DNA of 63,997 nt, filler included. It is 7 parts of 7 records of this genome, joined end to end, with 100 filler letters (N's around TTAATTAATTAA, not from the genome) between each part and the next. Parts side by side here need not be neighbours in the genome. Positions count along the whole stretch, not along the records: positions 18,316 to 30,175 come from SRR31147125_42603; 6 more parts are not named here. One strand, written 5' to 3'. The notes under the pieces were generated by a model that was not told the origin of the DNA, did not search any database, and saw only the letters and a program-made list of their open reading frames with translations. Shown piece by piece: positions 1 to 63,997 of this stretch; position 1 is the stretch's first letter, and every line of letters starts with the position of its first letter. Both the position numbers and the translations under genes were made by a program.

Positions 1-133
1 GAACCCATGAGCGTGAGGTTTTTCATATAAAAAAAAGGCTCACAGCCGAAGCCTGGTGATGGTTCGTGTGTTGTTGTGTCGGATCGCTCGACATGGCGGT
101 TATGCCGAAAACGTAGTTTCTTCAAAAGCGTGA

Positions 134-1889
134 CTACTCTAAAAGCAGCAAGCCGAGATATTTGATGTACTGCCCTTTTTCTTTGAGGGGCGACAGGGAT
201 ATTCCCGCGCGATGGGCTGACTCATAGACATCGATACCGGACGCCTCCATGGCGGGCCGGGCTTTGTCCGGGTAACGACAAATGCCTTCAGGCGGACAGG
301 CCGGACAGATGGTGCAGGGACCGGCCCCAAATACGAACGCTTTGTGATATCCTGACAAGAAGGCTTTTCGCTCCATTTCCAGCAGCATGTCGTGGAATTC
401 TTTGCCGGGGGAGCCCCCTCCAGAAGGATGGCATGGGTATACTCACCGAGCATCTCTGCGGTTTCCTGATGCGTCATACCGTGGGGGGGACAGTGCTGTT
501 TTTCTCCATATTTACTGCAACCGCATTCACATTTTTTCTGACCCATGGTGCGGTGACCACATCGGTCGGGGAAATCGGGACGGCGTTGGTGAATCCTATT
601 TGAATGGCGGTGACGATCCATCGGGTCAAAGGATCATTGATGGTGCCGCTTCCTCCAAGGACAATGAGGGATGAGTCCGTTGAAAGATCCACTATCTCCA
701 CCTGCTCCAGGATATCCGAATGTCGACGCATATCGGAAAAATCGGCATCCTTGAGCCATTGCAGGATGGTGGAAACTTCGTGACATGCTCCGTTGTAGGT
801 GTTGAGCATCATGGTAAGGTCGTAGAGGGCCCCCTTTTCCGGGGAGCGTCCCCGGCGATCGGGGAAATAATCATGGATGAGTATCATACCTGTCTCATCC
901 AGCAGGGAGAGTGCTTTATAAAAGAGTTCCCTTGACTCATTCGGTCCGTAGGCATGAAGAAAATTACTCAGGATGATCACTCCGAAGGCGGCTGAGGCAT
1001 CACCCGAAGTATCAATAGAGCTGTCAAATGGATGGGATCTGAAGTCTCCGGTCATGGTTTCGATTCCCTCCCACTGATCCGGGTCGGGATAGATCGCTTT
1101 GGCCGCCTCAATGACCTCAGATAGGTCGAAAAGTACCGCTTTTTGCTCCACTGAATGGAAGGAAACAGAAAGATGGGGCTCGTCCGTGTGAGCCGGGTCG
1201 ATGTGTCGGGTTAACAAAGGCCATATGGATCGGATCATGCTCCCGGCCCCCCCACCCACATCCAGAACAGGGCAGTGGAGAGACTCGCCCTTCAGAAGCT
1301 GCCGGATTTCCTCCCCTTTTTGTCTAACCAGCGTGTCCATGGCTTTGACATAGCGGAAGTTTCGTTCTTTGTAATCCGCCTCATGATCCGGAATAGCTTT
1401 TGATTCCAAAGCTGCCGCTGTTTTGTTTGACGGATCGGCTTCATTTGAAGCGTTTTTTAAAGGAGGAGAGGCATCGGCGGTGTCCTCCGGGGAGTCATCC
1501 TTCAGGCAGAGCCGACCGAAAAGCTTGGCCCAATTGGGTTGCATATTCTGACGGTAGAGAAAAAAGTCTCCCATATAGTCGGGCTTGTCCGGCACCAGAT
1601 AGCGGCTGGACATACGGGTATTGAACCACTCGTTCTCGTATCTTCCGATGAGCGCCATGCGTTCCATGGCGCGGAGTAATCGGGAGAGTTCACCGGAATG
1701 GTTGATTTGGCATTGGGTTGCCAGAGACGGAAGGGTCGAAATGCCCTGATCAAGGTATTTGAAAATTCCAAGGTGCAAGGCGGCAAAGAGGACTTCCGAT
1801 TGCCAGTAAGCCGTGGCAATATCTTCAAGATATTGAAAATCGGTGTGTGCGGGATCCTTTTTTTGAAAACCGGGGGATATCATGGGCAT
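134..1889 (-). CDS. SAM-dependent O-methyltransferase (Methyltransf_2 type with dimerisation domain) fused to a C-terminal DUF2284 Cys-rich metal-binding domain; two apparent frameshifts
   Basis: Motifs YWQSEVLFAALHLGIF, VLDVGGGAG, SNFLHAY. ORFs 474-1889, 139-621 and 134-388 join if one base is added in the T run at 532-537 and one in the G run at 407-411, giving VVTAPWVRKKCECGC..YG...CPP and GAGPCTICPAC...CRYP..ARPAMEASGIDV. Confidence 0.8.
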
Positions 1890-1978
1890 AAAACGATCAT
1901 CCGAAATTTTTAAACGATAGTGGCTGGTTTGTTAACAAAATCGGAGCAAGATATCCCAAGGTATGGGTGTTGTCAAAT

Positions 1979-4900
1979 TTAAAGATCATACCCGTATAAC
2001 AGCATTTGCGCGAATGTGACATCATCCACCGCTTTACTGAAGAGAAATCCCTGTCCGAAATCACATCCCATCTCTTTGAGAAGGTCGAACTGTTCCCGGG
2101 TTTCGATACCTTCAGCCACCACCTTCATCTCCATATTGTGGGCCATGGAGATAATGGCTTTGACAATGGCGGCGTCTTTTTTGCTTTTTAAGATATCTTT
2201 GACAAACATGCGATCCACTTTGACCACATCCACCGGAAGGGTTTTGAGATAGGTGAGGGATGAGTAGCCGGTACCGAAATCGTCAACAGAGATATTGAGA
2301 CCGATTTCCTTCAACTGGTTGAGAATGTCCAGAGTTTCATTGCTGCGATCGGCCAGGACACTTTCCGTCAGTTCCACCTCGATCAAGTCGGGGCTCAGTT
2401 GATAGAGTTGAAGCATCTCAATGATTTTATGGGGAATTTCCTGCTCCACAAAGTGCATGCTGGAGATATTGACGGCAATGCGTACCGGCTTGACGCCTGA
2501 TTTATGCCACACCAGTTGCTGTTTTCCCGTCTCTCGAATGACCCAGTCGGTAAAGGGGATGATCAATCCCAGCTCTTCGATGGCCGGAATGAACATGGCC
2601 GGAGGGACCTGTCCTATCCGTTTGTTTTTCCATCGAGTCAACGCTTCGGCACCAATGATGCTACCGTTTGCCATGGAAACCTGGGGCTGGTAGAAGAGGG
2701 TGAACTCGCCGGTCATGACGGCATTTCTCAACTCATTTTCAAATTTGAGCCGCTCACTCGCCTGGATATTGAGCTCTTTTTCAAAGTACTGGAATCGATC
2801 TTTTCCCTTTTCTTTGGCATGATACATGGCCAGATCTGCGTTTTTCATGAGAGATTCGGCATCCAGACCATCCAGAGGGAACATACTGATCCCGATGCTG
2901 GTCGAGATAAACACCTCCTGATCTTTGAGCACGATAAAGGGGTTTGCAAGGGCTTTATTGAGCCGTCCGGCGATTCGACCCGCATCGCTGGCCACTCTCA
3001 GCCCCGGAAGCATCACGGTGAATTCATCACCTCCCTGACGGGAAACATAAGTTCTGTAAAGCGTTTGTTTGGGCTTGGCAATGCAGTCCGTATCCCGGAT
3101 ACACTCTTTGATTCGTGCAGCAGCCAGGCGAAGCAGCTCATCCCCTGCATGGTGACCGAGAGTGTCGTTGATGATTTTAAATCGATCGAGATCCATATAA
3201 AGGACCGCCAGCAGCTCATCCTTTTCCCGGCACTGGATCAAAGCGCGGTCCAGAGCTTCACGAAACATGATCCGGTTGGCAAGTCCGGTGAGGTGATCGA
3301 AGTAAGCCAGTTCCTGGATCTGTTTTTGTTTGGCGATCACATCAAGAAATGCATTGCTGGCCCGTATCATATATTTCAGACGATAGATGAGCATCACCCA
3401 GTTGATGGGCTTACTGATAAAATCGGTGGCACCGGCCTCGAATGCCTGGTGAATGGAGTCGACATCATCCAGACCGGTCATCATCAAAATGGGAAGATGC
3501 TCGCCGCCCGGCAGCTCCCGAAGCTTCCGGCAGGTCTCGAACCCGTTCATCTCCGGCATGATGACATCCAAGAGCACCACATCCGGCCGATGTTCTTGAT
3601 ATCGGGTCAGGGCATTTCGACCGTTATCCGCCTCAATGGTGCGAAATCCCTCATGCTCCAATGCCGCTTGAACGAGCAATCTGGCTGATAGATCATCATC
3701 CACGATGAGCATCAGGGGCGGCAGATCAAGTTCGGACTCTTCCTCTTCAATGGGTGTTTCCGTTTCATCCGGTGGATTTAAATAGAGATCCAGATGGGTT
3801 TGGGCCTCTTGAAATGCCTCTTTCATACGAGTCAACCGGTTTTCCGAACCATCCAGCATATTTTTATGACCGGCAGCTTCCATCTCATTGGCCAGGGCCG
3901 ACAGGTTCATGGCACCGAGGTTGGCGCTGCCGGACTTCATGGAATGGGCGATGCTTCGAACGGTCTCGGCATCCCGGGAGGCCACGGCGGTTGACAACGT
4001 TTCCAGATGACGTGAGGATTCATTGATGAATGTTTCAATCACCCGCTTCAACAGATCGTCGGCATTGTCCGGCTGAAGATCGCGGATGGCATCCAGCATC
4101 CGGGTGTCGATGATTTTTTGCCTGGAAGATCCGTTACCATGGGGTGTCGACTGTGGTGAAGATGTCATCGGCAAAGACTCCTTTGGGGTCAGCTCTCTTT
4201 GCTGGATTGCAGTGGATTCTGTTTCTATTTCTGCCTTAGGTTCCGGCTCTGTTTCAGCCATGGGTTCATTTTGTGGGCAAAGGCGATCGGGCAGCCACGT
4301 TTCAAACACGGCAACCATCTGCTCTTTTCGAAACGGTTTAACCAGGTAATCGTTCATTCCCACGTCTAAACATTTTTCCCGATCACCGCTCAGGGCATGG
4401 GCGGTCAGAGCGATGATCGGAATGGGATGATCATTACTGCCCCGGATACCCATCCGGCGAATCCGTTCTGTTGCCTGATACCCGTCCATGTTGGGCATCT
4501 GGCAATCCATGAAGATCATGTCATAGGGTTGCTTCTTTATGGTTTCAAGGGCGTTAATGCCGTCAATGGCAAGATCCACCCGACACCCCAAGTTTTTCAA
4601 CGTTCCCATGGAGACAAGCTGATTGGTGGGGTTATCTTCCACCAGAAGGATTTTTGGAGGGGGCGGATTCGAGAAATTTTCAGGGAGGGGCACAGAGGAT
4701 TTTGTTTCAGGGGGCGGTCGTGTCGAGATGTTTGGATATTGTCCATTTTCCTGGCGTTTTTGATCACTCACACCGGTATTATCGGGTAAATCACCGGGCA
4801 GATTTTTCCTCGATTCCGTGAGCTCCGTTGCTGCATGACGGTCGGGGCGCTCATGGGGCGATTGTTCGTCGGTGTATAGGGGAATCCCATTGGAAATCCC

Positions 4901-5599
4901 GTTGTTTTTTGCCTGGTTCAGCGGGATTTTGGGGAACTTGAGCTCCAGTTGAAATGTCGTTCCCACGCCCGGTTGACTGCGGCATGTGAGGACTCCCCCA
5001 TCAAATCGGTCAGTTGTTTGGAGATGGCCAACCCGAGTCCTGTGCCGCCAAACTCTCGTGTGGTGGAGTCATCGGCCTGGGTAAATGGTTTGAAGAGTTT
5101 CTCCACAGCCCTTTTGTCCATTCCGATTCCGCTATCTTCAACAGAAAAGCGAACAGTGATCTCCTGATCATTTTCCTTCAGTGTCGTCAGGGTGACCGTG
5201 ACGGTGCCTTTATGGGTAAATTTAACGGCATTGGAAATCAGGTTCAATAAAATCTGCCTGATTCTCACCGGATCCGCGCTGATATCAGGATGGTGAATCT
5301 CATGGCTATTGACGATAAGGTCCAGCCCTTTGGATGCCGCACGATGGGTCAATATTTGAATGGTATCTTTCAGAAGATCCAATAGATGGCAGTCAACGCG
5401 TTCAATGGAGAGTTTTCCGGCTTCGATTTTGGAAAAATCGAGAATGTCGTTCAAAATGGTCAACAGGGAATCCCCTGATGATCGAATGGTATTGACATAT
5501 GAGAGCTGATCGCCACTCAATGTGGTATCCAACAGCAGTTCCGCCATGCCCAGAACACCGTTCATGGGAGTCCGGATTTCATGGCTCATGTTGGCAAGA
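1979..5599 (-). CDS. Hybrid sensor kinase/c-di-GMP enzyme HisKA-HATPase-REC-HPt-REC-GGDEF-EAL; 5' truncated by contig end, one apparent frameshift
   Basis: MSHEIRTPMNG, NLISNAVKF, DSGIG, GGTGLGL; REC domains MIFMDCQMP and VLLDVIMP; HPt AHSMKSGSANLGA; RQGGDEF; AEAL and DDFGTGYSSL. One added base in the C run at 4995-4999 joins ORF 4918-5589 to ORF 1979-4966 (LMGGVLTCRSQPGVGTTF). Confidence 0.88.
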
Positions 5600-5699
5600 N
5601 NNNNNNNNNNNNNNNNNNNNNNNNNNNNNNNNNNNNNNNNNNNTTAATTAATTAANNNNNNNNNNNNNNNNNNNNNNNNNNNNNNNNNNNNNNNNNNNN
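5600..5699. other. Artificial contig spacer
   Basis: N run + TTAATTAATTAA + N run, 100 nt; composition shifts across it. Confidence 0.99.
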
Positions 5700-5747
5700 A
5701 AAAAGGCCTTTTTTGCTCCGTCACTATTTACTCCGTCACCGGGGGAT

Positions 5748-6497
5748 CTAAAGAATAATGCCGGCTTGACTGACGAGATCGGATCCCATGTTTTTATGTA
5801 TCTCATCAGAAGTAATAAGGGTTTCTATATAGTAGTGTTTAGCGTCAGAGAGCTTTATGAGATGAGGAATTATATCCTTACCTTTTACGCTTGGATCAAT
5901 CTCAGTACTTGACCAAAGCCCCTTCTTTACTACTTTCATTTTGTGTGTGAATTGATTAGCTGTGAAATCTAGAATGTACTCCTCACCATCTAATTCAATA
6001 ATATTAAAATAGTGAAGGCTTCCATCATAATTGCCTTTGGCTATCTTAACGGGGATGCCTTCTTCCTTAAGAAGTAGAGCGACAGCTGCTGACATGACAG
6101 AGCAGGCGAGCGGATAGAGCCCAGACCTATTTCTATAGTAATCTAAAAGAATAGCTCCGTTATTTGATAGAAAGCCTAAAAGTTTTTTCTGATCCTTTGT
6201 GGGTTTTATTTTAAATCCATGTTCCTTTAGAATCGATTGAATTGCCTTAAACTTTTTTGGCAGAAGTTTTGAGCAGGTCTGTTTTCCTTTTGAAGATGTG
6301 CAATTAAGTAATTTTTCTAATTCGTCTTTGGCAATTTGATTGTCTTTCAGGGCCGAGTTTACCTCGTCTGAATTGTTAGGATTAACATCTTGAAGATAAT
6401 TTGCAATAAGGTTAAAAGCCGATTTGTCCAGCTTGATACCGTTAACAGAATACCTTTTAACAATATTTCCCTTAGAATCTAGTGTTATCTTTGCCAT
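5748..6497 (-). CDS. Hypothetical protein with a transglutaminase/papain-like Cys-His-Asp motif
   Basis: ACSVMSAAVALLLKEEG...GNYDGSLHYFNIIELDGEEYILDFTANQF. ATG at 6497 preferred over TTG at 6518, which overlaps a promoter-like box. Confidence 0.6.
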   Translation of the reverse strand: MAKITLDSKGNIVKRYSVNGIKLDKSAFNLIANYLQDVNPNNSDEVNSALKDNQIAKDELEKLLNCTSSKGKQTCSKLLPKKFKAIQSILKEHGFKIKPTKDQKKLLGFLSNNGAILLDYYRNRSGLYPLACSVMSAAVALLLKEEGIPVKIAKGNYDGSLHYFNIIELDGEEYILDFTANQFTHKMKVVKKGLWSSTEIDPSVKGKDIIPHLIKLSDAKHYYIETLITSDEIHKNMGSDLVSQAGIIL

Positions 6498-6508
6498 CTC
6501 ATCTTCAC

Positions 6509-6534
6509 TTATCGGCAAAAAATCAAAGAAGTTG
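6509..6534 (-). promoter_or_regulatory. Putative sigma28 (FliA)-type promoter
   Basis: Minus strand reads CAAC-N14-GCCGATAA; the -10 box is a perfect FliA match, 11 nt before the ATG; the -35 is non-canonical. Confidence 0.5.
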
Positions 6535-6698
6535 CTTCTTTTGCTTGTGGTGAATCACAGTGAAACAAAAAACGTCATTTTGTTTAATTGTAAGTTCCTG
6601 CGTTAAGAACTTGTTATTCCTCTTGTTTCCCAAGTTCATGCTTTCTAACTGAGTGTATTTGTGCGAAATTGTGTATAGAAATTACCAATAAATACACA

Positions 6699-6725
6699 CA
6701 ACACTATAGAGATTTAAGCCGATAA
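6699..6725 (+). promoter_or_regulatory. Putative sigma28 (FliA)-type promoter
   Basis: CAAC-N15-GCCGATAA upstream of the ATG at 6773; same architecture as the divergent copy. Confidence 0.5.
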
Positions 6726-6772
6726 TGCCTTAGAAGACCTTATTGAGGGTGTTAATTTCTAAGGATAGTTAA

Positions 6773-8500
6773 ATGGTAGATTTTATTAAAAAAGTTAATA
6801 GCGCAAAGCTTCGAGAATCAGATGGTGTCCTGTTTTCAGAACAGAAAAAGGTTGATTCTGATACTTTAGATTGTTTTGGTGACAGCTTTTTAGTAACTCT
6901 TTGGTATAAAGAGACTTTTCAATGTTCTCCTCTATGGATGCCCATTCAAGATATTCCTACATGTGTAGACAATGACTATTCCGGTTTAGTAATAGGGACA
7001 GTTAAGATTGAACCGGACTATGATCCAAAGCAGATGGATATCTCAGTTCGTTGTTTTGCCGATGAGGTCAAGCTTGAGAAGAAGGTTGAGTACTCCGAGC
7101 TTATGGATCTAAAGACAGCAAGGATGGTTGCCAGAAATATGGCCCCAGATGACAAGGCCGTTGCGATAATTAAAGAAGATCACTCAGATGGAAGCATCTA
7201 TTATTCAGTATATACATTGGATCAAGAAATAAAGCCGGAGTATGAAGTTGGAAATAGTGGTCTTACCTTTTACAATTTTGCAAAAAAAGGTATTTCAGAG
7301 AAATATCCCATAAGTGTCGTTGAAATTTATTCGGGAAATAAAACTCCCTTATCCCAATCGATAATTGACCTAGAAAGGCCAACTCCTTTTCCGACGGTTG
7401 ATGAACCGGTCCTTTGTATGGCAAAGGGAAGTGTCTTAATGTATCGGCCTGCGGATTCTTTAGAAAAAGCAGATAAAGTTATCGGAAAGATGATTACTTA
7501 TGCATATCATACAGTTTTGCCACTTTCATCAGATTCAATAAATAAGCAGAATTTAAGTTATCGTCTAAAAGGTTCAATAGATTATGACTCTCTCTTAGGG
7601 CCTGATAAAACTTATGGTCTTCATCCAAAGATTGGGCAAATGACTAAAGAAGATGTAAGTTATCTTGGATATTTTGCAGGCGAGGCCAAAAGTGCAGAGT
7701 CTATTTTTAGATTGGATGTTACAACACTAGACCTCCTTATTCCGGAGCAACGAGCAGAGTATCTCAAGACAATAATTAAATCTGACAAGTCTAATGTGGA
7801 TAAGTGTATTGGTGTTCTTGGTCTCTTTCAGACTATTCCTACCAAAGACCCCTTAAGAGATTACAAGACGGAAACATTTTCTGTACTAAAAATACTTAAA
7901 AAAGATGGGTTATTGAATGGTCTTCTTGATGTTTGCGAAGATCAGTCTCGAATTTCGTTGCTTTTGACTCTAGATAAGCTGGGTGTTCCAGATAATACTT
8001 TTGATGTCTCGGTAAGTGATTCGCTTAATTATTTTGGATGGGGTTTGGCTAAGGGAACGGTTGGTTTTGTTGAGCGAACAAAACATATGCTCGCAGATCC
8101 TCTTGGGACCTTTGTTCCGATGGTTGGTCTTTTAGGCCAGTATGTTGTTGATAATCTGATTGTTGGAGTGGTCGGTTATAATAATTTTACCAAAGATGCA
8201 TTTAATAGAAAAAACAAGTTTGAAAATGCTATTTCATCAATTTGGGAAAAATACAAAGAAGGATGGAAGGTCTCATATCGACTTGGTGCGGGCCCTGTTA
8301 TAGCTAGCGATATGCTGGGGAAAGTAACCCCAGATGTTTTAATGACTGCCGCTTTTCTGGGTGGAAGCGTTGAAAAGTGGAGTAGTTCAATTGGTCTTCT
8401 TCAAAAAAGTAAAAAAATGTCAATAATTAGTAATTCAATAAAAGGGTATAGTGTTTCAGCACGGCGTTGGGCAACTATGCTAACGGCGTTGCCGTTATAG
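6773..8500 (+). CDS. Hypothetical protein with a C-terminal Gly-rich hydrophobic, pre-toxin-like region
   Basis: 575-aa ORF, no signal peptide; segments GWGLAKGTVGFV...MVGLLG and MLGKVTPDVLMTAAFLGG; same frame as the next ORF. Confidence 0.6.
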   Translation: MVDFIKKVNSAKLRESDGVLFSEQKKVDSDTLDCFGDSFLVTLWYKETFQCSPLWMPIQDIPTCVDNDYSGLVIGTVKIEPDYDPKQMDISVRCFADEVKLEKKVEYSELMDLKTARMVARNMAPDDKAVAIIKEDHSDGSIYYSVYTLDQEIKPEYEVGNSGLTFYNFAKKGISEKYPISVVEIYSGNKTPLSQSIIDLERPTPFPTVDEPVLCMAKGSVLMYRPADSLEKADKVIGKMITYAYHTVLPLSSDSINKQNLSYRLKGSIDYDSLLGPDKTYGLHPKIGQMTKEDVSYLGYFAGEAKSAESIFRLDVTTLDLLIPEQRAEYLKTIIKSDKSNVDKCIGVLGLFQTIPTKDPLRDYKTETFSVLKILKKDGLLNGLLDVCEDQSRISLLLTLDKLGVPDNTFDVSVSDSLNYFGWGLAKGTVGFVERTKHMLADPLGTFVPMVGLLGQYVVDNLIVGVVGYNNFTKDAFNRKNKFENAISSIWEKYKEGWKVSYRLGAGPVIASDMLGKVTPDVLMTAAFLGGSVEKWSSSIGLLQKSKKMSIISNSIKGYSVSARRWATMLTALPL

Positions 8501-8509
8501 GAGGTTTTT

Positions 8510-9973
8510 ATGGGTGTAGACTCAATAATTGGAAAGATTCAGGGTTTTATTAAAGTTGTTAAGGCAGCAAAGTATAGTGAGGTTGAAAAAGGTGAGTTGT
8601 TAGCAGGCCTCTCAAAGGCAAAAAAATTAGCTAATAAACGCGGCAAGTCTTTTTTTGGCCTTGGTAAGTCTTACAGTTCAAAGGCTTCAAAGCTTTTGGA
8701 TAAGATTAAGGCAAAGCATGGCCAGTTGGCAAAGGTTGAACTTAAGAATTCTCCTGCTGTGAAATTGCAGATGGGTGCAAAGGAAGTGTGGAGTGAAGGT
8801 ACGATGGCTATCACCTCAGCTAAAAAAGTTCCAATTGGTAAAACTGCTAAGCTTGAAAATCATGTAACTCACAGAATCGACGGCATAAATATTGATTTTA
8901 CAGAAGTTGCTATGGGAAAAGGTGCTAAGCCTATTAAGTTATGGGTTCAGCGAGGTTCAGAAAAAGTAATGGGAAATACTATTTATACTTATGATAGTGC
9001 TATGACTGGTAAACACCCACATTGCAAGATTGTTTTCGACACTCAAACAGGAAAAATCCAAGTTTTTGATAGTTCAACAAATGGAACATGGGTAAATGGG
9101 AAGAAGATTCATAACAATAATAAAGATTTTTTAGTAAAGGATCAAAAAGGTCTCCTTGTTTTGCGTGCTGGTAAAACTCATATTCGAATATCATTGCCAA
9201 CAACAGGGTCTTCTGTGAAGCCAAGTGTTCCTCATAGTTTTAAAGGTGTAACGGCTAAAAAACCGAGTGCTGGTAAAACCATTAATCCAAATCATCATGG
9301 AATAAATGATGATCACGCCATAATGATTCCTGTAGAAAAAATTGTCGCGTACGAGGAGGCTATGAAAACTACAGCTTTCATTAATGAGGGAAAATTATTA
9401 CCACTTTTTAAGAAAACCGTAAAAATTGACGATGTAAATGTTGCTTTAAAGGTTAACGGTGGAATCCAGATAGCCATAACGCCTAAAAACCCGGTTGTTT
9501 CAGGGTCTTTATCAGTTGTTTTTCCTGAAGGGACGCCTGTTGGGCAGATGACAGCTGTTATAGATATGCTTCAGAGAAATGTTAAGCCATTTCATATTGT
9601 TTCATCTCATCCAACATTTAAAGTTAAGGTAGTATTTAAGTCGCCTGAAAAGTGGAGTCAGATGGTTGAGATGTACGGAATGACGAAGTATTATCTTGAA
9701 GATGGTGTTGTTTCGTTTAGCAACTTGTCTGGACAATCAACTGCAATGATGAGTGCTTGGGGTAGAAGAGGCCAGGGTATAATTGGTGAATGTTCTAGCT
9801 CTATTGGTGCTGTTCCTCAAGAGTTAGAAATTGCTCTGCCCTGGAATGGGGATTTAAAGGGGCTTCATAAAACATATAAGAATGCCGTCCTAAAGACCAA
9901 GCAAGCCATTGGTGAAGATTTGAAAGGTGCGGATGCTTTTATAAAGAGTTCAATGCAAGATATTTTTAAATAG
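8510..9973 (+). CDS. Basic protein with a degenerate FHA domain and an unknown C-terminal domain
   Basis: HCKIVFD...IQVFDSSTNGTWVNGKKI fits the FHA C-terminal motif; AGGAGG lies 5 nt upstream of the ATG. Confidence 0.6.
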   Translation: MGVDSIIGKIQGFIKVVKAAKYSEVEKGELLAGLSKAKKLANKRGKSFFGLGKSYSSKASKLLDKIKAKHGQLAKVELKNSPAVKLQMGAKEVWSEGTMAITSAKKVPIGKTAKLENHVTHRIDGINIDFTEVAMGKGAKPIKLWVQRGSEKVMGNTIYTYDSAMTGKHPHCKIVFDTQTGKIQVFDSSTNGTWVNGKKIHNNNKDFLVKDQKGLLVLRAGKTHIRISLPTTGSSVKPSVPHSFKGVTAKKPSAGKTINPNHHGINDDHAIMIPVEKIVAYEEAMKTTAFINEGKLLPLFKKTVKIDDVNVALKVNGGIQIAITPKNPVVSGSLSVVFPEGTPVGQMTAVIDMLQRNVKPFHIVSSHPTFKVKVVFKSPEKWSQMVEMYGMTKYYLEDGVVSFSNLSGQSTAMMSAWGRRGQGIIGECSSSIGAVPQELEIALPWNGDLKGLHKTYKNAVLKTKQAIGEDLKGADAFIKSSMQDIFK

Positions 9974-10001
9974 TAGTGATATGGTATTTAAAAAGTAAAA
10001 C

Positions 10002-10034
10002 AACAAAGGCACATCTTTCAGATGTGCCCTTGTT
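10002..10034. terminator. Intrinsic terminator hairpin between convergent genes
   Basis: AACAAAGGCACATCT-TTC-AGATGTGCCCTTGTT. Confidence 0.75.
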
Positions 10035-10056
10035 TATTATGGTTATGTTTTTAAAT

Positions 10057-11007
10057 TTACTTCGTAACAATGGTTCCCGTTTTGCCGTCCAGTGCATCTA
10101 GGCATTTTGGAATTGATGTTATGATGGCTTTGTTTCCGCCTCTTTCTATGAATTCAATGACTGCTTCGATCTTTGGTTTCATGCTTCCTGCTGCGAATTC
10201 GCCGGCTTCTAGGTGTTTCTTTAGTTCGTCAACTGTGACTTCGCCCAGTCTCTTTTCGTTTTCGGTTCCAAAACCAGTGCAGACGTTTGATACGCTTGTT
10301 AAGATGACTAAAATGTCAGCGCTTATAAGTTCGGCGATTAATGCCGTTGATCTGTCTTTGTCGATTACACCTTCAATACCGTAGTAGTTTCCATGCCTGT
10401 TTAGTGCAACAGGGATTCCTCCACCGCCGCCAGCAATAACAACATGGCCTGCATCAAAGAGTTCCTTGATTGAGTTCTTTTCGCGGATATCAGTTGGAAG
10501 TGGAGATGGGACAACTCTTCTCCAGCCGCGGCCTGAGTCTTCCTTCATCTCCCAGCCTTTACCAGCCATTATGTCTGAGGCTTCACCCTGTGTGTAAAAT
10601 TTTCCAACTGGTTTACTTGGGTTTTTAAAAGCCTGGTCCTTAGGGTCAACTACAACTTGTGTGATTAAAGTAATGATGTTTTTCTTAATTTCCTTCTTTC
10701 TTAAATTGTTTTGAAGGACCTGCTGAATCATATATCCCATTCCGCCCTGAGTGTCTGCGACACAAGTATCCAGAGGAAGGGGGTATACAACATTCGATGC
10801 AAGTTCGCTTCGTAGAACTGTATTCCCAACTTGAGGTCCGTTTCCATGTGTGATCAAAAGTTTCTCGTAGCCGTTGGCTATAAGATTTGCCACATGTTCC
10901 ATGCTTTCATTTGTGGAGTAAAACTGCTCTGTGATTGTTCCTCGAACTCCTGGTTTACTGATTGCGTTTCCACCGAGTGCTATAACTATACTTGGTTTGT
11001 TGCTCAT
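10057..11007 (-). CDS. arcC: Carbamate kinase
   Basis: IVIALGGNA, THGNGPQVG, KPVG, RRVVPSP, GGGGIPV, VIDKD, GSMKPK; GGAG precedes the ATG at 11007. Confidence 0.95.
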   Translation of the reverse strand: MSNKPSIVIALGGNAISKPGVRGTITEQFYSTNESMEHVANLIANGYEKLLITHGNGPQVGNTVLRSELASNVVYPLPLDTCVADTQGGMGYMIQQVLQNNLRKKEIKKNIITLITQVVVDPKDQAFKNPSKPVGKFYTQGEASDIMAGKGWEMKEDSGRGWRRVVPSPLPTDIREKNSIKELFDAGHVVIAGGGGGIPVALNRHGNYYGIEGVIDKDRSTALIAELISADILVILTSVSNVCTGFGTENEKRLGEVTVDELKKHLEAGEFAAGSMKPKIEAVIEFIERGGNKAIITSIPKCLDALDGKTGTIVTK

Positions 11008-11020
11008 AATGTCTCCTTGA

Positions 11021-11932
11021 TTAGTGCTCAAATGTTTCGTAGATAAGGCCCCATCTGACTCCACGATCGCTTACAGTGACTTCATTAAAGCCAAAATCAT
11101 CCATAGTTGTTTTTAAGATAAGTGATCCTGGAAAGATAACGTCAGCTCTTTTTGGTTCTAGACCGGGGATTTTTCTCCGTTCTGAGATCGTCTTTGGTTT
11201 TAGATCCTTGATAATTGAACTGATTTCACGTTTTTTTAGAATATGGCCGTGCACTTCGTTATGATTGTATATTTCAAGTTCTAACTTTATAGCAGCCAGC
11301 GTCGTTGCAGTACCTGCTGTGGCCACTAGTTTTGTTTTCTTGTCCTTGTTGATCTTTTTTAAGTTTTTGATTTTCGAATCAATTTCACTGATCATCTCTT
11401 CGGTATCTTGGTTGTCTATTGGATCAGATTTTCCATAAGTTTCCTGTAAGGTAACACCGCCAAGATGAAGGCTTGTCATGTTTATTTTACCTGACTTATC
11501 CTTGAATATAAATTCCGTTGAACCACCACCAATATCGATAACGATAATATCATCACCAAAGTCTCTTGCAGAAGCCCTGAAGCTAAGGTCGGCTTCTCTT
11601 TCGCCTGATATAACTTTAATATCGAGAGAGGTTTCCTCTAGAGCTTTTTTAATAAAAGCCTTGCTGTTTTTGGCTTTTCGCATGGCAGCCGTGCCTACTG
11701 TTATGATTCTTTTTGCACCCAGTCTGTCGCAGGCTTGAGAGTATCTTGTTAAAACACCAATAGTTCTCTCCATTGCTTCGTCTGAGAAGTTTGGTTTTTT
11801 ACTTAGCCCTTCGCCGATTCGAGTGATAGTGGCCTCTTCATAAACAGGGACAATTTGATCGTCTCGTTTTTCGGCAATAGTCAAAAGAACTGAATTTGTT
11901 CCAATATCAATAGTAGCTATACGATTTTTCAT
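11021..11932 (-). CDS. ppx: Ppx/GppA exopolyphosphatase, short form
   Basis: IDIGTNS, GTAAMRKAKN, ISGEREA, DIGGGSTE, RADVI, GVRWG. Confidence 0.92.
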   Translation of the reverse strand: MKNRIATIDIGTNSVLLTIAEKRDDQIVPVYEEATITRIGEGLSKKPNFSDEAMERTIGVLTRYSQACDRLGAKRIITVGTAAMRKAKNSKAFIKKALEETSLDIKVISGEREADLSFRASARDFGDDIIVIDIGGGSTEFIFKDKSGKINMTSLHLGGVTLQETYGKSDPIDNQDTEEMISEIDSKIKNLKKINKDKKTKLVATAGTATTLAAIKLELEIYNHNEVHGHILKKREISSIIKDLKPKTISERRKIPGLEPKRADVIFPGSLILKTTMDDFGFNEVTVSDRGVRWGLIYETFEH

Positions 11933-11983
11933 AGACCTAGACCCCTAGCACAGTAGATATAACAGCGCAATAACCCACTAAAA

Positions 11984-12017
11984 AACCATTTACAACCCCA
12001 GGGGTTGGTAAATGGTT
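11984..12017. terminator. Hairpin, likely terminator of the HATPase-STAS operon
   Basis: AACCATTTACAACCCC-A-GGGGTTGGTAAATGGTT inverted repeat. Confidence 0.7.
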
Positions 12018-12032
12018 AATAATATTGTGTTT

Positions 12033-12323
12033 TTAAAGGAGGTTGCGGTTTTTGCAGACTTTTTCGAGGGTTATGGCATCATGTTTATTGATGTTTTTTA
12101 TGATTACAAGGTTTTCAAATTTGCTCTTATCCCAGCCATGTTCTGCCAGTTTTGCTATGCCTTCATCAAAAAATGATGTGCTGGCTATTATTTTATCAGA
12201 GAAATCGATTTCAACATTTTCGCCCTTTTCTTCACCGGCAATTATCATATTTCGGAGTTTTTCACCTGCTTCTCTTGTAATCCAGTCGTTTGGGAACTCT
12301 TTTTTGATATTTATTTTAATCAT
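12033..12323 (-). CDS. STAS-like domain protein (DUF4325-like)
   Basis: TREAGEKLR...VEIDFSDKIIASTSFFDEGIAKL; ATGA overlap with the upstream stop. Confidence 0.8.
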   Translation of the reverse strand: MIKINIKKEFPNDWITREAGEKLRNMIIAGEEKGENVEIDFSDKIIASTSFFDEGIAKLAEHGWDKSKFENLVIIKNINKHDAITLEKVCKNRNLL

Positions 12324-13156
12324 GATTTCTCCATATTGAATCTTGCAAAACACCATGTTCCAAATAGTGTATATCTAAGAATGTTTTTCTGAGCTTTTCT
12401 TGTTTTAAAGTATTTTCTTATCTGAGCATTTCTGCTGACAATGGTCAGCTTTCCCAGATGTCCCTTTAGAAGCTCAAAGAAATTGAATAAACCGAGACCT
12501 CCAGGTCTATTCCTTCTTGTGCCGACGCCTTTTTTTAAAGATAGAGCAAGATATTCCAAGTCATCGTTGCATGTGTATTTTTGACTTAGTTTTGTTGGGA
12601 TTCCTAGTCCCATATCGAGTACACCTAGGTGAAATTCATTATGCCAGGTTCCAGCGTAAAGATAATAACGTTCTGAAGTTGAGTGGTCGACACTGTTTTG
12701 CATTAACTCGTTAATTATAATAGATGAATCATAAAGAATGTCGTCAGATAAGATGTTTTTAAATTTATCTCGAATTCTTTCGGTGAAAAATGGATCTATT
12801 GAAGTTTGTTTTCTGGTTATTATAAGTGTATCGTTTTCAAAGTCATAATGATCTGTTGTTTTAAGAGGTTGGGTAGTGTCGATTTTGTAGATCTTATTTA
12901 AAAAAAGTTCTCTTTCTAGAAGTTTTGAAATGTTGAGGTTTTTCACCCGCTTTTTGTTCTCAATACATATGTCGAATATGATTGCTATAATTGCAAATCC
13001 AGCTGGAGTTATATGTTTTGTCTTTTTCCAGTCTAGGTGTAGTTCGGTTTTGTCTTTTGATGACCTTATGTATTCGAGTATTTTTAAAAATAGGTCTATT
13101 CGTCCATCACCGATGGTTATTGGTAATGAAAAGCTTTTCTTTTTAATGGTTGTCAT
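12320..13156 (-). CDS. HATPase_c (anti-sigma-type kinase-like) protein with an N-terminal STAS-like region
   Basis: N box INELMQNSVDHS, G1 VLDMGLGIP, G2 GGLGLF; no HisKA domain; N-terminal LHLDWKKTKHITPAG. Confidence 0.8.
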   Translation of the reverse strand: MTTIKKKSFSLPITIGDGRIDLFLKILEYIRSSKDKTELHLDWKKTKHITPAGFAIIAIIFDICIENKKRVKNLNISKLLERELFLNKIYKIDTTQPLKTTDHYDFENDTLIITRKQTSIDPFFTERIRDKFKNILSDDILYDSSIIINELMQNSVDHSTSERYYLYAGTWHNEFHLGVLDMGLGIPTKLSQKYTCNDDLEYLALSLKKGVGTRRNRPGGLGLFNFFELLKGHLGKLTIVSRNAQIRKYFKTRKAQKNILRYTLFGTWCFARFNMEKS

Positions 13157-13278
13157 TGCGACTAAATATATAGTCGCAAAATAGCATATAAGTCAATATA
13201 TATGTTAGAATATGTAAAGAAATAGATGTATCTATATGTTATTATTGACTAATATATGCGACTAAATATATAGTCGCA
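13157..13278. promoter_or_regulatory. Two identical 22-bp palindromes TGCGACTAAATATATAGTCGCA, putative operators
   Basis: Copies at 13157-13178 and 13257-13278, exactly 100 bp apart; outward-facing TTGACT boxes at 13191-13196 (-) and 13245-13250 (+). Confidence 0.7.
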
Positions 13279-13410
13279 ATATTAAGTGTTGCTGGTATTG
13301 ATAGGATGTCTAGATATTGAACAGCACTGAAATTTAATGCTATAAATAGCTAATAAATTCGAACACTTATCTCTTGTGTGTTTGGCAGATTCCTTGCTTT
13401 GTGTGCCTGC

Positions 13411-16400
13411 ATGCGAAATCTATCTATATTGTTGTTTGTTTCAATCTTTTTGATTTCACCGAATCTTTTCTCCAAGACCATAGATAAGGAAAGCGCCTAT
13501 GAAATTGGAAAGGCCTATCAGATGAAGGGGGTGGATAGTGCGATTTCGGGTTTGGTAAAGGGGCGGGTTCGGGAGTTTGTAAGGGAAAATATCAAAGAGA
13601 TGACTCTTCAGTCTTTTTTCGAATCGGACGCCAATCTTAAAAACAAAAATGCAAAAAAAGAAGAGATTAAAAAACGCCTAAAAGAGAAGATAAAGAAAGA
13701 GCTCCCCGGGTTGGTAAAGAAGGCCCTCTATGAAGAACTCTTTCTTGGAAAATATGGAGAAGAAGTCAAAGAGGCTAGGGAGACGATTGATAAAATAGTC
13801 TTTGAGCTTCAAAAGAGTTTCAATGAAAGGGCTGATGAGTTGATTGAGAAAGTCTACTCTCGAGCAATTGCTGAAATAGATGAATATTTGGATTATGATG
13901 TCGGACGAATAAATATAAATCTTACTGACATAAGATCAACATTAGATCAGGCGATAAGGTTGGATACAATTGAATGGACAGCGACCGATTTTTTGAGTGG
14001 ACTGATTGGCCAGTCGACGGCCGAAGGGTTGAGAAGTCGTTTTAAAGATATAATGGATGGTCAGTTGCCACCTGAAGCGATTAGGTATCTAGATTATGGG
14101 CCAGATAAGTTTGCAGAGTATGTATCAAAAACAAAAGAATATCTTCCTGCCGCGCAATTTCAGAAATTAAAAAATCAGATTCTGCATACACCACTCTTTA
14201 TAATTCCAAACGGTCTCTATGGTGGAATTCTTGCCAGCTCCGCTGCGAAGCACTTTGCTGCGGCTTTTAAAGGTGCGGTTGTTGATCCTTATGAGTTAAA
14301 GCGAGGAAAAGAAGTAACTGAAGTTATGATTTGGCAGCTTAGTAATAAAGAAGGGATAAGCGTCGATTTAGATTCGATGCTCGATGCCTTGAAGATGATT
14401 GGTGACAAGCTCGGAGTCGGTTTGAATGATTTTGGAGCAATAGGAAAGAATCTAAAGCTTGCAAAAGATAGGTTGAAAGAGATCGAATCCCAGGTCAAAA
14501 AGTTCGATGATTACATTTCGGGAAAGATTGATTGGGTAGAGAGTGAGATAAAAGAGAGTGCTCAAAAGATAAAAGATGAACTTTTAGAATTTCAAAATGA
14601 TATCTTTAAGCCTGCTATAGATATTTATAAAAAAGCCGACAAAAAAGTTGATGCAACGAAGAATAGTTTGTTGAATAAAATTCCAGAAAATTTTTATGGG
14701 ATTCCAGAAAATTGGGAAAATGCAAAGAAGCAATTCGGGATTGATAAGGGTGTTTTTGGAAAGATTGGAGAATATTCGCCTTGGGATGCTATGCAAAAAG
14801 CAGCTGAGGAGTTGGGTCTAAAAAAAGCATACGAGAAATTCAAAAAAGATATGAAGCGGACTGCCGATGATCTTAACGATGCCGTTTCTGGTGCATTATC
14901 TACAGTTGCGGTAAATGTCGTTGATGCCTTTGGTTTTACAGATAAATTAGGAAAAGCCCTAGGTATAGAAGATGTCCCAGCAAATAATCCTTCGATTGAG
15001 AATCCTCTCGATCCTGTCTTGCTTCACAATGGTGAGTTTTTCTATAAATCGATCGACTTGAGGGTTCCGGGCAGAGGCGTCAATTTTGAATTTTCTAGGG
15101 TCTATAGAAGTCGCGCTGATTTCGTAGGATTCGTTGGTTATAATTGGTTTTTCAATTATGAAGAGTCTCTTGTTGTTGGCGATAAAAATATAATCCATAT
15201 AGACGAAAATGGTTTGAAGTTTGAGTATCAGTTTAATGACAATGGTAGTGGCCTTTCAAGCGATGGGCCTCAGCTTCTAAAGTCTCCAAGAGGTGTCTTT
15301 AACGTTCTCCATAAAACATCAAATGGATATGTTTTGAGAAAACCTGATGGCTTCAAAATATATTTTGCAAAATCTGGTCATATGATTAAGCGGGAAGACC
15401 GTTTTGGGAATAATCTTAAGTTTCTTTATGACAAATTTGGAAGACTTAAAAAGGTTGTCGATTCTCTCGGGAGAGACTTCCACTTTTTGTATAATAAAAG
15501 AAGTTTTCTAAAAGAGGTTCGTGATTTTGCAGGAAGGTCGGTTTTTTTAGAATATAGTAGAGATGATGATCTTGTTTCAGTCACAGGCCCCAAATCTTTT
15601 GCCTATCCAAAAGGGAAGAGGAAACTCTATGCCTATTCTACAGGTTTTGATAAAGACGAGCTGGCTCATAATATGCTCAGAGTTATGGATCCAAAGGGGA
15701 ATATTTATCTTAAGATAGAGTATGGTAGCAGCTCTTGCGATTTTGATAGGGTTATCTTGCAGCAATACGGCAAGAGTGGAAAGCCAATAAGGGTGCTTTA
15801 TAAATTTCTAAAGCCTGCATTTTTAGAAAAGTTTTTGGGGGAAGGCCTAAATCACAATATCGATGAAGTTGTCTTGACTGATAGGTTGGGAGTAGAGCAT
15901 GTCTATCAACATAATGCTTATGGGAATCTTTTAAACGAGTACTTGGTAAGTGAAGTTGGTGATAGAAAACTATTGCGTAAAATTAGGTATAATAGTGAAG
16001 GGCTGGTTGTAGAATCTTTGGATAGAAAAGGTGTTTTAATTAAACATATCTACGACGAAAAGAATTCAGATCGTTCTGCTCAAGGTAATCTCGTTAAGAA
16101 GAGAACTCTCTCTAGAGATAGAGTTAAAGAGAGGGTTTCAAAGTATGCTTATGAGTCTGAATATAACAGGGTAAAATTTTATAGAGCTCCATCTGGAGTG
16201 ACGACTTCAGTTTCGTTTGATGAGGGTAACGAAACGGTTGTCAAGATTCAAGCTGGTGATGGAAGGCAAGAGAAAGAATATGGATATAGGCGAAATGAAT
16301 TTGGGGAGATTGTTTGGCGCAAAAATCCCGAAGGTTTTGAATATGAAGAGTTGTATCAGAAGGGACGTCTTGTTGAAGATGATTTTGGTAATAGATATGA

Positions 16401-18215
16401 TTATGATCTAGTTGGAAACATCATTTCAAAGATTGATCCAATGGAGAATAGGTATAGATATCATGTTGGTAATTTAAATCAGTTGATATCCGAAGTTGCT
16501 CCCGAACCGTTTAATTATAAGAGATTTTATTATTATGATGAAAACGATAATGTTTCTAAAATCATTTTTCAGAATGTTGGAAGTTTGAATAGGGACTTTG
16601 TTGGCAAAGAGGTCTCATATCGCTACGAATATGATGATTTAGATCGCTTAATTGCTCTTGAAAAACAAGTTGATAAGGAAAAGTCGATTGTGAACAGGTG
16701 GCTTTATGATGCTGAAGGGAGGCTAATTCAAGAGATTTACCCAGAGGACAATTCTAAAAAATATTTTTATAGCAATTTAGGCGATTTGATTAGGGTGGAG
16801 AGTGGAGTGAAAGGTGAACGTGTCCAAGCGACAACCTTTAGATATAATAGTTATGGTGATTTGATTGAAGTGAAAAAATCAGGTGGTGCTGTAGAGAAGA
16901 TATCCCATGATAAGTGGGGAAGGGTCCAAAGCATTCTTTTATCGAGTGGAAGTTTGAAAACATTTCAGTACAATATTTTTGATAAGGTAAAATCGGTATC
17001 TCTAGTTGATAAATATGGCGATTTGCTATCAAAAGCAGAAGATGTTTTCGATGGGCTTGGTAGGGTTGTAGAAGAAAGACGACTGCTTTTTGATGATTCT
17101 CCAGACGAATCAAAATGGGTTTCTAAGAGATATCAGTATAACAAGAATGATAGTGTTGTGGAGATAATTGATGAAAATGGAAACAGTTGGGGATATAAAT
17201 ATAATAAGTATGGAAAGATTTCTGAAGTAAAGGACCCTATTGGCAACAGTGCCCTCTATAATTACGACAAAGTTCAAAAATTAACTCAGGTTCAATTTAT
17301 CTCCAACTCTGGGGATGTTCGGACTACCAAATATCGACACGATTCACTGGGTCGTCTCGTAAGTCTTGAAGAGCCAAACGACTCTCAAACAACATTTAAG
17401 TATGATAGTTTTGATAATGTTATTTCAAAAATAAGTCCTAGAGGGTTTCAGGTCCAGTTTTTATATGATGGGATTGGTCGTTTATTGGAGTCAAGATCGG
17501 AAATCAAGGGAGGCGAGTTTGCGGATACAAAATATCAATGGGACGATAATAGTAGGCTTAAGAAAATAACAGATGCAAACGGAAATTCCACAACCTACTC
17601 CCATGATCCCTTAGATAGATTACGTTCTACAGTCTATGCCGATGGTACTGTTGCAAGGTATAGCTATGACTTAGCTGGTAATCTTGTTTTTCATCAAAAG
17701 CCTGGCGGAGAAAAGGTTTTTAACCTTTATGATTTGTCGGGAAATATTGTTAGTAGAAGAACTTGGGGAGATTTAATAAAGGGTTCGTCTTGGCAATGGT
17801 TTTCGTACGACGGGATGGATCGTCTTGTAAGTTCCTTTGATAACAATAATGCAAGCGATGATTCAGATGATGTCCTAGCGTTTTATAAATACGATTCATT
17901 GTCGAGAAAGGTTGGAGAGGCGGTTAATGGAAAATGGGTTTCAACAAAGTTTGATTTATTAGGGAATCCAATAATAAAGAAGTATCCCTCTGGAAAGTTG
18001 CTCTATACAAATTATGATTCACTAGGTCACATTGAATCACAATTTTTTGACGGAAAAAAAGTGATAAAAAATGTGTTCCGAGGGGCGGGTCAGCTTGTCT
18101 CAACTGGATTCGGTAATAATCTCGAGTTGAATTTTAACTATTCAGATTCAGGTGAGCTTATTGAGGAACTTTTAATTAAAAATTCCTTGTCATCCTCGGG
18201 CTTGACCCGGGGATC
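13411..18215 (+). CDS. RHS/YD-repeat protein with a Sec signal peptide, a long helical N-terminus and DUF6531; 3' truncated
   Basis: MRNLSILLFVSIFLISPNLFS-K; DPVLLHNGEFFYKSIDLRVPGRGVNFEFSRVYRS; many YDxxGR/YDxxGN repeats. Confidence 0.9.
18189..18215. repeat. REP/RPE-like palindromic element at the contig end
   Basis: GTCATCCTCGGGCTTGACCCGGGGATC is a GC-rich hairpin in AT-rich CDS; the assembly breaks here. Confidence 0.6.
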
Positions 18216-18315
18216 NNNNNNNNNNNNNNNNNNNNNNNNNNNNNNNNNNNNNNNNNNNNTTAATTAATTAANNNNNNNNNNNNNNNNNNNNNNNNNNNNN
18301 NNNNNNNNNNNNNNN
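18216..18315. other. Artificial contig spacer
   Basis: N run + TTAATTAATTAA + N run. Confidence 0.99.
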
Positions 18316-18990
18316 TGTCGAATCTGAGAATTCATGACTGAAGAGGTTCTTATCAGATAAATTTTTTTGCGACGCATATTGGATCATGGTTTGATATTCT
18401 TGGTGGGTATCGGCGTCCATGACCACGGCTGGATCGTCGATACCGATTTTCAAAATTGAATTTTCATATTTGGTAAAAAGCGCTCTTGCCCCCATATCCC
18501 CTTCAATCCCCATCAGTTCGGGAAACAGGCGATGATGAATGATCACCGGATTTCCTCTCTTTTCGTCAAAAAAGGGAATTCCGATGGGAGACGATGTTTC
18601 GTTGAATGAGAGGATCATCCGATTGATGATGCCTTCATGAACCAGGGGCTGATCCGAAAGAAGAAACATGGCGGCCCGGCACTGTTCCGGGAGCTGTTCC
18701 ACCCCTTTTTTTACGGAGGAACTTTGCCCCTGACGCCATTGGTCATTGATGATGGTCTGAACCGATAATTCATCCGGTTGCAGTCTTCTCAAAATATCAT
18801 CGGCACGATATCCCAATACCACAATCACGGGATCCAAGTCGGACTTCAATGCATTGTGAATGACCTGCCCGAGAAGTGTGGTATTCTTGAAAGGCATCAG
18901 TTGTTTAACCCGTGATCCCATACGGCTCCCCTGCCCTGCCGCCGGAATGATACCGGCAATGGTTGATGAAAAATCCGGGCTCATGGTCAT
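18316..18990 (-). CDS. mocA: MocA-like molybdenum cofactor cytidylyltransferase; stop codon not seen
   Basis: IIPAAGQGSRMG..KQL, GQSSSV, LSDQP, RGNPV, GDMGAR, DADT. Confidence 0.85.
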
Positions 18991-18997
18991 GGGTTCA

Positions 18998-19810
18998 TCA
19001 GTCTCCTTTGAGATGGGTAATCCTGTACGTGTCTCGGTGCAGTGACCCTAAAATCACTCGATCCACATTCAGCGGCGGATCTTTTTCCAAGGCGCATAAC
19101 ATTTCGTATCCCGCTTTTTTTCTAAAATCGTTATCAGCCTTGTTCAAAAAAATCGACAAAGAGGCTGTGTCCGGCATCTCCCTCTTTGTCTTGATCAGCG
19201 ACACTTCATGGCGGAGCAATCGATCGATGCTCTCCGAAGTGATGGGCTTGTTTATCGGGATTTCACTGATTTCAGAGATCCGGCGCGCCCTGAAGACGTT
19301 CTCATCATTGAGGGGTAACCCCATCGCATCCAGCCCTGTCACCATCACGCAAGCGCTGGTGACAGAGGGAATGACCGGTTCGTGGGATTCACACGCTTTG
19401 ATGGGTTTACCTCTTGCGCCATCGGCTTCCACAAGAATCCAGTCAAACACTTCCGCGCGATATAACGTATCCACCTGCCTGGAAGTCAATCCTTTTAGTT
19501 TTGTTCTATCTTGATTTTTCGGATCGTCAATTGGTTTGCAGGCAGCGGTCAGATGATTCATGCCGGCCAAAGCCCGTTGCGATTTTCCGATGATCTTTTC
19601 AACCGACTCCGAAACAATCACGGTGGAGGATTCCTGGGGCGTCGGCATAAAAATCTTGGTTGTGGTCGTCGTGAGAACCGTTTTCCCACAAGCAGCCAGC
19701 TCTTTGGCCAGCTGGTACATCAATGTGGTTTTCCCGCCGGCCCCCACAATGGAGACCACCCCCGTCTCTTTTAAACCGAGGACGTCATGTAATTTCATGG
19801 GTAACTTCAT
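18998..19810 (-). CDS. yqeC: Selenium-dependent molybdenum hydroxylase accessory protein YqeC
   Basis: VSIVGAGGKTT, TTTTKI, VEADGARGKPIKA..HEPVIP; adjacent to mocA-like gene. Confidence 0.88.
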   Translation of the reverse strand: MKLPMKLHDVLGLKETGVVSIVGAGGKTTLMYQLAKELAACGKTVLTTTTTKIFMPTPQESSTVIVSESVEKIIGKSQRALAGMNHLTAACKPIDDPKNQDRTKLKGLTSRQVDTLYRAEVFDWILVEADGARGKPIKACESHEPVIPSVTSACVMVTGLDAMGLPLNDENVFRARRISEISEIPINKPITSESIDRLLRHEVSLIKTKREMPDTASLSIFLNKADNDFRKKAGYEMLCALEKDPPLNVDRVILGSLHRDTYRITHLKGD

Positions 19811-19857
19811 GGGTTTGTTCGGACGATTCTACCAATGGACCCTTGCCATGCAGCGGC

Positions 19858-20550
19858 TTATGTTCCGCTTGCTTCCAAAAGGGCATTCCCACTGATCTCA
19901 TCGAGCACATCCGGAATGGAAAGTAGAAAATTCATGGCATCGAGAACATGCTCACTCATCAGGCTGCAGGCTTTGTCTTTTTTCCTCTCTTTGATCATTT
20001 CAACAATCTCTCGATGATATGCCGAGGATTTCTCCAAATGTTCTTTATAATGGAGTGTCCGATAGCTGAATCGTCTAATTTGTTTATGTAAATTGGATGC
20101 CACCGTTTTTAACCGGTGGTTACCTGCAATCTCCATAATCATGATATGAAATTGTCCATGCAATTTTTGATAGTTTAAGATATCACTATCGGCACTGTCC
20201 GTGATGTCGCTCATTTGATTCACAAAATCGAGTAAATCTTCTGTTTGATCCGTGGTGATTCGATCCATTGCAAGATCGGTTGCCAGAGCATAAAGAGAGG
20301 CTTTCAAGGTATACACCTCCCAGATGTCTTCTTCCGACAACTCAACGACAAATGTTCCTTTTCGTGGTTTTCGAATCACCAAGCCCTGGCCTTCCAAGGT
20401 TTGAAACGCCTCTCTGACAGGGGGGCGACTGATATCCAATTTTGCTGCAATATCATCTTCTTTAATCTGTTGACCCGGTTTCAGCTCGTTCGTTACGATC
20501 AATTGTTCGATATAGCGTGTTGTCATTTCTGCAAGTGACTCAACTCTCAT
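19858..20550 (-). CDS. GntR-family regulator (FadR/VanR type, FCD domain)
   Basis: LKPGQQIKE...ISRPPVREA...LEGQGLV; FH..IMEIAGN..L; His residues typical of the FCD domain. Confidence 0.93.
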   Translation of the reverse strand: MRVESLAEMTTRYIEQLIVTNELKPGQQIKEDDIAAKLDISRPPVREAFQTLEGQGLVIRKPRKGTFVVELSEEDIWEVYTLKASLYALATDLAMDRITTDQTEDLLDFVNQMSDITDSADSDILNYQKLHGQFHIMIMEIAGNHRLKTVASNLHKQIRRFSYRTLHYKEHLEKSSAYHREIVEMIKERKKDKACSLMSEHVLDAMNFLLSIPDVLDEISGNALLEASGT

Positions 20551-20591
20551 AACGCTGTTCCTTCAAATATGTAAAATGAAACTCAAAAAAA

Positions 20592-20611
20592 GTCTATTGT
20601 ATACAGAAAAA
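20592..20611. promoter_or_regulatory. Putative GntR operator 1, upstream of gntR
   Basis: GTCTATTGTATACAG overlaps a minus-strand TTGACT-N18-TACAAT promoter. Confidence 0.65.
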
Positions 20612-20705
20612 AACCAATCAGTCAACAATGATCCACGTACTTCCAAATGATCCAGGCACGTCCATTGGATGGAATGGATGGCGCCGAGAGAACGCCGTCC
20701 TTGTG

Positions 20706-22169
20706 TCAACACATGTCTGCATCTGCTTGGTTCAAAATGTCTGCAAACGCGTTTCGGGTTTCATCAGGCAGATCAATGGGACCTGCCTCTTTCATCACTT
20801 CCCGAAGCGATTCTTTTACCCGTTCATTGAGATCTTTTCTTCCCGCATTCTCCCAACTGGTTCGATCCAGGCGTGTAAAATTGACGGGCTTTTCCACACT
20901 TCGACAATGCTTGAATGTGTGGGGGGTGGTCAGAAACTGTCCGCCGTAATCAATGGTCATCAATTCATCCCATGCCAATTGGTCATCATCAAAATGCATC
21001 TCTTTCATGATGGCTTTGGCCATGCCGAAAATTTCATTGTCGATGCCAAGGGCGATGGGACTGACTGTACATGCCGTTTCAAGCTGACCGGCACCGCCGA
21101 GGACAGATGCTCCGGAGCTTGCAATGAGCATGGCCCGCATGGCCCGTTCGGCCATCCCCTGACCGTCAATGTCGGGGGAGTCGCACCCGGAGCCGTATGT
21201 ATGTGCCGGAATCCCGAACCCATCCTGCATGATCCGTGGAAACAGTGCCGATTGTCGCAAAGACTCGACGCTTGACTGTAAACTTCTTCCCGTTCCCATG
21301 TCACCGGAAAATTGGAGGGATGTGGCAATGATCGGCGTTCCCGGTCGAACCACCTGGGCAACGGCCAGCATGACGAGATTTTCAACAACGGAGAGCAATA
21401 CACAACCGGCAACGGTAAAGGGACCGGTCACCCCGGAGCCGGGAAGGCTGCAAGGCTGAATCCCACATCCCACTGAAGCGGCCTGATAGATGATTTCCAT
21501 ATCCATCCATTTAAAAACAAATGGAGTGAGAGAGCAGGTGATCCAGCTGGCCAAAGGATTTTTTCGCAGCTTCTCCTCTCCGCCGGCGGCAGCCACCAGC
21601 AACTGAACCAAATATTTTACACTCTCTCCGGTATAGGGTTGGATCCAGATATGCTTTTCCGCATTTTCCAACATGGTTTTCAATGCATAAATATCCGCCG
21701 TTGCAGAAGGGGCGTCATCCGGAACCAGAAACGGAGAGTAGTTGATGTGCTCCAACCGATCGGCCAGCCTGGCCCAGTACGCCAGATTTTCCAGTGTGAC
21801 CCGCTCATAGCTTCCGGTTTCCGGATCCAGCCAGGTTTGTCCGCCGGTACAGAGTCTTGTATAGAAAAGCCCTTGGGGATGGGGAAATTCCATGGGGAAT
21901 TTGCCGTCTCGTCCCGCCAGTGTAAAATGTTTGGGCGCCTTTGCCAGTTGCTCTTCCATAAATGCCTTTGGAAATCGAACCACTTCCGAATCTCCATCGA
22001 CCTTGGCCCCCTCTTTTTCCAGCAGATCCAATATCTCTTTATGATCGATTTTTACCCCACGTTTTTCAAGCAGTTCAAATGCGCGCGCTTTCATCAGCGC
22101 CAGTTGTTCATCGGTGTAAAACTGCATTGCGGGTTGGAATTTCATAACGTTACCTCCATTTTTAGACAA
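20706..22169 (-). CDS. Trimethylamine-methyltransferase (MttB) superfamily protein, non-pyrrolysine
   Basis: LLEKRGVKID, VVRFP, APKHFTLAGRD, SLTPF, AQVVRPGTP, GAGQLE, IDNEI, GGQFL..HT; no in-frame TAG. Confidence 0.9.
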   Translation of the reverse strand: MSKNGGNVMKFQPAMQFYTDEQLALMKARAFELLEKRGVKIDHKEILDLLEKEGAKVDGDSEVVRFPKAFMEEQLAKAPKHFTLAGRDGKFPMEFPHPQGLFYTRLCTGGQTWLDPETGSYERVTLENLAYWARLADRLEHINYSPFLVPDDAPSATADIYALKTMLENAEKHIWIQPYTGESVKYLVQLLVAAAGGEEKLRKNPLASWITCSLTPFVFKWMDMEIIYQAASVGCGIQPCSLPGSGVTGPFTVAGCVLLSVVENLVMLAVAQVVRPGTPIIATSLQFSGDMGTGRSLQSSVESLRQSALFPRIMQDGFGIPAHTYGSGCDSPDIDGQGMAERAMRAMLIASSGASVLGGAGQLETACTVSPIALGIDNEIFGMAKAIMKEMHFDDDQLAWDELMTIDYGGQFLTTPHTFKHCRSVEKPVNFTRLDRTSWENAGRKDLNERVKESLREVMKEAGPIDLPDETRNAFADILNQADADMC

Positions 22170-22180
22170 GCTTTAAGCCC

Positions 22181-23481
22181 TCATTTCAGGATGCTCGGCA
22201 GCCACAGGGCGAACTCCGGAAAGAGAAACAGTAATAAAATATTGATATAGATGGGGATGAGAAAGGGAAGCGAGCCTTTGACAATGGTTCCCATGGGATG
22301 CCAGGGAACCACCCCTTTTAACACGAACAGGCTCAACCCGAACGGCGGGGTGATGGTGCTCTGCTCACCGGCCAGTACATAGACGATTCCCCACCAGATG
22401 GGGTTGATGTCGAGTCCGATGATGACGGGCATGACAAACGGAAAGGTCAAAAAGAGCATGGACCAGGAATCGAAAAACATCCCCATGAAAAAATACATGA
22501 CAAAAAACATCACCATAATGCCGTATTTTCCAATGGGCAGTGCAACGACAAATTCCTGGATCATGGGAATGATTCCGGCGGAGTTGAACACGTGGGAAAT
22601 CAACGTGGCCATGGCCATGATAAAGAGAGAAAATGAGGTGACAAGGACGGTGTCAAGCAGGCTCTTCTGAACGATGGCAAAGGTGAGTTTTCGATATCCG
22701 ATGGTGAGGATGATACTTAAGAATGCCCCGAGCCCCGCTGCTTCCGTTGGCGTCATGAGTCCCCCGAAAATCGCGCCGAGCACGCCTAAAATAACACCGG
22801 CAAAGGGGATCGCATCAATCAGAGCCTTCATTTTTTCCTTGAATGAGTAGCTCACCGTTGCAGGGGCCAGGGACGGATCGAGTTTCACCATGACGATGGT
22901 GGTCAAGATAAACAAAAACATCAGCGTCAGGCCGGGAATCAGGCCAGCCGCCAGCAGATCGACAATGGAGAGCCCCTGCCAGCTGCCGTACAGAATGAGA
23001 AGGATGCTCGGCGGTATCAACGGGGCCAGCACGGTTCCGGATGCAATGGATCCCAATGCCAGCTTTGGAGAATATTTTTTTCCTCCATCACCGGAAAGGC
23101 GATTTTTCCGAAGGTGGCGGTGGCCGCAATGGTGGAGCCGCACATGGCCCCGAAGATGGCATTCCCGCAGATGACCGAGCAGGCCAGTCCGCCGGGAAGC
23201 CCGCCCACCCATTTTTCAACGGCATTGAAGAGCCGCGTATTGACCCCGGTATTCCCGAGAATCCCGCCCATGAAGACAAACAGGGGCAAGGCCGTCAATG
23301 TAAACGAATTGAGGGATCCAAAGGCGGTTTCGGCCAATTGGCTGACCGGTTGATCCACATACCACAAAAGCCCGCCAACGGCGACAATTCCCACGGACCA
23401 TCCGATCTCCAGTCCCAGGATCAACAGAAAAAACAGAATCGCAACCAGAAGAATCGCGATTATCATTTCAGAGCCCATCAT
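22181..23481 (-). CDS. dctM: TRAP transporter large permease DctM; apparent frameshift
   Basis: ALPLFVFMG, FGAMCGS, GTVLAPLIPPS, TPTEA, TPPFG; one added base in the T run at 23075-23081 joins the two ORFs (MEEKKYSPK). Confidence 0.9.
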
Positions 23482-23996
23482 TCATCTCCTCCGGCATTGC
23501 CGACATTGCTCTTAAGCGAAATGAGTGCCTTCAAAATTTCGGCGATTAACTGAAGAAGCAGCAGCACGGAACCGATCAATATCAAGGATTGGGGATAGAC
23601 AAGGGGCGTCCGGAGCCAGCTGCCGCTTTTGGATTCAAACAGAATGGAGTCCTGCAACATCTGCCAGCTCCCGGCGATGAGGGGAATACAAAACAGAGTG
23701 GCAAGAAGCAGGGTAAAGAAACGGAGCCGGTTTTTCCATCTGTCCGGCAGGAAATTGATGGCCAACTCCACCCTGACATGGCCATTCTCCTTCCAGGTGT
23801 ATCCCAATCCCATGAAGGCAATGGCCACAAGCATATATCCGCCCAGCTCGTCGGCAATGGAAAGGGGGGATTTGATGACGTATCTGGCCAAGACTTCCAC
23901 CATCACCATCAGCATGAGAATGAAAACCATCCACCCTTGTAGATGGCCTCCAATCCAATCGGTTATCTTTTCTATTATTTTTACAATTTTAGCCAT
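23478..23996 (-). CDS. dctQ: TRAP transporter small permease DctQ
   Basis: Four hydrophobic segments; EVLARY, DELGGY, GHVRVE. Confidence 0.9.
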   Translation of the reverse strand: MAKIVKIIEKITDWIGGHLQGWMVFILMLMVMVEVLARYVIKSPLSIADELGGYMLVAIAFMGLGYTWKENGHVRVELAINFLPDRWKNRLRFFTLLLATLFCIPLIAGSWQMLQDSILFESKSGSWLRTPLVYPQSLILIGSVLLLLQLIAEILKALISLKSNVGNAGGDE

Positions 23997-23999
23997 CGA

Positions 24000-25082
24000 T
24001 TATTTTCCCGTAAATGACTGATAGGAACCTACAGCGGCTTTTACAGCTTTGAGAAGCTCAGCTCTTTTGGACTTCCAGGGTCCGTCGAGCTCCAGCCACT
24101 CTTTTTCCACAAGATCGGCGCTCTTTTGGATGGCATCGGTTTCGCTTTCATTGAAACGGGTTCGTTTGACGCCGGTCAAATCCACCGTATCCATGCTCAT
24201 GATATATTCCGCAGTGGTGGAGAGACTGACCATTCTCTGAAGTTCGGATCCCACATCCATGACAACCTCTTGAAGATCGGCAGGAAGCGAATCAAAGGTT
24301 TTCCGGTTCATGAGGGTCACCGCCGACCAGGTGGGAGAGAGCGGCGTGATGGTGAAGTATTTAGACACTTTGGCAAGTCCGATGGAGTATCCGTAACCCA
24401 GGCTGGTCAATACACCGTCAATGGTACCCGCCATCATGGCCGGTGCCAGTTCGGAACCTGAAATGGTGACCGGACTTGCGCCAAGAGCGGAGATCCCTTT
24501 GGTGGGTAGATATCCGCCCACACGAATTTTCATTCCATTCAAATCGGAAAGGGTATGAATCTCTTTGTTACTCCAGATTCCGTTGGCCGGATCCCACTGG
24601 GTGACGAACCAGAATTTCAATCTGAATTTTTTCAAGGTCTCATCATAGATATTGCGAACGGTCTCATCTTCATAGACGGCCAACTCCTGTGCAAGGCCTT
24701 TGACGGGGTCTTCATCGACAATGCCGGGAATCTCCCCCCAGTTCCAGATGGGATAGGTGCCGGAGAGCCAGGGCATGGGGACGTCTCCCATATCGGCTTT
24801 TCCCTTGGCGACCGCCATGAAAAGCTCATTGGAAGAGAACATACGGGGGATGATTTCCAACTGAATTCGCCCACCGCTTCTATCATACAGCATCCGCTGC
24901 ATCTCTCCGCCCGGACGATAGATTTGGGAGGCTCTGAACTTGGGTCCCCAGATATCGTTCCATGCAAATTTCAGCTTGTACACTTTCTTCCCTGCACTGA
25001 ATCCGGTGGACGGTACGGCGATCAATGCAGCCGACATGATTACCAGAGCGATCAGTTTAATACGGTTGGTTCTTCTACTCAT
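24000..25082 (-). CDS. dctP: TRAP substrate-binding protein DctP
   Basis: Signal peptide; RSGGRIQLEI, DLNGMKIR, ALGASPV, GTIDG. Confidence 0.9.
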   Translation of the reverse strand: MSRRTNRIKLIALVIMSAALIAVPSTGFSAGKKVYKLKFAWNDIWGPKFRASQIYRPGGEMQRMLYDRSGGRIQLEIIPRMFSSNELFMAVAKGKADMGDVPMPWLSGTYPIWNWGEIPGIVDEDPVKGLAQELAVYEDETVRNIYDETLKKFRLKFWFVTQWDPANGIWSNKEIHTLSDLNGMKIRVGGYLPTKGISALGASPVTISGSELAPAMMAGTIDGVLTSLGYGYSIGLAKVSKYFTITPLSPTWSAVTLMNRKTFDSLPADLQEVVMDVGSELQRMVSLSTTAEYIMSMDTVDLTGVKRTRFNESETDAIQKSADLVEKEWLELDGPWKSKRAELLKAVKAAVGSYQSFTGK

Positions 25083-25186
25083 TTCATCATCTCCTTACTA
25101 AATTTTTCGGTTTAATAAATATATAAAGTGACGAAATTTCGTCACATGGAGACAGGGGAAATAATCTGTTGAAGATTCTCTTAATT

Positions 25187-25206
25187 GTTTATAGTATACA
25201 ATAGAC
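25187..25206. promoter_or_regulatory. Putative GntR operator 2, upstream of the dctPQM-mttB operon
   Basis: Minus strand GTCTATTGTATACTATAAAC, 2 nt after TTGACA (25209-25214). Confidence 0.7.
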
Positions 25207-25396
25207 GATGTCAAGCATGTTTTTCCATTTTTTATGATCGACGATAACCGGACCGAAGTCCGGTATAACGGTTGGATACGCTGTAAAACCGGAAACAAGG
25301 GCTTTGAAATAGCCCGTCATATTTGCTAAAGCATCATAATTAGTGATACTTTAGCATTTATTCGTAGAAATTTAAAATCGACTGTGGAGGAAAAAA

Positions 25397-27182
25397 TGGT
25401 GCTCGCACCCAATGACCCGACTCAACTTCTTGAATTGATGGAAACCGCCCAAGGCAGGCGTTTTCCCGACCTTGTCATCACCGGAACCGATCTTGTCAAT
25501 GTCTATACCCGAGAGGTGATTGAAACCGTCTCGATCAGTATTAAGGGAGAACGAATTGCTTACATCGGTCCAAAAGAGGATTTTGCCAAAGGGCCTGACA
25601 CCCGTGTGGTGGATGGAACAGGGAAGATCGCCCTTCCGGGATTCATCGAAGGGCACACCCATCTGGCCACGCTGCTCCCCGTCCACACATTCCTCCCTTA
25701 TGCCGCCAAAGGGGGGACCACAACCATCATCACCGAAACCATGGAGATGTACCCCGTGGGCGGACGAGCGGCTGTGGAAGAATTTCTTTCGAGCCTAAAA
25801 AATCAACCGATCAAATTCCTATCGACCTTGCCGGCCATGGGAAGCATCGATCACGAGGCCCTGGGGATTGACATGGCGGATCTCAACGCGTTGATACGGC
25901 GGAATGACGTCATCGGCCTCGGGGAGTCTTACTGGCAAAATGTCTGCCGTCATCCGGAACGCTTCTTATCCGCCTTTTCGGAGACCATGACATGTGGAAA
26001 ACTACTGGAGGGCCATTCCGCAGGCGCTTCCGGCAGAAAACTGGCGGCTTACCTCTCATTGGGAATCTCCTCCTGTCATGAACCCATCACTGCGGATCAG
26101 GTGCTGGCTCTGCTCAGAAGCGGGGGTCATGTCATGATCCGGGAGGGGGGCATTCGATCCGATCTTGAATCCATTGCGGAAATTAGAGATATGGGGGTGG
26201 ATCTCAGAAAGCTATGCCTGGTATCGGATTCCGTGACACCCGGGTTTTTAAAAGAAAAGGGATATATGGACGCCATTTTGCAAAAAGCCATCGATGCCGG
26301 ATTCCATCCGCTGGATGCCGTTCGTATGGTCACCCTCAATGTTGCGGAACACTTTCATCTGTCGGAACATATCGGCGGCATTTCACCGGGGCGCTATGCC
26401 GATATGCTTCTTGTCAAAGACCTTCGAGAAATTGAGGCGGAAATGGTGATCAGCAACGGCAAAATCATCGCCGAAAACGGACGATTCACAGAAAAAGCGC
26501 GGGTTCACAACTTTTCTTCGAATTCCCGAGACTCGATAAAGCTCCCCGGAGAAATGACGGCAGAGGATTTCAACATTCCGGCCGGGGGGATCACCGGACA
26601 AAAAGAGGAAAAGAGCGGGTTCGAGTGATCGAGATGGTCACGGATCTGGTGACCACGGAAACACAAATGGATCTTGACGTTGAAAACAGCCTGATTCTTC
26701 CGGATCCGGATCGTGATATTCTCAAAGTGACGGCCATTGATAGAAGCAGCAACACCAAAGAGCGATTCAATGGATTCATTACCGGATTCGGAATGAAAGC
26801 CGGGGCATTTGCCGCTACCGGTGCATGGGATTCATCCCACATTATCGTCGTGGGTGCCGATGGTCACGCCATGGCCGGAGCGGTGAACCGGATCCGGGAG
26901 ATGGGCGGCGGGATCGTGGTGCGGGGAGCCGATGCAAAATGCGCTGAACTGGCCCTCCCCGATTACGGCCTGTTTGCACCGTCCGCCCTCTCATTGCAGG
27001 AAATCGTTGATGCGTTGGCACGGATCACACAGGCCGTCCACGCTCTTGGATGTTCATTTCACGATCCGCTTCTCAGTTTAAGTGCCTTGACCGGTGCTGC
27101 CATTCCATTTTTTCGCATCTGCCATAAAGGATTGTTTGATTTTAAGAAAGATCAATTATTATCGCTACGGAGCGACACATAA
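25397..27182 (+). CDS. Adenine deaminase-family amidohydrolase, divergent; apparent frameshift near 26584-26620
   Basis: LPGFIEGHTHL, GTTTI, EGHSAG, CHE, IREG, MVTLNVAEHF, PGRYAD; C-terminal domain GAFAATGAWDSSHIIVVG lies in the -1 frame. Confidence 0.85.
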
Positions 27183-27232
27183 AAACAACAAAAATGAAAT
27201 CGCAAAAAATTTATAATAAAATATTGACAAGA

Positions 27233-27252
27233 GTCTTTTGTATACAGTAGAC
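27233..27252. promoter_or_regulatory. Putative GntR operator 3, upstream of the second TRAP operon
   Basis: Near-palindrome GTCTTTTGTATACAGTAGAC, 3 nt after TTGACA (27224-27229). Confidence 0.7.
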
Positions 27253-27414
27253 ACAATAATCGTTAGTGCTTCGCCCACAATTTCTTGTTAACAGAAATGA
27301 GACTGGGAGAGGCGGTGCGGATTCCCCGCGTTGGTTGTATTGCTTCTCAACCATGAACCTGTCATCAATTTCTTTTGACAGGTAGAAATAACAACACAAA
27401 AAAAGGAGAGAGTC

Positions 27415-28472
27415 ATGGGTATTACCGTCAAGCGTTTCAAAATCAGCGTCATGTTAACAGCGCTTGTGATTTTCGGGAGTCTGTGTTTCGGTTCCTCATC
27501 TTTTGCAACAGAGAAAACGTACAATATCCGGTTCAGTACCTGGCATGTACCGGCCGGGGCGGATGTTCAAAAGCTGTGGATCCCCATGCTGGAAGAGATG
27601 AAAAAAAGAAGTAACGGCCGCCTGACCTATACCATGTACGCCGGCGGAGCACTGGGAAAAGGCCCGGCCCATTACGACATTGTGAAAACCGGGCTTTCGG
27701 ATATGGGATATGCCACCCTGAGCTGGACACCGGGCCGCTTTCCGCTCACCGATGTCCTGTCGGCGCCCATTGTCTGTCCTGCCAAATGGAAAGGGGCTGA
27801 AGCGGGCAAGGCCATGCACGATCAGCTGCTTCACTCAGAATTCAAAGGGATCAAAGTGCTCCATATAAACAACTGTGTCATGGCGCACCTCTGGACCACC
27901 AAAAAGGTAAAAACCATCGAAGACTTGAAGGGAATGAAAATCAGAAGCCCCGGCGGTCTTCAGACGCGTGCCATCGAAGCGTTGGGAGCCACCCTGTTTT
28001 CATGCCCCTGGGAGATGTCTATCTCTCCATGGAGACCGGCGTGATCGATGGCGTGGTTACTTGTCCGGCACTTGTCAAAGCCTTTAAACTGTATGAAGTG
28101 GCCAAATATGGGGTTCCCACGTCGTTTGGATGTGTTTCAGAGGGACTTTTCGTCAATGAGCGATTTTGGAAGAAACTTCCCGACGATCTGAAAGCCATTG
28201 TCGAAGAGGTCGGGGGTAACGCCTATAAGGTAGCCGGTATTTTTGACGAGCATTGGTATGCCCACACCATGGAAGGGTTTGGCAACACCCTTGAAATTGA
28301 AACGTTGTCCGATCAGGAACAGGCCCGTTGGGATGACCTATTCAAAACGATGATGGGGGAGTGGGCCGATGAACTTGAAGCAAAAGGGAAACCGGCCAGA
28401 AAAGCCCTAAGCATGTTCAAAAAAGAGTTGGAAAAAGTGACGGTCGATTTCAACGCCTGCCCCGTGAAGTAA
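27415..28472 (+). CDS. dctP: TRAP substrate-binding protein DctP; apparent frameshift
   Basis: Signal peptide; KRSNGRL, GRFPLT, DLKGMKIR; one added C at 27992-27994 gives LGATPVFMPLGDVY..METGVIDG. Confidence 0.9.
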
Positions 28473-28550
28473 CATAAACCGGAAGCGTGTCTTGGTTAAT
28501 TGAATAGCATTTGCCAAGGCATTCTTACCGACACATGAGGACCCAATCAA

Positions 28551-29075
28551 ATGAACAGCACTTCCCCTGGATTTCTCTTTAAAATTAAACTGTTGGTCGA
28601 GCGACTGACCCATGCAGCCCTGGCGGTCGGCATGGGTTGGGTTCTGCTGATGATGTTTTTGACCACTTTTGATGTGGCAGGGCGTTATTTTCTCTCAAAA
28701 CCGATTCCCGGGGCCATTGAGATGAGTGAGTTCATGCTGGCCGTTTTCGGTATCCTGGGCATGGCCTACACCCACATGGCCGGTGCCAATGTCAAAGTGA
28801 CCATGCTGACACAGGTACTCCCGGTACGATTGGGACACGGGATCGATATCATGACCCATCTACTCAGTCTGCAAATTGCCTTTTGTCTTTCCTGGTACGG
28901 CATTATCTCCGCAATTGAAGAGTACGACCTCGGTACCACCACGGATACCCTGGGGGTTCCCATTTATCCATTGTACTTTTTATTGAGCTTGGGTTCGGGA
29001 TTGCTCTGTCTGGTGATTGTCATCAACATCGGTGAGTCGATAGCCCGCTTTTTCAACCCCAAAGCCGCCTTATAA
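28551..29075 (+). CDS. dctQ: TRAP small permease DctQ
   Basis: DVAGRY...PIPGAIEMSE; four hydrophobic segments. Confidence 0.9.
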   Translation: MNSTSPGFLFKIKLLVERLTHAALAVGMGWVLLMMFLTTFDVAGRYFLSKPIPGAIEMSEFMLAVFGILGMAYTHMAGANVKVTMLTQVLPVRLGHGIDIMTHLLSLQIAFCLSWYGIISAIEEYDLGTTTDTLGVPIYPLYFLLSLGSGLLCLVIVINIGESIARFFNPKAAL

Positions 29076-29128
29076 AAATCACTCCCATTGCAGACCACCT
29101 GCCACAACAAAGAAGGACAACATAGATC

Positions 29129-30175
29129 ATGGATCCACAACTCATTGGACTTATTGGCATCGCATCTCTCTTTCTTCTACTACTTCTGGGGATGCCCATT
29201 GGATTTTCCCTGGCCTTTATCGGGTTTTGGGGGATCGGTTTCATCACGGACATCGAGGTGGCCCTGCCGACACTGCTGCGCTCCTTTCACGGTACGTTTA
29301 CCACCTATTCATTTACCGTGATCCCTCTGTTCGTTCTCATGGGCGAGTTGGCCACGGTATCGGGGCTGAGTGAAGGCATCTATCAAGTGGCCGACAAATG
29401 GCTCAGGCGCCTTCCCGGAGGACTTGGAATCGCGACCATCTGCGCATGTTCGGGCTTTGCCGCCATCTGCGGATCATCCGTGGCAACGGCGGCCACACTT
29501 GGAAAAGTGGCGCTTCCGGAAATGGAAAAATACAACTACGATACCCGATTGGCCACGGGCAGTGTCGCAGCCGGCGGTACCTTGGGATTTTTGATTCCTC
29601 CCAGCATCGGATTTGTGGTCTACGGTATTTTGACGGAGCAGTCCATCGGAAAACTGTTGGTATCCGGATTTGTTCCCGGATTCATGCTGGCGGTGGCCTA
29701 TGGTGTGATTATTGTCGTCTGGGTCATGGCAAAACCGGATGCGGCCCCTTCCAATCCGGAACGCGTGGCTTTTTCGGAAAAAATTCTCTCATTGAAACAA
29801 GTATGGGAACTCATTGTGGTCTTTTTCCTGGTCATGGGCGGCATTTATCTCGGGTTCTTCACTCCCACGGAAGCCGGAGCGGTGGGCGCGTTTTTCCTTT
29901 TTGTCGTCACGCTCATTCGAAGAAAATTGACCTGGCCGGCATTGAAGGAGGCCATGACCGCCACCACGCGGGTTTCCGTGATGATTTTCATGATTCTATC
30001 CGGGGCCTACGTCTTTACCTATTTTATGGCGTTGACCATGATTCCCATGAATCTCTCCATCTATCTATCCGGATTGGCCATGTCCAAATATGCCATACTG
30101 GCCGTTATCTTGATCGCATTTCTCATTCTGGGCTGCTTTTTGGATGCCACCTCCATGATGGTGCTCACCCTTCCG
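29129..30175 (+). CDS. dctM: TRAP large permease DctM; 3' truncated
   Basis: GMPIGF, VIPLFVLMG, FAAICGSS, GTLGFLIPPS, FTPTEAG. Confidence 0.92.
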
Positions 30176-30275
30176 NNNNNNNNNNNNNNNNNNNNNNNNN
30201 NNNNNNNNNNNNNNNNNNNTTAATTAATTAANNNNNNNNNNNNNNNNNNNNNNNNNNNNNNNNNNNNNNNNNNNN
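30176..30275. other. Artificial contig spacer
   Basis: N run + TTAATTAATTAA + N run. Confidence 0.99.
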
Positions 30276-30672
30276 CTTCTTCAGCCTCTGCTTTTGCTTC
30301 GGCTTTTGCTTCGGCTTTTTTCAGATCTTCAACAACACTGCTTTTTGTTGCTTCTTTCTCAGCCGCTTCTTTTTCGGCAACTTCATTCTTATCCTGAATT
30401 GCCTGAATTGCAGCTCTATCAACAGTCAGACCTCCGGAAATATCCGCATTGTTTTTGCTGGTAATGAAGTAATTGATAAATAGCATAAGAGCTACAAATA
30501 CAATAAATAGATAAACAGTCCATTTGCGCAATGGGTTTCTTGCACCCATAACACTGTCAGTGGTTGCTCCACCCATACCGGCTAGTCCTCCACCTTTACC
30601 TTCTTGTAACAGGATGATGGCGACAACTAGAAATGCTAAAATAAAGAATATGAAACCGAGAACATAGCCCAC
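30276..30672 (-). CDS. secG: Preprotein translocase subunit SecG with an Ala/Glu/Lys-rich tail; 3' truncated
   Basis: IILLQEGKGGGLAGMGG between two TM segments; AGGAGG RBS before the GTG. Confidence 0.88.
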
Positions 30673-31143
30673 GAGTACTTCCTCCTAAATTCTGTATCTA
30701 TAATAAAATAAAAATTATTGTAAAATAAAAACTCTCTGCCTTTCTGGGAAAGGAAGAGCGTGTAAAAACACCTTGAATAAATTAGCTTCTTGTTATTTTA
30801 TAGAAAATGTAATGTTAAGCAAGAAAAAAGACTGGACTCTTTTTGGGATATATTTCAGGGTGATTCATTATAACCTTCTAATTCTATTGATGTTATCGAG
30901 CAAATTTAGAAAAAATACCAGATAATTGAAATAATATTCAATTATAGTTGATCATAATAGTAAGTGAAGTATAATCAAAATAGGTTTTGAAGATATGTTA
31001 TTATATCTTTAGAATTGTAATTATTTTCCAGTCTGTTATATTTAATTATACAATATCTGGAAATAATCTCTCAGTGGTTTGATTATTCTTTTGGATTGAG
31101 GTTGCTGATAATCGAATATTTCAATTGTTTTAAATGTCAGGGT

Positions 31144-32313
31144 ATGGATGAATTTTGGAGAAAAGAAAAAATATTGCTTCTGGGTGCAACCGGTTCTGTA
31201 GGTCAGAGCACACTTGCAGTGTTGGAGCAATATGCAGATATTTTCGAACTGGTTGGTGTTGTTGCTGGCAGTAGTGCTGAATCTCTTGCAACTATTGTCA
31301 ATAAGTTTTCTGTTAGCTATGCTGCTGTCAGTGATAAAGCTGTATTTAAAACGTTGAAAGAAAATGTAGAAGTAAACTGTAGTTTATTTGCTGGCTCAGA
31401 AGGTATTATCGAGTTGATACGTCAATGCGGAGCAAATGTTTGCGTGAGTGCTATTGTTGGCTCTGCCGGACTCCTCCCGACACTTACAGCTGTTGAAGAA
31501 GGTATGGATATTGCCCTAGCTAATAAAGAATCGCTGGTCGCTGCCGGAGATTTGCTGATGAAGAAGGCAGAAGAATATAATGTGGAGATTCTGCCGGTTG
31601 ATTCAGAGCATAGCGGATTGTTGCAGTGTATGCTGGGTGGGAGAGAGAAGGAGGTCTCTAAAATTATTATTACCGCTTCTGGTGGTGCATTTAGAGATTA
31701 TTCTGGTGAAGAACTGCAAGGAGTTACTCCGGAGCAGGCATTATGTCACCCTACCTGGAATATGGGCAAGAAGATAACTATTGACTGTGCTACTCTGGCA
31801 AATAAAGGCTTAGAAATTATTGAAGCTCACTGGCTCTTTAACCTTTCCTATGATGCTATAGAAGTTATTATTCATCGTGAATCTATTATCCATGCTATGG
31901 TTGAATACTGTGATGGGAGTATTATGGCGCAGCTTGCGACTGCGGATATGTCGTTGCCTGTATTATATGCTCTTACGTATCCAAATCGTTTCAATTATCA
32001 GCTTAAAAGTATAGATTTTGCTGAAATAGGTTCATTTACTTTTGCTCGACCCAATACAGAGTTATTTCCAATGCTTGAGCTTGCCTATGCTGCGGGTAGA
32101 ACTGGTGGGCTGACACCAACAGTTTATTCTGCTGCCAATGAAGAAGCGGTAAGGCTTTTTCTTGATGGTAAACTGGAATTTACTGATATTTATAAGTGTG
32201 TCTATCATGCTCTGGAACGCATAAAAACCAATCTTCCTGTTACTCTTGACAGCATACTGACAACAGAAAATATTGCTCATTCTTATGTCAGAGATTTTAT
32301 AAAAAAGTGTTGA
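31144..32313 (+). CDS. dxr: 1-deoxy-D-xylulose-5-phosphate reductoisomerase
   Basis: LGATGSVG, LANKES, PVDSEH, TASGG, HPTWNMGKKITID, NKGLE, AANE. Confidence 0.96.
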   Translation: MDEFWRKEKILLLGATGSVGQSTLAVLEQYADIFELVGVVAGSSAESLATIVNKFSVSYAAVSDKAVFKTLKENVEVNCSLFAGSEGIIELIRQCGANVCVSAIVGSAGLLPTLTAVEEGMDIALANKESLVAAGDLLMKKAEEYNVEILPVDSEHSGLLQCMLGGREKEVSKIIITASGGAFRDYSGEELQGVTPEQALCHPTWNMGKKITIDCATLANKGLEIIEAHWLFNLSYDAIEVIIHRESIIHAMVEYCDGSIMAQLATADMSLPVLYALTYPNRFNYQLKSIDFAEIGSFTFARPNTELFPMLELAYAAGRTGGLTPTVYSAANEEAVRLFLDGKLEFTDIYKCVYHALERIKTNLPVTLDSILTTENIAHSYVRDFIKKC

Positions 32314-32515
32314 ATCGGATTGGTTAATTAAGTTAATCTGCTATAGTATAACGGTTTTATTTAATCTTGTTATTACATTATTAAAAGGTTGTAGTTAATG
32401 AGTATTTTCTTTTAATATCATGTTTTTTTAATATGCGAAAAGTTATTTTCTGTTAAAATATAATTGTGTGGCTTTTATACTATTTTACGAGAATGTTTTT
32501 AAAGGAGGCTCAGTT

Positions 32516-33094
32516 ATGGATTTACAAGGTAGCAAGACGGCTGTTAATTTAATGTCTGCTTTTGCTGGAGAATCTCAGGCACGCAACAGGTATACTTATT
32601 TTTCTGCAAAAGCCAGAAAAGAAGGATATCGTCAGATTTCAGAAATTTTTGAAGAGACTGCAAATCAGGAGCGTGAACATGCAAAACGCCTCTTTAAATT
32701 TATGACTGGAGGAGAGTCTGGTATTGCGGTTGATGCTGCTTTTCCTTTTGGTATTATCGGTGATACTGTCGATAATCTTAAAAACTCAGCAGCAGGGGAG
32801 CACTATGAATGGGAGGAAATGTATCCAAGCTTCGCTGTTGTTGCTGAAGAAGAAGGTTTTAAAGCTATTGCAGATATGTTCAGTGCTATTGCTGTTGCTG
32901 AGAAGCAGCATGAGAAACGATATCTGGATCTGGCTGGTAATATTGAAAAAGGTATAGTCTTCCTGAGAGATCAGCCTGTGGTCTGGCGTTGTCTAAATTG
33001 TGGTTATGTGCATGAAGGTACTGCACCTGTTGAGGTCTGTCCGGCTTGTGCGCACCCTCAGGCTCATTTTGAAATTTTAGGTGAAAACTATTAA
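32516..33094 (+). CDS. rbr: Rubrerythrin
   Basis: [30 protein letters not shown]...CPAC. Confidence 0.96.
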
Positions 33095-33105
33095 GGAGGA
33101 AAGCT

Positions 33106-33489
33106 ATGGCAGAATTTTTAGGAGTTTATAAATGCGCTCTTTGCGGAAATATTGTAGAAGTATTTCATGAAGCTGGCGGAATCCTCGCCTGCTGTGGGCA
33201 GAATATGGATTTGTTGGAAGAAAAAAGTGCTGATAGCTCTACTGAAAAGCATGTGCCTGTAATTGAAAAAACGGAAAATGGTGTTAAAGTTACGGTTGGC
33301 AGTACACTCCATCCTATGACAGAAGAGCACTATATTGAATGGATTGAACTCCAGCAGGATGATATGATTCAGGTTAAATATCTCAAGCCGGGTGCTGAAC
33401 CTGTGGCTTATTTTGTGGTCTGTCCGAAGTATGAGGGGAGTCTTTCTGCTCGTGAATATTGTAGTGTACACGGTTTATGGAAGAGTTAG
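33106..33489 (+). CDS. dfx: Desulfoferrodoxin (2Fe superoxide reductase)
   Basis: CALCGN...[29 protein letters not shown]. Confidence 0.96.
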
Positions 33490-33516
33490 GCAGTATGCTC
33501 GGTAAGTTTATATTTA

Positions 33517-33549
33517 AAAATGTCACTACTTTATGAGTAGTGACATTTT
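33517..33549. terminator. Bidirectional terminator
   Basis: AAAATGTCACTACT-TTATG-AGTAGTGACATTTT between convergent genes. Confidence 0.8.
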
Positions 33550-33579
33550 ATTTAAGCTGTATAGTTGAATAATCAATCT

Positions 33580-34866
33580 TTAGCTGCAATCATATTTTAA
33601 ATGATACTGTGTCTGATTTCTGCCATTTTCTTTGGCTATATATAGTGCTTTGTCAGCACGTTTTATAATATCATTGAGAGTCTCTTGCCTGTCCTCCAGC
33701 ATACTTATTCCAATACTTATACTGATTTCCGGAATTGTCTTTTCCGCCATAGGTGTCGAAGCGGCTAATTTGCTCTGTATCTTTTCAGCAATTATAATGG
33801 CTGTTTCCAAGTCTGCCTCTAAAAGAAAAATACCGAATTCATCTCCACCAAGACGGGAAAAAATATCAGTATGACGAATTTTGGTTTTACATATTTGGGT
33901 AAAATATTGCAAGGCTTTATCACCTGTGTCATGACCATAGCTATCATTGATTTTTTTAAAATAATCTATATCAATCATTAAAAAAGCACACGATCTTTTG
34001 TAGCGCTTATGAATTTCCAGCTGAATATTTGCCTGTTCCTTAAAGTAACGTCTATTGCCAATCTTGGTCAATTCATCAGTATAAGTAAGCTCTATCAGTC
34101 TTTCTTCAGCTTTTTTTCGCTTCTCTATATTCTCAAATACCCAGACAACTCCTTTGTCTAGTGAGGGTGGATCTTCTTTGTCTATAATACATCCACTAAC
34201 CTCTACCCATATCGGTTTACCGTCAGCATCTTTGAACTGGTACTCAAGTTTGATTTGTTTTCTTTCAAGTAGCGACGTTTTATAGTATTTACCGAATTTA
34301 TTATAACTCTCTTCTGATAGGTGGAGCATCTTGATGTTTTTACCTATCAGAGTGTCAGGGTCGGAATAATTAAAAATTTCGGCAAATTTATTGTTTATTT
34401 TCTGGATTATGCGTGTGCCTGAGAGGAGAAGAATGCCTACCTGGCTATTCTCAAAAATTGTCTCAAACTCTTCATTGATATTAAGAAGTTTTTCTTGAAT
34501 ATGTTTTTCGTTAGTAATATTACGGTAGCTGATTATTTTGAGTACTTGATCTTTATTGTTGAAAAAAAATGTATGAATAATTCCCCAGAATTTACCACCG
34601 TTTTTCTGTAGTAGTAGGGTTTCATAATGTTCACAAAGTTTTTCTTCTATTTTTTTGCTGACAAATTCCCGGGAACTGGGGGCAATAAGGTCTAACTCAT
34701 GTAGGTTGTTGATTTCATTATGGTTGTAGTGAAATATATTATTGAAAAAGCAATTAGTATGGAGGCAATTATGATTTTCATCGAAAATTGCAATAGCTTC
34801 TGTGATATTTGTTTTATGTGATTTAGAAAAACGTTTTTCTAAATCTGATAATTCATTATTATTCAT
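33580..34866 (-). CDS. PAS-PAS diguanylate cyclase
   Basis: TDELTKIGNRR, DIDYFKKINDSYGHDTGD, RLGGDEF, AKENGRN. Confidence 0.92.
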   Translation of the reverse strand: MNNNELSDLEKRFSKSHKTNITEAIAIFDENHNCLHTNCFFNNIFHYNHNEINNLHELDLIAPSSREFVSKKIEEKLCEHYETLLLQKNGGKFWGIIHTFFFNNKDQVLKIISYRNITNEKHIQEKLLNINEEFETIFENSQVGILLLSGTRIIQKINNKFAEIFNYSDPDTLIGKNIKMLHLSEESYNKFGKYYKTSLLERKQIKLEYQFKDADGKPIWVEVSGCIIDKEDPPSLDKGVVWVFENIEKRKKAEERLIELTYTDELTKIGNRRYFKEQANIQLEIHKRYKRSCAFLMIDIDYFKKINDSYGHDTGDKALQYFTQICKTKIRHTDIFSRLGGDEFGIFLLEADLETAIIIAEKIQSKLAASTPMAEKTIPEISISIGISMLEDRQETLNDIIKRADKALYIAKENGRNQTQYHLKYDCS

Positions 34867-35000
34867 GGAAATATCTTTATTAGTGAATATTCGTGTTTGT
34901 TTAAATTGTCTGTATTATTCTTTATAGTAAAGCTTTTTTATATTTTTTACAATCTTATTATAATAAGATTCTATTGTTTCTGATAGAAAAAAGCAGATTT

Positions 35001-36407
35001 TCAGAATTGTATCTGATCTCTGCCGTTATTTTTGGCTTTATAGAGTAGGTGGTCTGCCTGTTTGAGCATTGTATTTAAATTGTCTGCCGGTTTTGCTGTA
35101 TAGATACCAATACTTGTATTGACTGTGGGGAGATCATTTTCAACAGCAGAATTTTTGACGGCAAGTCTAATTTTTTCAGCAACCTGAACTGCATCTTCAT
35201 TATTGCTCTCAGGCAGCATAATACAGAACTCTTCGCCACCGATACGAGCGAAAATATCTGTTTCGCGCAGATTATTTTTGCATATCTTTACAAAGTACTG
35301 TAGTACCTGATCCCCGATGCTGTGTCCGTAAGAATCATTGATATTTTTGAAATGATCAAGATCGAGCATCAATATTGAGATCGGTTGATTATAGCGTTTG
35401 TGGATCTTGAGTTCAAAGTCAGCAAGTTCTGTAAAGTAGCGTCTGTTGGTGATGCCGGTAAGTTCATCTGTACGGGACAGTTCTATAAGCTTTTTCTCCA
35501 TTTGTTTACGTTCTGTAATATCTCTGAAAGCCCAGATAACACCTTTTGAGAGGTCTGGTGGTATATTGGTGTCGATAGCTTTACCTGAGTTGGCTATCCA
35601 GATAGGAGTGCCGTCTTTTTTCATTACCTCAACATCAACTTCGAGTGAAATACGGTTGACCAGTGACTGGTAATAGGTTTTGCCGAATTCTTCACAGCGT
35701 TCTTCGGTAAGATGCATAATGCGTATAGATTGACCGATAATCTCTTTCTCGTGGTCATAGCCCATTATTTTAAGACCGGTCTGATTGACTTTAGTGATAG
35801 TTCTGTTTTTTCCTACTATAAGAATACCGACTATGGAGTTTTCATAAATTGTCTTGAGTTCACCGTAGGCTTGAAGTAGTTCTTCTTGACGTTTCTTCTC
35901 TTCTGTTATATCTTCGATTACCCAGACAATTTCTTTGGCTGACCCATTGATGTCTGTATATTTAATACTTGTACCATTGGCGCAAGCCCAGAATTTTTCT
36001 CCGTTTTTTCTGATAAATTCCCATTCGATTTCAATCTCTTGTTTTAAGCGCATTTTAGGAATAATTTCATTGGTGAATTTATCCCAGCTATTCTGATCTA
36101 TATGGAAATCACGGACATCAACACCGACTATATTATCATCAATATTGTAACCTAATACTTTAGCCATCCGGGCATTATGTTTCTTTATTTTCCTGTCTTT
36201 ATCAAGTACCATAATTGCAGAGTGGGTGTTATGGAATATAGCTTCACATTCTAAATGCTGAATATTTGTAATTTTTGCTGAGTTTATCTGTGACTGAAGT
36301 CTTTTATTTTCAGATCTGAGTGATTTGAGTTTTTGTTTAAGCTTATCAATTTCTTTATTCACTTGTTCATTCCTGTTTGCACCCGAGTAATAAAGCTGGA
36401 ATTTCAT
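35001..36407 (-). CDS. Coiled-coil PAS-PAS diguanylate cyclase
   Basis: RDITERK, DLDHFKNINDSYGH, RETD (RxxD I-site) followed by RIGGEEF. Confidence 0.92.
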   Translation of the reverse strand: MKFQLYYSGANRNEQVNKEIDKLKQKLKSLRSENKRLQSQINSAKITNIQHLECEAIFHNTHSAIMVLDKDRKIKKHNARMAKVLGYNIDDNIVGVDVRDFHIDQNSWDKFTNEIIPKMRLKQEIEIEWEFIRKNGEKFWACANGTSIKYTDINGSAKEIVWVIEDITEEKKRQEELLQAYGELKTIYENSIVGILIVGKNRTITKVNQTGLKIMGYDHEKEIIGQSIRIMHLTEERCEEFGKTYYQSLVNRISLEVDVEVMKKDGTPIWIANSGKAIDTNIPPDLSKGVIWAFRDITERKQMEKKLIELSRTDELTGITNRRYFTELADFELKIHKRYNQPISILMLDLDHFKNINDSYGHSIGDQVLQYFVKICKNNLRETDIFARIGGEEFCIMLPESNNEDAVQVAEKIRLAVKNSAVENDLPTVNTSIGIYTAKPADNLNTMLKQADHLLYKAKNNGRDQIQF

Positions 36408-36478
36408 ATTTTAAAAGTAAAGCTAATATTCTATTGGTAATAACAAGTCAATAATGAACCTTTATTTTTAATAGAAAC

Positions 36479-36982
36479 TTATTTTAACTGCAGTCTAACA
36501 AGGGTCTCCCAGTGTTTCGTCTGCGGGAACATATCATAAACTGTACACTCGGTTATTTTGTATTTTTCTTTGAGAACCTGCAGGTCGCTGAGTAGAGTCA
36601 GTGGGTTGCAGGACATATAACTAATAACCTCCGGAGCAATACGGCATATCTCTTTGCAGGCTTTTTCTTCCAGACCTACTCGTGGCGGGTTGAGTACGAT
36701 ATGCTGAGGGTTTTCTGTAAAGCCAGCAAGATATTTAAATGCGTCTTCCTCTACAAGTTCGACATTATCAATTCTGTTGTTTTTTAGATTTTCCCGTGCT
36801 ATGATGATATTGTCGCTGACATTCTCAACCGCTATAACCCGGTCAGTATCTTCTGCTATCAGTTGTGCAATAATTGCAGTGCCGGAGTACATATCAATGA
36901 CAAAATCTGCTGCTGTCTCTTTTACATGCTCTTTGATTCTGGAATAGGCTTTTTCTGCTACTGCCGGATTTGCCTGAAAAAA
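36479..36982 (-). CDS. RlmD/TrmA-family RNA m5U methyltransferase, C-terminal part
   Basis: FFQAN, DMYSGT, NPPRVG, YMSCNP, DMFPQTKHWE. Confidence 0.88.
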   Translation of the reverse strand, partial: FFQANPAVAEKAYSRIKEHVKETAADFVIDMYSGTAIIAQLIAEDTDRVIAVENVSDNIIIARENLKNNRIDNVELVEEDAFKYLAGFTENPQHIVLNPPRVGLEEKACKEICRIAPEVISYMSCNPLTLLSDLQVLKEKYKITECTVYDMFPQTKHWETLVRLQLK

Positions 36983-37082
36983 NNNNNNNNNNNNNNNNNN
37001 NNNNNNNNNNNNNNNNNNNNNNNNNNTTAATTAATTAANNNNNNNNNNNNNNNNNNNNNNNNNNNNNNNNNNNNNNNNNNNN
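36983..37082. other. Artificial contig spacer
   Basis: N run + TTAATTAATTAA + N run. Confidence 0.99.
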
Positions 37083-37308
37083 GGGGTGTAAAATGAATCA
37101 GGGCATTTGCCCGAACAGGAATTGAATTCTTGATCCAAGCCATTCGAGCGAAAAAAAGTTTATTAAAGTTCAGTTTTTATCCATAAAAAAGAGCTCCACT
37201 GGTACTATCATTCGGCCCGCCCGGGGATGAAATCCCTAGCGATCAGATTATCCAAACCTCTGAAAATAATTCCCCAGGACGTAAATAAAGCATCGTTAAT
37301 CCATCTTT

Positions 37309-37887
37309 TTAAACAAACGCCCTGATATCCGTCACAATCATACCAGCTGCTCTGGCGCCTTCCAGGCCTGCTTCACCATCTTCAAATACCTGGCAATATT
37401 GAGGGCCCACATCCATTGTTGCAGCCGCTTTTAAAAACAGATCCGGAGCTGGTTTGGGTTTTACATCATCATCAGCCGAAAAAATCAGGTCAAAATAGTC
37501 CATCACATGAATGGTTTTCAGCATTCTCAGGACGTTCTCCCGCGTGCTACCGGACACAACAGCCATGGGTTTTTTACCAAAATATGTTTTTACAATTTGA
37601 ACCACAGGTTCGATTGGCTGGATCAGGTGGAGGTTTTTTAAAAACAAGTCATGTTTGATCTTTATCACCATTTTGGGATCCAGTGTCATATCATAACTGG
37701 AATTGGCCAGTTTAGCAATATCTTCTTCAGGCATACCATTCAGGTTATTAAAAAACTCTGGTGGACAATCCCATCCACATTCTTCAAAAGCCTTAAACCA
37801 CGCCTCCATGTGATAGGGCATGGAATCAGCCAGGGTTCCATCACAATCAAAAATAAGCGCTTTTACACTCGGCGGTACAATTAGCAT
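37309..37887 (-). CDS. HAD-family phosphatase (YqaB/beta-phosphoglucomutase-like)
   Basis: FDCDGTLADS, KPAPD, FEDGEAG. Confidence 0.9.
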   Translation of the reverse strand: MLIVPPSVKALIFDCDGTLADSMPYHMEAWFKAFEECGWDCPPEFFNNLNGMPEEDIAKLANSSYDMTLDPKMVIKIKHDLFLKNLHLIQPIEPVVQIVKTYFGKKPMAVVSGSTRENVLRMLKTIHVMDYFDLIFSADDDVKPKPAPDLFLKAAATMDVGPQYCQVFEDGEAGLEGARAAGMIVTDIRAFV

Positions 37888-38399
37888 CTTTTCCTCGAAT
37901 TACTCTATATTGATTCATTAACAATTAGGAAAGAAACGATTTTTTATCTATTAATTCAAGAATTATCTTTTATTACGTGGATGCTGTGCTGCCTGTCGTT
38001 TTGACCTTACTCATCAGCAAAATTTTGCCATGAAGAATTATTTTTTCCTATTCCAGTGCTAATTTTCTATTCTACGATATTTTCCGGGATTAGAATTTAG
38101 CACACCATTGTACAAAATATGAAATGGGTCTAAAAGTTATTATATTCTATTTTCCTGCAAAATAAGCTAACAAGGTTTTGTATTTTTTGAATATCAATGC
38201 TACTAAGGTTTAAAAGCCAAAAATAAGGTTTTCAAACCAAAAGATAGCAGGATATTACAATTGAAACACCACCACATATCCCATTCACCAATTAATAAAA
38301 CGATTGAAAGGATAGGCAACACACGCAAAATTTAATCTGGTATAACAGTCAGTCATTTGTGATGAAAACATGCACTTTTAGCTTTTCCAAAGGCAGTTA

Positions 38400-39962
38400 T
38401 TACCGGACCCTGACAATTCGGTGGCTCGTCCATATCTGGCCAAACATATCCGTGGTACGTACAGTAACGGTGTGGGATCCACGGGATGGACTTGACGGTA
38501 AGGTACCTTTCCACATATGACGCGATTTTGATGGATAATCCATTTTCCAGCCAAAAACATCTTCAAGATTTTTGCCGAAAACATTTTGATCAAGGAGCGG
38601 ACTCAATTCGTGCATACGAAGGCATTCAGGATCGATTGTTACAGTCGGCTTGAGAGAAATCCATTTATTTCCTTCTCCAAATTTCATTTCGACTTTGGAA
38701 TATTCGGAACCGGCAAAAACATTGACCAAAATTTCGGTGTGTACCGCGTCTTTTTGATTTATGTCATCTGGCAAATAGATATTCATCTGATAGTCTTGCG
38801 GACGACGCGCTGCTTTAAAGCGGATGCTGTATTCATTACCATTAAAAGTTAGTATTGAATAGCCATTGGGAGCACCATCATTCATCGTGGCATGAGGTAT
38901 ACCAATTTCATCCATCAATCCGCACCACCAACTGCCACTCACAGTGGCATTGACAAAGTGATGATGCGGTTTTTCTCCCTGCCATCCCAGTTCCTCAGTC
39001 AGGAACAGATGAAATTGTTCATGAGTGTGGCCGGACACTGAAAAAGAAAAAGGTCGATTTTCTATCAGCCGATAAATGTCCTCTCTGTTTTCGCAGGCGA
39101 CAACAGGTACATGCATCAAAAGTGTAACAAGCTTTTCTTTTGGTACAAAATCCAGATAGTTACTGATGAACGCCAGTTGATCTTTGGTAAACTGATAACG
39201 ATGCCCCCCTTCTGGTTTGAAAAAGATGTTCTTTAGCACAATAAAAACCACCTGGCCGTATTCAAAAGCATACGTGCTGGGGCCAAAGAACCGTTCAAAT
39301 GTTTCATCACTGTATTTATCCTGGTTAGCATCGCGATTATTGTCATGGTTGCCAAAAACATTGTACCAGGGTATACCTATCTGCGCGATACTCTGATTTA
39401 CCTCAGCAAACAAATTAGGATCATCAGCAACAATATCACCCAGTGATACACCAAAGGCTGCATCTGTTCCCAGGCATTCTTCTACAACATCGCGCGTTAT
39501 AAAATCAACCTCCCGCAATCCACGAGCCTGCGTATCACCATACATAAGAACATTAAAACGAGACGTTTCATTTGTCAATTGTAAAGGAAAATCTATGGAT
39601 GTGGGAAGAGGGCCGCTGGGTTCAACGCCAGCAGTTTTGAGAGTTGGCGAACCGTCAGGCTTGTGCAGATAAAAAAATTGGGGAATCTTATCTTTATTCA
39701 ATGGTACTCTGTAATTACCGGGTTTTATCACAAACAAACCGGTATCATCTCCAACAGGCAAGCTCCAACGACCATCATCTCCGGTGCGTACGACTTCACG
39801 ACCATTCGACACACAGATATCCGGGATACCTGGTTCAGTATTATCCCGAACAGAATTGTAGTTTATATCGAGATAGACAGTGCCGTTTGCCACATTTTGT
39901 GACCAGGCGGCAGAAACAGTGATAAAATACAATATCAGGGCGGATAATATTCGAATTAACAT
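38400..39962 (-). CDS. Secreted calcineurin-like metallophosphoesterase
   Basis: Signal peptide from the ATG at 39962; GDTQ, LGDIV, GNHD, GHTH, SGSWW, DGAPNGY. Confidence 0.88.
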   Translation of the reverse strand: MLIRILSALILYFITVSAAWSQNVANGTVYLDINYNSVRDNTEPGIPDICVSNGREVVRTGDDGRWSLPVGDDTGLFVIKPGNYRVPLNKDKIPQFFYLHKPDGSPTLKTAGVEPSGPLPTSIDFPLQLTNETSRFNVLMYGDTQARGLREVDFITRDVVEECLGTDAAFGVSLGDIVADDPNLFAEVNQSIAQIGIPWYNVFGNHDNNRDANQDKYSDETFERFFGPSTYAFEYGQVVFIVLKNIFFKPEGGHRYQFTKDQLAFISNYLDFVPKEKLVTLLMHVPVVACENREDIYRLIENRPFSFSVSGHTHEQFHLFLTEELGWQGEKPHHHFVNATVSGSWWCGLMDEIGIPHATMNDGAPNGYSILTFNGNEYSIRFKAARRPQDYQMNIYLPDDINQKDAVHTEILVNVFAGSEYSKVEMKFGEGNKWISLKPTVTIDPECLRMHELSPLLDQNVFGKNLEDVFGWKMDYPSKSRHMWKGTLPSSPSRGSHTVTVRTTDMFGQIWTSHRIVRVR

Positions 39963-40393
39963 ATAATACTCCAGTTTGAACGTCCGTAAAAGTGCAACAA
40001 TGTCTGACAAAATTTTAAGTAAATTATGACTGGAACCATATTTTATAATAAAATTCAATATTTGCAATGTATTAATTCTAAAAAAGTGCCTATATTGATA
40101 GGTTCCTGCGATTCATCGAAAAAAAATTAATGTTATTTTTAAATGGAATATATTGTGATTTCATCTCATTTATATATACTGAAATCATACACATAAACCC
40201 GCCCAAAAAAATAGAAAAAAGATCGTTATTATTTCATGGTGTCATTAGAATTTAGAATTTGGCCGGGTTATAGCTGTTTTTTATCTGTTTTTTTCGGATA
40301 GCCTTAATTGAATTTTCCAGGAAGAAATCAGCCTGGGGAAACATCTGATTCTAATCATTTCACAGAAAAAATTTTATCGCAGGGAGAATCCAT

Positions 40394-42613
40394 ATGGCTT
40401 CAAAAGGTCACGGCTTTGGAACGGCTCCTGTTTTTCTGGCCGCTATTAGCACAATACTTGGTGCTGTTCTTTTCTTACGATTCGGTTATGCCGTCGCACA
40501 TGTTGGGCTATTACAATCAATATTAATCATCCTGATTGGTCATGCGATCACCATTCCGACGGCCATGGCATTGGCGGAAATTGCCACCAACCTAAAAGTT
40601 GAAGGGGGCGGAGAATATTACATCATCAGCCGGTCTTTTGGCGGCCTGATCGGTGGCGCCATTGGAATTTCATTATATATGTCACAGGCTATTTCAGCGG
40701 CATTCTATATGATTGCCTTTTCGCAAGCGTTCACACCACTCTTTGACTGGTTCCAGCAAACAACCGGCATCATTCCGGATGCCAGAATGATCAGTATCCC
40801 GGCGGCAGTTGTATTACTGGTTGTTATCATTAAAAAAGGTGCTGATCTTGGCGTGACGGCCCTCTGGGTCATAGCCAGTATCCTTGGCGTCTCTTTACTT
40901 ATGTTTTTTCTAGGTAAGCCTATTTCCGAGCAACCGAGTTTGGAACTATTTAGCCATTTACAGGATGGAGATAATTTTTTCAAAGTTTTTGCCATTATTT
41001 TCCCGGCGTTTACCGGCATGACAGCTGGTGTGGGATTGTCAGGAGATTTAAAAAGACCACGGAAATCAATCCCTCTGGGCACACTATCAGCTACCTTTAT
41101 AGGTATGGTCGTATATATACTGATTGCTTTAAAATTAACTTATAGCGGTTCTCCTGAAGAATTGGCACAAGATCAATTAATTATGAGCCAGATTGCCATA
41201 TGGGGTCCAATCATCCCGATTGGCCTGGCTGCCGCAACGATCTCATCCGCCATTGGTTCTGTTCTCATAGCTCCGCGAACATTACAGGCATTGGCTGGTG
41301 ATGCTGTTTTCCCATCCAGGGGTTTAAACACTTTTTTAAAAAAAGGGACTCGCGAAACAAATGAACCTGTGAACGCCACCCTGGCAACAGCTATTATTAT
41401 TTTTATTTTTGTCTCTATGGGTAGCATTGATTTCGTAGCCCAGATTATCAGTATGTTTTTTCTGATTACTTATGGTACACTTTGCCTCATTAGTTTTATG
41501 GAGCAAGTAGCCGGTAATCCATCCTATCGCCCCACCTTTAAATCCAAATGGTACATTTCACTCATTGGCGCCATTGCCTGTTTTGTCATGATGTTTCGAA
41601 TGCAGCCGGTCTATGCCACATTGGCGATGACCGTTATGTTTCTCATTTATATTGGTCTAAAAAAAGGTAGAGAAGAAGAGCAGGATATATCCTATGTATT
41701 CAAAGGCGTTCTGTTCCAGTTAACAAGGAAATTACAAATTCTCATTCAAAAAAGACAAGCCTCTGTTGTTAAAACACATTGGCGGCCAGCCTTTATCGCC
41801 TTATCCTCACATTCCCTGACAGACATTGCACCTTACGATCTGCTAAGATGGTTTTCCCACCATTATGGTTTTGGTTCCTATTTTCACTTTATTAAAGGAG
41901 ATCTTAATGAAGAAAATGCCCTTGAAGCCAAAAAAGTCCTTGATTTACTTATAAAACAAGGTGTCGTCAGCGAGGCAGGTGTTTATTCTGACACGATTAT
42001 CTCGCCAAGCTTTAAAACAGCTGTTGCTCAAATCATGCAATCGCCAAGTGTGTTTGGGATTGAGAACAATAGTATTTTGTTCGAATTTTTAAAAGAGGAT
42101 GAAAACAGCATTTCTGATATTATAGAAGGTGCGAAATTCTCTTCTACTCTGGGATTCAGCATTTGTGTTTTGCGTTCATCATCCCGCCATTTTGGTTACA
42201 AAAAAAGCATTCATATCTGGTTGACTCCGGGTGATTTTGCAAATGCCAATTTAATGATATTGCTCGCCTATATCCTTCTTGGTCATCCCGAGTGGAGAGG
42301 CGGGCACATTGAGATATTTGCTGCTTTTAACAAAGCAGATATGAGCAAAGAGGTGAGCAGGCTGAACAAGCTCATTGAAAAAGGCCGTATACCCGTTTCA
42401 CGCAAACATGTAAAACAGTTGCCTTATAAAAAAGATATCAAAGCGTTCGAAACACTTGTTGCGGAACATTCAGCTGACAATGCTGATTTGGTGATTACCG
42501 GTTTTTCGCTCAAAAAACTGGAAGAGCAAAAAGGCGACTATTTTAAACGATTTTCTGACATAAATGATGTTTTGTTTGTGAGAGCAGGCCAACGTATCGT
42601 GATTACAGAATAA
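40394..42613 (+). CDS. APC-superfamily transporter of cation-chloride cotransporter (SLC12) type
   Basis: GAVLFLRFG, IATN..VEGGGEYYIISRSFG, FPAFTG, GDLK.PRKSIP.GT, APRTLQALA, WRP, large C-terminal cytosolic domain. Confidence 0.88.
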   Translation: MASKGHGFGTAPVFLAAISTILGAVLFLRFGYAVAHVGLLQSILIILIGHAITIPTAMALAEIATNLKVEGGGEYYIISRSFGGLIGGAIGISLYMSQAISAAFYMIAFSQAFTPLFDWFQQTTGIIPDARMISIPAAVVLLVVIIKKGADLGVTALWVIASILGVSLLMFFLGKPISEQPSLELFSHLQDGDNFFKVFAIIFPAFTGMTAGVGLSGDLKRPRKSIPLGTLSATFIGMVVYILIALKLTYSGSPEELAQDQLIMSQIAIWGPIIPIGLAAATISSAIGSVLIAPRTLQALAGDAVFPSRGLNTFLKKGTRETNEPVNATLATAIIIFIFVSMGSIDFVAQIISMFFLITYGTLCLISFMEQVAGNPSYRPTFKSKWYISLIGAIACFVMMFRMQPVYATLAMTVMFLIYIGLKKGREEEQDISYVFKGVLFQLTRKLQILIQKRQASVVKTHWRPAFIALSSHSLTDIAPYDLLRWFSHHYGFGSYFHFIKGDLNEENALEAKKVLDLLIKQGVVSEAGVYSDTIISPSFKTAVAQIMQSPSVFGIENNSILFEFLKEDENSISDIIEGAKFSSTLGFSICVLRSSSRHFGYKKSIHIWLTPGDFANANLMILLAYILLGHPEWRGGHIEIFAAFNKADMSKEVSRLNKLIEKGRIPVSRKHVKQLPYKKDIKAFETLVAEHSADNADLVITGFSLKKLEEQKGDYFKRFSDINDVLFVRAGQRIVITE

Positions 42614-42886
42614 AAGGTAACAGTAAAAACCAATAAATTATAAAAATGGACATCAGATTTCTTGAAATAATCCAAGCTTGAAATAAGAATTTGTTACAGA
42701 AATGACATCCTCTGTCACTATTCTAATATTTTCCAGTGGATATTTCTTTGCAGGAACTAAATCATTGCATCAGGCATTTTATAGTAACGATTTTGGTCAG
42801 AGTATTAAACGGATCCGAATATTCGTCTATTTAATGATTGAAGGAATAGTCCAACAAAAGATAGGTGCTATCTAATATAATCATAG

Positions 42887-43977
42887 GTTAGCCGTCAAGA
42901 GTGGGACTTTTAAATGAAGAAAATTATCTCGTCAATAATTTTAATTCTAATTGCTATCAATTTAAATTACTCCCAGGACGGAATATCAAAAAGTTGGAAA
43001 TACCTCGGTCAACCTCCACCAGGCAAAATAGCACAATTATTTGCTCCAGATATTATTAAGCACTTGGCTCATAGTAGTCCAACATTTACTCCAAATGGAA
43101 AAGAAATATATTGGTCTACAGTAAGCGAAAATAAAGGAACAAGAAAGATATATTATGTAAAATATGAAAATAACAGTTGGTCTAATCCAAAAATTGCACC
43201 ATTTTCCGGGAAATATCATGATGATCAGCCTTTTATTTCCTATGATGGTCAAAAGTTGTATTTTGCATCAAAACGTCCCAAAAATATAAATGGTCCACAG
43301 GAGATGGATATTTGGATTTCAAACAAAACAGATCAAGAATGGAGTGAACCGAAACCAATCTATAAATTGTCAGGATTTTGGACGCCATCAGTAACTCGCA
43401 CTGGTACAATATATTTTTTAGATATAATAGAAGAATTCAACGCTAAAGGCTATAAAAACCAGGATGGTATATTTAGATCACAATTAAAAAGTGCTGAATA
43501 TTCAACACCTGAATTCCTGCCAAAACAAATTAATCAAAAAGATTCTCGGAACTGGTGTCCATTTATTAATCTTGATGAAAGCTACTTAATATTCTCTTCG
43601 GATAGAGAAGGTGGATTTGGTTCAGGAGATTTATATATTTGTTTTAGAGATGAAAATGGTGAATGGTCAGAACCAATAAATATGGGAGAGTCAATAAATA
43701 CATCAAAACAAGAAAGATTCCCCGGAGTGTCTCCCGATGGTAAATATTTATTCTTTACAAGATGGTATGGGGCTCCAAATCTCCACGATTTGTATTGGAT
43801 AAATGCAGGAATAATTAGTGAATTAGCAAATCAAATTAAATGATTAAACGGCTAACACAAGCATGCACGGGGATAAAATGGCTATTCTTCATTTTAGTAA
43901 TATTCAGTGCATCTATATTGTTTTATTTTAAAAGTCAAGTGAGTAGGTCCAAGCCCTTTTTCCAGTGATACTCGTCG
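42887..43977 (+). mobile_element. Putative solitary integron gene cassette carrying the PD40 gene
   Basis: Starts G/TTAGCCGT; an attC-like structure follows the stop; gene is more AT-rich than its neighbours. Confidence 0.65.
42914..43843 (+). CDS. Secreted PD40/TolB-like beta-propeller protein
   Basis: YLGQPPPG..AQLFAP, PTFTPNGKEIY, PFISYDGQKLYF, FPGVSPDGKYLFF; signal peptide. Confidence 0.88.
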   Translation: MKKIISSIILILIAINLNYSQDGISKSWKYLGQPPPGKIAQLFAPDIIKHLAHSSPTFTPNGKEIYWSTVSENKGTRKIYYVKYENNSWSNPKIAPFSGKYHDDQPFISYDGQKLYFASKRPKNINGPQEMDIWISNKTDQEWSEPKPIYKLSGFWTPSVTRTGTIYFLDIIEEFNAKGYKNQDGIFRSQLKSAEYSTPEFLPKQINQKDSRNWCPFINLDESYLIFSSDREGGFGSGDLYICFRDENGEWSEPINMGESINTSKQERFPGVSPDGKYLFFTRWYGAPNLHDLYWINAGIISELANQIK

Positions 43978-43983
43978 TGCGTA
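43850..43983 (+). other. attC-like recombination site
   Basis: R'' GGCTAAC, 5-nt spacer, L'' CATGCACG ... L' AGTGATA, 6-nt spacer, then a degenerate R' GTGCGTA. Confidence 0.6.
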
Positions 43984-44100
43984 GCAGAGCGCAGGAGTTT
44001 TGAAGATGATTATTTAGCTACTTTCAGACGAATGAAAACGAGGACAATTCCAGACGATCATATTTTGGATGAATAAAATCAACATCGAAATAAGGACAAA

Positions 44101-46008
44101 TTGAACGATATTATCTTAAAAATATGGGATCATGGGGCAGCCGGGATGCAACATAATCAGTTTCCCGGTAAATGTTCATTTCTTCTCTTTCTGGCACTTT
44201 TTATTTTCGAAATGACCTGCCCACTTTTAAACACGGTTTTAAAGGCACAGGATCAAAAAGCACTTTCTTCGATAACATTTATTGATAATGATTCCATACC
44301 CGATAGTGAATTAGGCCGTCAGCTGATATTAAAACAGAATAGTTCACTGCGAAAAATACTTTTCTGGAAGGATCCACACCTGTTTAATGAAAATGTTCTT
44401 CAACAGGATATTGAAAAATTAAAAACATTTTATCAAACCGAAGGTTTTGTAAACATTCAAATCACACCACAAATCAAATCTGACCAGGACAAGGTACATC
44501 TAGAATATAATATAAATGAAGGGCCAGCCACGCTCGTAAAGTCGATCTCTTATCAGGTCACGTCACCTGATTCAAACATAGCGGCCAGAGCACATGAATT
44601 ATTAAATAAAATAGAACCAAAGCTAAAACTTAAAGAGAACAAACGCTTCCGGGACAGCGATTTTAAATCGGATGAAGGATTTATCGCCAGGGAATTCATC
44701 AATTTTGGTTTCCCGTATGTCGTATTGAGCTACAATCTCAATACTGTTCAAAAAGATCATGAGGTTCATGTTGTTTATACTATTATTACCGGCCCCCGTT
44801 GTGTTTTTGGAAAAGTGACGATAGAAGGCAATCTGCGATCCACACGTAAAGATATAATAAACCAGATGGCTTTTAAACAAAAGACCATTTTTTCAGAGGA
44901 ACTTTTACAAAAGTCTCAGAGACAAATATATCAGCTTGGTGTCTTTCAATATGTAACAGTTAAAGCAATGCTGGATGCAAAAGACAAAAATGTTATTCCG
45001 GTGCAGATCAATGTTAAAGAAGCGCCAACATGGACCAACAAGTTTGGTGTCGGGTATGGTAAGGAAGATAAATTCAGAACGTTTATCGAGTTTAAAAAAT
45101 ATGGTTTTTTAGGTAGCACTCGGCGGCTTGTATTAAATATTAAATATTCCGCATTGGAGCCTTATAATGTCAATTTAAAATGGATAAAGCCGGCCTTTCT
45201 GCATCCACGGGCCAGCCTGACAATCAATCCGTTTCTGCGCAAGGAAAAGGAGCCCGGATATACCATTAAAAAAATCGGCGGTAATATCACCTACCAACGC
45301 CAGTTAGCCACCTATACGGATGGATATATTAATTATAATCTGGAACAGGACGACCTGAGCATTTCAGAAATAACGCGTTTACAAGGTCTGGATGGTAGTG
45401 ATCTTTCTATCTATAACAAATCAAGTATAACCCTGGGAATAGCCCGGGACAATTCGACGCCGCCTTTTTCTCCACACCGTGGATGGTTTACATCAAGCAC
45501 ATTTACCTATTCAGGTCTTGGATTTAACAATGATTTTCATTATATGCAATTACTATTAGAAGCACGACACTATAAACAGATATCCTCAGGTTGGATTTTT
45601 GCCTCTAAAATAAAAATGGGTGCCATGGGACCGACACGTAAATATGAAGTAACACCTATTGAAGAACGGTTTTACGCCGGCGGTAGTTACTCTGTGCGGG
45701 GATGGCTGCGTTCGGAACTGGGCCCACAAAGTATGGAAGGTGTTCCCATAGGTGGCAACAGTCTGCTGGAAGGAAGCTGGGAGCTGCGTTTTCCGTTATG
45801 GAAATTGCTATCTGGAACCTGCTTTCTGGATTATGGCAACGTCTGGTCGCAAAAACTGACGTACAAGTTCTCTGATTTGCACTATGCCTTTGGTTTTGGG
45901 CTGCGTATTGCCACGCCAATCGGTCCGATCCGATTTGACCTGGCAAAACCCGTATTTGAAAGCGGCTTGCCGATTCAGTTTCATCTGAGTGTGGGACAGG
46001 CATTTTAA
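44101..46008 (+). CDS. Omp85/TamA-family outer-membrane protein; start uncertain
   Basis: POTRA-like repeats; RFYAGGSYSVRGW; TPIGPIRFDLA; terminal SVGQAF. Confidence 0.9.
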   Translation: MNDIILKIWDHGAAGMQHNQFPGKCSFLLFLALFIFEMTCPLLNTVLKAQDQKALSSITFIDNDSIPDSELGRQLILKQNSSLRKILFWKDPHLFNENVLQQDIEKLKTFYQTEGFVNIQITPQIKSDQDKVHLEYNINEGPATLVKSISYQVTSPDSNIAARAHELLNKIEPKLKLKENKRFRDSDFKSDEGFIAREFINFGFPYVVLSYNLNTVQKDHEVHVVYTIITGPRCVFGKVTIEGNLRSTRKDIINQMAFKQKTIFSEELLQKSQRQIYQLGVFQYVTVKAMLDAKDKNVIPVQINVKEAPTWTNKFGVGYGKEDKFRTFIEFKKYGFLGSTRRLVLNIKYSALEPYNVNLKWIKPAFLHPRASLTINPFLRKEKEPGYTIKKIGGNITYQRQLATYTDGYINYNLEQDDLSISEITRLQGLDGSDLSIYNKSSITLGIARDNSTPPFSPHRGWFTSSTFTYSGLGFNNDFHYMQLLLEARHYKQISSGWIFASKIKMGAMGPTRKYEVTPIEERFYAGGSYSVRGWLRSELGPQSMEGVPIGGNSLLEGSWELRFPLWKLLSGTCFLDYGNVWSQKLTYKFSDLHYAFGFGLRIATPIGPIRFDLAKPVFESGLPIQFHLSVGQAF

Positions 46009-46037
46009 AGCATTCAATTTTGTTTGAAGGATCGTTA

Positions 46038-49000
46038 GTGGTTAATAAAATTGTAAAAATAGCGGGATTCGTCGTCATTATTCTGATGGGTTTATTTATA
46101 CTGACGTTGCTGTTTACACAAACTCGGTTATTCAGGAACTGGCTCACGAACACTATTGAAAAACAAGTCAAAAAAAACCTGAATGCCGAATTGTCCATCG
46201 GCAGAATCGATGGTAACCTCTTACAAAATGTGCGTATTTCTCACGTGTCTCTCATGACTTCCGGGGACACACTGGCCACATTGGCATCGTTTTATCTGCA
46301 ATTTGATCCGACCAAAGCACTCAAAAAAGAAATTCATATCAAAGTCATAAATATCGATTCACTTGACCTTCGTCTTGAACAATTTCAAGACGCTACCTGG
46401 AATTTTCAACATCTGACAAAACCGGACCACACTCAGGATACAACAACAGTACAGGAACCCGGTTCCTTTAACTGGACAATAGATTTTAGCGATTTCAAAT
46501 TATCCCATTCGAATGTCTTCTTAGATACCAGTCAGGATCTGCCGATACCAATATCGATCAAAGATATCAATACACATTTATCATTAAAATATGCCAACGA
46601 AAAGTTGGCTGTGGATTTAAAAGATTTTCGTCTGCAAACCGCTAATCCCGAGTTGACGCTTAAGAGGCTAGGTTTTCAATCAACCATACAGGGAGAAACA
46701 GTCGAATTAAATAATCTGATTTTGCAAACAGCATCCAGTACTTTTACAGGCCAGGCCCTTTTAAATCCAACGACTCCCTCCTATAAAGTAACATTAAAAG
46801 CAGATCCAATCGATCTAAGTGAAATTACAAATTTTCTACCGACCTGGCCGTTGACAAATGCACCACATATAAATTTAGAATTAACGCAAAAGAAGAACAA
46901 GGCACAATTCCATATTCAGGTAAAAGAAACAACGCAAAAAATAGACCTGAGTGGCCAACTAACGGATATTAAAAAAGAACCGGCTTATAATGTAACATGT
47001 CAAATTGACAACCTGAATCTGGCTCAATGGTTTGATAATCCGGATATGATTTCGAATATTAATGGCGTCATCAATCTATCCGGAAAGGGAAAAACGCCGG
47101 AGGAGCTGACAGCGGCTTTACAGGCAACATTCTCAGATCTTGCTTTTCAAAAGTATATGGTAAACGATTTATCTGTAAATGGGGAATACTCCAGAGGTGA
47201 TGTAACTGCATGGACACAAGCAGCAACACCGTATGGAAAACTTTTACTGGAAACAGACATTAAAGATATAATGACAAAACAAAAATTTCAACTATCCAGC
47301 ACATTAGAAAAATTCGATTTAGCGAAACTGCTTCCTGAACAGAAACTGGAAACAGACATCAATCTGTCACTCAAAGCCAAAGGAGATGGATTTGATATTG
47401 CCAATAGCCAGACTGAAATTAAGTTAACCTCAACCAATTCTATCATAGCGGATATACCCATCGATTCCATTGGCACCTTTTTTACATTTGACAAGGGAAA
47501 ATTTAATATTCATAACCTGGATATTATTTCTCCTCTGGCACAGGTCACAGCAGAAGGAGCCGGGAACCTGAATTATATTGACTTTTTAAACTTTATACTT
47601 AAAACAAATGATTTGACACAGTTGAACAAGATTTCCAAATCAATTAATATAAATGGCCAGGGAGAATTTATCGGGGACATCACAGGTCCTGTTAACTCTC
47701 TCGAAACAGAAATCTCAACGGCATTACAGAATTTAGTCTATAACGACATAAAAATTAATGCGTTAAATTCTCACTCGACTCTCCTGCTTGAGGATAAGGA
47801 TATTTCAGGTGATTTTTCACTGTTTCTCCGCAACGGAAAAATAAATACGCTGACTCTGGATTCATTACGTCTCAATTCAAACATACAAAATAAAAATGTC
47901 ACATCCAGCCTTCAGTTCGCCATTATGGATTCAATCCGTGGGTCAATCCTGGCGAATATCACTCAGGACAGTGCTGTAACTATTCATCTTCCACAGGTTC
48001 AGCTGCAACTTGGTAGTAAAAATATGTGGAATAGTGATGATAAAGAGATGTCCATAAATCTTGGAAAAGATTATTTTACCTTTCATAATATAACACTCGT
48101 TTCTGAAAGCCAGAAAATGACTGTTGATGGCTATTTTAGCCCCTCATTAAATGAAAATATTTCTCTTCGCCTGAAGAATATAAAAGTAGGGCCGCTTATT
48201 TCACTCACCACTATAGGAGCACAATACCCGCTGAACGGTCTGGTGAACATGGATATCATCCTTTCCGGTACAGCGGAAAAGCCTACAATTAATGGCTCTT
48301 TAGATTTTGATCAGATTAGCTTAAACAAAATCCCTCAACCCCATTTTCGGGCTATTCTCAATTATAAAGACCAGGTTTTCAAATCAATGGCAACCCTGGA
48401 AGATAGTAAAACCGGCTCTGTAAAACTGGATGCCAGCTTGCCTGTTGAATTTTCATTGAGCAAGGGATTACTAAAAATTGATTCTACCCAGAGTATCGAT
48501 ATTTCACTCACATCCGAAGGACTGGATCTGGCATTTACTAATCCCTACCTCAAAAAAGCAGCAACGATTCAAGGTAAGTTACTGGCGGATTTAAAAATTG
48601 TCAATACCATCGCAGAACCACTTTTCTCCGGATTTGTAAAGACACAAAATGTGTCATTACAAAATAGCGTATATGGCATAAATTACCGTGATATTTTGCT
48701 AAATGCAGAAATCAATGAATCCAAAGCTGAAATAAATCCATTTTATATAAAATCAAAAGAGGGTGAATTAAAAGCCAGGGCGAGCATTGATTTTAGCCCC
48801 GGGCAACGTCTTTTGGAAGACAATAAAATCGATATATCTGTTAATATGAACAACTTTTTGGTCGCCCGTGGGAAACCCATGGAATTATATATTAACAGTC
48901 AGTTAGGTTTATCAGGCGTTTTAGATAGCCTGATTTATAGCGGTGAAATAGAAATCCCCAGATCCCGTTTCTATATACCTGCATTTCAGAGTGTGCAAAC

Positions 49001-49871
49001 AAATGCGGCTTCCAAATACAAACCTTTATTAGTACATGACGTTTCCAGGCACACAGCACTGGACACTAAGAAGGAAAAGGCAGACAATAGTGACATTACG
49101 AAAAAAATTTATGGTAAATTAAAACTAAAAATACCCCGAAACATGTGGATACGCAGTAAAGAATTAAATACTGAAATATCCGGCGAACTTGACATTATTA
49201 AAAACGGGCCGACTTTTGAACTTTTTGGTACCATTAAAACCTTGCGGGGAACATACAACATTTATGGTAAAAGGCTTGAAGTTAAGGAGGGAACTGTTAC
49301 CTTCAAGGGAGGTGATCAAATGAATCCTGATGTGAATTTAATATCACATTATACTTTTCGGGATTCAGAAGGCAACAAAAGCACTCTTACTCTGGAGGCC
49401 ACTGGCGAGGCTCTTAAACCCAATATTTCCTTCGCTATCAATGGTACGCCTATAGAGGAAAAGGATGGAATCTCTTATCTTTTATTTGGCAAAAGTTCAA
49501 ATGGCCTGAGCCGTCATGAAAAATCTCAGGTAGCAGAAAGTGGCGGCAGTAGTGCAAGAATGTCCCAAATTTTGACTGGCAGAGTAACAGGGCAAATTAC
49601 GGCATTTTTACAGAAAACATTCAATGTGGATGTCATTGAATTCAGAGGCGGGGAAAACTGGCGACAGGGCGCAATTGTCGTCGGTAAATATCTAACCAAT
49701 GATCTTTATATGAATTATGAGAGGGAATTCAATTTAGGTCAGTCTCACGAAATGATTCCGGAAAAGGTTTCTCTCGAGTATGAGATAAATCCGCATTTCT
49801 TTCTGCAGGCAACCAAAGGCGATGATAAAACCACAGGATTTGATCTCATCTGGAAGGTGGTAAAAAAGTAA
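46038..49871 (+). CDS. TamB-family translocation/assembly module protein
   Basis: N-terminal TM anchor, beta-rich body, C-terminal DUF490-like ISYLLFGK and VGKYLTNDLY; follows the TamA-like gene. Confidence 0.87.
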   Translation: MVNKIVKIAGFVVIILMGLFILTLLFTQTRLFRNWLTNTIEKQVKKNLNAELSIGRIDGNLLQNVRISHVSLMTSGDTLATLASFYLQFDPTKALKKEIHIKVINIDSLDLRLEQFQDATWNFQHLTKPDHTQDTTTVQEPGSFNWTIDFSDFKLSHSNVFLDTSQDLPIPISIKDINTHLSLKYANEKLAVDLKDFRLQTANPELTLKRLGFQSTIQGETVELNNLILQTASSTFTGQALLNPTTPSYKVTLKADPIDLSEITNFLPTWPLTNAPHINLELTQKKNKAQFHIQVKETTQKIDLSGQLTDIKKEPAYNVTCQIDNLNLAQWFDNPDMISNINGVINLSGKGKTPEELTAALQATFSDLAFQKYMVNDLSVNGEYSRGDVTAWTQAATPYGKLLLETDIKDIMTKQKFQLSSTLEKFDLAKLLPEQKLETDINLSLKAKGDGFDIANSQTEIKLTSTNSIIADIPIDSIGTFFTFDKGKFNIHNLDIISPLAQVTAEGAGNLNYIDFLNFILKTNDLTQLNKISKSININGQGEFIGDITGPVNSLETEISTALQNLVYNDIKINALNSHSTLLLEDKDISGDFSLFLRNGKINTLTLDSLRLNSNIQNKNVTSSLQFAIMDSIRGSILANITQDSAVTIHLPQVQLQLGSKNMWNSDDKEMSINLGKDYFTFHNITLVSESQKMTVDGYFSPSLNENISLRLKNIKVGPLISLTTIGAQYPLNGLVNMDIILSGTAEKPTINGSLDFDQISLNKIPQPHFRAILNYKDQVFKSMATLEDSKTGSVKLDASLPVEFSLSKGLLKIDSTQSIDISLTSEGLDLAFTNPYLKKAATIQGKLLADLKIVNTIAEPLFSGFVKTQNVSLQNSVYGINYRDILLNAEINESKAEINPFYIKSKEGELKARASIDFSPGQRLLEDNKIDISVNMNNFLVARGKPMELYINSQLGLSGVLDSLIYSGEIEIPRSRFYIPAFQSVQTNAASKYKPLLVHDVSRHTALDTKKEKADNSDITKKIYGKLKLKIPRNMWIRSKELNTEISGELDIIKNGPTFELFGTIKTLRGTYNIYGKRLEVKEGTVTFKGGDQMNPDVNLISHYTFRDSEGNKSTLTLEATGEALKPNISFAINGTPIEEKDGISYLLFGKSSNGLSRHEKSQVAESGGSSARMSQILTGRVTGQITAFLQKTFNVDVIEFRGGENWRQGAIVVGKYLTNDLYMNYEREFNLGQSHEMIPEKVSLEYEINPHFFLQATKGDDKTTGFDLIWKVVKK

Positions 49872-49957
49872 TATCGTTTTTAAATTTCACACTGATCTTT
49901 TGATACCTGCTCGTGCATAATGGGATTTTTATCTACAATCACATTTCAGGCACAAGA

Positions 49958-50992
49958 TTATTCTTTTTTAATATTTCGTCCGATTTCACGGTGTATTAAA
50001 TTTGTGTCTATTATGATATCTTTATTTTTTTCAGATTTCTCTTCGTTTTCAATTAAATTGATTAACAATTCAACCGATGTTTTTCCCATTTGATACGGAT
50101 TCTGGTTTACTGTAATATAGGGAACTCCAAGACGTCCAACGTTATAATTATCTCCAAATTCTGCCAGAATCATATCATCTGGTATAGAGTATTGAGATTC
50201 CAGAACAGCCTTTCCGGCACCATAGGCAACCATACCGCCCACGCAAAGGATGGCATCCGGACGAATACCTTTATCTAACGTTTCCCTCATAGTATTGTAA
50301 CTGTTTATCTCATCCAGCTCACTTTGAACAACAAGATTCGCATCAAAAGCGATGCCATGATGTTTTAAAGCATCCAGATAACCGTTATATCGATCTTTGG
50401 CAAGTGAGATGCCCTCCCGGGGACCCAGGAAAAGGATTTCCCTCCTACCCTCTTTAATGATATCTGATGCCAGTTCAAAAGCAGCTTTGCGATCATCAAC
50501 CGTAACAGAATTAAAATCAAATTCATCTAATTTACGATCATAGCATACGATGGTGATTCCTTCTTCATCCAACTGTTTATAAAGGTCAAAGTTGCTATCA
50601 CCCGACACATGATCCAACAAAATACCATCAACATGCAGATCTGATAAAAACTCTAAATTTCTTCTTTCATTTTCTGCGTTTTCATCGTTCACCATAAGGA
50701 TGGCTGTATATCCTTTTAAACGCGCAAGCTCATAGATTCCACGGGATACTTCAGAAAAAAATGAGATGCGTAAATCCGGAATAATAACGCCTATTAAAAA
50801 GCTGCGTTGTTGAATGAGTGTTCGCGCCATGATATTGGGCCGATATCCCATTTCACGGGCCAGGTCTTTTACTTTTTTTCGCATTTCTTCAGAGATATCT
50901 GAACGATCACGAAGAGCTTTTGAAATAGTGGCTGTTGTCACTCCAAGCGTTTCAGCCAGAGTTTTAAGAGTCACCTTTCGTCTATAATACAT
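49958..50992 (-). CDS. LacI-family transcriptional regulator
   Basis: VTLKTLAETLGVTTATISKAL...GYRPN; SIPDDM. Confidence 0.93.
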   Translation of the reverse strand: MYYRRKVTLKTLAETLGVTTATISKALRDRSDISEEMRKKVKDLAREMGYRPNIMARTLIQQRSFLIGVIIPDLRISFFSEVSRGIYELARLKGYTAILMVNDENAENERRNLEFLSDLHVDGILLDHVSGDSNFDLYKQLDEEGITIVCYDRKLDEFDFNSVTVDDRKAAFELASDIIKEGRREILFLGPREGISLAKDRYNGYLDALKHHGIAFDANLVVQSELDEINSYNTMRETLDKGIRPDAILCVGGMVAYGAGKAVLESQYSIPDDMILAEFGDNYNVGRLGVPYITVNQNPYQMGKTSVELLINLIENEEKSEKNKDIIIDTNLIHREIGRNIKKE

Positions 50993-51056
50993 TTCTTTTC
51001 CCCATAGCAGTTATTTTGTCCAACATGCTTTTGATCATTTTTCGATAATAATAAGC

Positions 51057-51096
51057 CAAAAAGCTAGAGTGTTTTGATGGTCACTCTAGCTTTTTG
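51057..51096. terminator. Intrinsic terminator after the permease operon
   Basis: CAAAAAGCTAGAGTG...CACTCTAGCTTTTTG. Confidence 0.8.
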
Positions 51097-51121
51097 ACAT
51101 AATTACATAAATAACAATCGA

Positions 51122-51301
51122 TTAATTTTGCTCTACCTTTTTATTCATCCAAAATGGCGCTGTACAGAACCATATTAATGTTCCTATGAACATAAGTGTT
51201 TTATGGCTGTCCAAAGAAATCACCCCCGAAAATACAAGAAAAGATGGAAGCAATGTCAGAACAAGACCAATATAAGATAAAAGTTTAAGTGCTGATTTCA
51301 T
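51122..51301 (-). CDS. Small 2-TM membrane protein, 59 aa, absent from the ORF track
   Basis: MKSALKLLSYIGLVLTLLPSFLVFSGVISLDSHKTLMFIGTLIWFCTAPFWMNKKVEQN; ATGA overlap with the permease stop; GGAGG RBS. Confidence 0.8.
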   Translation of the reverse strand: MKSALKLLSYIGLVLTLLPSFLVFSGVISLDSHKTLMFIGTLIWFCTAPFWMNKKVEQN

Positions 51302-52710
51302 GCGGTTACCCTCCCTTCTGAGGATGCGGATTTCTGGATTACTTTACTGAAAACAAGGTACAAAGCGGCCGCAACAAACCAGCCCGGTAATCCAAGAAAA
51401 AAGATCTCTATTCCAACAACACGATTTAATACCAAACTCACAACAAGTGTTAAAATCCATGCGATTGCAGCAGCCAGGTTAAAACTTTTACCATATGTCT
51501 CTGCATAATTTGATTTTAAACCCATCTTTGGAATGATATAAAAATCCATCATAATGACGGCGCCCATGGGCATGAGAACCAGGCCATACAAAGCAACAAA
51601 ATCCAACAATTTCATCACCAGAGCCGGGAAACAGGAGGCTAACGTTGTGATCGCACCAACGACAAGGGTCACACGCCATGTCTTCCATTTCGGGCGAATA
51701 GATTGTAAGGCTAATCCTGCACGGTAAATGGTCGGATTAGCAGTGGTCCATCCGGCTATGATAACACATATGGCACCAGCAAGACCAGCTGCCCTGTAAG
51801 CCACAGGACCGGGAGCAAATTCAGTACTAAAATTTGATTCCAGTAAAAACAGGGAGTAAAGAATACCTGAAGCGACCCAGGCAATATAATGTCCGACATA
51901 CATACCTGTAGCAGACGAAAATCCATAGTACCATTTCTTTGCATATCTCAAAATAGAAAGATCCGCCATGCCGATATGCATGGCCATATTACAGAACCAG
52001 GCAAAAAACAAAACATGCCAGAAAGTAAATTTGCTTTGTCCCTCCAAAGGAGTTCCGGTCCAGATGGTGTCATTGGCTTTACCCCAAAAATCCGAGATGG
52101 AATGAACACCTAATTCCGGTAAAACCGCAACAGCAGCACCGACAAAAACCAGAATCATCCATGGAGCTGCAATATTTGCAAAACGGGACACCAGATTATA
52201 TCCAAACATGGCTACAATTGTGGTAACAGCACCCACCACAACGACTGCCACGATCCATCCAATACTATTTGGCAACCAGTCATTTAATGCTGGCATAGAC
52301 AAGCCAAAAGGAATACCCACTGCTGTCGCTGACACGGCAATCATGGCACCTGCCAGGAAGCAGAACATAAGCGCATTGACGAGATTATAAACCACAGTCA
52401 ATTTCGAGCCACATATTTTGTCTAACAGATAATAGAGCGTGATTCGGGCTTTTGTAGCAATGGGGCCGGTCAGAAAGGCCCAGCTTAATACAGCCAGAAG
52501 ATTTCCAAACAATAAACCCAAAATGAGATCACCGGCTGCAGCGCCATGTGCTACAAACAGGGGGCCAATAACAAATTCTGTTCCAGCCGTATGTTCGCCA
52601 GCGTACATGCCAATAAAACTTCCCCACCCTTTCCATTTCTCTTTTGGCACAGGCTTACGTTCGAATTCTTCTACCGAATCCAGCTGTTTGACGAGTCCTT
52701 TTTCTTCCAT
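51298..52710 (-). CDS. Purine-cytosine permease-like (NCS1/CodB-related) transporter
   Basis: About 12 TM segments; EEFERKPV, YAGEHTAGTEFVIG, AGWTTANPTIY. Confidence 0.8.
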   Translation of the reverse strand: MEEKGLVKQLDSVEEFERKPVPKEKWKGWGSFIGMYAGEHTAGTEFVIGPLFVAHGAAAGDLILGLLFGNLLAVLSWAFLTGPIATKARITLYYLLDKICGSKLTVVYNLVNALMFCFLAGAMIAVSATAVGIPFGLSMPALNDWLPNSIGWIVAVVVVGAVTTIVAMFGYNLVSRFANIAAPWMILVFVGAAVAVLPELGVHSISDFWGKANDTIWTGTPLEGQSKFTFWHVLFFAWFCNMAMHIGMADLSILRYAKKWYYGFSSATGMYVGHYIAWVASGILYSLFLLESNFSTEFAPGPVAYRAAGLAGAICVIIAGWTTANPTIYRAGLALQSIRPKWKTWRVTLVVGAITTLASCFPALVMKLLDFVALYGLVLMPMGAVIMMDFYIIPKMGLKSNYAETYGKSFNLAAAIAWILTLVVSLVLNRVVGIEIFFLGLPGWFVAAALYLVFSKVIQKSASSEGRVTA

Positions 52711-52788
52711 ACGCAGTTTCCTTTACTTTGAGATTTAAAATGGTTTATCTGGTTCAAGGTCCTTTTTGGACCAACCTTTTCTAAAAAA

Positions 52789-52888
52789 NNNNNNNNNNNN
52801 NNNNNNNNNNNNNNNNNNNNNNNNNNNNNNNNTTAATTAATTAANNNNNNNNNNNNNNNNNNNNNNNNNNNNNNNNNNNNNNNNNNNN
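52789..52888. other. Artificial contig spacer
   Basis: N run + TTAATTAATTAA + N run. Confidence 0.99.
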
Positions 52889-52934
52889 GGCACATTTAAA
52901 TGGACGATAGAAGAAAAGTAATGGTGATTCCGTA

Positions 52935-53579
52935 TTGAAAAAAATTATTTTACTACTTTATATTTTTCAGTCAGGATTATTAACCTGTTCAAAAAATCCT
53001 GTTGACTATTGGAATACCGAATTTTTTGATGATGGTTCCTTTTACTATTATGAAGGAGAACCAATAACCCTGTATCCGAGTAAACACCTTGTTTCGGTAA
53101 AATTCAGAGAAAATTTATCCGCTCAGGAAGCGGAAACATTAGCAGCCCGGTATCATTTATCACTCTTTCATGATCTCTATCAGGGAACTCCTGATTTTGA
53201 AAATATTGTCAGACTAAAGATACCTCTGATCTATAAAATCTCTCCGGAAACGTTGTTAGAAGTGGTTGTCACCAAATATCCAAGGACGGCAGGGTATTCA
53301 AATTTTGGCCATCATCCGGACGTCATATATTGTAATAAAAGTTATACAACCGATAAACCGGGACGTTACTATAGCCGTGTTTTTCTGTCAGATCAACTCA
53401 TTATACATTCAAAAGCAGATACTAGTCGAATTGATATATTATTAAAGGAATATCACCTGGTAGATCTTAAAAGTTCCTATATAGGACAGTATAACTATGT
53501 GCTACAGCTCACAGATGAATCACCAAAAAACACACTGGAACTTGTGAAAGAATTATACGGGCTGGATTTTATCACATGA
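52935..53579 (+). CDS. Putative lipoprotein resembling S8-peptidase N-terminal/prodomain regions; stop may be premature
   Basis: Lipobox-like LLTC; FYYYEGEPITL; the frame continues past TGA as AEPNF. Confidence 0.55.
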   Translation: MKKIILLLYIFQSGLLTCSKNPVDYWNTEFFDDGSFYYYEGEPITLYPSKHLVSVKFRENLSAQEAETLAARYHLSLFHDLYQGTPDFENIVRLKIPLIYKISPETLLEVVVTKYPRTAGYSNFGHHPDVIYCNKSYTTDKPGRYYSRVFLSDQLIIHSKADTSRIDILLKEYHLVDLKSSYIGQYNYVLQLTDESPKNTLELVKELYGLDFIT

Positions 53580-53688
53580 GCAGAACCAAATTTTACAAGT
53601 TTTTCCCCTTTTGGATAAAAAATTGATACAATCAAGATATGTAAAGATAGTATAAATAATTAATTGTACCCTTAAAGAGGAGGCCTTT

Positions 53689-54954
53689 ATGAAGAAGGAT
53701 CTAACCAGAAGAGAATTTATGGCCACATCTGCTGCTGCCGGGGCTGCCATAAGTCTTGCCTGTAGCTCAGCCACGGTGACCAGTTATAAACGAATTATTG
53801 GCGCGAACGACCGAATATCCATTGGTATTATCGGCTGTGGTGGCAGAGAGACCAATGCTCATATGCCAGGTATACATAAACACGATAAAGAAATGAATAT
53901 TGAAATCACAGCTGTTTGTGATCCCTACAGAGTTGCTCGTGAAAACGCCAATAACCTGGTTAAAGAATGGTATGGCAGAGACGCCCGTCAGGTTGGAAGC
54001 TATAAAGAACTCCTGGCCTTGAATCATCTGGATGCGGTCATGATTGCCTCCTGTGATCACCAGCACACAACGCACCTCAAAGCAGCAGCTGAAGCCAAAA
54101 AAGATGTATATGCAGAAAAACCCATTGGTATGGATTTCGATAAAGTTAAAAAAGCTGTTGAAGCCGTGAAAAAAAACAAGGTTGTTTGTCAGATTGGTAC
54201 CCAGTTACGCAGCATGGGATCCTTTGTTGGCTGCCGTGAGCTTTACAAAACAGGTATCCTCGGTACAGTCAGTCGTGTGGAACAGAACAGAAACACGTCA
54301 AAACCCTATTGGTACAGTTATATCAAAGATGTAAAAAAAGAGGATCTTGACTGGAAAGAGTTTTTAAACGGCAAACCTAATCGCCCTTTTGATCCCATAC
54401 AATATTCTGCCTGGTATGGATATCGTGATTTTTCAGATGGGCCGGTTCCACAATGGGGCGTTCATTACCTGGATTTGGTGCACTATATAACCGGAACGTC
54501 ATTTCCGCTAAGCTGTGTTTGTATGGGCGATACATTCACCTGGAAGGATGAACATAGATTTACCGCACCAGATCACGTCCAGGCAACCTGGATCTATCCG
54601 GAAGGCTTTATGGTGCATTATTCGACCAATTGTGGCAACAGCTATGGTAATACATTCAAAATCTACGGCGACCAGGGTGTACTCAAAATGGATCATTGGA
54701 GTGAACCCGTACTCACGGCAGAAGGTGGCAGTAAGAATAAAGGTGTTATTCGCGGTGAGAATATCGTCGAGGCAATCGAGCGTCCGGATCACTTTTTGAA
54801 CTGGCTGCAGTGTCTGCGAACCCGTAAAACACCGCATGCATCCATTGACACAGGATTACAACACGCTGTAGCCGTAACCATGGCAACCATAGCAATGGAT
54901 AGTGGCCGGAAAACCATATATGATCCGGTCAAGATGAAAATTAAAAAAGCATAG
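53689..54954 (+). CDS. Tat-exported Gfo/Idh/MocA oxidoreductase
   Basis: TRREFM, GANDRISIGIIGCGG, DVYAEKP, QIGTQLRS, WGVHYLD. Confidence 0.92.
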   Translation: MKKDLTRREFMATSAAAGAAISLACSSATVTSYKRIIGANDRISIGIIGCGGRETNAHMPGIHKHDKEMNIEITAVCDPYRVARENANNLVKEWYGRDARQVGSYKELLALNHLDAVMIASCDHQHTTHLKAAAEAKKDVYAEKPIGMDFDKVKKAVEAVKKNKVVCQIGTQLRSMGSFVGCRELYKTGILGTVSRVEQNRNTSKPYWYSYIKDVKKEDLDWKEFLNGKPNRPFDPIQYSAWYGYRDFSDGPVPQWGVHYLDLVHYITGTSFPLSCVCMGDTFTWKDEHRFTAPDHVQATWIYPEGFMVHYSTNCGNSYGNTFKIYGDQGVLKMDHWSEPVLTAEGGSKNKGVIRGENIVEAIERPDHFLNWLQCLRTRKTPHASIDTGLQHAVAVTMATIAMDSGRKTIYDPVKMKIKKA

Positions 54955-55184
54955 TATACATTATAATAAAACGTGTCAAGATGAAGTAAAAAAAGTGCTG
55001 GCCGCAGGGAATAATAGAGTTAGTAAAAAATGATTTCCATTTCATTACATAATATGTATTGTTTCTTGCGGCACAGCTTGTAAGTAGTTATTTTTCATCG
55101 TCTAACTTTAGTTTTCCTGACATCAAATATCTGAATTTTATAGACCTGTTTTTTTACAGGTTAATAATGATGAAGGGGATAAAA

Positions 55185-55988
55185 ATGAAACAAAAAGTTA
55201 TAACGCTCGTTTTGATGTTTGCTGCTGTACCATTAACATTATTATCTGCAAATTTGGATATAAATGAAGGGACAGAAACAAATCCTGTCAAGATAACCAT
55301 TTTATATGATAATTTTGTTTTTGATAAGAATACAAAACCGGATTGGGGGTTTGCTTGTCTGATTGAAGGCACTGAAGAAACAATCCTTTTTGACACAGGA
55401 ACAAAACCGGACATTCTTTTACACAATGTGAATCAATTGAATGTTGATCTAAAAAAGATCGATAAAATCATTCTTTCTCACAAACACCATGATCACACCG
55501 GTGGCCTGGCAGCGATTCTGGATAAAAATCACCACGCAACGGTTTACCCGTTAAAATCGTTTCCCCAAAGTATTCTTGAAACCATAAAAAATAATCCGGT
55601 TATTACTGTTGATAAACCACTGAAAATTTGCAAGCATGTCTATTCAACAGGAGAGATGGGGGATAGGATTGCAGAACAAGCCATATTTATCAATACAACC
55701 AATGGACTGGTCATTATAACCGGCTGTTCCCATCCAGGAATTGTCAATATCATTCGAAAGGTCCGGACTTTAATCGATAAAGATATTGATCTCGTTTTTG
55801 GTGGCTTTCATTTAAGATCATTTACAGACGAACAAGTTAGTAATATGATACAGACATTAAAAAAACAAGGTGTCCATCGTTGCGGTGCCACACATTGTAC
55901 CGGAGAAAAGCAAATTGAGTTATTCAGAAACGCATTCGGACCTCATTTTGTAAAAATGGGAACAGGTAAAATAATCAGGATAAATTAA
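55185..55988 (+). CDS. Secreted MBL-fold metallohydrolase
   Basis: WGFACLIE, LFDTG, LSHKHHDHTGG, TGCSHPG, GGFHL, THCTG. Confidence 0.9.
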   Translation: MKQKVITLVLMFAAVPLTLLSANLDINEGTETNPVKITILYDNFVFDKNTKPDWGFACLIEGTEETILFDTGTKPDILLHNVNQLNVDLKKIDKIILSHKHHDHTGGLAAILDKNHHATVYPLKSFPQSILETIKNNPVITVDKPLKICKHVYSTGEMGDRIAEQAIFINTTNGLVIITGCSHPGIVNIIRKVRTLIDKDIDLVFGGFHLRSFTDEQVSNMIQTLKKQGVHRCGATHCTGEKQIELFRNAFGPHFVKMGTGKIIRIN

Positions 55989-56014
55989 AGCAGTCGATCC
56001 AGTCAAAAAGATAT

Positions 56015-56614
56015 TTATACGTTGTTTTCACGATACTTTTTTATAAAATCGATCACTTGCTGACTATCCGAGGTTGCACTGACCTGATCATTCTTATAAA
56101 TAATCTTGCCATTCTTGCCAATAATAAAGGTCCAGCGGGCTGTAGTGATATTTCGGTCAAGTGTCACCTCATTACCGTCAATTTCCCGAACGATTGATCC
56201 ACCATCCTTTGTGGGAACTCCAAAAGCTGTCGCAATTTTTCCATCCGAATCCGATAAAAGTGTAAAATTAAGATTATGAGCCTCTTTGAAATATTTTAAA
56301 TTCTGCACATCATCTCCGCTTATGCCAACGACAGAGGCATCCATCTCTTTTAGTGCCGTTTTATGATCCCGAAAACCGCAGGCTTGTTTGGTACACCCCC
56401 CGGTCATGGCTGCGGGATAGAAATACACCACCAGATACTCTTTACCAACAATGTCAGATGAGGACCATTGTTTTCCGGTGTCATCAATGCCTTGAAAAAC
56501 AGGTGCCTTTTCAACATCGTTTGTGTCCTTTTCAACATCAACTTGTTTTTCATCACTCGCACATGATGTTATAAGTAAGGTACCAATAATCAGAAATAGA
56601 AAATGTTTTGTCAT
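56015..56614 (-). CDS. BCP/PrxQ peroxiredoxin, lipoprotein
   Basis: YFYPAAMTGGCTKQACGFRD; lipobox LITSC. Confidence 0.92.
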   Translation of the reverse strand: MTKHFLFLIIGTLLITSCASDEKQVDVEKDTNDVEKAPVFQGIDDTGKQWSSSDIVGKEYLVVYFYPAAMTGGCTKQACGFRDHKTALKEMDASVVGISGDDVQNLKYFKEAHNLNFTLLSDSDGKIATAFGVPTKDGGSIVREIDGNEVTLDRNITTARWTFIIGKNGKIIYKNDQVSATSDSQQVIDFIKKYRENNV

Positions 56615-56740
56615 TTTTCTTTTTCCTCCTTAAAAAATATAATGCCATCCTGATGATTCAATAACAACAAAGGGAGTGAAATTAATGCATGAAAAATATA
56701 AATGACAATTTTTGCCGTAAAGGTCCTCTTTTTTAGTTTT

Positions 56741-57943
56741 TTAGGATTTCATTTCTTTCAGTAACTGCCAGCAATACCACTGCATACGCGGTAAATGAAA
56801 GGGACCCTTCCAGATATTACCTTTTAGCCGGACAGATAAACGTCCATCACGGTGCAAATAGCCAAACCACTCGCCATATTCCAGATCAGGGAAATACTTG
56901 TGCGCCCAATCATGGATCATTGTGTGCCATTTGGCATATTTTTCATCGCCTGTCAGAGAGTATGCCAGTAATGTCGCGATAATCGCTTCATTTTGTGGCC
57001 ACCAGAATTTCATATCATGCCAGTATTCCTGCACAGGTAATCCTTTTATATCGCGATAATAGAGAATACCGCCATATTCTTTATCCCAGCCAATCTCCCA
57101 CATCCAGTCAAGAATCGTTGTACCTAATTGGATGAGTTCCGCATCATTATTACGATATTTGGCTTCATGCAACAGAAACCAGGCACACTCAATGGCATGA
57201 CCTGGATTCAAGGTACGACCATCAAAATGATCAAAAAATTCTCCGTCAGGTCCAACCGATTCCATAACCGCCTTAAATTCCGGCTTTAAAAAGTCTTTCC
57301 GGATCTCTGCGATACTACAGTTTATAATGTCCTCACATATCGGATCATTTATGGTTTCGCGCAAAACCTGAGCCGTGGCCATAAGAATCATAGGCATGGC
57401 CAGACTTTTCATATTCCGGGTTTCGGTTTCAAACTTTGTGGGAATAAGTCCCGGTGTGTTTGTATAATATAGAATTCGACGCAGTATATCTTTGGCTAAA
57501 TGAGCAGCCTGGTCATCCCGGGCCGCTTTCGCATACGCAGCAAAAGCAATGGCAGCAAAGGTTTCAGTGAAAAGATATCGGCGCTTTCGTATAGGTTGTC
57601 CTTTCTGCGTTACCTGAAAAAACATGCGGCCATCTTTATCAAAACCATATTTTTGTATAAAATCGATGCCATGTTTTGCCAATTGCAGCCATTCCGGTCG
57701 TTGTTCAACTGTATTATAAAGCGTGGATAACAGCCAGGTGAAACGGCAGGTTTGCCACATTCCTTTGTCTGTATCTATGACTGTCCCGTCCTGATCCAGA
57801 CAAAACAAAAAACCCCCATATTTTTCATCAACACAATGTTGAGTCCAAAAGGGGAGTGTATCATTCAGTAGTGCATTGCGATAGAATTCTTCGAGAAGAC
57901 TTAATTTCTGACTGTCAAAAGCTAGAAAATTTTCGGTTGCCAT
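56741..57943 (-). CDS. N-acylglucosamine 2-epimerase (AGE family)
   Basis: PFW...DEKYGG, DKGMWQ, NPGHAIE, KFWWPQNE, GEWFGYLHRDG, KGPFHLPR. Confidence 0.92.
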   Translation of the reverse strand: MATENFLAFDSQKLSLLEEFYRNALLNDTLPFWTQHCVDEKYGGFLFCLDQDGTVIDTDKGMWQTCRFTWLLSTLYNTVEQRPEWLQLAKHGIDFIQKYGFDKDGRMFFQVTQKGQPIRKRRYLFTETFAAIAFAAYAKAARDDQAAHLAKDILRRILYYTNTPGLIPTKFETETRNMKSLAMPMILMATAQVLRETINDPICEDIINCSIAEIRKDFLKPEFKAVMESVGPDGEFFDHFDGRTLNPGHAIECAWFLLHEAKYRNNDAELIQLGTTILDWMWEIGWDKEYGGILYYRDIKGLPVQEYWHDMKFWWPQNEAIIATLLAYSLTGDEKYAKWHTMIHDWAHKYFPDLEYGEWFGYLHRDGRLSVRLKGNIWKGPFHLPRMQWYCWQLLKEMKS

Positions 57944-58281
57944 ATGCCTTTTCCTGTTCATTTTAATTTTAATAAAAAAGCCTACAAGACATTACGGATA
58001 TGTATTAATTTATTTTATAATAATAACTAAACAGTAGTTAATTTGTATCTTCTAATCAAGTATTTTTACAAGTTTGTGTCATAAATATAATTTCAATTGA
58101 TGGCTATTTTCAAAATGGTATCAAACTTTACAGAAAAATTATTTTGTATTAACATGGCTGCATTAAAACTTTTTGTACATTTTCCCGTATAAAAATCTAA
58201 AATGTTGTATAAGGATCGATTATGCAGATTGTTTTTATGTTTTAATTCTCCGGAACTTAAATAAGGGCATCAGATACAAAA

Positions 58282-58624
58282 ATGTATACGGAAACAATTA
58301 CATATAATCTTCGAAACATCTCTGATACATCCTATCATTACTATCAAACTGTAAGAGAATTTTCCATAAATGTCTTGAATTATATTGAAGATAATGCTAA
58401 TGAAATTTTATCTCGTTATGAGGAATTTATTACCCTGGAGGAGATAGAACTGTTGCGGAGTCGAGGTGAATATGCTGTAGAATTACTCACTTTAGGTTTG
58501 TTTTGGAAACGTTACCTTGGGGCGTCACAACGTTCACCACAGGTATTACTTGAATTGCTGTACAAACTGGTTCCCCTTCGTAATAAATATTCATTCGTGA
58601 AGCCCTTTGTTGATAGAATAAGGG
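58282..58624 (+). CDS. N-terminus of a probable DUF116-domain protein; truncated
   Basis: ITYNL...YY...LRSRGEYAVELLTLGLFW recalls long-form DUF116 proteins (from memory). Confidence 0.5.
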
Positions 58625-58724
58625 NNNNNNNNNNNNNNNNNNNNNNNNNNNNNNNNNNNNNNNNNNNNTTAATTAATTAANNNNNNNNNNNNNNNNNNNN
58701 NNNNNNNNNNNNNNNNNNNNNNNN
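58625..58724. other. Artificial contig spacer
   Basis: N run + TTAATTAATTAA + N run. Confidence 0.99.
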
Positions 58725-58907
58725 CAGAGGTTCGTTGCTCAGTTGACACAGTGTAGACCTTCACCAAGGAACTGTCAGAAGGGCGTTGCACACCACCTTC
58801 GGAACGCACTGTGCCTGATTCTTGGCGTCGGCGTCAGGTCTCTCGGGCCTTGCCTTCTCCTTAACCATTTCATAGCGGCGAGGGATGGTGCCCCCATCGC
58901 ACCCCAT
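58725..58907 (-). CDS. RTF2: Eukaryotic replication termination factor 2, 5' end (exons 58907-58810 and 58758-58725)
   Basis: Removing the 51-nt GT-AG intron 58759-58809 gives MGCDGGTIPRRYEMVKEK...NQAQSTLCQLSNEPL, matching the MGCDGGTIP...CxLSxE.L start of Rtf2. Confidence 0.88.
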
Positions 58908-58986
58908 TCCTAACCGTGCTACCAAGGCGGGAGAGGGAAAGAGGGAGGAAGAAGTATCGTTCAATTAAGTGGATCGTCCGTCACCA

Positions 58987-61900
58987 CTACGCCTGCTCCT
59001 CCGTCGAATTGGGATTCAATTCTTGCTGCATCTGTTGTCGCTTATCCTTTTTGGAACCGTGCTCGTAGAGGTGCAAGTAGCTTGTTCGTAGGAGTGCATA
59101 GGGGAGGTGTTGCTCAAGAAAGCTCCGCGACACGAATTCTGTCCCCTCCACGAACTGTACCATCAAGAAAGGTTCACATTTTCATGTTACGCACACATGA
59201 GATTTCAAACCTACCTTATCCAGGAAGACAAACATGGATGGAAGAGGAAGCTCACGTGGACTGACGGGCAAGTCCCTCATCTACAAGACAGCGCTGAGTA
59301 CCACATCCATCCGACACGACGGACGTAGCATGGAATACCTTCATCTCTTTCTTTTCGCGATAGAGCTTGCACAAGACATAGGCGGAACATCGAACAAACG
59401 TCTCCAGCACAGTGCGCACACGCTGATTATCATATCCACCATCGGGAGCTACAAGGCACGTAAGCCAGCCAGTCAGCCACCCTGACACACACGAAGGATA
59501 CATACATGAACTTTGTGTCGCGGTCACTGCCTGAGAGGCGGCAAGGAGTTTTGCAATGCATGGAACCATACAATGAGCATTGTTGGCATGGGCTAGAAAA
59601 AAAGGGTGGGTGGGGAACACAGAGGTGCAGGATCCAGGCACAAACCTTCCGTCACAACCTTGTAGTCACCATCTTTCCAAGCAGAACACGCAAACGAGGC
59701 GGCGTAGAAGAAGGGAAGCAGACCAAACACTTGATCATCTTGTGTACTCTCTGTCAAGGTGCAAAAAGGTGGTCATGGAAAGGGCTGCCGCCGCGTCCAT
59801 GCACATCAACCCACTCTTGAATTGCCACATGAGTTTGCGCATGCCAACATCCGCAGAACCACGCGCAAAGCCCGTGTCTACTCCTACCCAGTCCATGGCC
59901 TCCACTTCGCGATCGTTCAGACCATTCACGGGATACTCCTTCTGAATGGATTTCACCAGATCCACAAGAAGCGGGGCTCGGGCCGACATGACCTACGACC
60001 GAATGCGTTCAGACCAGCACATGCATGCAAAGCGTACATCGCGAAGCGCCTCATGAAGCAGGGACCGCAGGCAAAGAGCAGCTCCCATTTGAGTGCTAGA
60101 AACACAAGTCACGACACGTCCAGACCCCTAGAACATACCTCAGGTGGACAAGACTGTCCAGGCCACGGATCTTTCGAAGATGTTCCGCAAAGACATGTTC
60201 AACCGTGTATCTGTTCGTTGCCTGAGGGTGAATCGTCCGTTCACTGACCCCCCATCACCACGCACGAGCGAGCAAACTCCTCCAGCGCTGCCTTGTTCTG
60301 AATCAGAAGGTTCTACGGACAACTCAGTGGTCAGTCCCCCCGTACAAGACGGTACAACCAATGCAAAGAACCTTGATTTGCGAAACTCCAGCCTCCACAA
60401 TCTTCAGCAAGTCCCGATCAATTACTCGAACACCGTAGGGTCCAACGACCATGCACAATGACTTCAACTCACTCAAATCTGGTACGAGATATCAGGATGT
60501 GGTGGCAGAAGCGGTATACGAGACGTGCCTGTGTATTGTTCGGCCACAAAGGCCGTGCCGGGTCGGCTGACGAAGCCTTTGCGAACAGGAGAGTAGAGGA
60601 CGTGTGTGGTACTTGTGACTCCGACCCTCTGTTGAATGAAGTGTGTGTACCTTGAACGAGCGCATACGTGAGCGCTATCAAGGGGGGATGGCTTCACAGG
60701 TGCGCTTACCACGTCGAGAAGGCATTAATCACCAAACTGCCCTCTGATGCCTTGGTCCCCTCCATGATGGCGTCCAGACTGGATCCATCCATCCCCTAAG
60801 CCTCTCAAGTGTACGGACGGACACCCACTCACCTTCCAACAGTCACGTCATAGGACTGTCCCAACAGTGCCACCCGCATTGCCTCCCGAACATCCAATGT
60901 TGCTAACCACACTGTCAGAGGCAAGAACCCCTCTCCCTGAAGCTGTCTGTACCCACTGTAGTTCTGCACACGTTTGATCACACGCATGAAAATGGTCACG
61001 TAGAACTCAAGGACGCTCGGACGCTGTACAAACATGAGTCTCACTGTGGTATCGCTCTGCGTTGGGGTGTGTACCTGTACTTCACCATCCACCAGGGCAT
61101 GTTTCTTCACAAACTCCAGGAATGCGTTGCAAAGGCTGTCACGAAGGTATCTGGAGGCGTGTATGGGTATGAGCGGCAGGATCTGGGAACACCCCGCGTC
61201 ACGTACTCGCGAGGATGAAACACATAATCGAACACGGGGAGAAGCTCGCATTGATTGATAGCGGAGCAGATCTGACTTGCCTTCAAGAATTCAATCGCCC
61301 CGTTGTCAGTTGTCCATCCTCCATTCCTTCTTCAATCGACACCCCAACACACCGCTTTTTCTAAGAGTCGTAGCTTCTCCAACTGAGCTCGGTTGGAGGC
61401 ACGCGACTCATGACCAGGTGGTGCCGTGGCATTCTGGTGCATGCGCCCCTTGGCACGAGAAACTTCCATCACCTGCAACATGCGTTGTGCGGCCTCCACC
61501 GGGGCGTGTTGCCTTTCCAGGTCAACAAAGTGGGAACCGACTTGCCCCAAGTAGCTCTCAATGATCTGCATGACGCGCCCCAGCCACTGATGTGCGGTTG
61601 GTTCGTCGAAGGCATCGAAACAAGTAAAAACACAACCCACCTTGTTCACTTGGTCCACTGCTTCACTCCCAATCTGAGTACGTTCCGTGGGCGTGAACGG
61701 GGTCATATTGTGGGAGAATGTGTTGAACACGCGCAAGAAGGACATGCAATGTAGCGGCTGGCCTTCTCGTCCACGAAGGGACCCATCAAACACCTGCCAC
61801 GATATGAGCAGGAGAAGAAACGGACAAATGTCACCACACACACACACCGTCCAAAGATGTTGTCGATACCACCAGAGGTGCTTCAAGGACGCAAACCGTT

Positions 61901-63997
61901 CTAAGAAGTCATCAATCTGGTCGACGAGCTTTGTATGATGCACAACCATATCCATGGTCCTCAGAATATCTTCCAATGCTGATTTGGACACCTAAGGAAC
62001 CAGAATTAGCGTGGCGGGGAGTAGAACCGGACGAATACGCCTACCTGCGACTGTGCCGACAACAGAGACACAAGGGCACGATTCCAGTTCAGACGAATCG
62101 TCATCAGAATGTCGCCTCTGTATGGCTCCAGCTTAGCACACAACGAGGGAACAGGAACTACGTACATTTGACCCGTATCGACAGCATCCTCCGTCACGTT
62201 GGCCAAATCATTGGGAATACTACGAATAATCTATGTACACGATGAACACTACGTCCTCCACACGGCCGAAGGACGTCCGAGTACCTGGGATACGCCGTGA
62301 TCGAGCTGCATCGCCAATACCTATATCATCATGAGACGAACCGGATGTGAGGCAACAAGGGCCCCCATACATTCTGCACGAGGGGATTGACGGCTTTTGC
62401 GTCGGGACCATTGATGAATTGTACGAAGTAGACCTGGACCACGCGCTTGTACGTGAGAAGCAGGTCGGTGAGGCAAACGATGTGGTGGATCAGCTCTGAG
62501 ATCGTTTCGTCTCGATAGTCATCCTCCTTGAATTTGCTCCTCCCTTTCGTGGGCTGAATCTGTACGAGAACGTGAATCGTGATACACTCCGGGCACCCTA
62601 CTCCACACCTGATGATGGCGGAAGAACCAGAGCACCTCATCCCGGGCCATTGACAAAGCACAGAGTACGAGCTGGTCACACAAGTGAGACTGACCCGGAA
62701 CGCCGACGACCCTTGACGTACCGTGGCCTTTGGACCCAGAAGGCCAGGGCAGTCTGTTAGAACGTTCCGAAGACTTCGCAGCTCATGCTTGAGATACTCG
62801 CGACGATCGCGATGATTGTGACCCCCATTCCCCACAGCAACGTGGGTTGCGTCTTTGAGCATTTGCTTGTGTTTGGACAACTTCATCTGGGGCGTTCTGA
62901 AATAGTCGAAGAGATCATAGTAGTCCTCGTGAATCTGAAGAACCTATCCACAAGGTACGCACGTAAAACACAAGGTGCACTACACAAATGCGAGGAGAAA
63001 TACCTCATCACGGAACACAGGCACAATCCAACCCTCTGACAAGGCCGCCTTCAACAGATCCATCGCTCCAGCATTCTGTAGTTCTGCTGGACACGTCAGA
63101 AACCCGTAGATTGTCCACATATACATTCGCTCCTGGAACAGAATGCTCCTGGGATCCAAGTCGTACGTTACCAAACCGTCAGCCACTCCGTCAAACAAAC
63201 CTATGGAAATCATCTTGCACGGGCATTGCCATCTGTTCAAGATTCGAGACAATACTCAGGGCATTCTTGCCACGCAGAATATTGACATCGATGCACTGGT
63301 TAAATCTAAGGCCGTGTTAAGAGAGTCCCTCCCAGACAAACAGGCCGCACAAGAAACTGAGAGACAGAAGAGTCTGACCCACACGGAAGGAAATTGGCTG
63401 GAACTCATCCTGAATACGTCGAATCGGTTTGTCGAAGCGTGCAATGTATCCGGAGAGACGAGGAAAGTCAGGCTCCGCTGTGTATGCGAGTGAGTGAGTG
63501 AGTGAGTGAGTGAAGAATCTCTCATCCTAAGCGCACGCACGGGTATTCATGTGCTGTTGGTAGGCGCGTGCATAGAAACTCAATAGAGCTTTGATATCTT
63601 GGATTGATGCCACAAGAATATGCATCTGAACATAACTAGTTGAAAGAATCCCCGACGTCAGCATACACACCACACGCGCGCGCATTCTGTCGTACCCCAC
63701 GATAAGATCCATGTACCACGTCATAATGTCTCGGTTTTGATCAATCTAAGAAGAGGAAGAGGGAGTTCACACAGAGGAGACACAGACACAAAAGGAATAC
63801 CTTCAAATTTGTGACGTTGTTGGAGACCTCCTGCAACAAAATGAAAGTTTGTTCCTTCCACCCCTGCCAATGCCACGCATGGGGACCCTGTGCTCGACAG
63901 ACAGCAAGGGGCATACCAGGACGTCCAAGAATGTGTAATAGTAGTCGTGAAGGTCTTGTTCAATTTCCCCGGCCCTTGCCTGCAGTGCCATCGCTCC
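58987..63997 (-). CDS. NCKAP1: Eukaryotic Nck-associated protein 1 (Nap1/Hem, WAVE regulatory complex); many short introns, 5' end outside the window
   Basis: Exonic motifs YYTFLDVL, EPDFPRL, VPVFRDE, RREYLKHEL..PGLLGPK, LWWY, PGHES, NNAHC, FLDK/FVE..FLEQHLPYALLRTSY; TAG at 58987-58989; GT-AG introns e.g. 59155-59214 and 63478-63540. Confidence 0.9.
63488..63513. repeat. (GAGT)n microsatellite inside an NCKAP1 intron
   Basis: gagtgagtgagtgagtgagtgagtga. Confidence 0.85.

Follow-up and report, generated by a model that had tools for sequence, protein, structure and literature searches.

Which methylated compound is used by an MttB-family methyltransferase that is encoded directly downstream of a TRAP importer and close to maturation genes for selenium-dependent molybdenum hydroxylases? 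The question is raised by positions 18316-30175 of the window (the whole stretch of 63,997 nucleotides that was analysed, in which contigs are joined by N44+12+N44 spacers). These positions are one entire contig of 11860 bp (GC 0.498) from a Desulfobacterales-like anaerobe, a sulfate-reducer-like bacterium. An earlier note on this DNA had listed a mocA-like gene, yqeC, gntR, an MttB gene behind a TRAP system, a deaminase homolog and a second TRAP system, all of which were confirmed by domain and family profiles:

18316..18990, minus strand: mocA-like gene for a molybdenum cofactor cytidylyltransferase, truncated at its 3' end by the contig border and of uncertain start (PF12804, 4.7e-31; TIGR03310, 172.4 bits, under the cut-off of 186.45); 45% identity to the MocA-like gene closing the G001 cluster
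18998..19810, minus strand: yqeC, selenium cofactor biosynthesis protein of selenium-dependent molybdenum hydroxylases (PF19842, 1.1e-42; TIGR03172, 174 bits, cut-off 73)
19858..20550, minus strand: GntR/FCD-family regulator (PF00392 and PF07729); 67% identity to the MttB-adjoining regulator in G001, orthologues in 10 related loci
20706..22145, minus strand: non-pyrrolysine MttB-family methyltransferase, 479 aa (PF06253, 189 bits; TIGR02369, 290 bits, under the cut-off of 525), on the same strand as the dctP-dctQ-dctM genes upstream of it; no in-frame stop, start at the ATG matching the orthologues, ORF open to 22169
22181..23481, minus strand: dctM1, large TRAP permease (PF06808 on both halves), split at an A7 run near 23074; 85-87% identity to the L004 DctM
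23478..23996, minus strand: dctQ1, small TRAP permease (PF04290, 2.5e-28)
24000..25082, minus strand: dctP1, solute-binding protein of the MttB-linked importer, TRAP1 (PF03480, 1e-27); 77% identity to the L004 DctP
25384..27182, plus strand: adenine-deaminase-family amidohydrolase (Amidohydro_1, PF01979, and Adenine_deam_C, PF13382; TIGR01178, 199.7 and 112.3 bits on two halves, cut-off 472.5), split at a G6 run (26583-26588) and by one base near the start (25390)
27415..28472, plus strand: dctP2, solute-binding protein of the second importer, TRAP2 (PF03480 on both halves), split near 27991; 75% identity to the G001 DctP preceding the nicotinate dehydrogenase operon
28551..29075, plus strand: dctQ2 (PF04290, 7.6e-23)
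29129..30175, plus strand: dctM2, truncated at its 3' end by the contig border (PF06808, 1.7e-71); 81% identity to the G001 TRAP2 DctM

No hydroxylase, enamidase or corrinoid protein gene was seen in the window, and methyl-THF methyltransferase, YqeB and XdhC were likewise missing from it.

As frameshifts interrupt three genes in the window sequence (dctM1, dctP2 and the deaminase-like gene), the locus could be read as a decaying, non-functional remnant. However, every break lies at a homopolymer, and the Logan assembly of run X1, which is possibly the window's own source, contains an independent 11865-bp contig (depth 96) with one additional base at each of 23074, 25390, 26583 and 27991. Inserting these four bases turns the three genes into single ORFs of 433, 595 and 352 aa, respectively. 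Since the missing bases are present in that contig and the ORFs are then intact, the three apparent frameshifts are homopolymer errors of the assembly, and decay of the locus is extremely unlikely.

The operator motif that had been suggested to link the genes on this contig proved to be real, with three copies of one palindromic operator. Two of these match the palindrome GTCTATTGTATACAATAGAC with two mismatches each, where 0.00 matches would be expected by chance:

25187..25206, unstranded: operator between the divergent dctP1 and deaminase-like genes
27233..27252, unstranded: operator before dctP2, just after TTGACA at 27224-27229
20592..20611, unstranded: operator copy before gntR, with the left half-site and core, GTCTATTGTATACA, then GAAAAA

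The copy before gntR is overlapped by a promoter-like TTGACT-18-TACAAT on the minus strand (20625-20596), in a promoter scan that overall did not rise above chance. The same motif precedes orthologous operons in seven other loci, recurring before MttB, GntR, TRAP and deaminase genes; in locus L006 it is found both before the TRAP1-MttB-corrinoid operon and before the lower nicotinate-fermentation operon. The GntR/FCD regulator presumably binds this shared operator, and a single GntR-type regulon joining TRAP import, a non-pyrrolysine MttB and Mo/Se-hydroxylase maturation genes is supported.

What this regulon acts on is best read from related loci. MttB proteins of the same clade (42-80% identical) were accompanied by nicotinate-catabolic genes within the fetched DNA in 10 out of 15 related loci; of the remaining five, four are on contigs that stop no more than about 2.4 kb from MttB or its GntR-Aldedh neighbours. 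In L008, the 10 kb downstream of GntR contain unrelated genes. TRAP1 adjoins the clade MttB in 12 of the 15 loci, the corrinoid protein in only three (L001, L006 and L019). The corrinoid protein and hydroxylase, which the earlier note had described as not visible in the window, do exist in orthologous clusters, where YqeB and methyl-THF:corrinoid methyltransferase score above their cut-offs and the corrinoid protein is MtbC/MtgC-like; the closest genome has both together with methyl-THF methyltransferase, YqeB and XdhC. Other genomes likewise conserve the association with a xanthine-dehydrogenase-family hydroxylase, with YqeC/MocA and with the deaminase-like gene. The solved structure nearest to this hydroxylase is nicotinate dehydrogenase (3HRD; L and M chains, 1.1e-114 and 4e-72), and an enamidase orthologue of full length (2VUN, E 2.5e-138) comes after it. 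Further neighbours are 3-methylitaconate isomerase (3G7K, 4.7e-169) and 2-hydroxymethylglutarate dehydrogenase (3CKY, 2.4e-98), which in L006 occur in one locus with a B12 mutase and a GlmL-type protein (the 2-hydroxymethylglutarate branch), as well as nicotinate phosphoribosyltransferase (NAPRTase) and PncA nicotinamidase (above cut-off; L021).

These neighbours, from the nicotinate dehydrogenase-like hydroxylase to NAPRTase, leave the methylpurine substrate class proposed earlier unsupported. That route would take up methylxanthines or methyladenines, demethylate them at nitrogen in a corrinoid-dependent step, deaminate them with a COG1001 enzyme and pass them to a Se/Mo purine hydroxylase; we now regard it as very improbable. 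Within NCBIfam, the closest family to the hydroxylase large subunit is selenium-dependent xanthine dehydrogenase (552 bits, under the cut-off of 830), and YqeB, YqeC and MocA are found with purine hydroxylases as well. The sole remaining pointer to purines is that the regulon includes an adenine-deaminase-family gene, whose G001 orthologue keeps the metal ligands (aligned to 3NQB) and which recurs in the cluster in five genomes. Against this, the neighbours are nicotinate-specific, no purine-catabolic gene other than the deaminase-like one turned up across the 16 loci, and the ligands of TRAP binding proteins generally have to carry an acidic group, which is absent from purines. Moreover, 164 of the 401 genomes in the class carry members of the deaminase-like family, for the most part in an unrelated gene context, and in L054 and L057 the gene has decayed to fragments while TRAP1 and MttB are intact, so that it is dispensable ahead of MttB. 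We infer that this enzyme of the adenine-deaminase family is an accessory that recurs but can be dispensed with.

Could the methyltransferase nevertheless be an ordinary aliphatic betaine enzyme (for glycine betaine, proline betaine, carnitine or similar) that is merely co-located or co-regulated, for example in an osmolyte-scavenging island? TRAP importers of betaine-like solutes exist. Known MttB-family substrates in passages of PMC10653893 are limited to TMA, glycine betaine, proline betaine, carnitine and butyrobetaine, and the characterised non-pyrrolysine members covered there all use aliphatic quaternary amines. In contrast, the clade including the window MttB is monophyletic (100/100 support, stem of 1.09 changes per site) and a long branch with full support divides it from 16 paralogues encoded in the same genomes, in a tree without the characterised carnitine, proline-betaine and butyrobetaine enzymes. 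It is also distant from MtgB (2QNE, E 7e-39), has an invariant Gly in the pyrrolysine column and carries the clade-only residues R97, W124, K212, F279, F310, H315 and Y317. Among 112 MttB-family matches in five genomes, only five lie within 2-11 kb of an enamidase gene, one per genome and all of them clade members, and the linkage to nicotinate genes persists from 42% to 80% identity. Across 401 genomes of the class, with only three candidates per genome scored, the clade was found in seven and the enamidase in 24, with an overlap of 6/7 (hypergeometric P 1.6e-7, a value that overstates independence because the compared genomes are related). An out-of-sample case, G099, reached via deaminase and enamidase searches, proved to contain a 13th clade member, which has 20 of 22 clade-specific residues and lies in the same kind of cluster. 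We consider an aliphatic betaine substrate improbable.

The linkage to TRAP import and nicotinate catabolism instead implies an aromatic N-methylpyridinium substrate, and as the clade MttB lies beside nicotinic acid breakdown genes in relatives, this would most likely be trigonelline (N-methylnicotinate) rather than methylated purines. We give about an even chance to the contig being a fragment of a GntR-controlled regulon for trigonelline use, with MttB as a trigonelline:corrinoid methyltransferase. From gene content, operator, synteny and clade structure, which are observed, we infer the following steps, the substrate being taken from neighbours only. TRAP1 would import the pyridine betaine, the MttB-clade enzyme would demethylate it at the nitrogen, loading the methyl group onto a corrinoid protein in its Co(I) state, and a methylcorrinoid:tetrahydrofolate methyltransferase would transfer this group to THF (the genes for both partners are in orthologous clusters, not on the window contig). 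Nicotinate, arising from demethylation or brought in by TRAP2, would be the substrate of a selenium-dependent molybdenum nicotinate dehydrogenase, for whose maturation MocA, YqeB and YqeC would serve; the hydroxylated product would then be reduced, opened by the enamidase and oxidized by a methylmalonate-semialdehyde-dehydrogenase-like enzyme, with GntR acting on the palindrome before each operon. As a leaving group, nicotinate is much superior to a tertiary amine, which makes methyl transfer from N-methylpyridinium to Co(I) plausible.

The trigonelline route leaves the deaminase-like enzyme unexplained, and another N-methylated heteroaromatic may be the substrate, such as homarine (N-methylpicolinate), 1-methylnicotinamide that is first deamidated by this amidohydrolase, or an N-methylated hydroxylated intermediate. 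Between the two importers there is an amidohydrolase, which in L021 is PncA nicotinamidase and here a member of the adenine-deaminase family; G001 has, next to its deaminase-like gene, a second Mo hydroxylase that is of a different type; and two TRAP systems imply two imported solutes. However, the enamidase and the L006 branch belong to nicotinate itself, the 3-carboxylate, and the fragmented deaminase-like genes next to intact TRAP1 and MttB also speak against such a compound, which we consider unlikely, less so than an aliphatic betaine.

The proposed trigonelline system resembles several known ones in part. The window MttB shares PF06253 and the lack of pyrrolysine with MtcB, MtpB, MtyB and MtgB (2QNE, 9YCE), the last belonging to MtgB/MtgC/MtgA, the glycine betaine:tetrahydrofolate methyl transfer system of Desulfitobacterium hafniense. 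As in that system, orthologous loci pair MttB with a corrinoid protein and a methyl-THF:corrinoid methyltransferase, and methyl transfer to Co(I) is the presumed common mechanism; unlike MtgB, the clade has its own invariant aromatic and basic residues and is tied to TRAP import and nicotinate catabolism. The nicotinate fermentation enzymes of Eubacterium barkeri (3HRD, 2VUN, 3CKY, 3G7K) have close full-length relatives in orthologous loci, and the selenium-type maturation genes there fit a Se-containing nicotinate dehydrogenase. The L and M chains are split in E. barkeri, whereas the related-locus large subunit is fused (757 aa), and in most loci a methylmalonate-semialdehyde-dehydrogenase-like enzyme replaces the fermentative lower branch. 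MttB, two TRAP importers and the GntR regulator are added, and the window contig carries no gene for these catabolic enzymes. In the ygfJ(mocA)-yqeB-yqeC region of E. coli, maturation genes for a selenium-dependent molybdenum hydroxylase are surrounded by purine-type genes; the MocA-like and YqeC families are common to both (YqeB in G001), whereas the client hydroxylase here is nicotinate-dehydrogenase-like. Finally, the tgn genes of Acinetobacter baylyi degrade trigonelline aerobically, oxygenases opening the ring without prior methyl removal, while for the same proposed substrate an anoxic, corrinoid-dependent demethylation to nicotinate would come first here. We know of no enzyme that demethylates trigonelline. 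If the proposal is true, this MttB clade would be a corrinoid-dependent enzyme for removal of the methyl group of trigonelline, feeding a selenium/molybdenum nicotinate pathway.

The window consists of seven contigs joined by N44+12+N44 spacers, with GC contents ranging from 0.365 to 0.52. The contigs seem to come from different organisms, and neighbouring contigs therefore provide no context for one another. The finding described here concerns exactly one of them (18316-30175; 11860 bp; GC 0.498), whose neighbours have a GC content of 0.365-0.39. An ORF map and family profiles confirmed the gene content that an earlier note had listed for this contig:

Contig 18316-30175, minus strand: dctP1-dctQ1-dctM1 (TRAP1), then a 479-aa MttB-family gene (20706..22145)
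Contig 18316-30175, minus strand: gntR/FCD, yqeC and a mocA-like gene truncated at the contig end
Contig 18316-30175, plus strand: adenine-deaminase-family gene (25384..27182; hereafter deaminase-like gene)
Contig 18316-30175, plus strand: dctP2-dctQ2-dctM2 (TRAP2), running off the other contig end

Both TRAP transporters are full sets, with DctP, DctQ and DctM together. YqeC scored 174 bits with TIGR03172 (cut-off 73), and the MocA-like gene, truncated by the contig end, reached 172.4 against an equivalog cut-off of 186.45. No YqeB was found on the contig, and an Rfam scan returned a single chance-level IRES match below the gathering score, with no riboswitch in the long leaders. Elsewhere in the window, positions 474-5598 (minus strand; contig GC 0.51) carry an O-methyltransferase-like gene, a GGDEF+EAL response regulator and a histidine kinase fragment, and this contig may belong to the same organism as the one under study. 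Two ORFs at 61332-62886 (minus strand; contig GC 0.52) each match a different part of the profile PF09735 (Nck-associated protein 1) and look like exons of a eukaryotic Nckap1 gene, and a 1629-aa ORF at 13378-18215 (plus strand), with YD/RHS-like repeats recognised by eye only, runs off an AT-rich contig.

The reading frames of dctM1, the deaminase-like gene and dctP2 are interrupted in the window sequence, and the breaks coincide with A7 and G6 runs and a T4/C4 stretch. The public run X1, in which 99% of the sampled words are present and which may be the window's own source, provided a Logan contig that carries the stretch in one piece (11865 bp, depth 96), without substitutions and with four one-base insertions relative to the window, at 23074, 25390, 26583 and 27991. 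After these insertions the genes become single ORFs of 433, 595 and 352 aa that align end to end with their orthologues. We therefore ascribe the breaks to homopolymer errors in assembling the window and, given the Logan contig and the intact corrected ORFs, reject the reading of the three genes as pseudogenes. With one base missing at each of four homopolymers in 7.8 kb (20700-28500), other gene interruptions in this assembly may likewise be artefactual. The Logan contig is five bases longer than the window's, so that a fifth difference lies outside the compared stretch, possibly near the yqeC/mocA junction, where the start of mocA is uncertain.

The MttB-family protein belongs to the MttB superfamily (PF06253, 189.3 bits against a cut-off of 25, residues 8-485) and is not of the pyrrolysine type, given that its gene has no in-frame stop and that it scores 290.5 bits with TIGR02369 (cut-off 525); a glycine aligns with the pyrrolysine of the Methanosarcina enzyme 7XCL. 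It is only distantly related to the glycine betaine methyltransferase MtgB (2QNE/9YCE), with an E value of 7e-39 that is weaker than that for the pyrrolysine-containing 7XCL (5.7e-46). We built a tree of 29 rows, comprising 12 members of the clade formed by this protein and its orthologues, 16 paralogues from the comparison genomes G001 and G211 (TAG-containing ones included) and the protein of locus L058, without MtgB and without the characterised carnitine, proline-betaine and butyrobetaine enzymes. In this tree the clade formed one branch with 100/100 support, its stem measuring 1.09 changes per site. All clade members share 22 residues that occur in none of the 16 paralogues. One of these is Gly320 at the pyrrolysine column, where the paralogues carry L, T, S, V, A, C or pyrrolysine; others include R97, W124, K212, F279, F310, H315 and Y317. 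The genomes G001, G211, G314 and G360 contain between 7 and 46 MttB-family genes each, many with a single in-frame TAG, and judging by these sequences they probably also encode pyrrolysine-type methylamine methyltransferases.

The closest proteins share 66-81% identity, and their named sources are Desulfobacterales, Desulfobulbaceae and related MAGs. Among 250 relatives with E values up to 0.001, the best 120 were all at least 51% identical, including a protein with 56% identity whose source name is Desulforhopalus singaporensis, and a metagenome scan added five loci in all, among them one 22% paralogue and L055, a duplicate of L002. Mapping by blastx against labelled reference proteins was carried out for 15 related loci with a clade MttB (L001-L008, L019-L021, L054, L056, L057 and L075, the last from genome G099); in L005, L007 and L019 these maps placed GntR, aldehyde dehydrogenase, corrinoid protein and MT2 genes opposite longer spurious ORFs, and 558-aa and 686-aa 'unknown' ORFs in the clusters are artefacts of this type. 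The recurrent gene order, with genes present in some loci only in brackets, is TRAP1 (PQM), MttB, (corrinoid protein), GntR, aldehyde dehydrogenase, (TRAP2), PF06684 protein, three-subunit Mo hydroxylase, amidohydrolase, ferredoxin-domain protein, PRK04334-like protein and (YqeB, YqeC, MocA). TRAP1 adjoins MttB in 12 of the 15 loci, and TRAP2 directly precedes the hydroxylase operon in L001, L054 and G099.

Among solved structures, the large subunit of the hydroxylase comes nearest to nicotinate dehydrogenase 3HRD, matching both of its Mo chains (1.1e-114 and 4e-72), and the amidohydrolase is a full-length match to enamidase 2VUN (2.5e-138). Locus L006 carries instead a 2-hydroxymethylglutarate dehydrogenase (3CKY, 2.4e-98) and a 3-methylitaconate isomerase (3G7K, 4.7e-169), as well as a serine-dehydratase-like protein, a B12 mutase and a GlmL-family protein; L021 encodes a PncA nicotinamidase above cut-off and L004 a nicotinate phosphoribosyltransferase. 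These neighbours correspond to the enzymes of nicotinate catabolism as in Eubacterium barkeri. None of them is visible in the window, where the contig ends in dctM2 and mocA. Nicotinate-catabolic genes occur in 10 of the 15 loci (L001, L003, L005, L006, L007, L019, L020, L021, L054 and L075), with only the PF06684 gene visible in L019, at a contig end. As for the remaining loci, L002, L056 and L057 are contigs of 2.3-6.2 kb, L004 stops within the aldehyde dehydrogenase gene, and L008 is the sole locus with 10 kb of unrelated genes downstream. The aldehyde dehydrogenase resembles the CoA-acylating methylmalonate-semialdehyde dehydrogenase (372 bits, below cut-off). The PRK04334-like protein, of about 285 aa and matched below cut-off by NCBIfam 'hypothetical protein' models, is encoded in every case after the ferredoxin-domain gene of the nicotinate cluster, at the following positions:

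L010:13382-14251, PRK04334-like protein
L021:4533-5411, PRK04334-like protein
L052:643-1488, PRK04334-like protein
L075:11399-12229, PRK04334-like protein

The closest complete genome, G001, is a 7.85-Mb MAG chromosome whose MttB is 80% identical to that of the window. Its orthologous cluster spans about 45 kb and contains genes absent from the window contig:

G001 cluster, part 1: deaminase-like gene, divergent from a TRAP gene
G001 cluster, part 2: second Mo hydroxylase, closest to 4-hydroxybenzoyl-CoA reductase
G001 cluster, part 3: aldehyde dehydrogenase, MtbC/MtgC-like corrinoid protein, methyl-THF:corrinoid methyltransferase
G001 cluster, part 4: YqeB, XdhC, MttB, GntR, second aldehyde dehydrogenase
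G001 cluster, part 5: TRAP2, nicotinate-dehydrogenase-like genes
G001 cluster, part 6: enamidase, ferredoxin-domain protein, PRK04334-like protein
G001 cluster, part 7: second YqeB, then YqeC and MocA

Both YqeB copies are well above the model cut-off (341 bits against 220). The corrinoid protein and hydroxylase, which the earlier note had rightly described as missing from the window, are thus both present here. Searches of solved structures with DctP1 and with the TRAP2 DctP of G001 retrieved distant TRAP binding proteins only and gave no clue to a ligand. The second three-subunit Mo hydroxylase (L011:626-4486) lies between TRAP genes, adjoins the deaminase-like gene and is preceded by a perfect operator copy; 4-hydroxybenzoyl-CoA reductase is its closest relative among solved structures.

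On the window's contig itself, a 20-bp palindrome, GTCTATTGTATACAATAGAC, forms a putative operator at three places, as judged by repeated palindromes with a GT..AC core before regulated operons:

25187-25206: operator copy in the divergent region between dctP1 and the deaminase-like gene, 2 mismatches, 0.00 expected by chance
27233-27252: operator copy before dctP2, 2 mismatches, 0.00 expected by chance
20592-20611: operator copy before gntR, left half and core only

The motif also precedes orthologous operons in L001, L011, L004, L005, L006, L019, L054 and L076, in two cases as a perfect palindrome; no copy with up to four mismatches was found in L003, L007, L008, L010, L020 and L021. The regulator is of the GntR/FadR (FCD) type (PF00392 and PF07729) and, like the palindromes, is conserved in relatives, which supports the proposal that the genes would form one regulon. 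A scan of the contig for promoters and terminators gave counts not above those of shuffles (15 versus 12.6 and 14 versus 13.2), and the only promoter-like site of note was one overlapping the gntR operator.

The link between the clade and nicotinate genes held in several controls. Five clade-carrying genomes contained 112 MttB-family matches, only five of which lie 2-11 kb from an enamidase gene, one per genome and all of them clade members; the nearest other MttB paralogue on the same contig as an enamidase is more than 160 kb away. Among 401 genomes sampled from the class, with three candidates scored per genome and a clade cut-off of E at most 1e-140, the clade occurred in 7 and enamidase in 24, with an overlap of 6 of 7 (hypergeometric P 1.6e-7, a value that is too optimistic given that the genomes are related). 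G099 served as an out-of-sample case, as it was picked up solely through a deaminase homologue 3 kb from an enamidase gene. There, MttB, TRAP1 and the deaminase-like gene run in one direction and face a full nicotinate operon from GntR to the PRK04334-like gene. The MttB of this genome shares 42-57% identity with clade members and no more than 28% with paralogues, and it keeps 20 of the 22 clade-specific residues.

Of the interpretation put forward earlier, the regulon, the linkage to Mo/Se hydroxylases and the conservation of that linkage across orthologous loci found support, whereas the methylpurine substrate (methylxanthines or methyladenines) was not supported, the linked genes being those of nicotinate catabolism. 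Trigonelline (N-methylnicotinate) is the sole N-methyl compound that gives rise to the substrate of this pathway on demethylation, and we therefore infer from gene context that the clade MttB is a trigonelline:corrinoid methyltransferase. Counting against trigonelline is the NCBIfam result for the hydroxylase, for which the nearest model, below cut-off, is the selenium-dependent xanthine dehydrogenase. The same is true of the rarity of the partners that a three-component corrinoid methyl transfer system would have: a corrinoid protein and a methylcorrinoid:THF methyltransferase, neither of which is on the window contig, lie beside the clade MttB in only 3 of the 15 loci (L001, L006 and L019).

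The deaminase-like gene does not fit the trigonelline route, and is the one element still in favour of the methylpurine route. The protein falls short of the adenine deaminase equivalog (TIGR01178, 199.7 and 112.3 bits for two halves against a cut-off of 472.5). Its identity to 3NQB is about 30%, and in the G001 orthologue the metal ligands (HxH, Glu, His, His and Asp) align with those of 3NQB. The family is present in 164 of the 401 genomes, and 29 class-wide homologues showed no conserved context within about 1.5 kb on each side, a TRAP gene occurring in one of the 29, the G099 locus (L045). In the window, G001, G042 and G099 the gene is part of the cluster, in G042 directly after the ferredoxin-domain and PRK04334-like genes, and in G360 it is 8 kb away. 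Only fragments of it, corresponding to residues 249-292 and 515-594 of the G001 protein, stand beside intact TRAP1 and MttB genes at L054:81-438 and L057:507-864, and in L021 the equivalent position between the two importers is taken by the nicotinamidase. We regard the deaminase-like gene as a dispensable accessory hydrolase of the cluster.

If the substrate is trigonelline, TRAP1, given its adjacency to MttB, would import it, and TRAP2, from its place before the hydroxylase operon, would be an importer on the nicotinate side. Co(I) would attack the N-methyl group, with nicotinate leaving; this is chemically reasonable because nicotinate departs far more readily than a tertiary amine. Further down the pathway, the aldehyde dehydrogenase could convert 2-formylglutarate to glutaryl-CoA. 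We give slightly less than an even chance to the full proposal, namely that the clade provides the first demethylase for trigonelline, in the form of a corrinoid-dependent N-methylpyridinium methyltransferase, and that its deaminase-like partner is a new amidohydrolase with a pyridine amide or amine as substrate.

Trigonelline is widespread as a solute of plants and algae, and a preprint (bioRxiv 10.64898/2025.12.19.695462) names it as produced by algae. According to a 2024 article in Nature Metabolism (PMC10963276) no trigonelline demethylase is known, and a 2023 article in mSystems (PMC10805028) names trigonelline as a candidate for an unknown aromatic methylamine in anaerobic methylotrophy. 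PMC10653893 lists the substrates characterised for the MttB superfamily. A literature search covering mainly open-access papers found none with both MttB and nicotinate, and the passages retrieved for trigonelline with MttB, corrinoid or cobalamin-dependent terms described no such enzyme.

The clade is predicted to be an aromatic-betaine branch of the MttB superfamily that is wired to nicotinate catabolism. With its conserved importer, regulator and operator, it makes the question of a trigonelline demethylase directly testable. If the prediction is true, the superfamily would reach beyond aliphatic quaternary amines to include an aromatic betaine; marine sulfate reducers could draw C1 fuel from the methyl group and exploit the ring via a selenium-dependent nicotinate pathway, and pyridine betaines would have an extra route of turnover in anoxic sediments.
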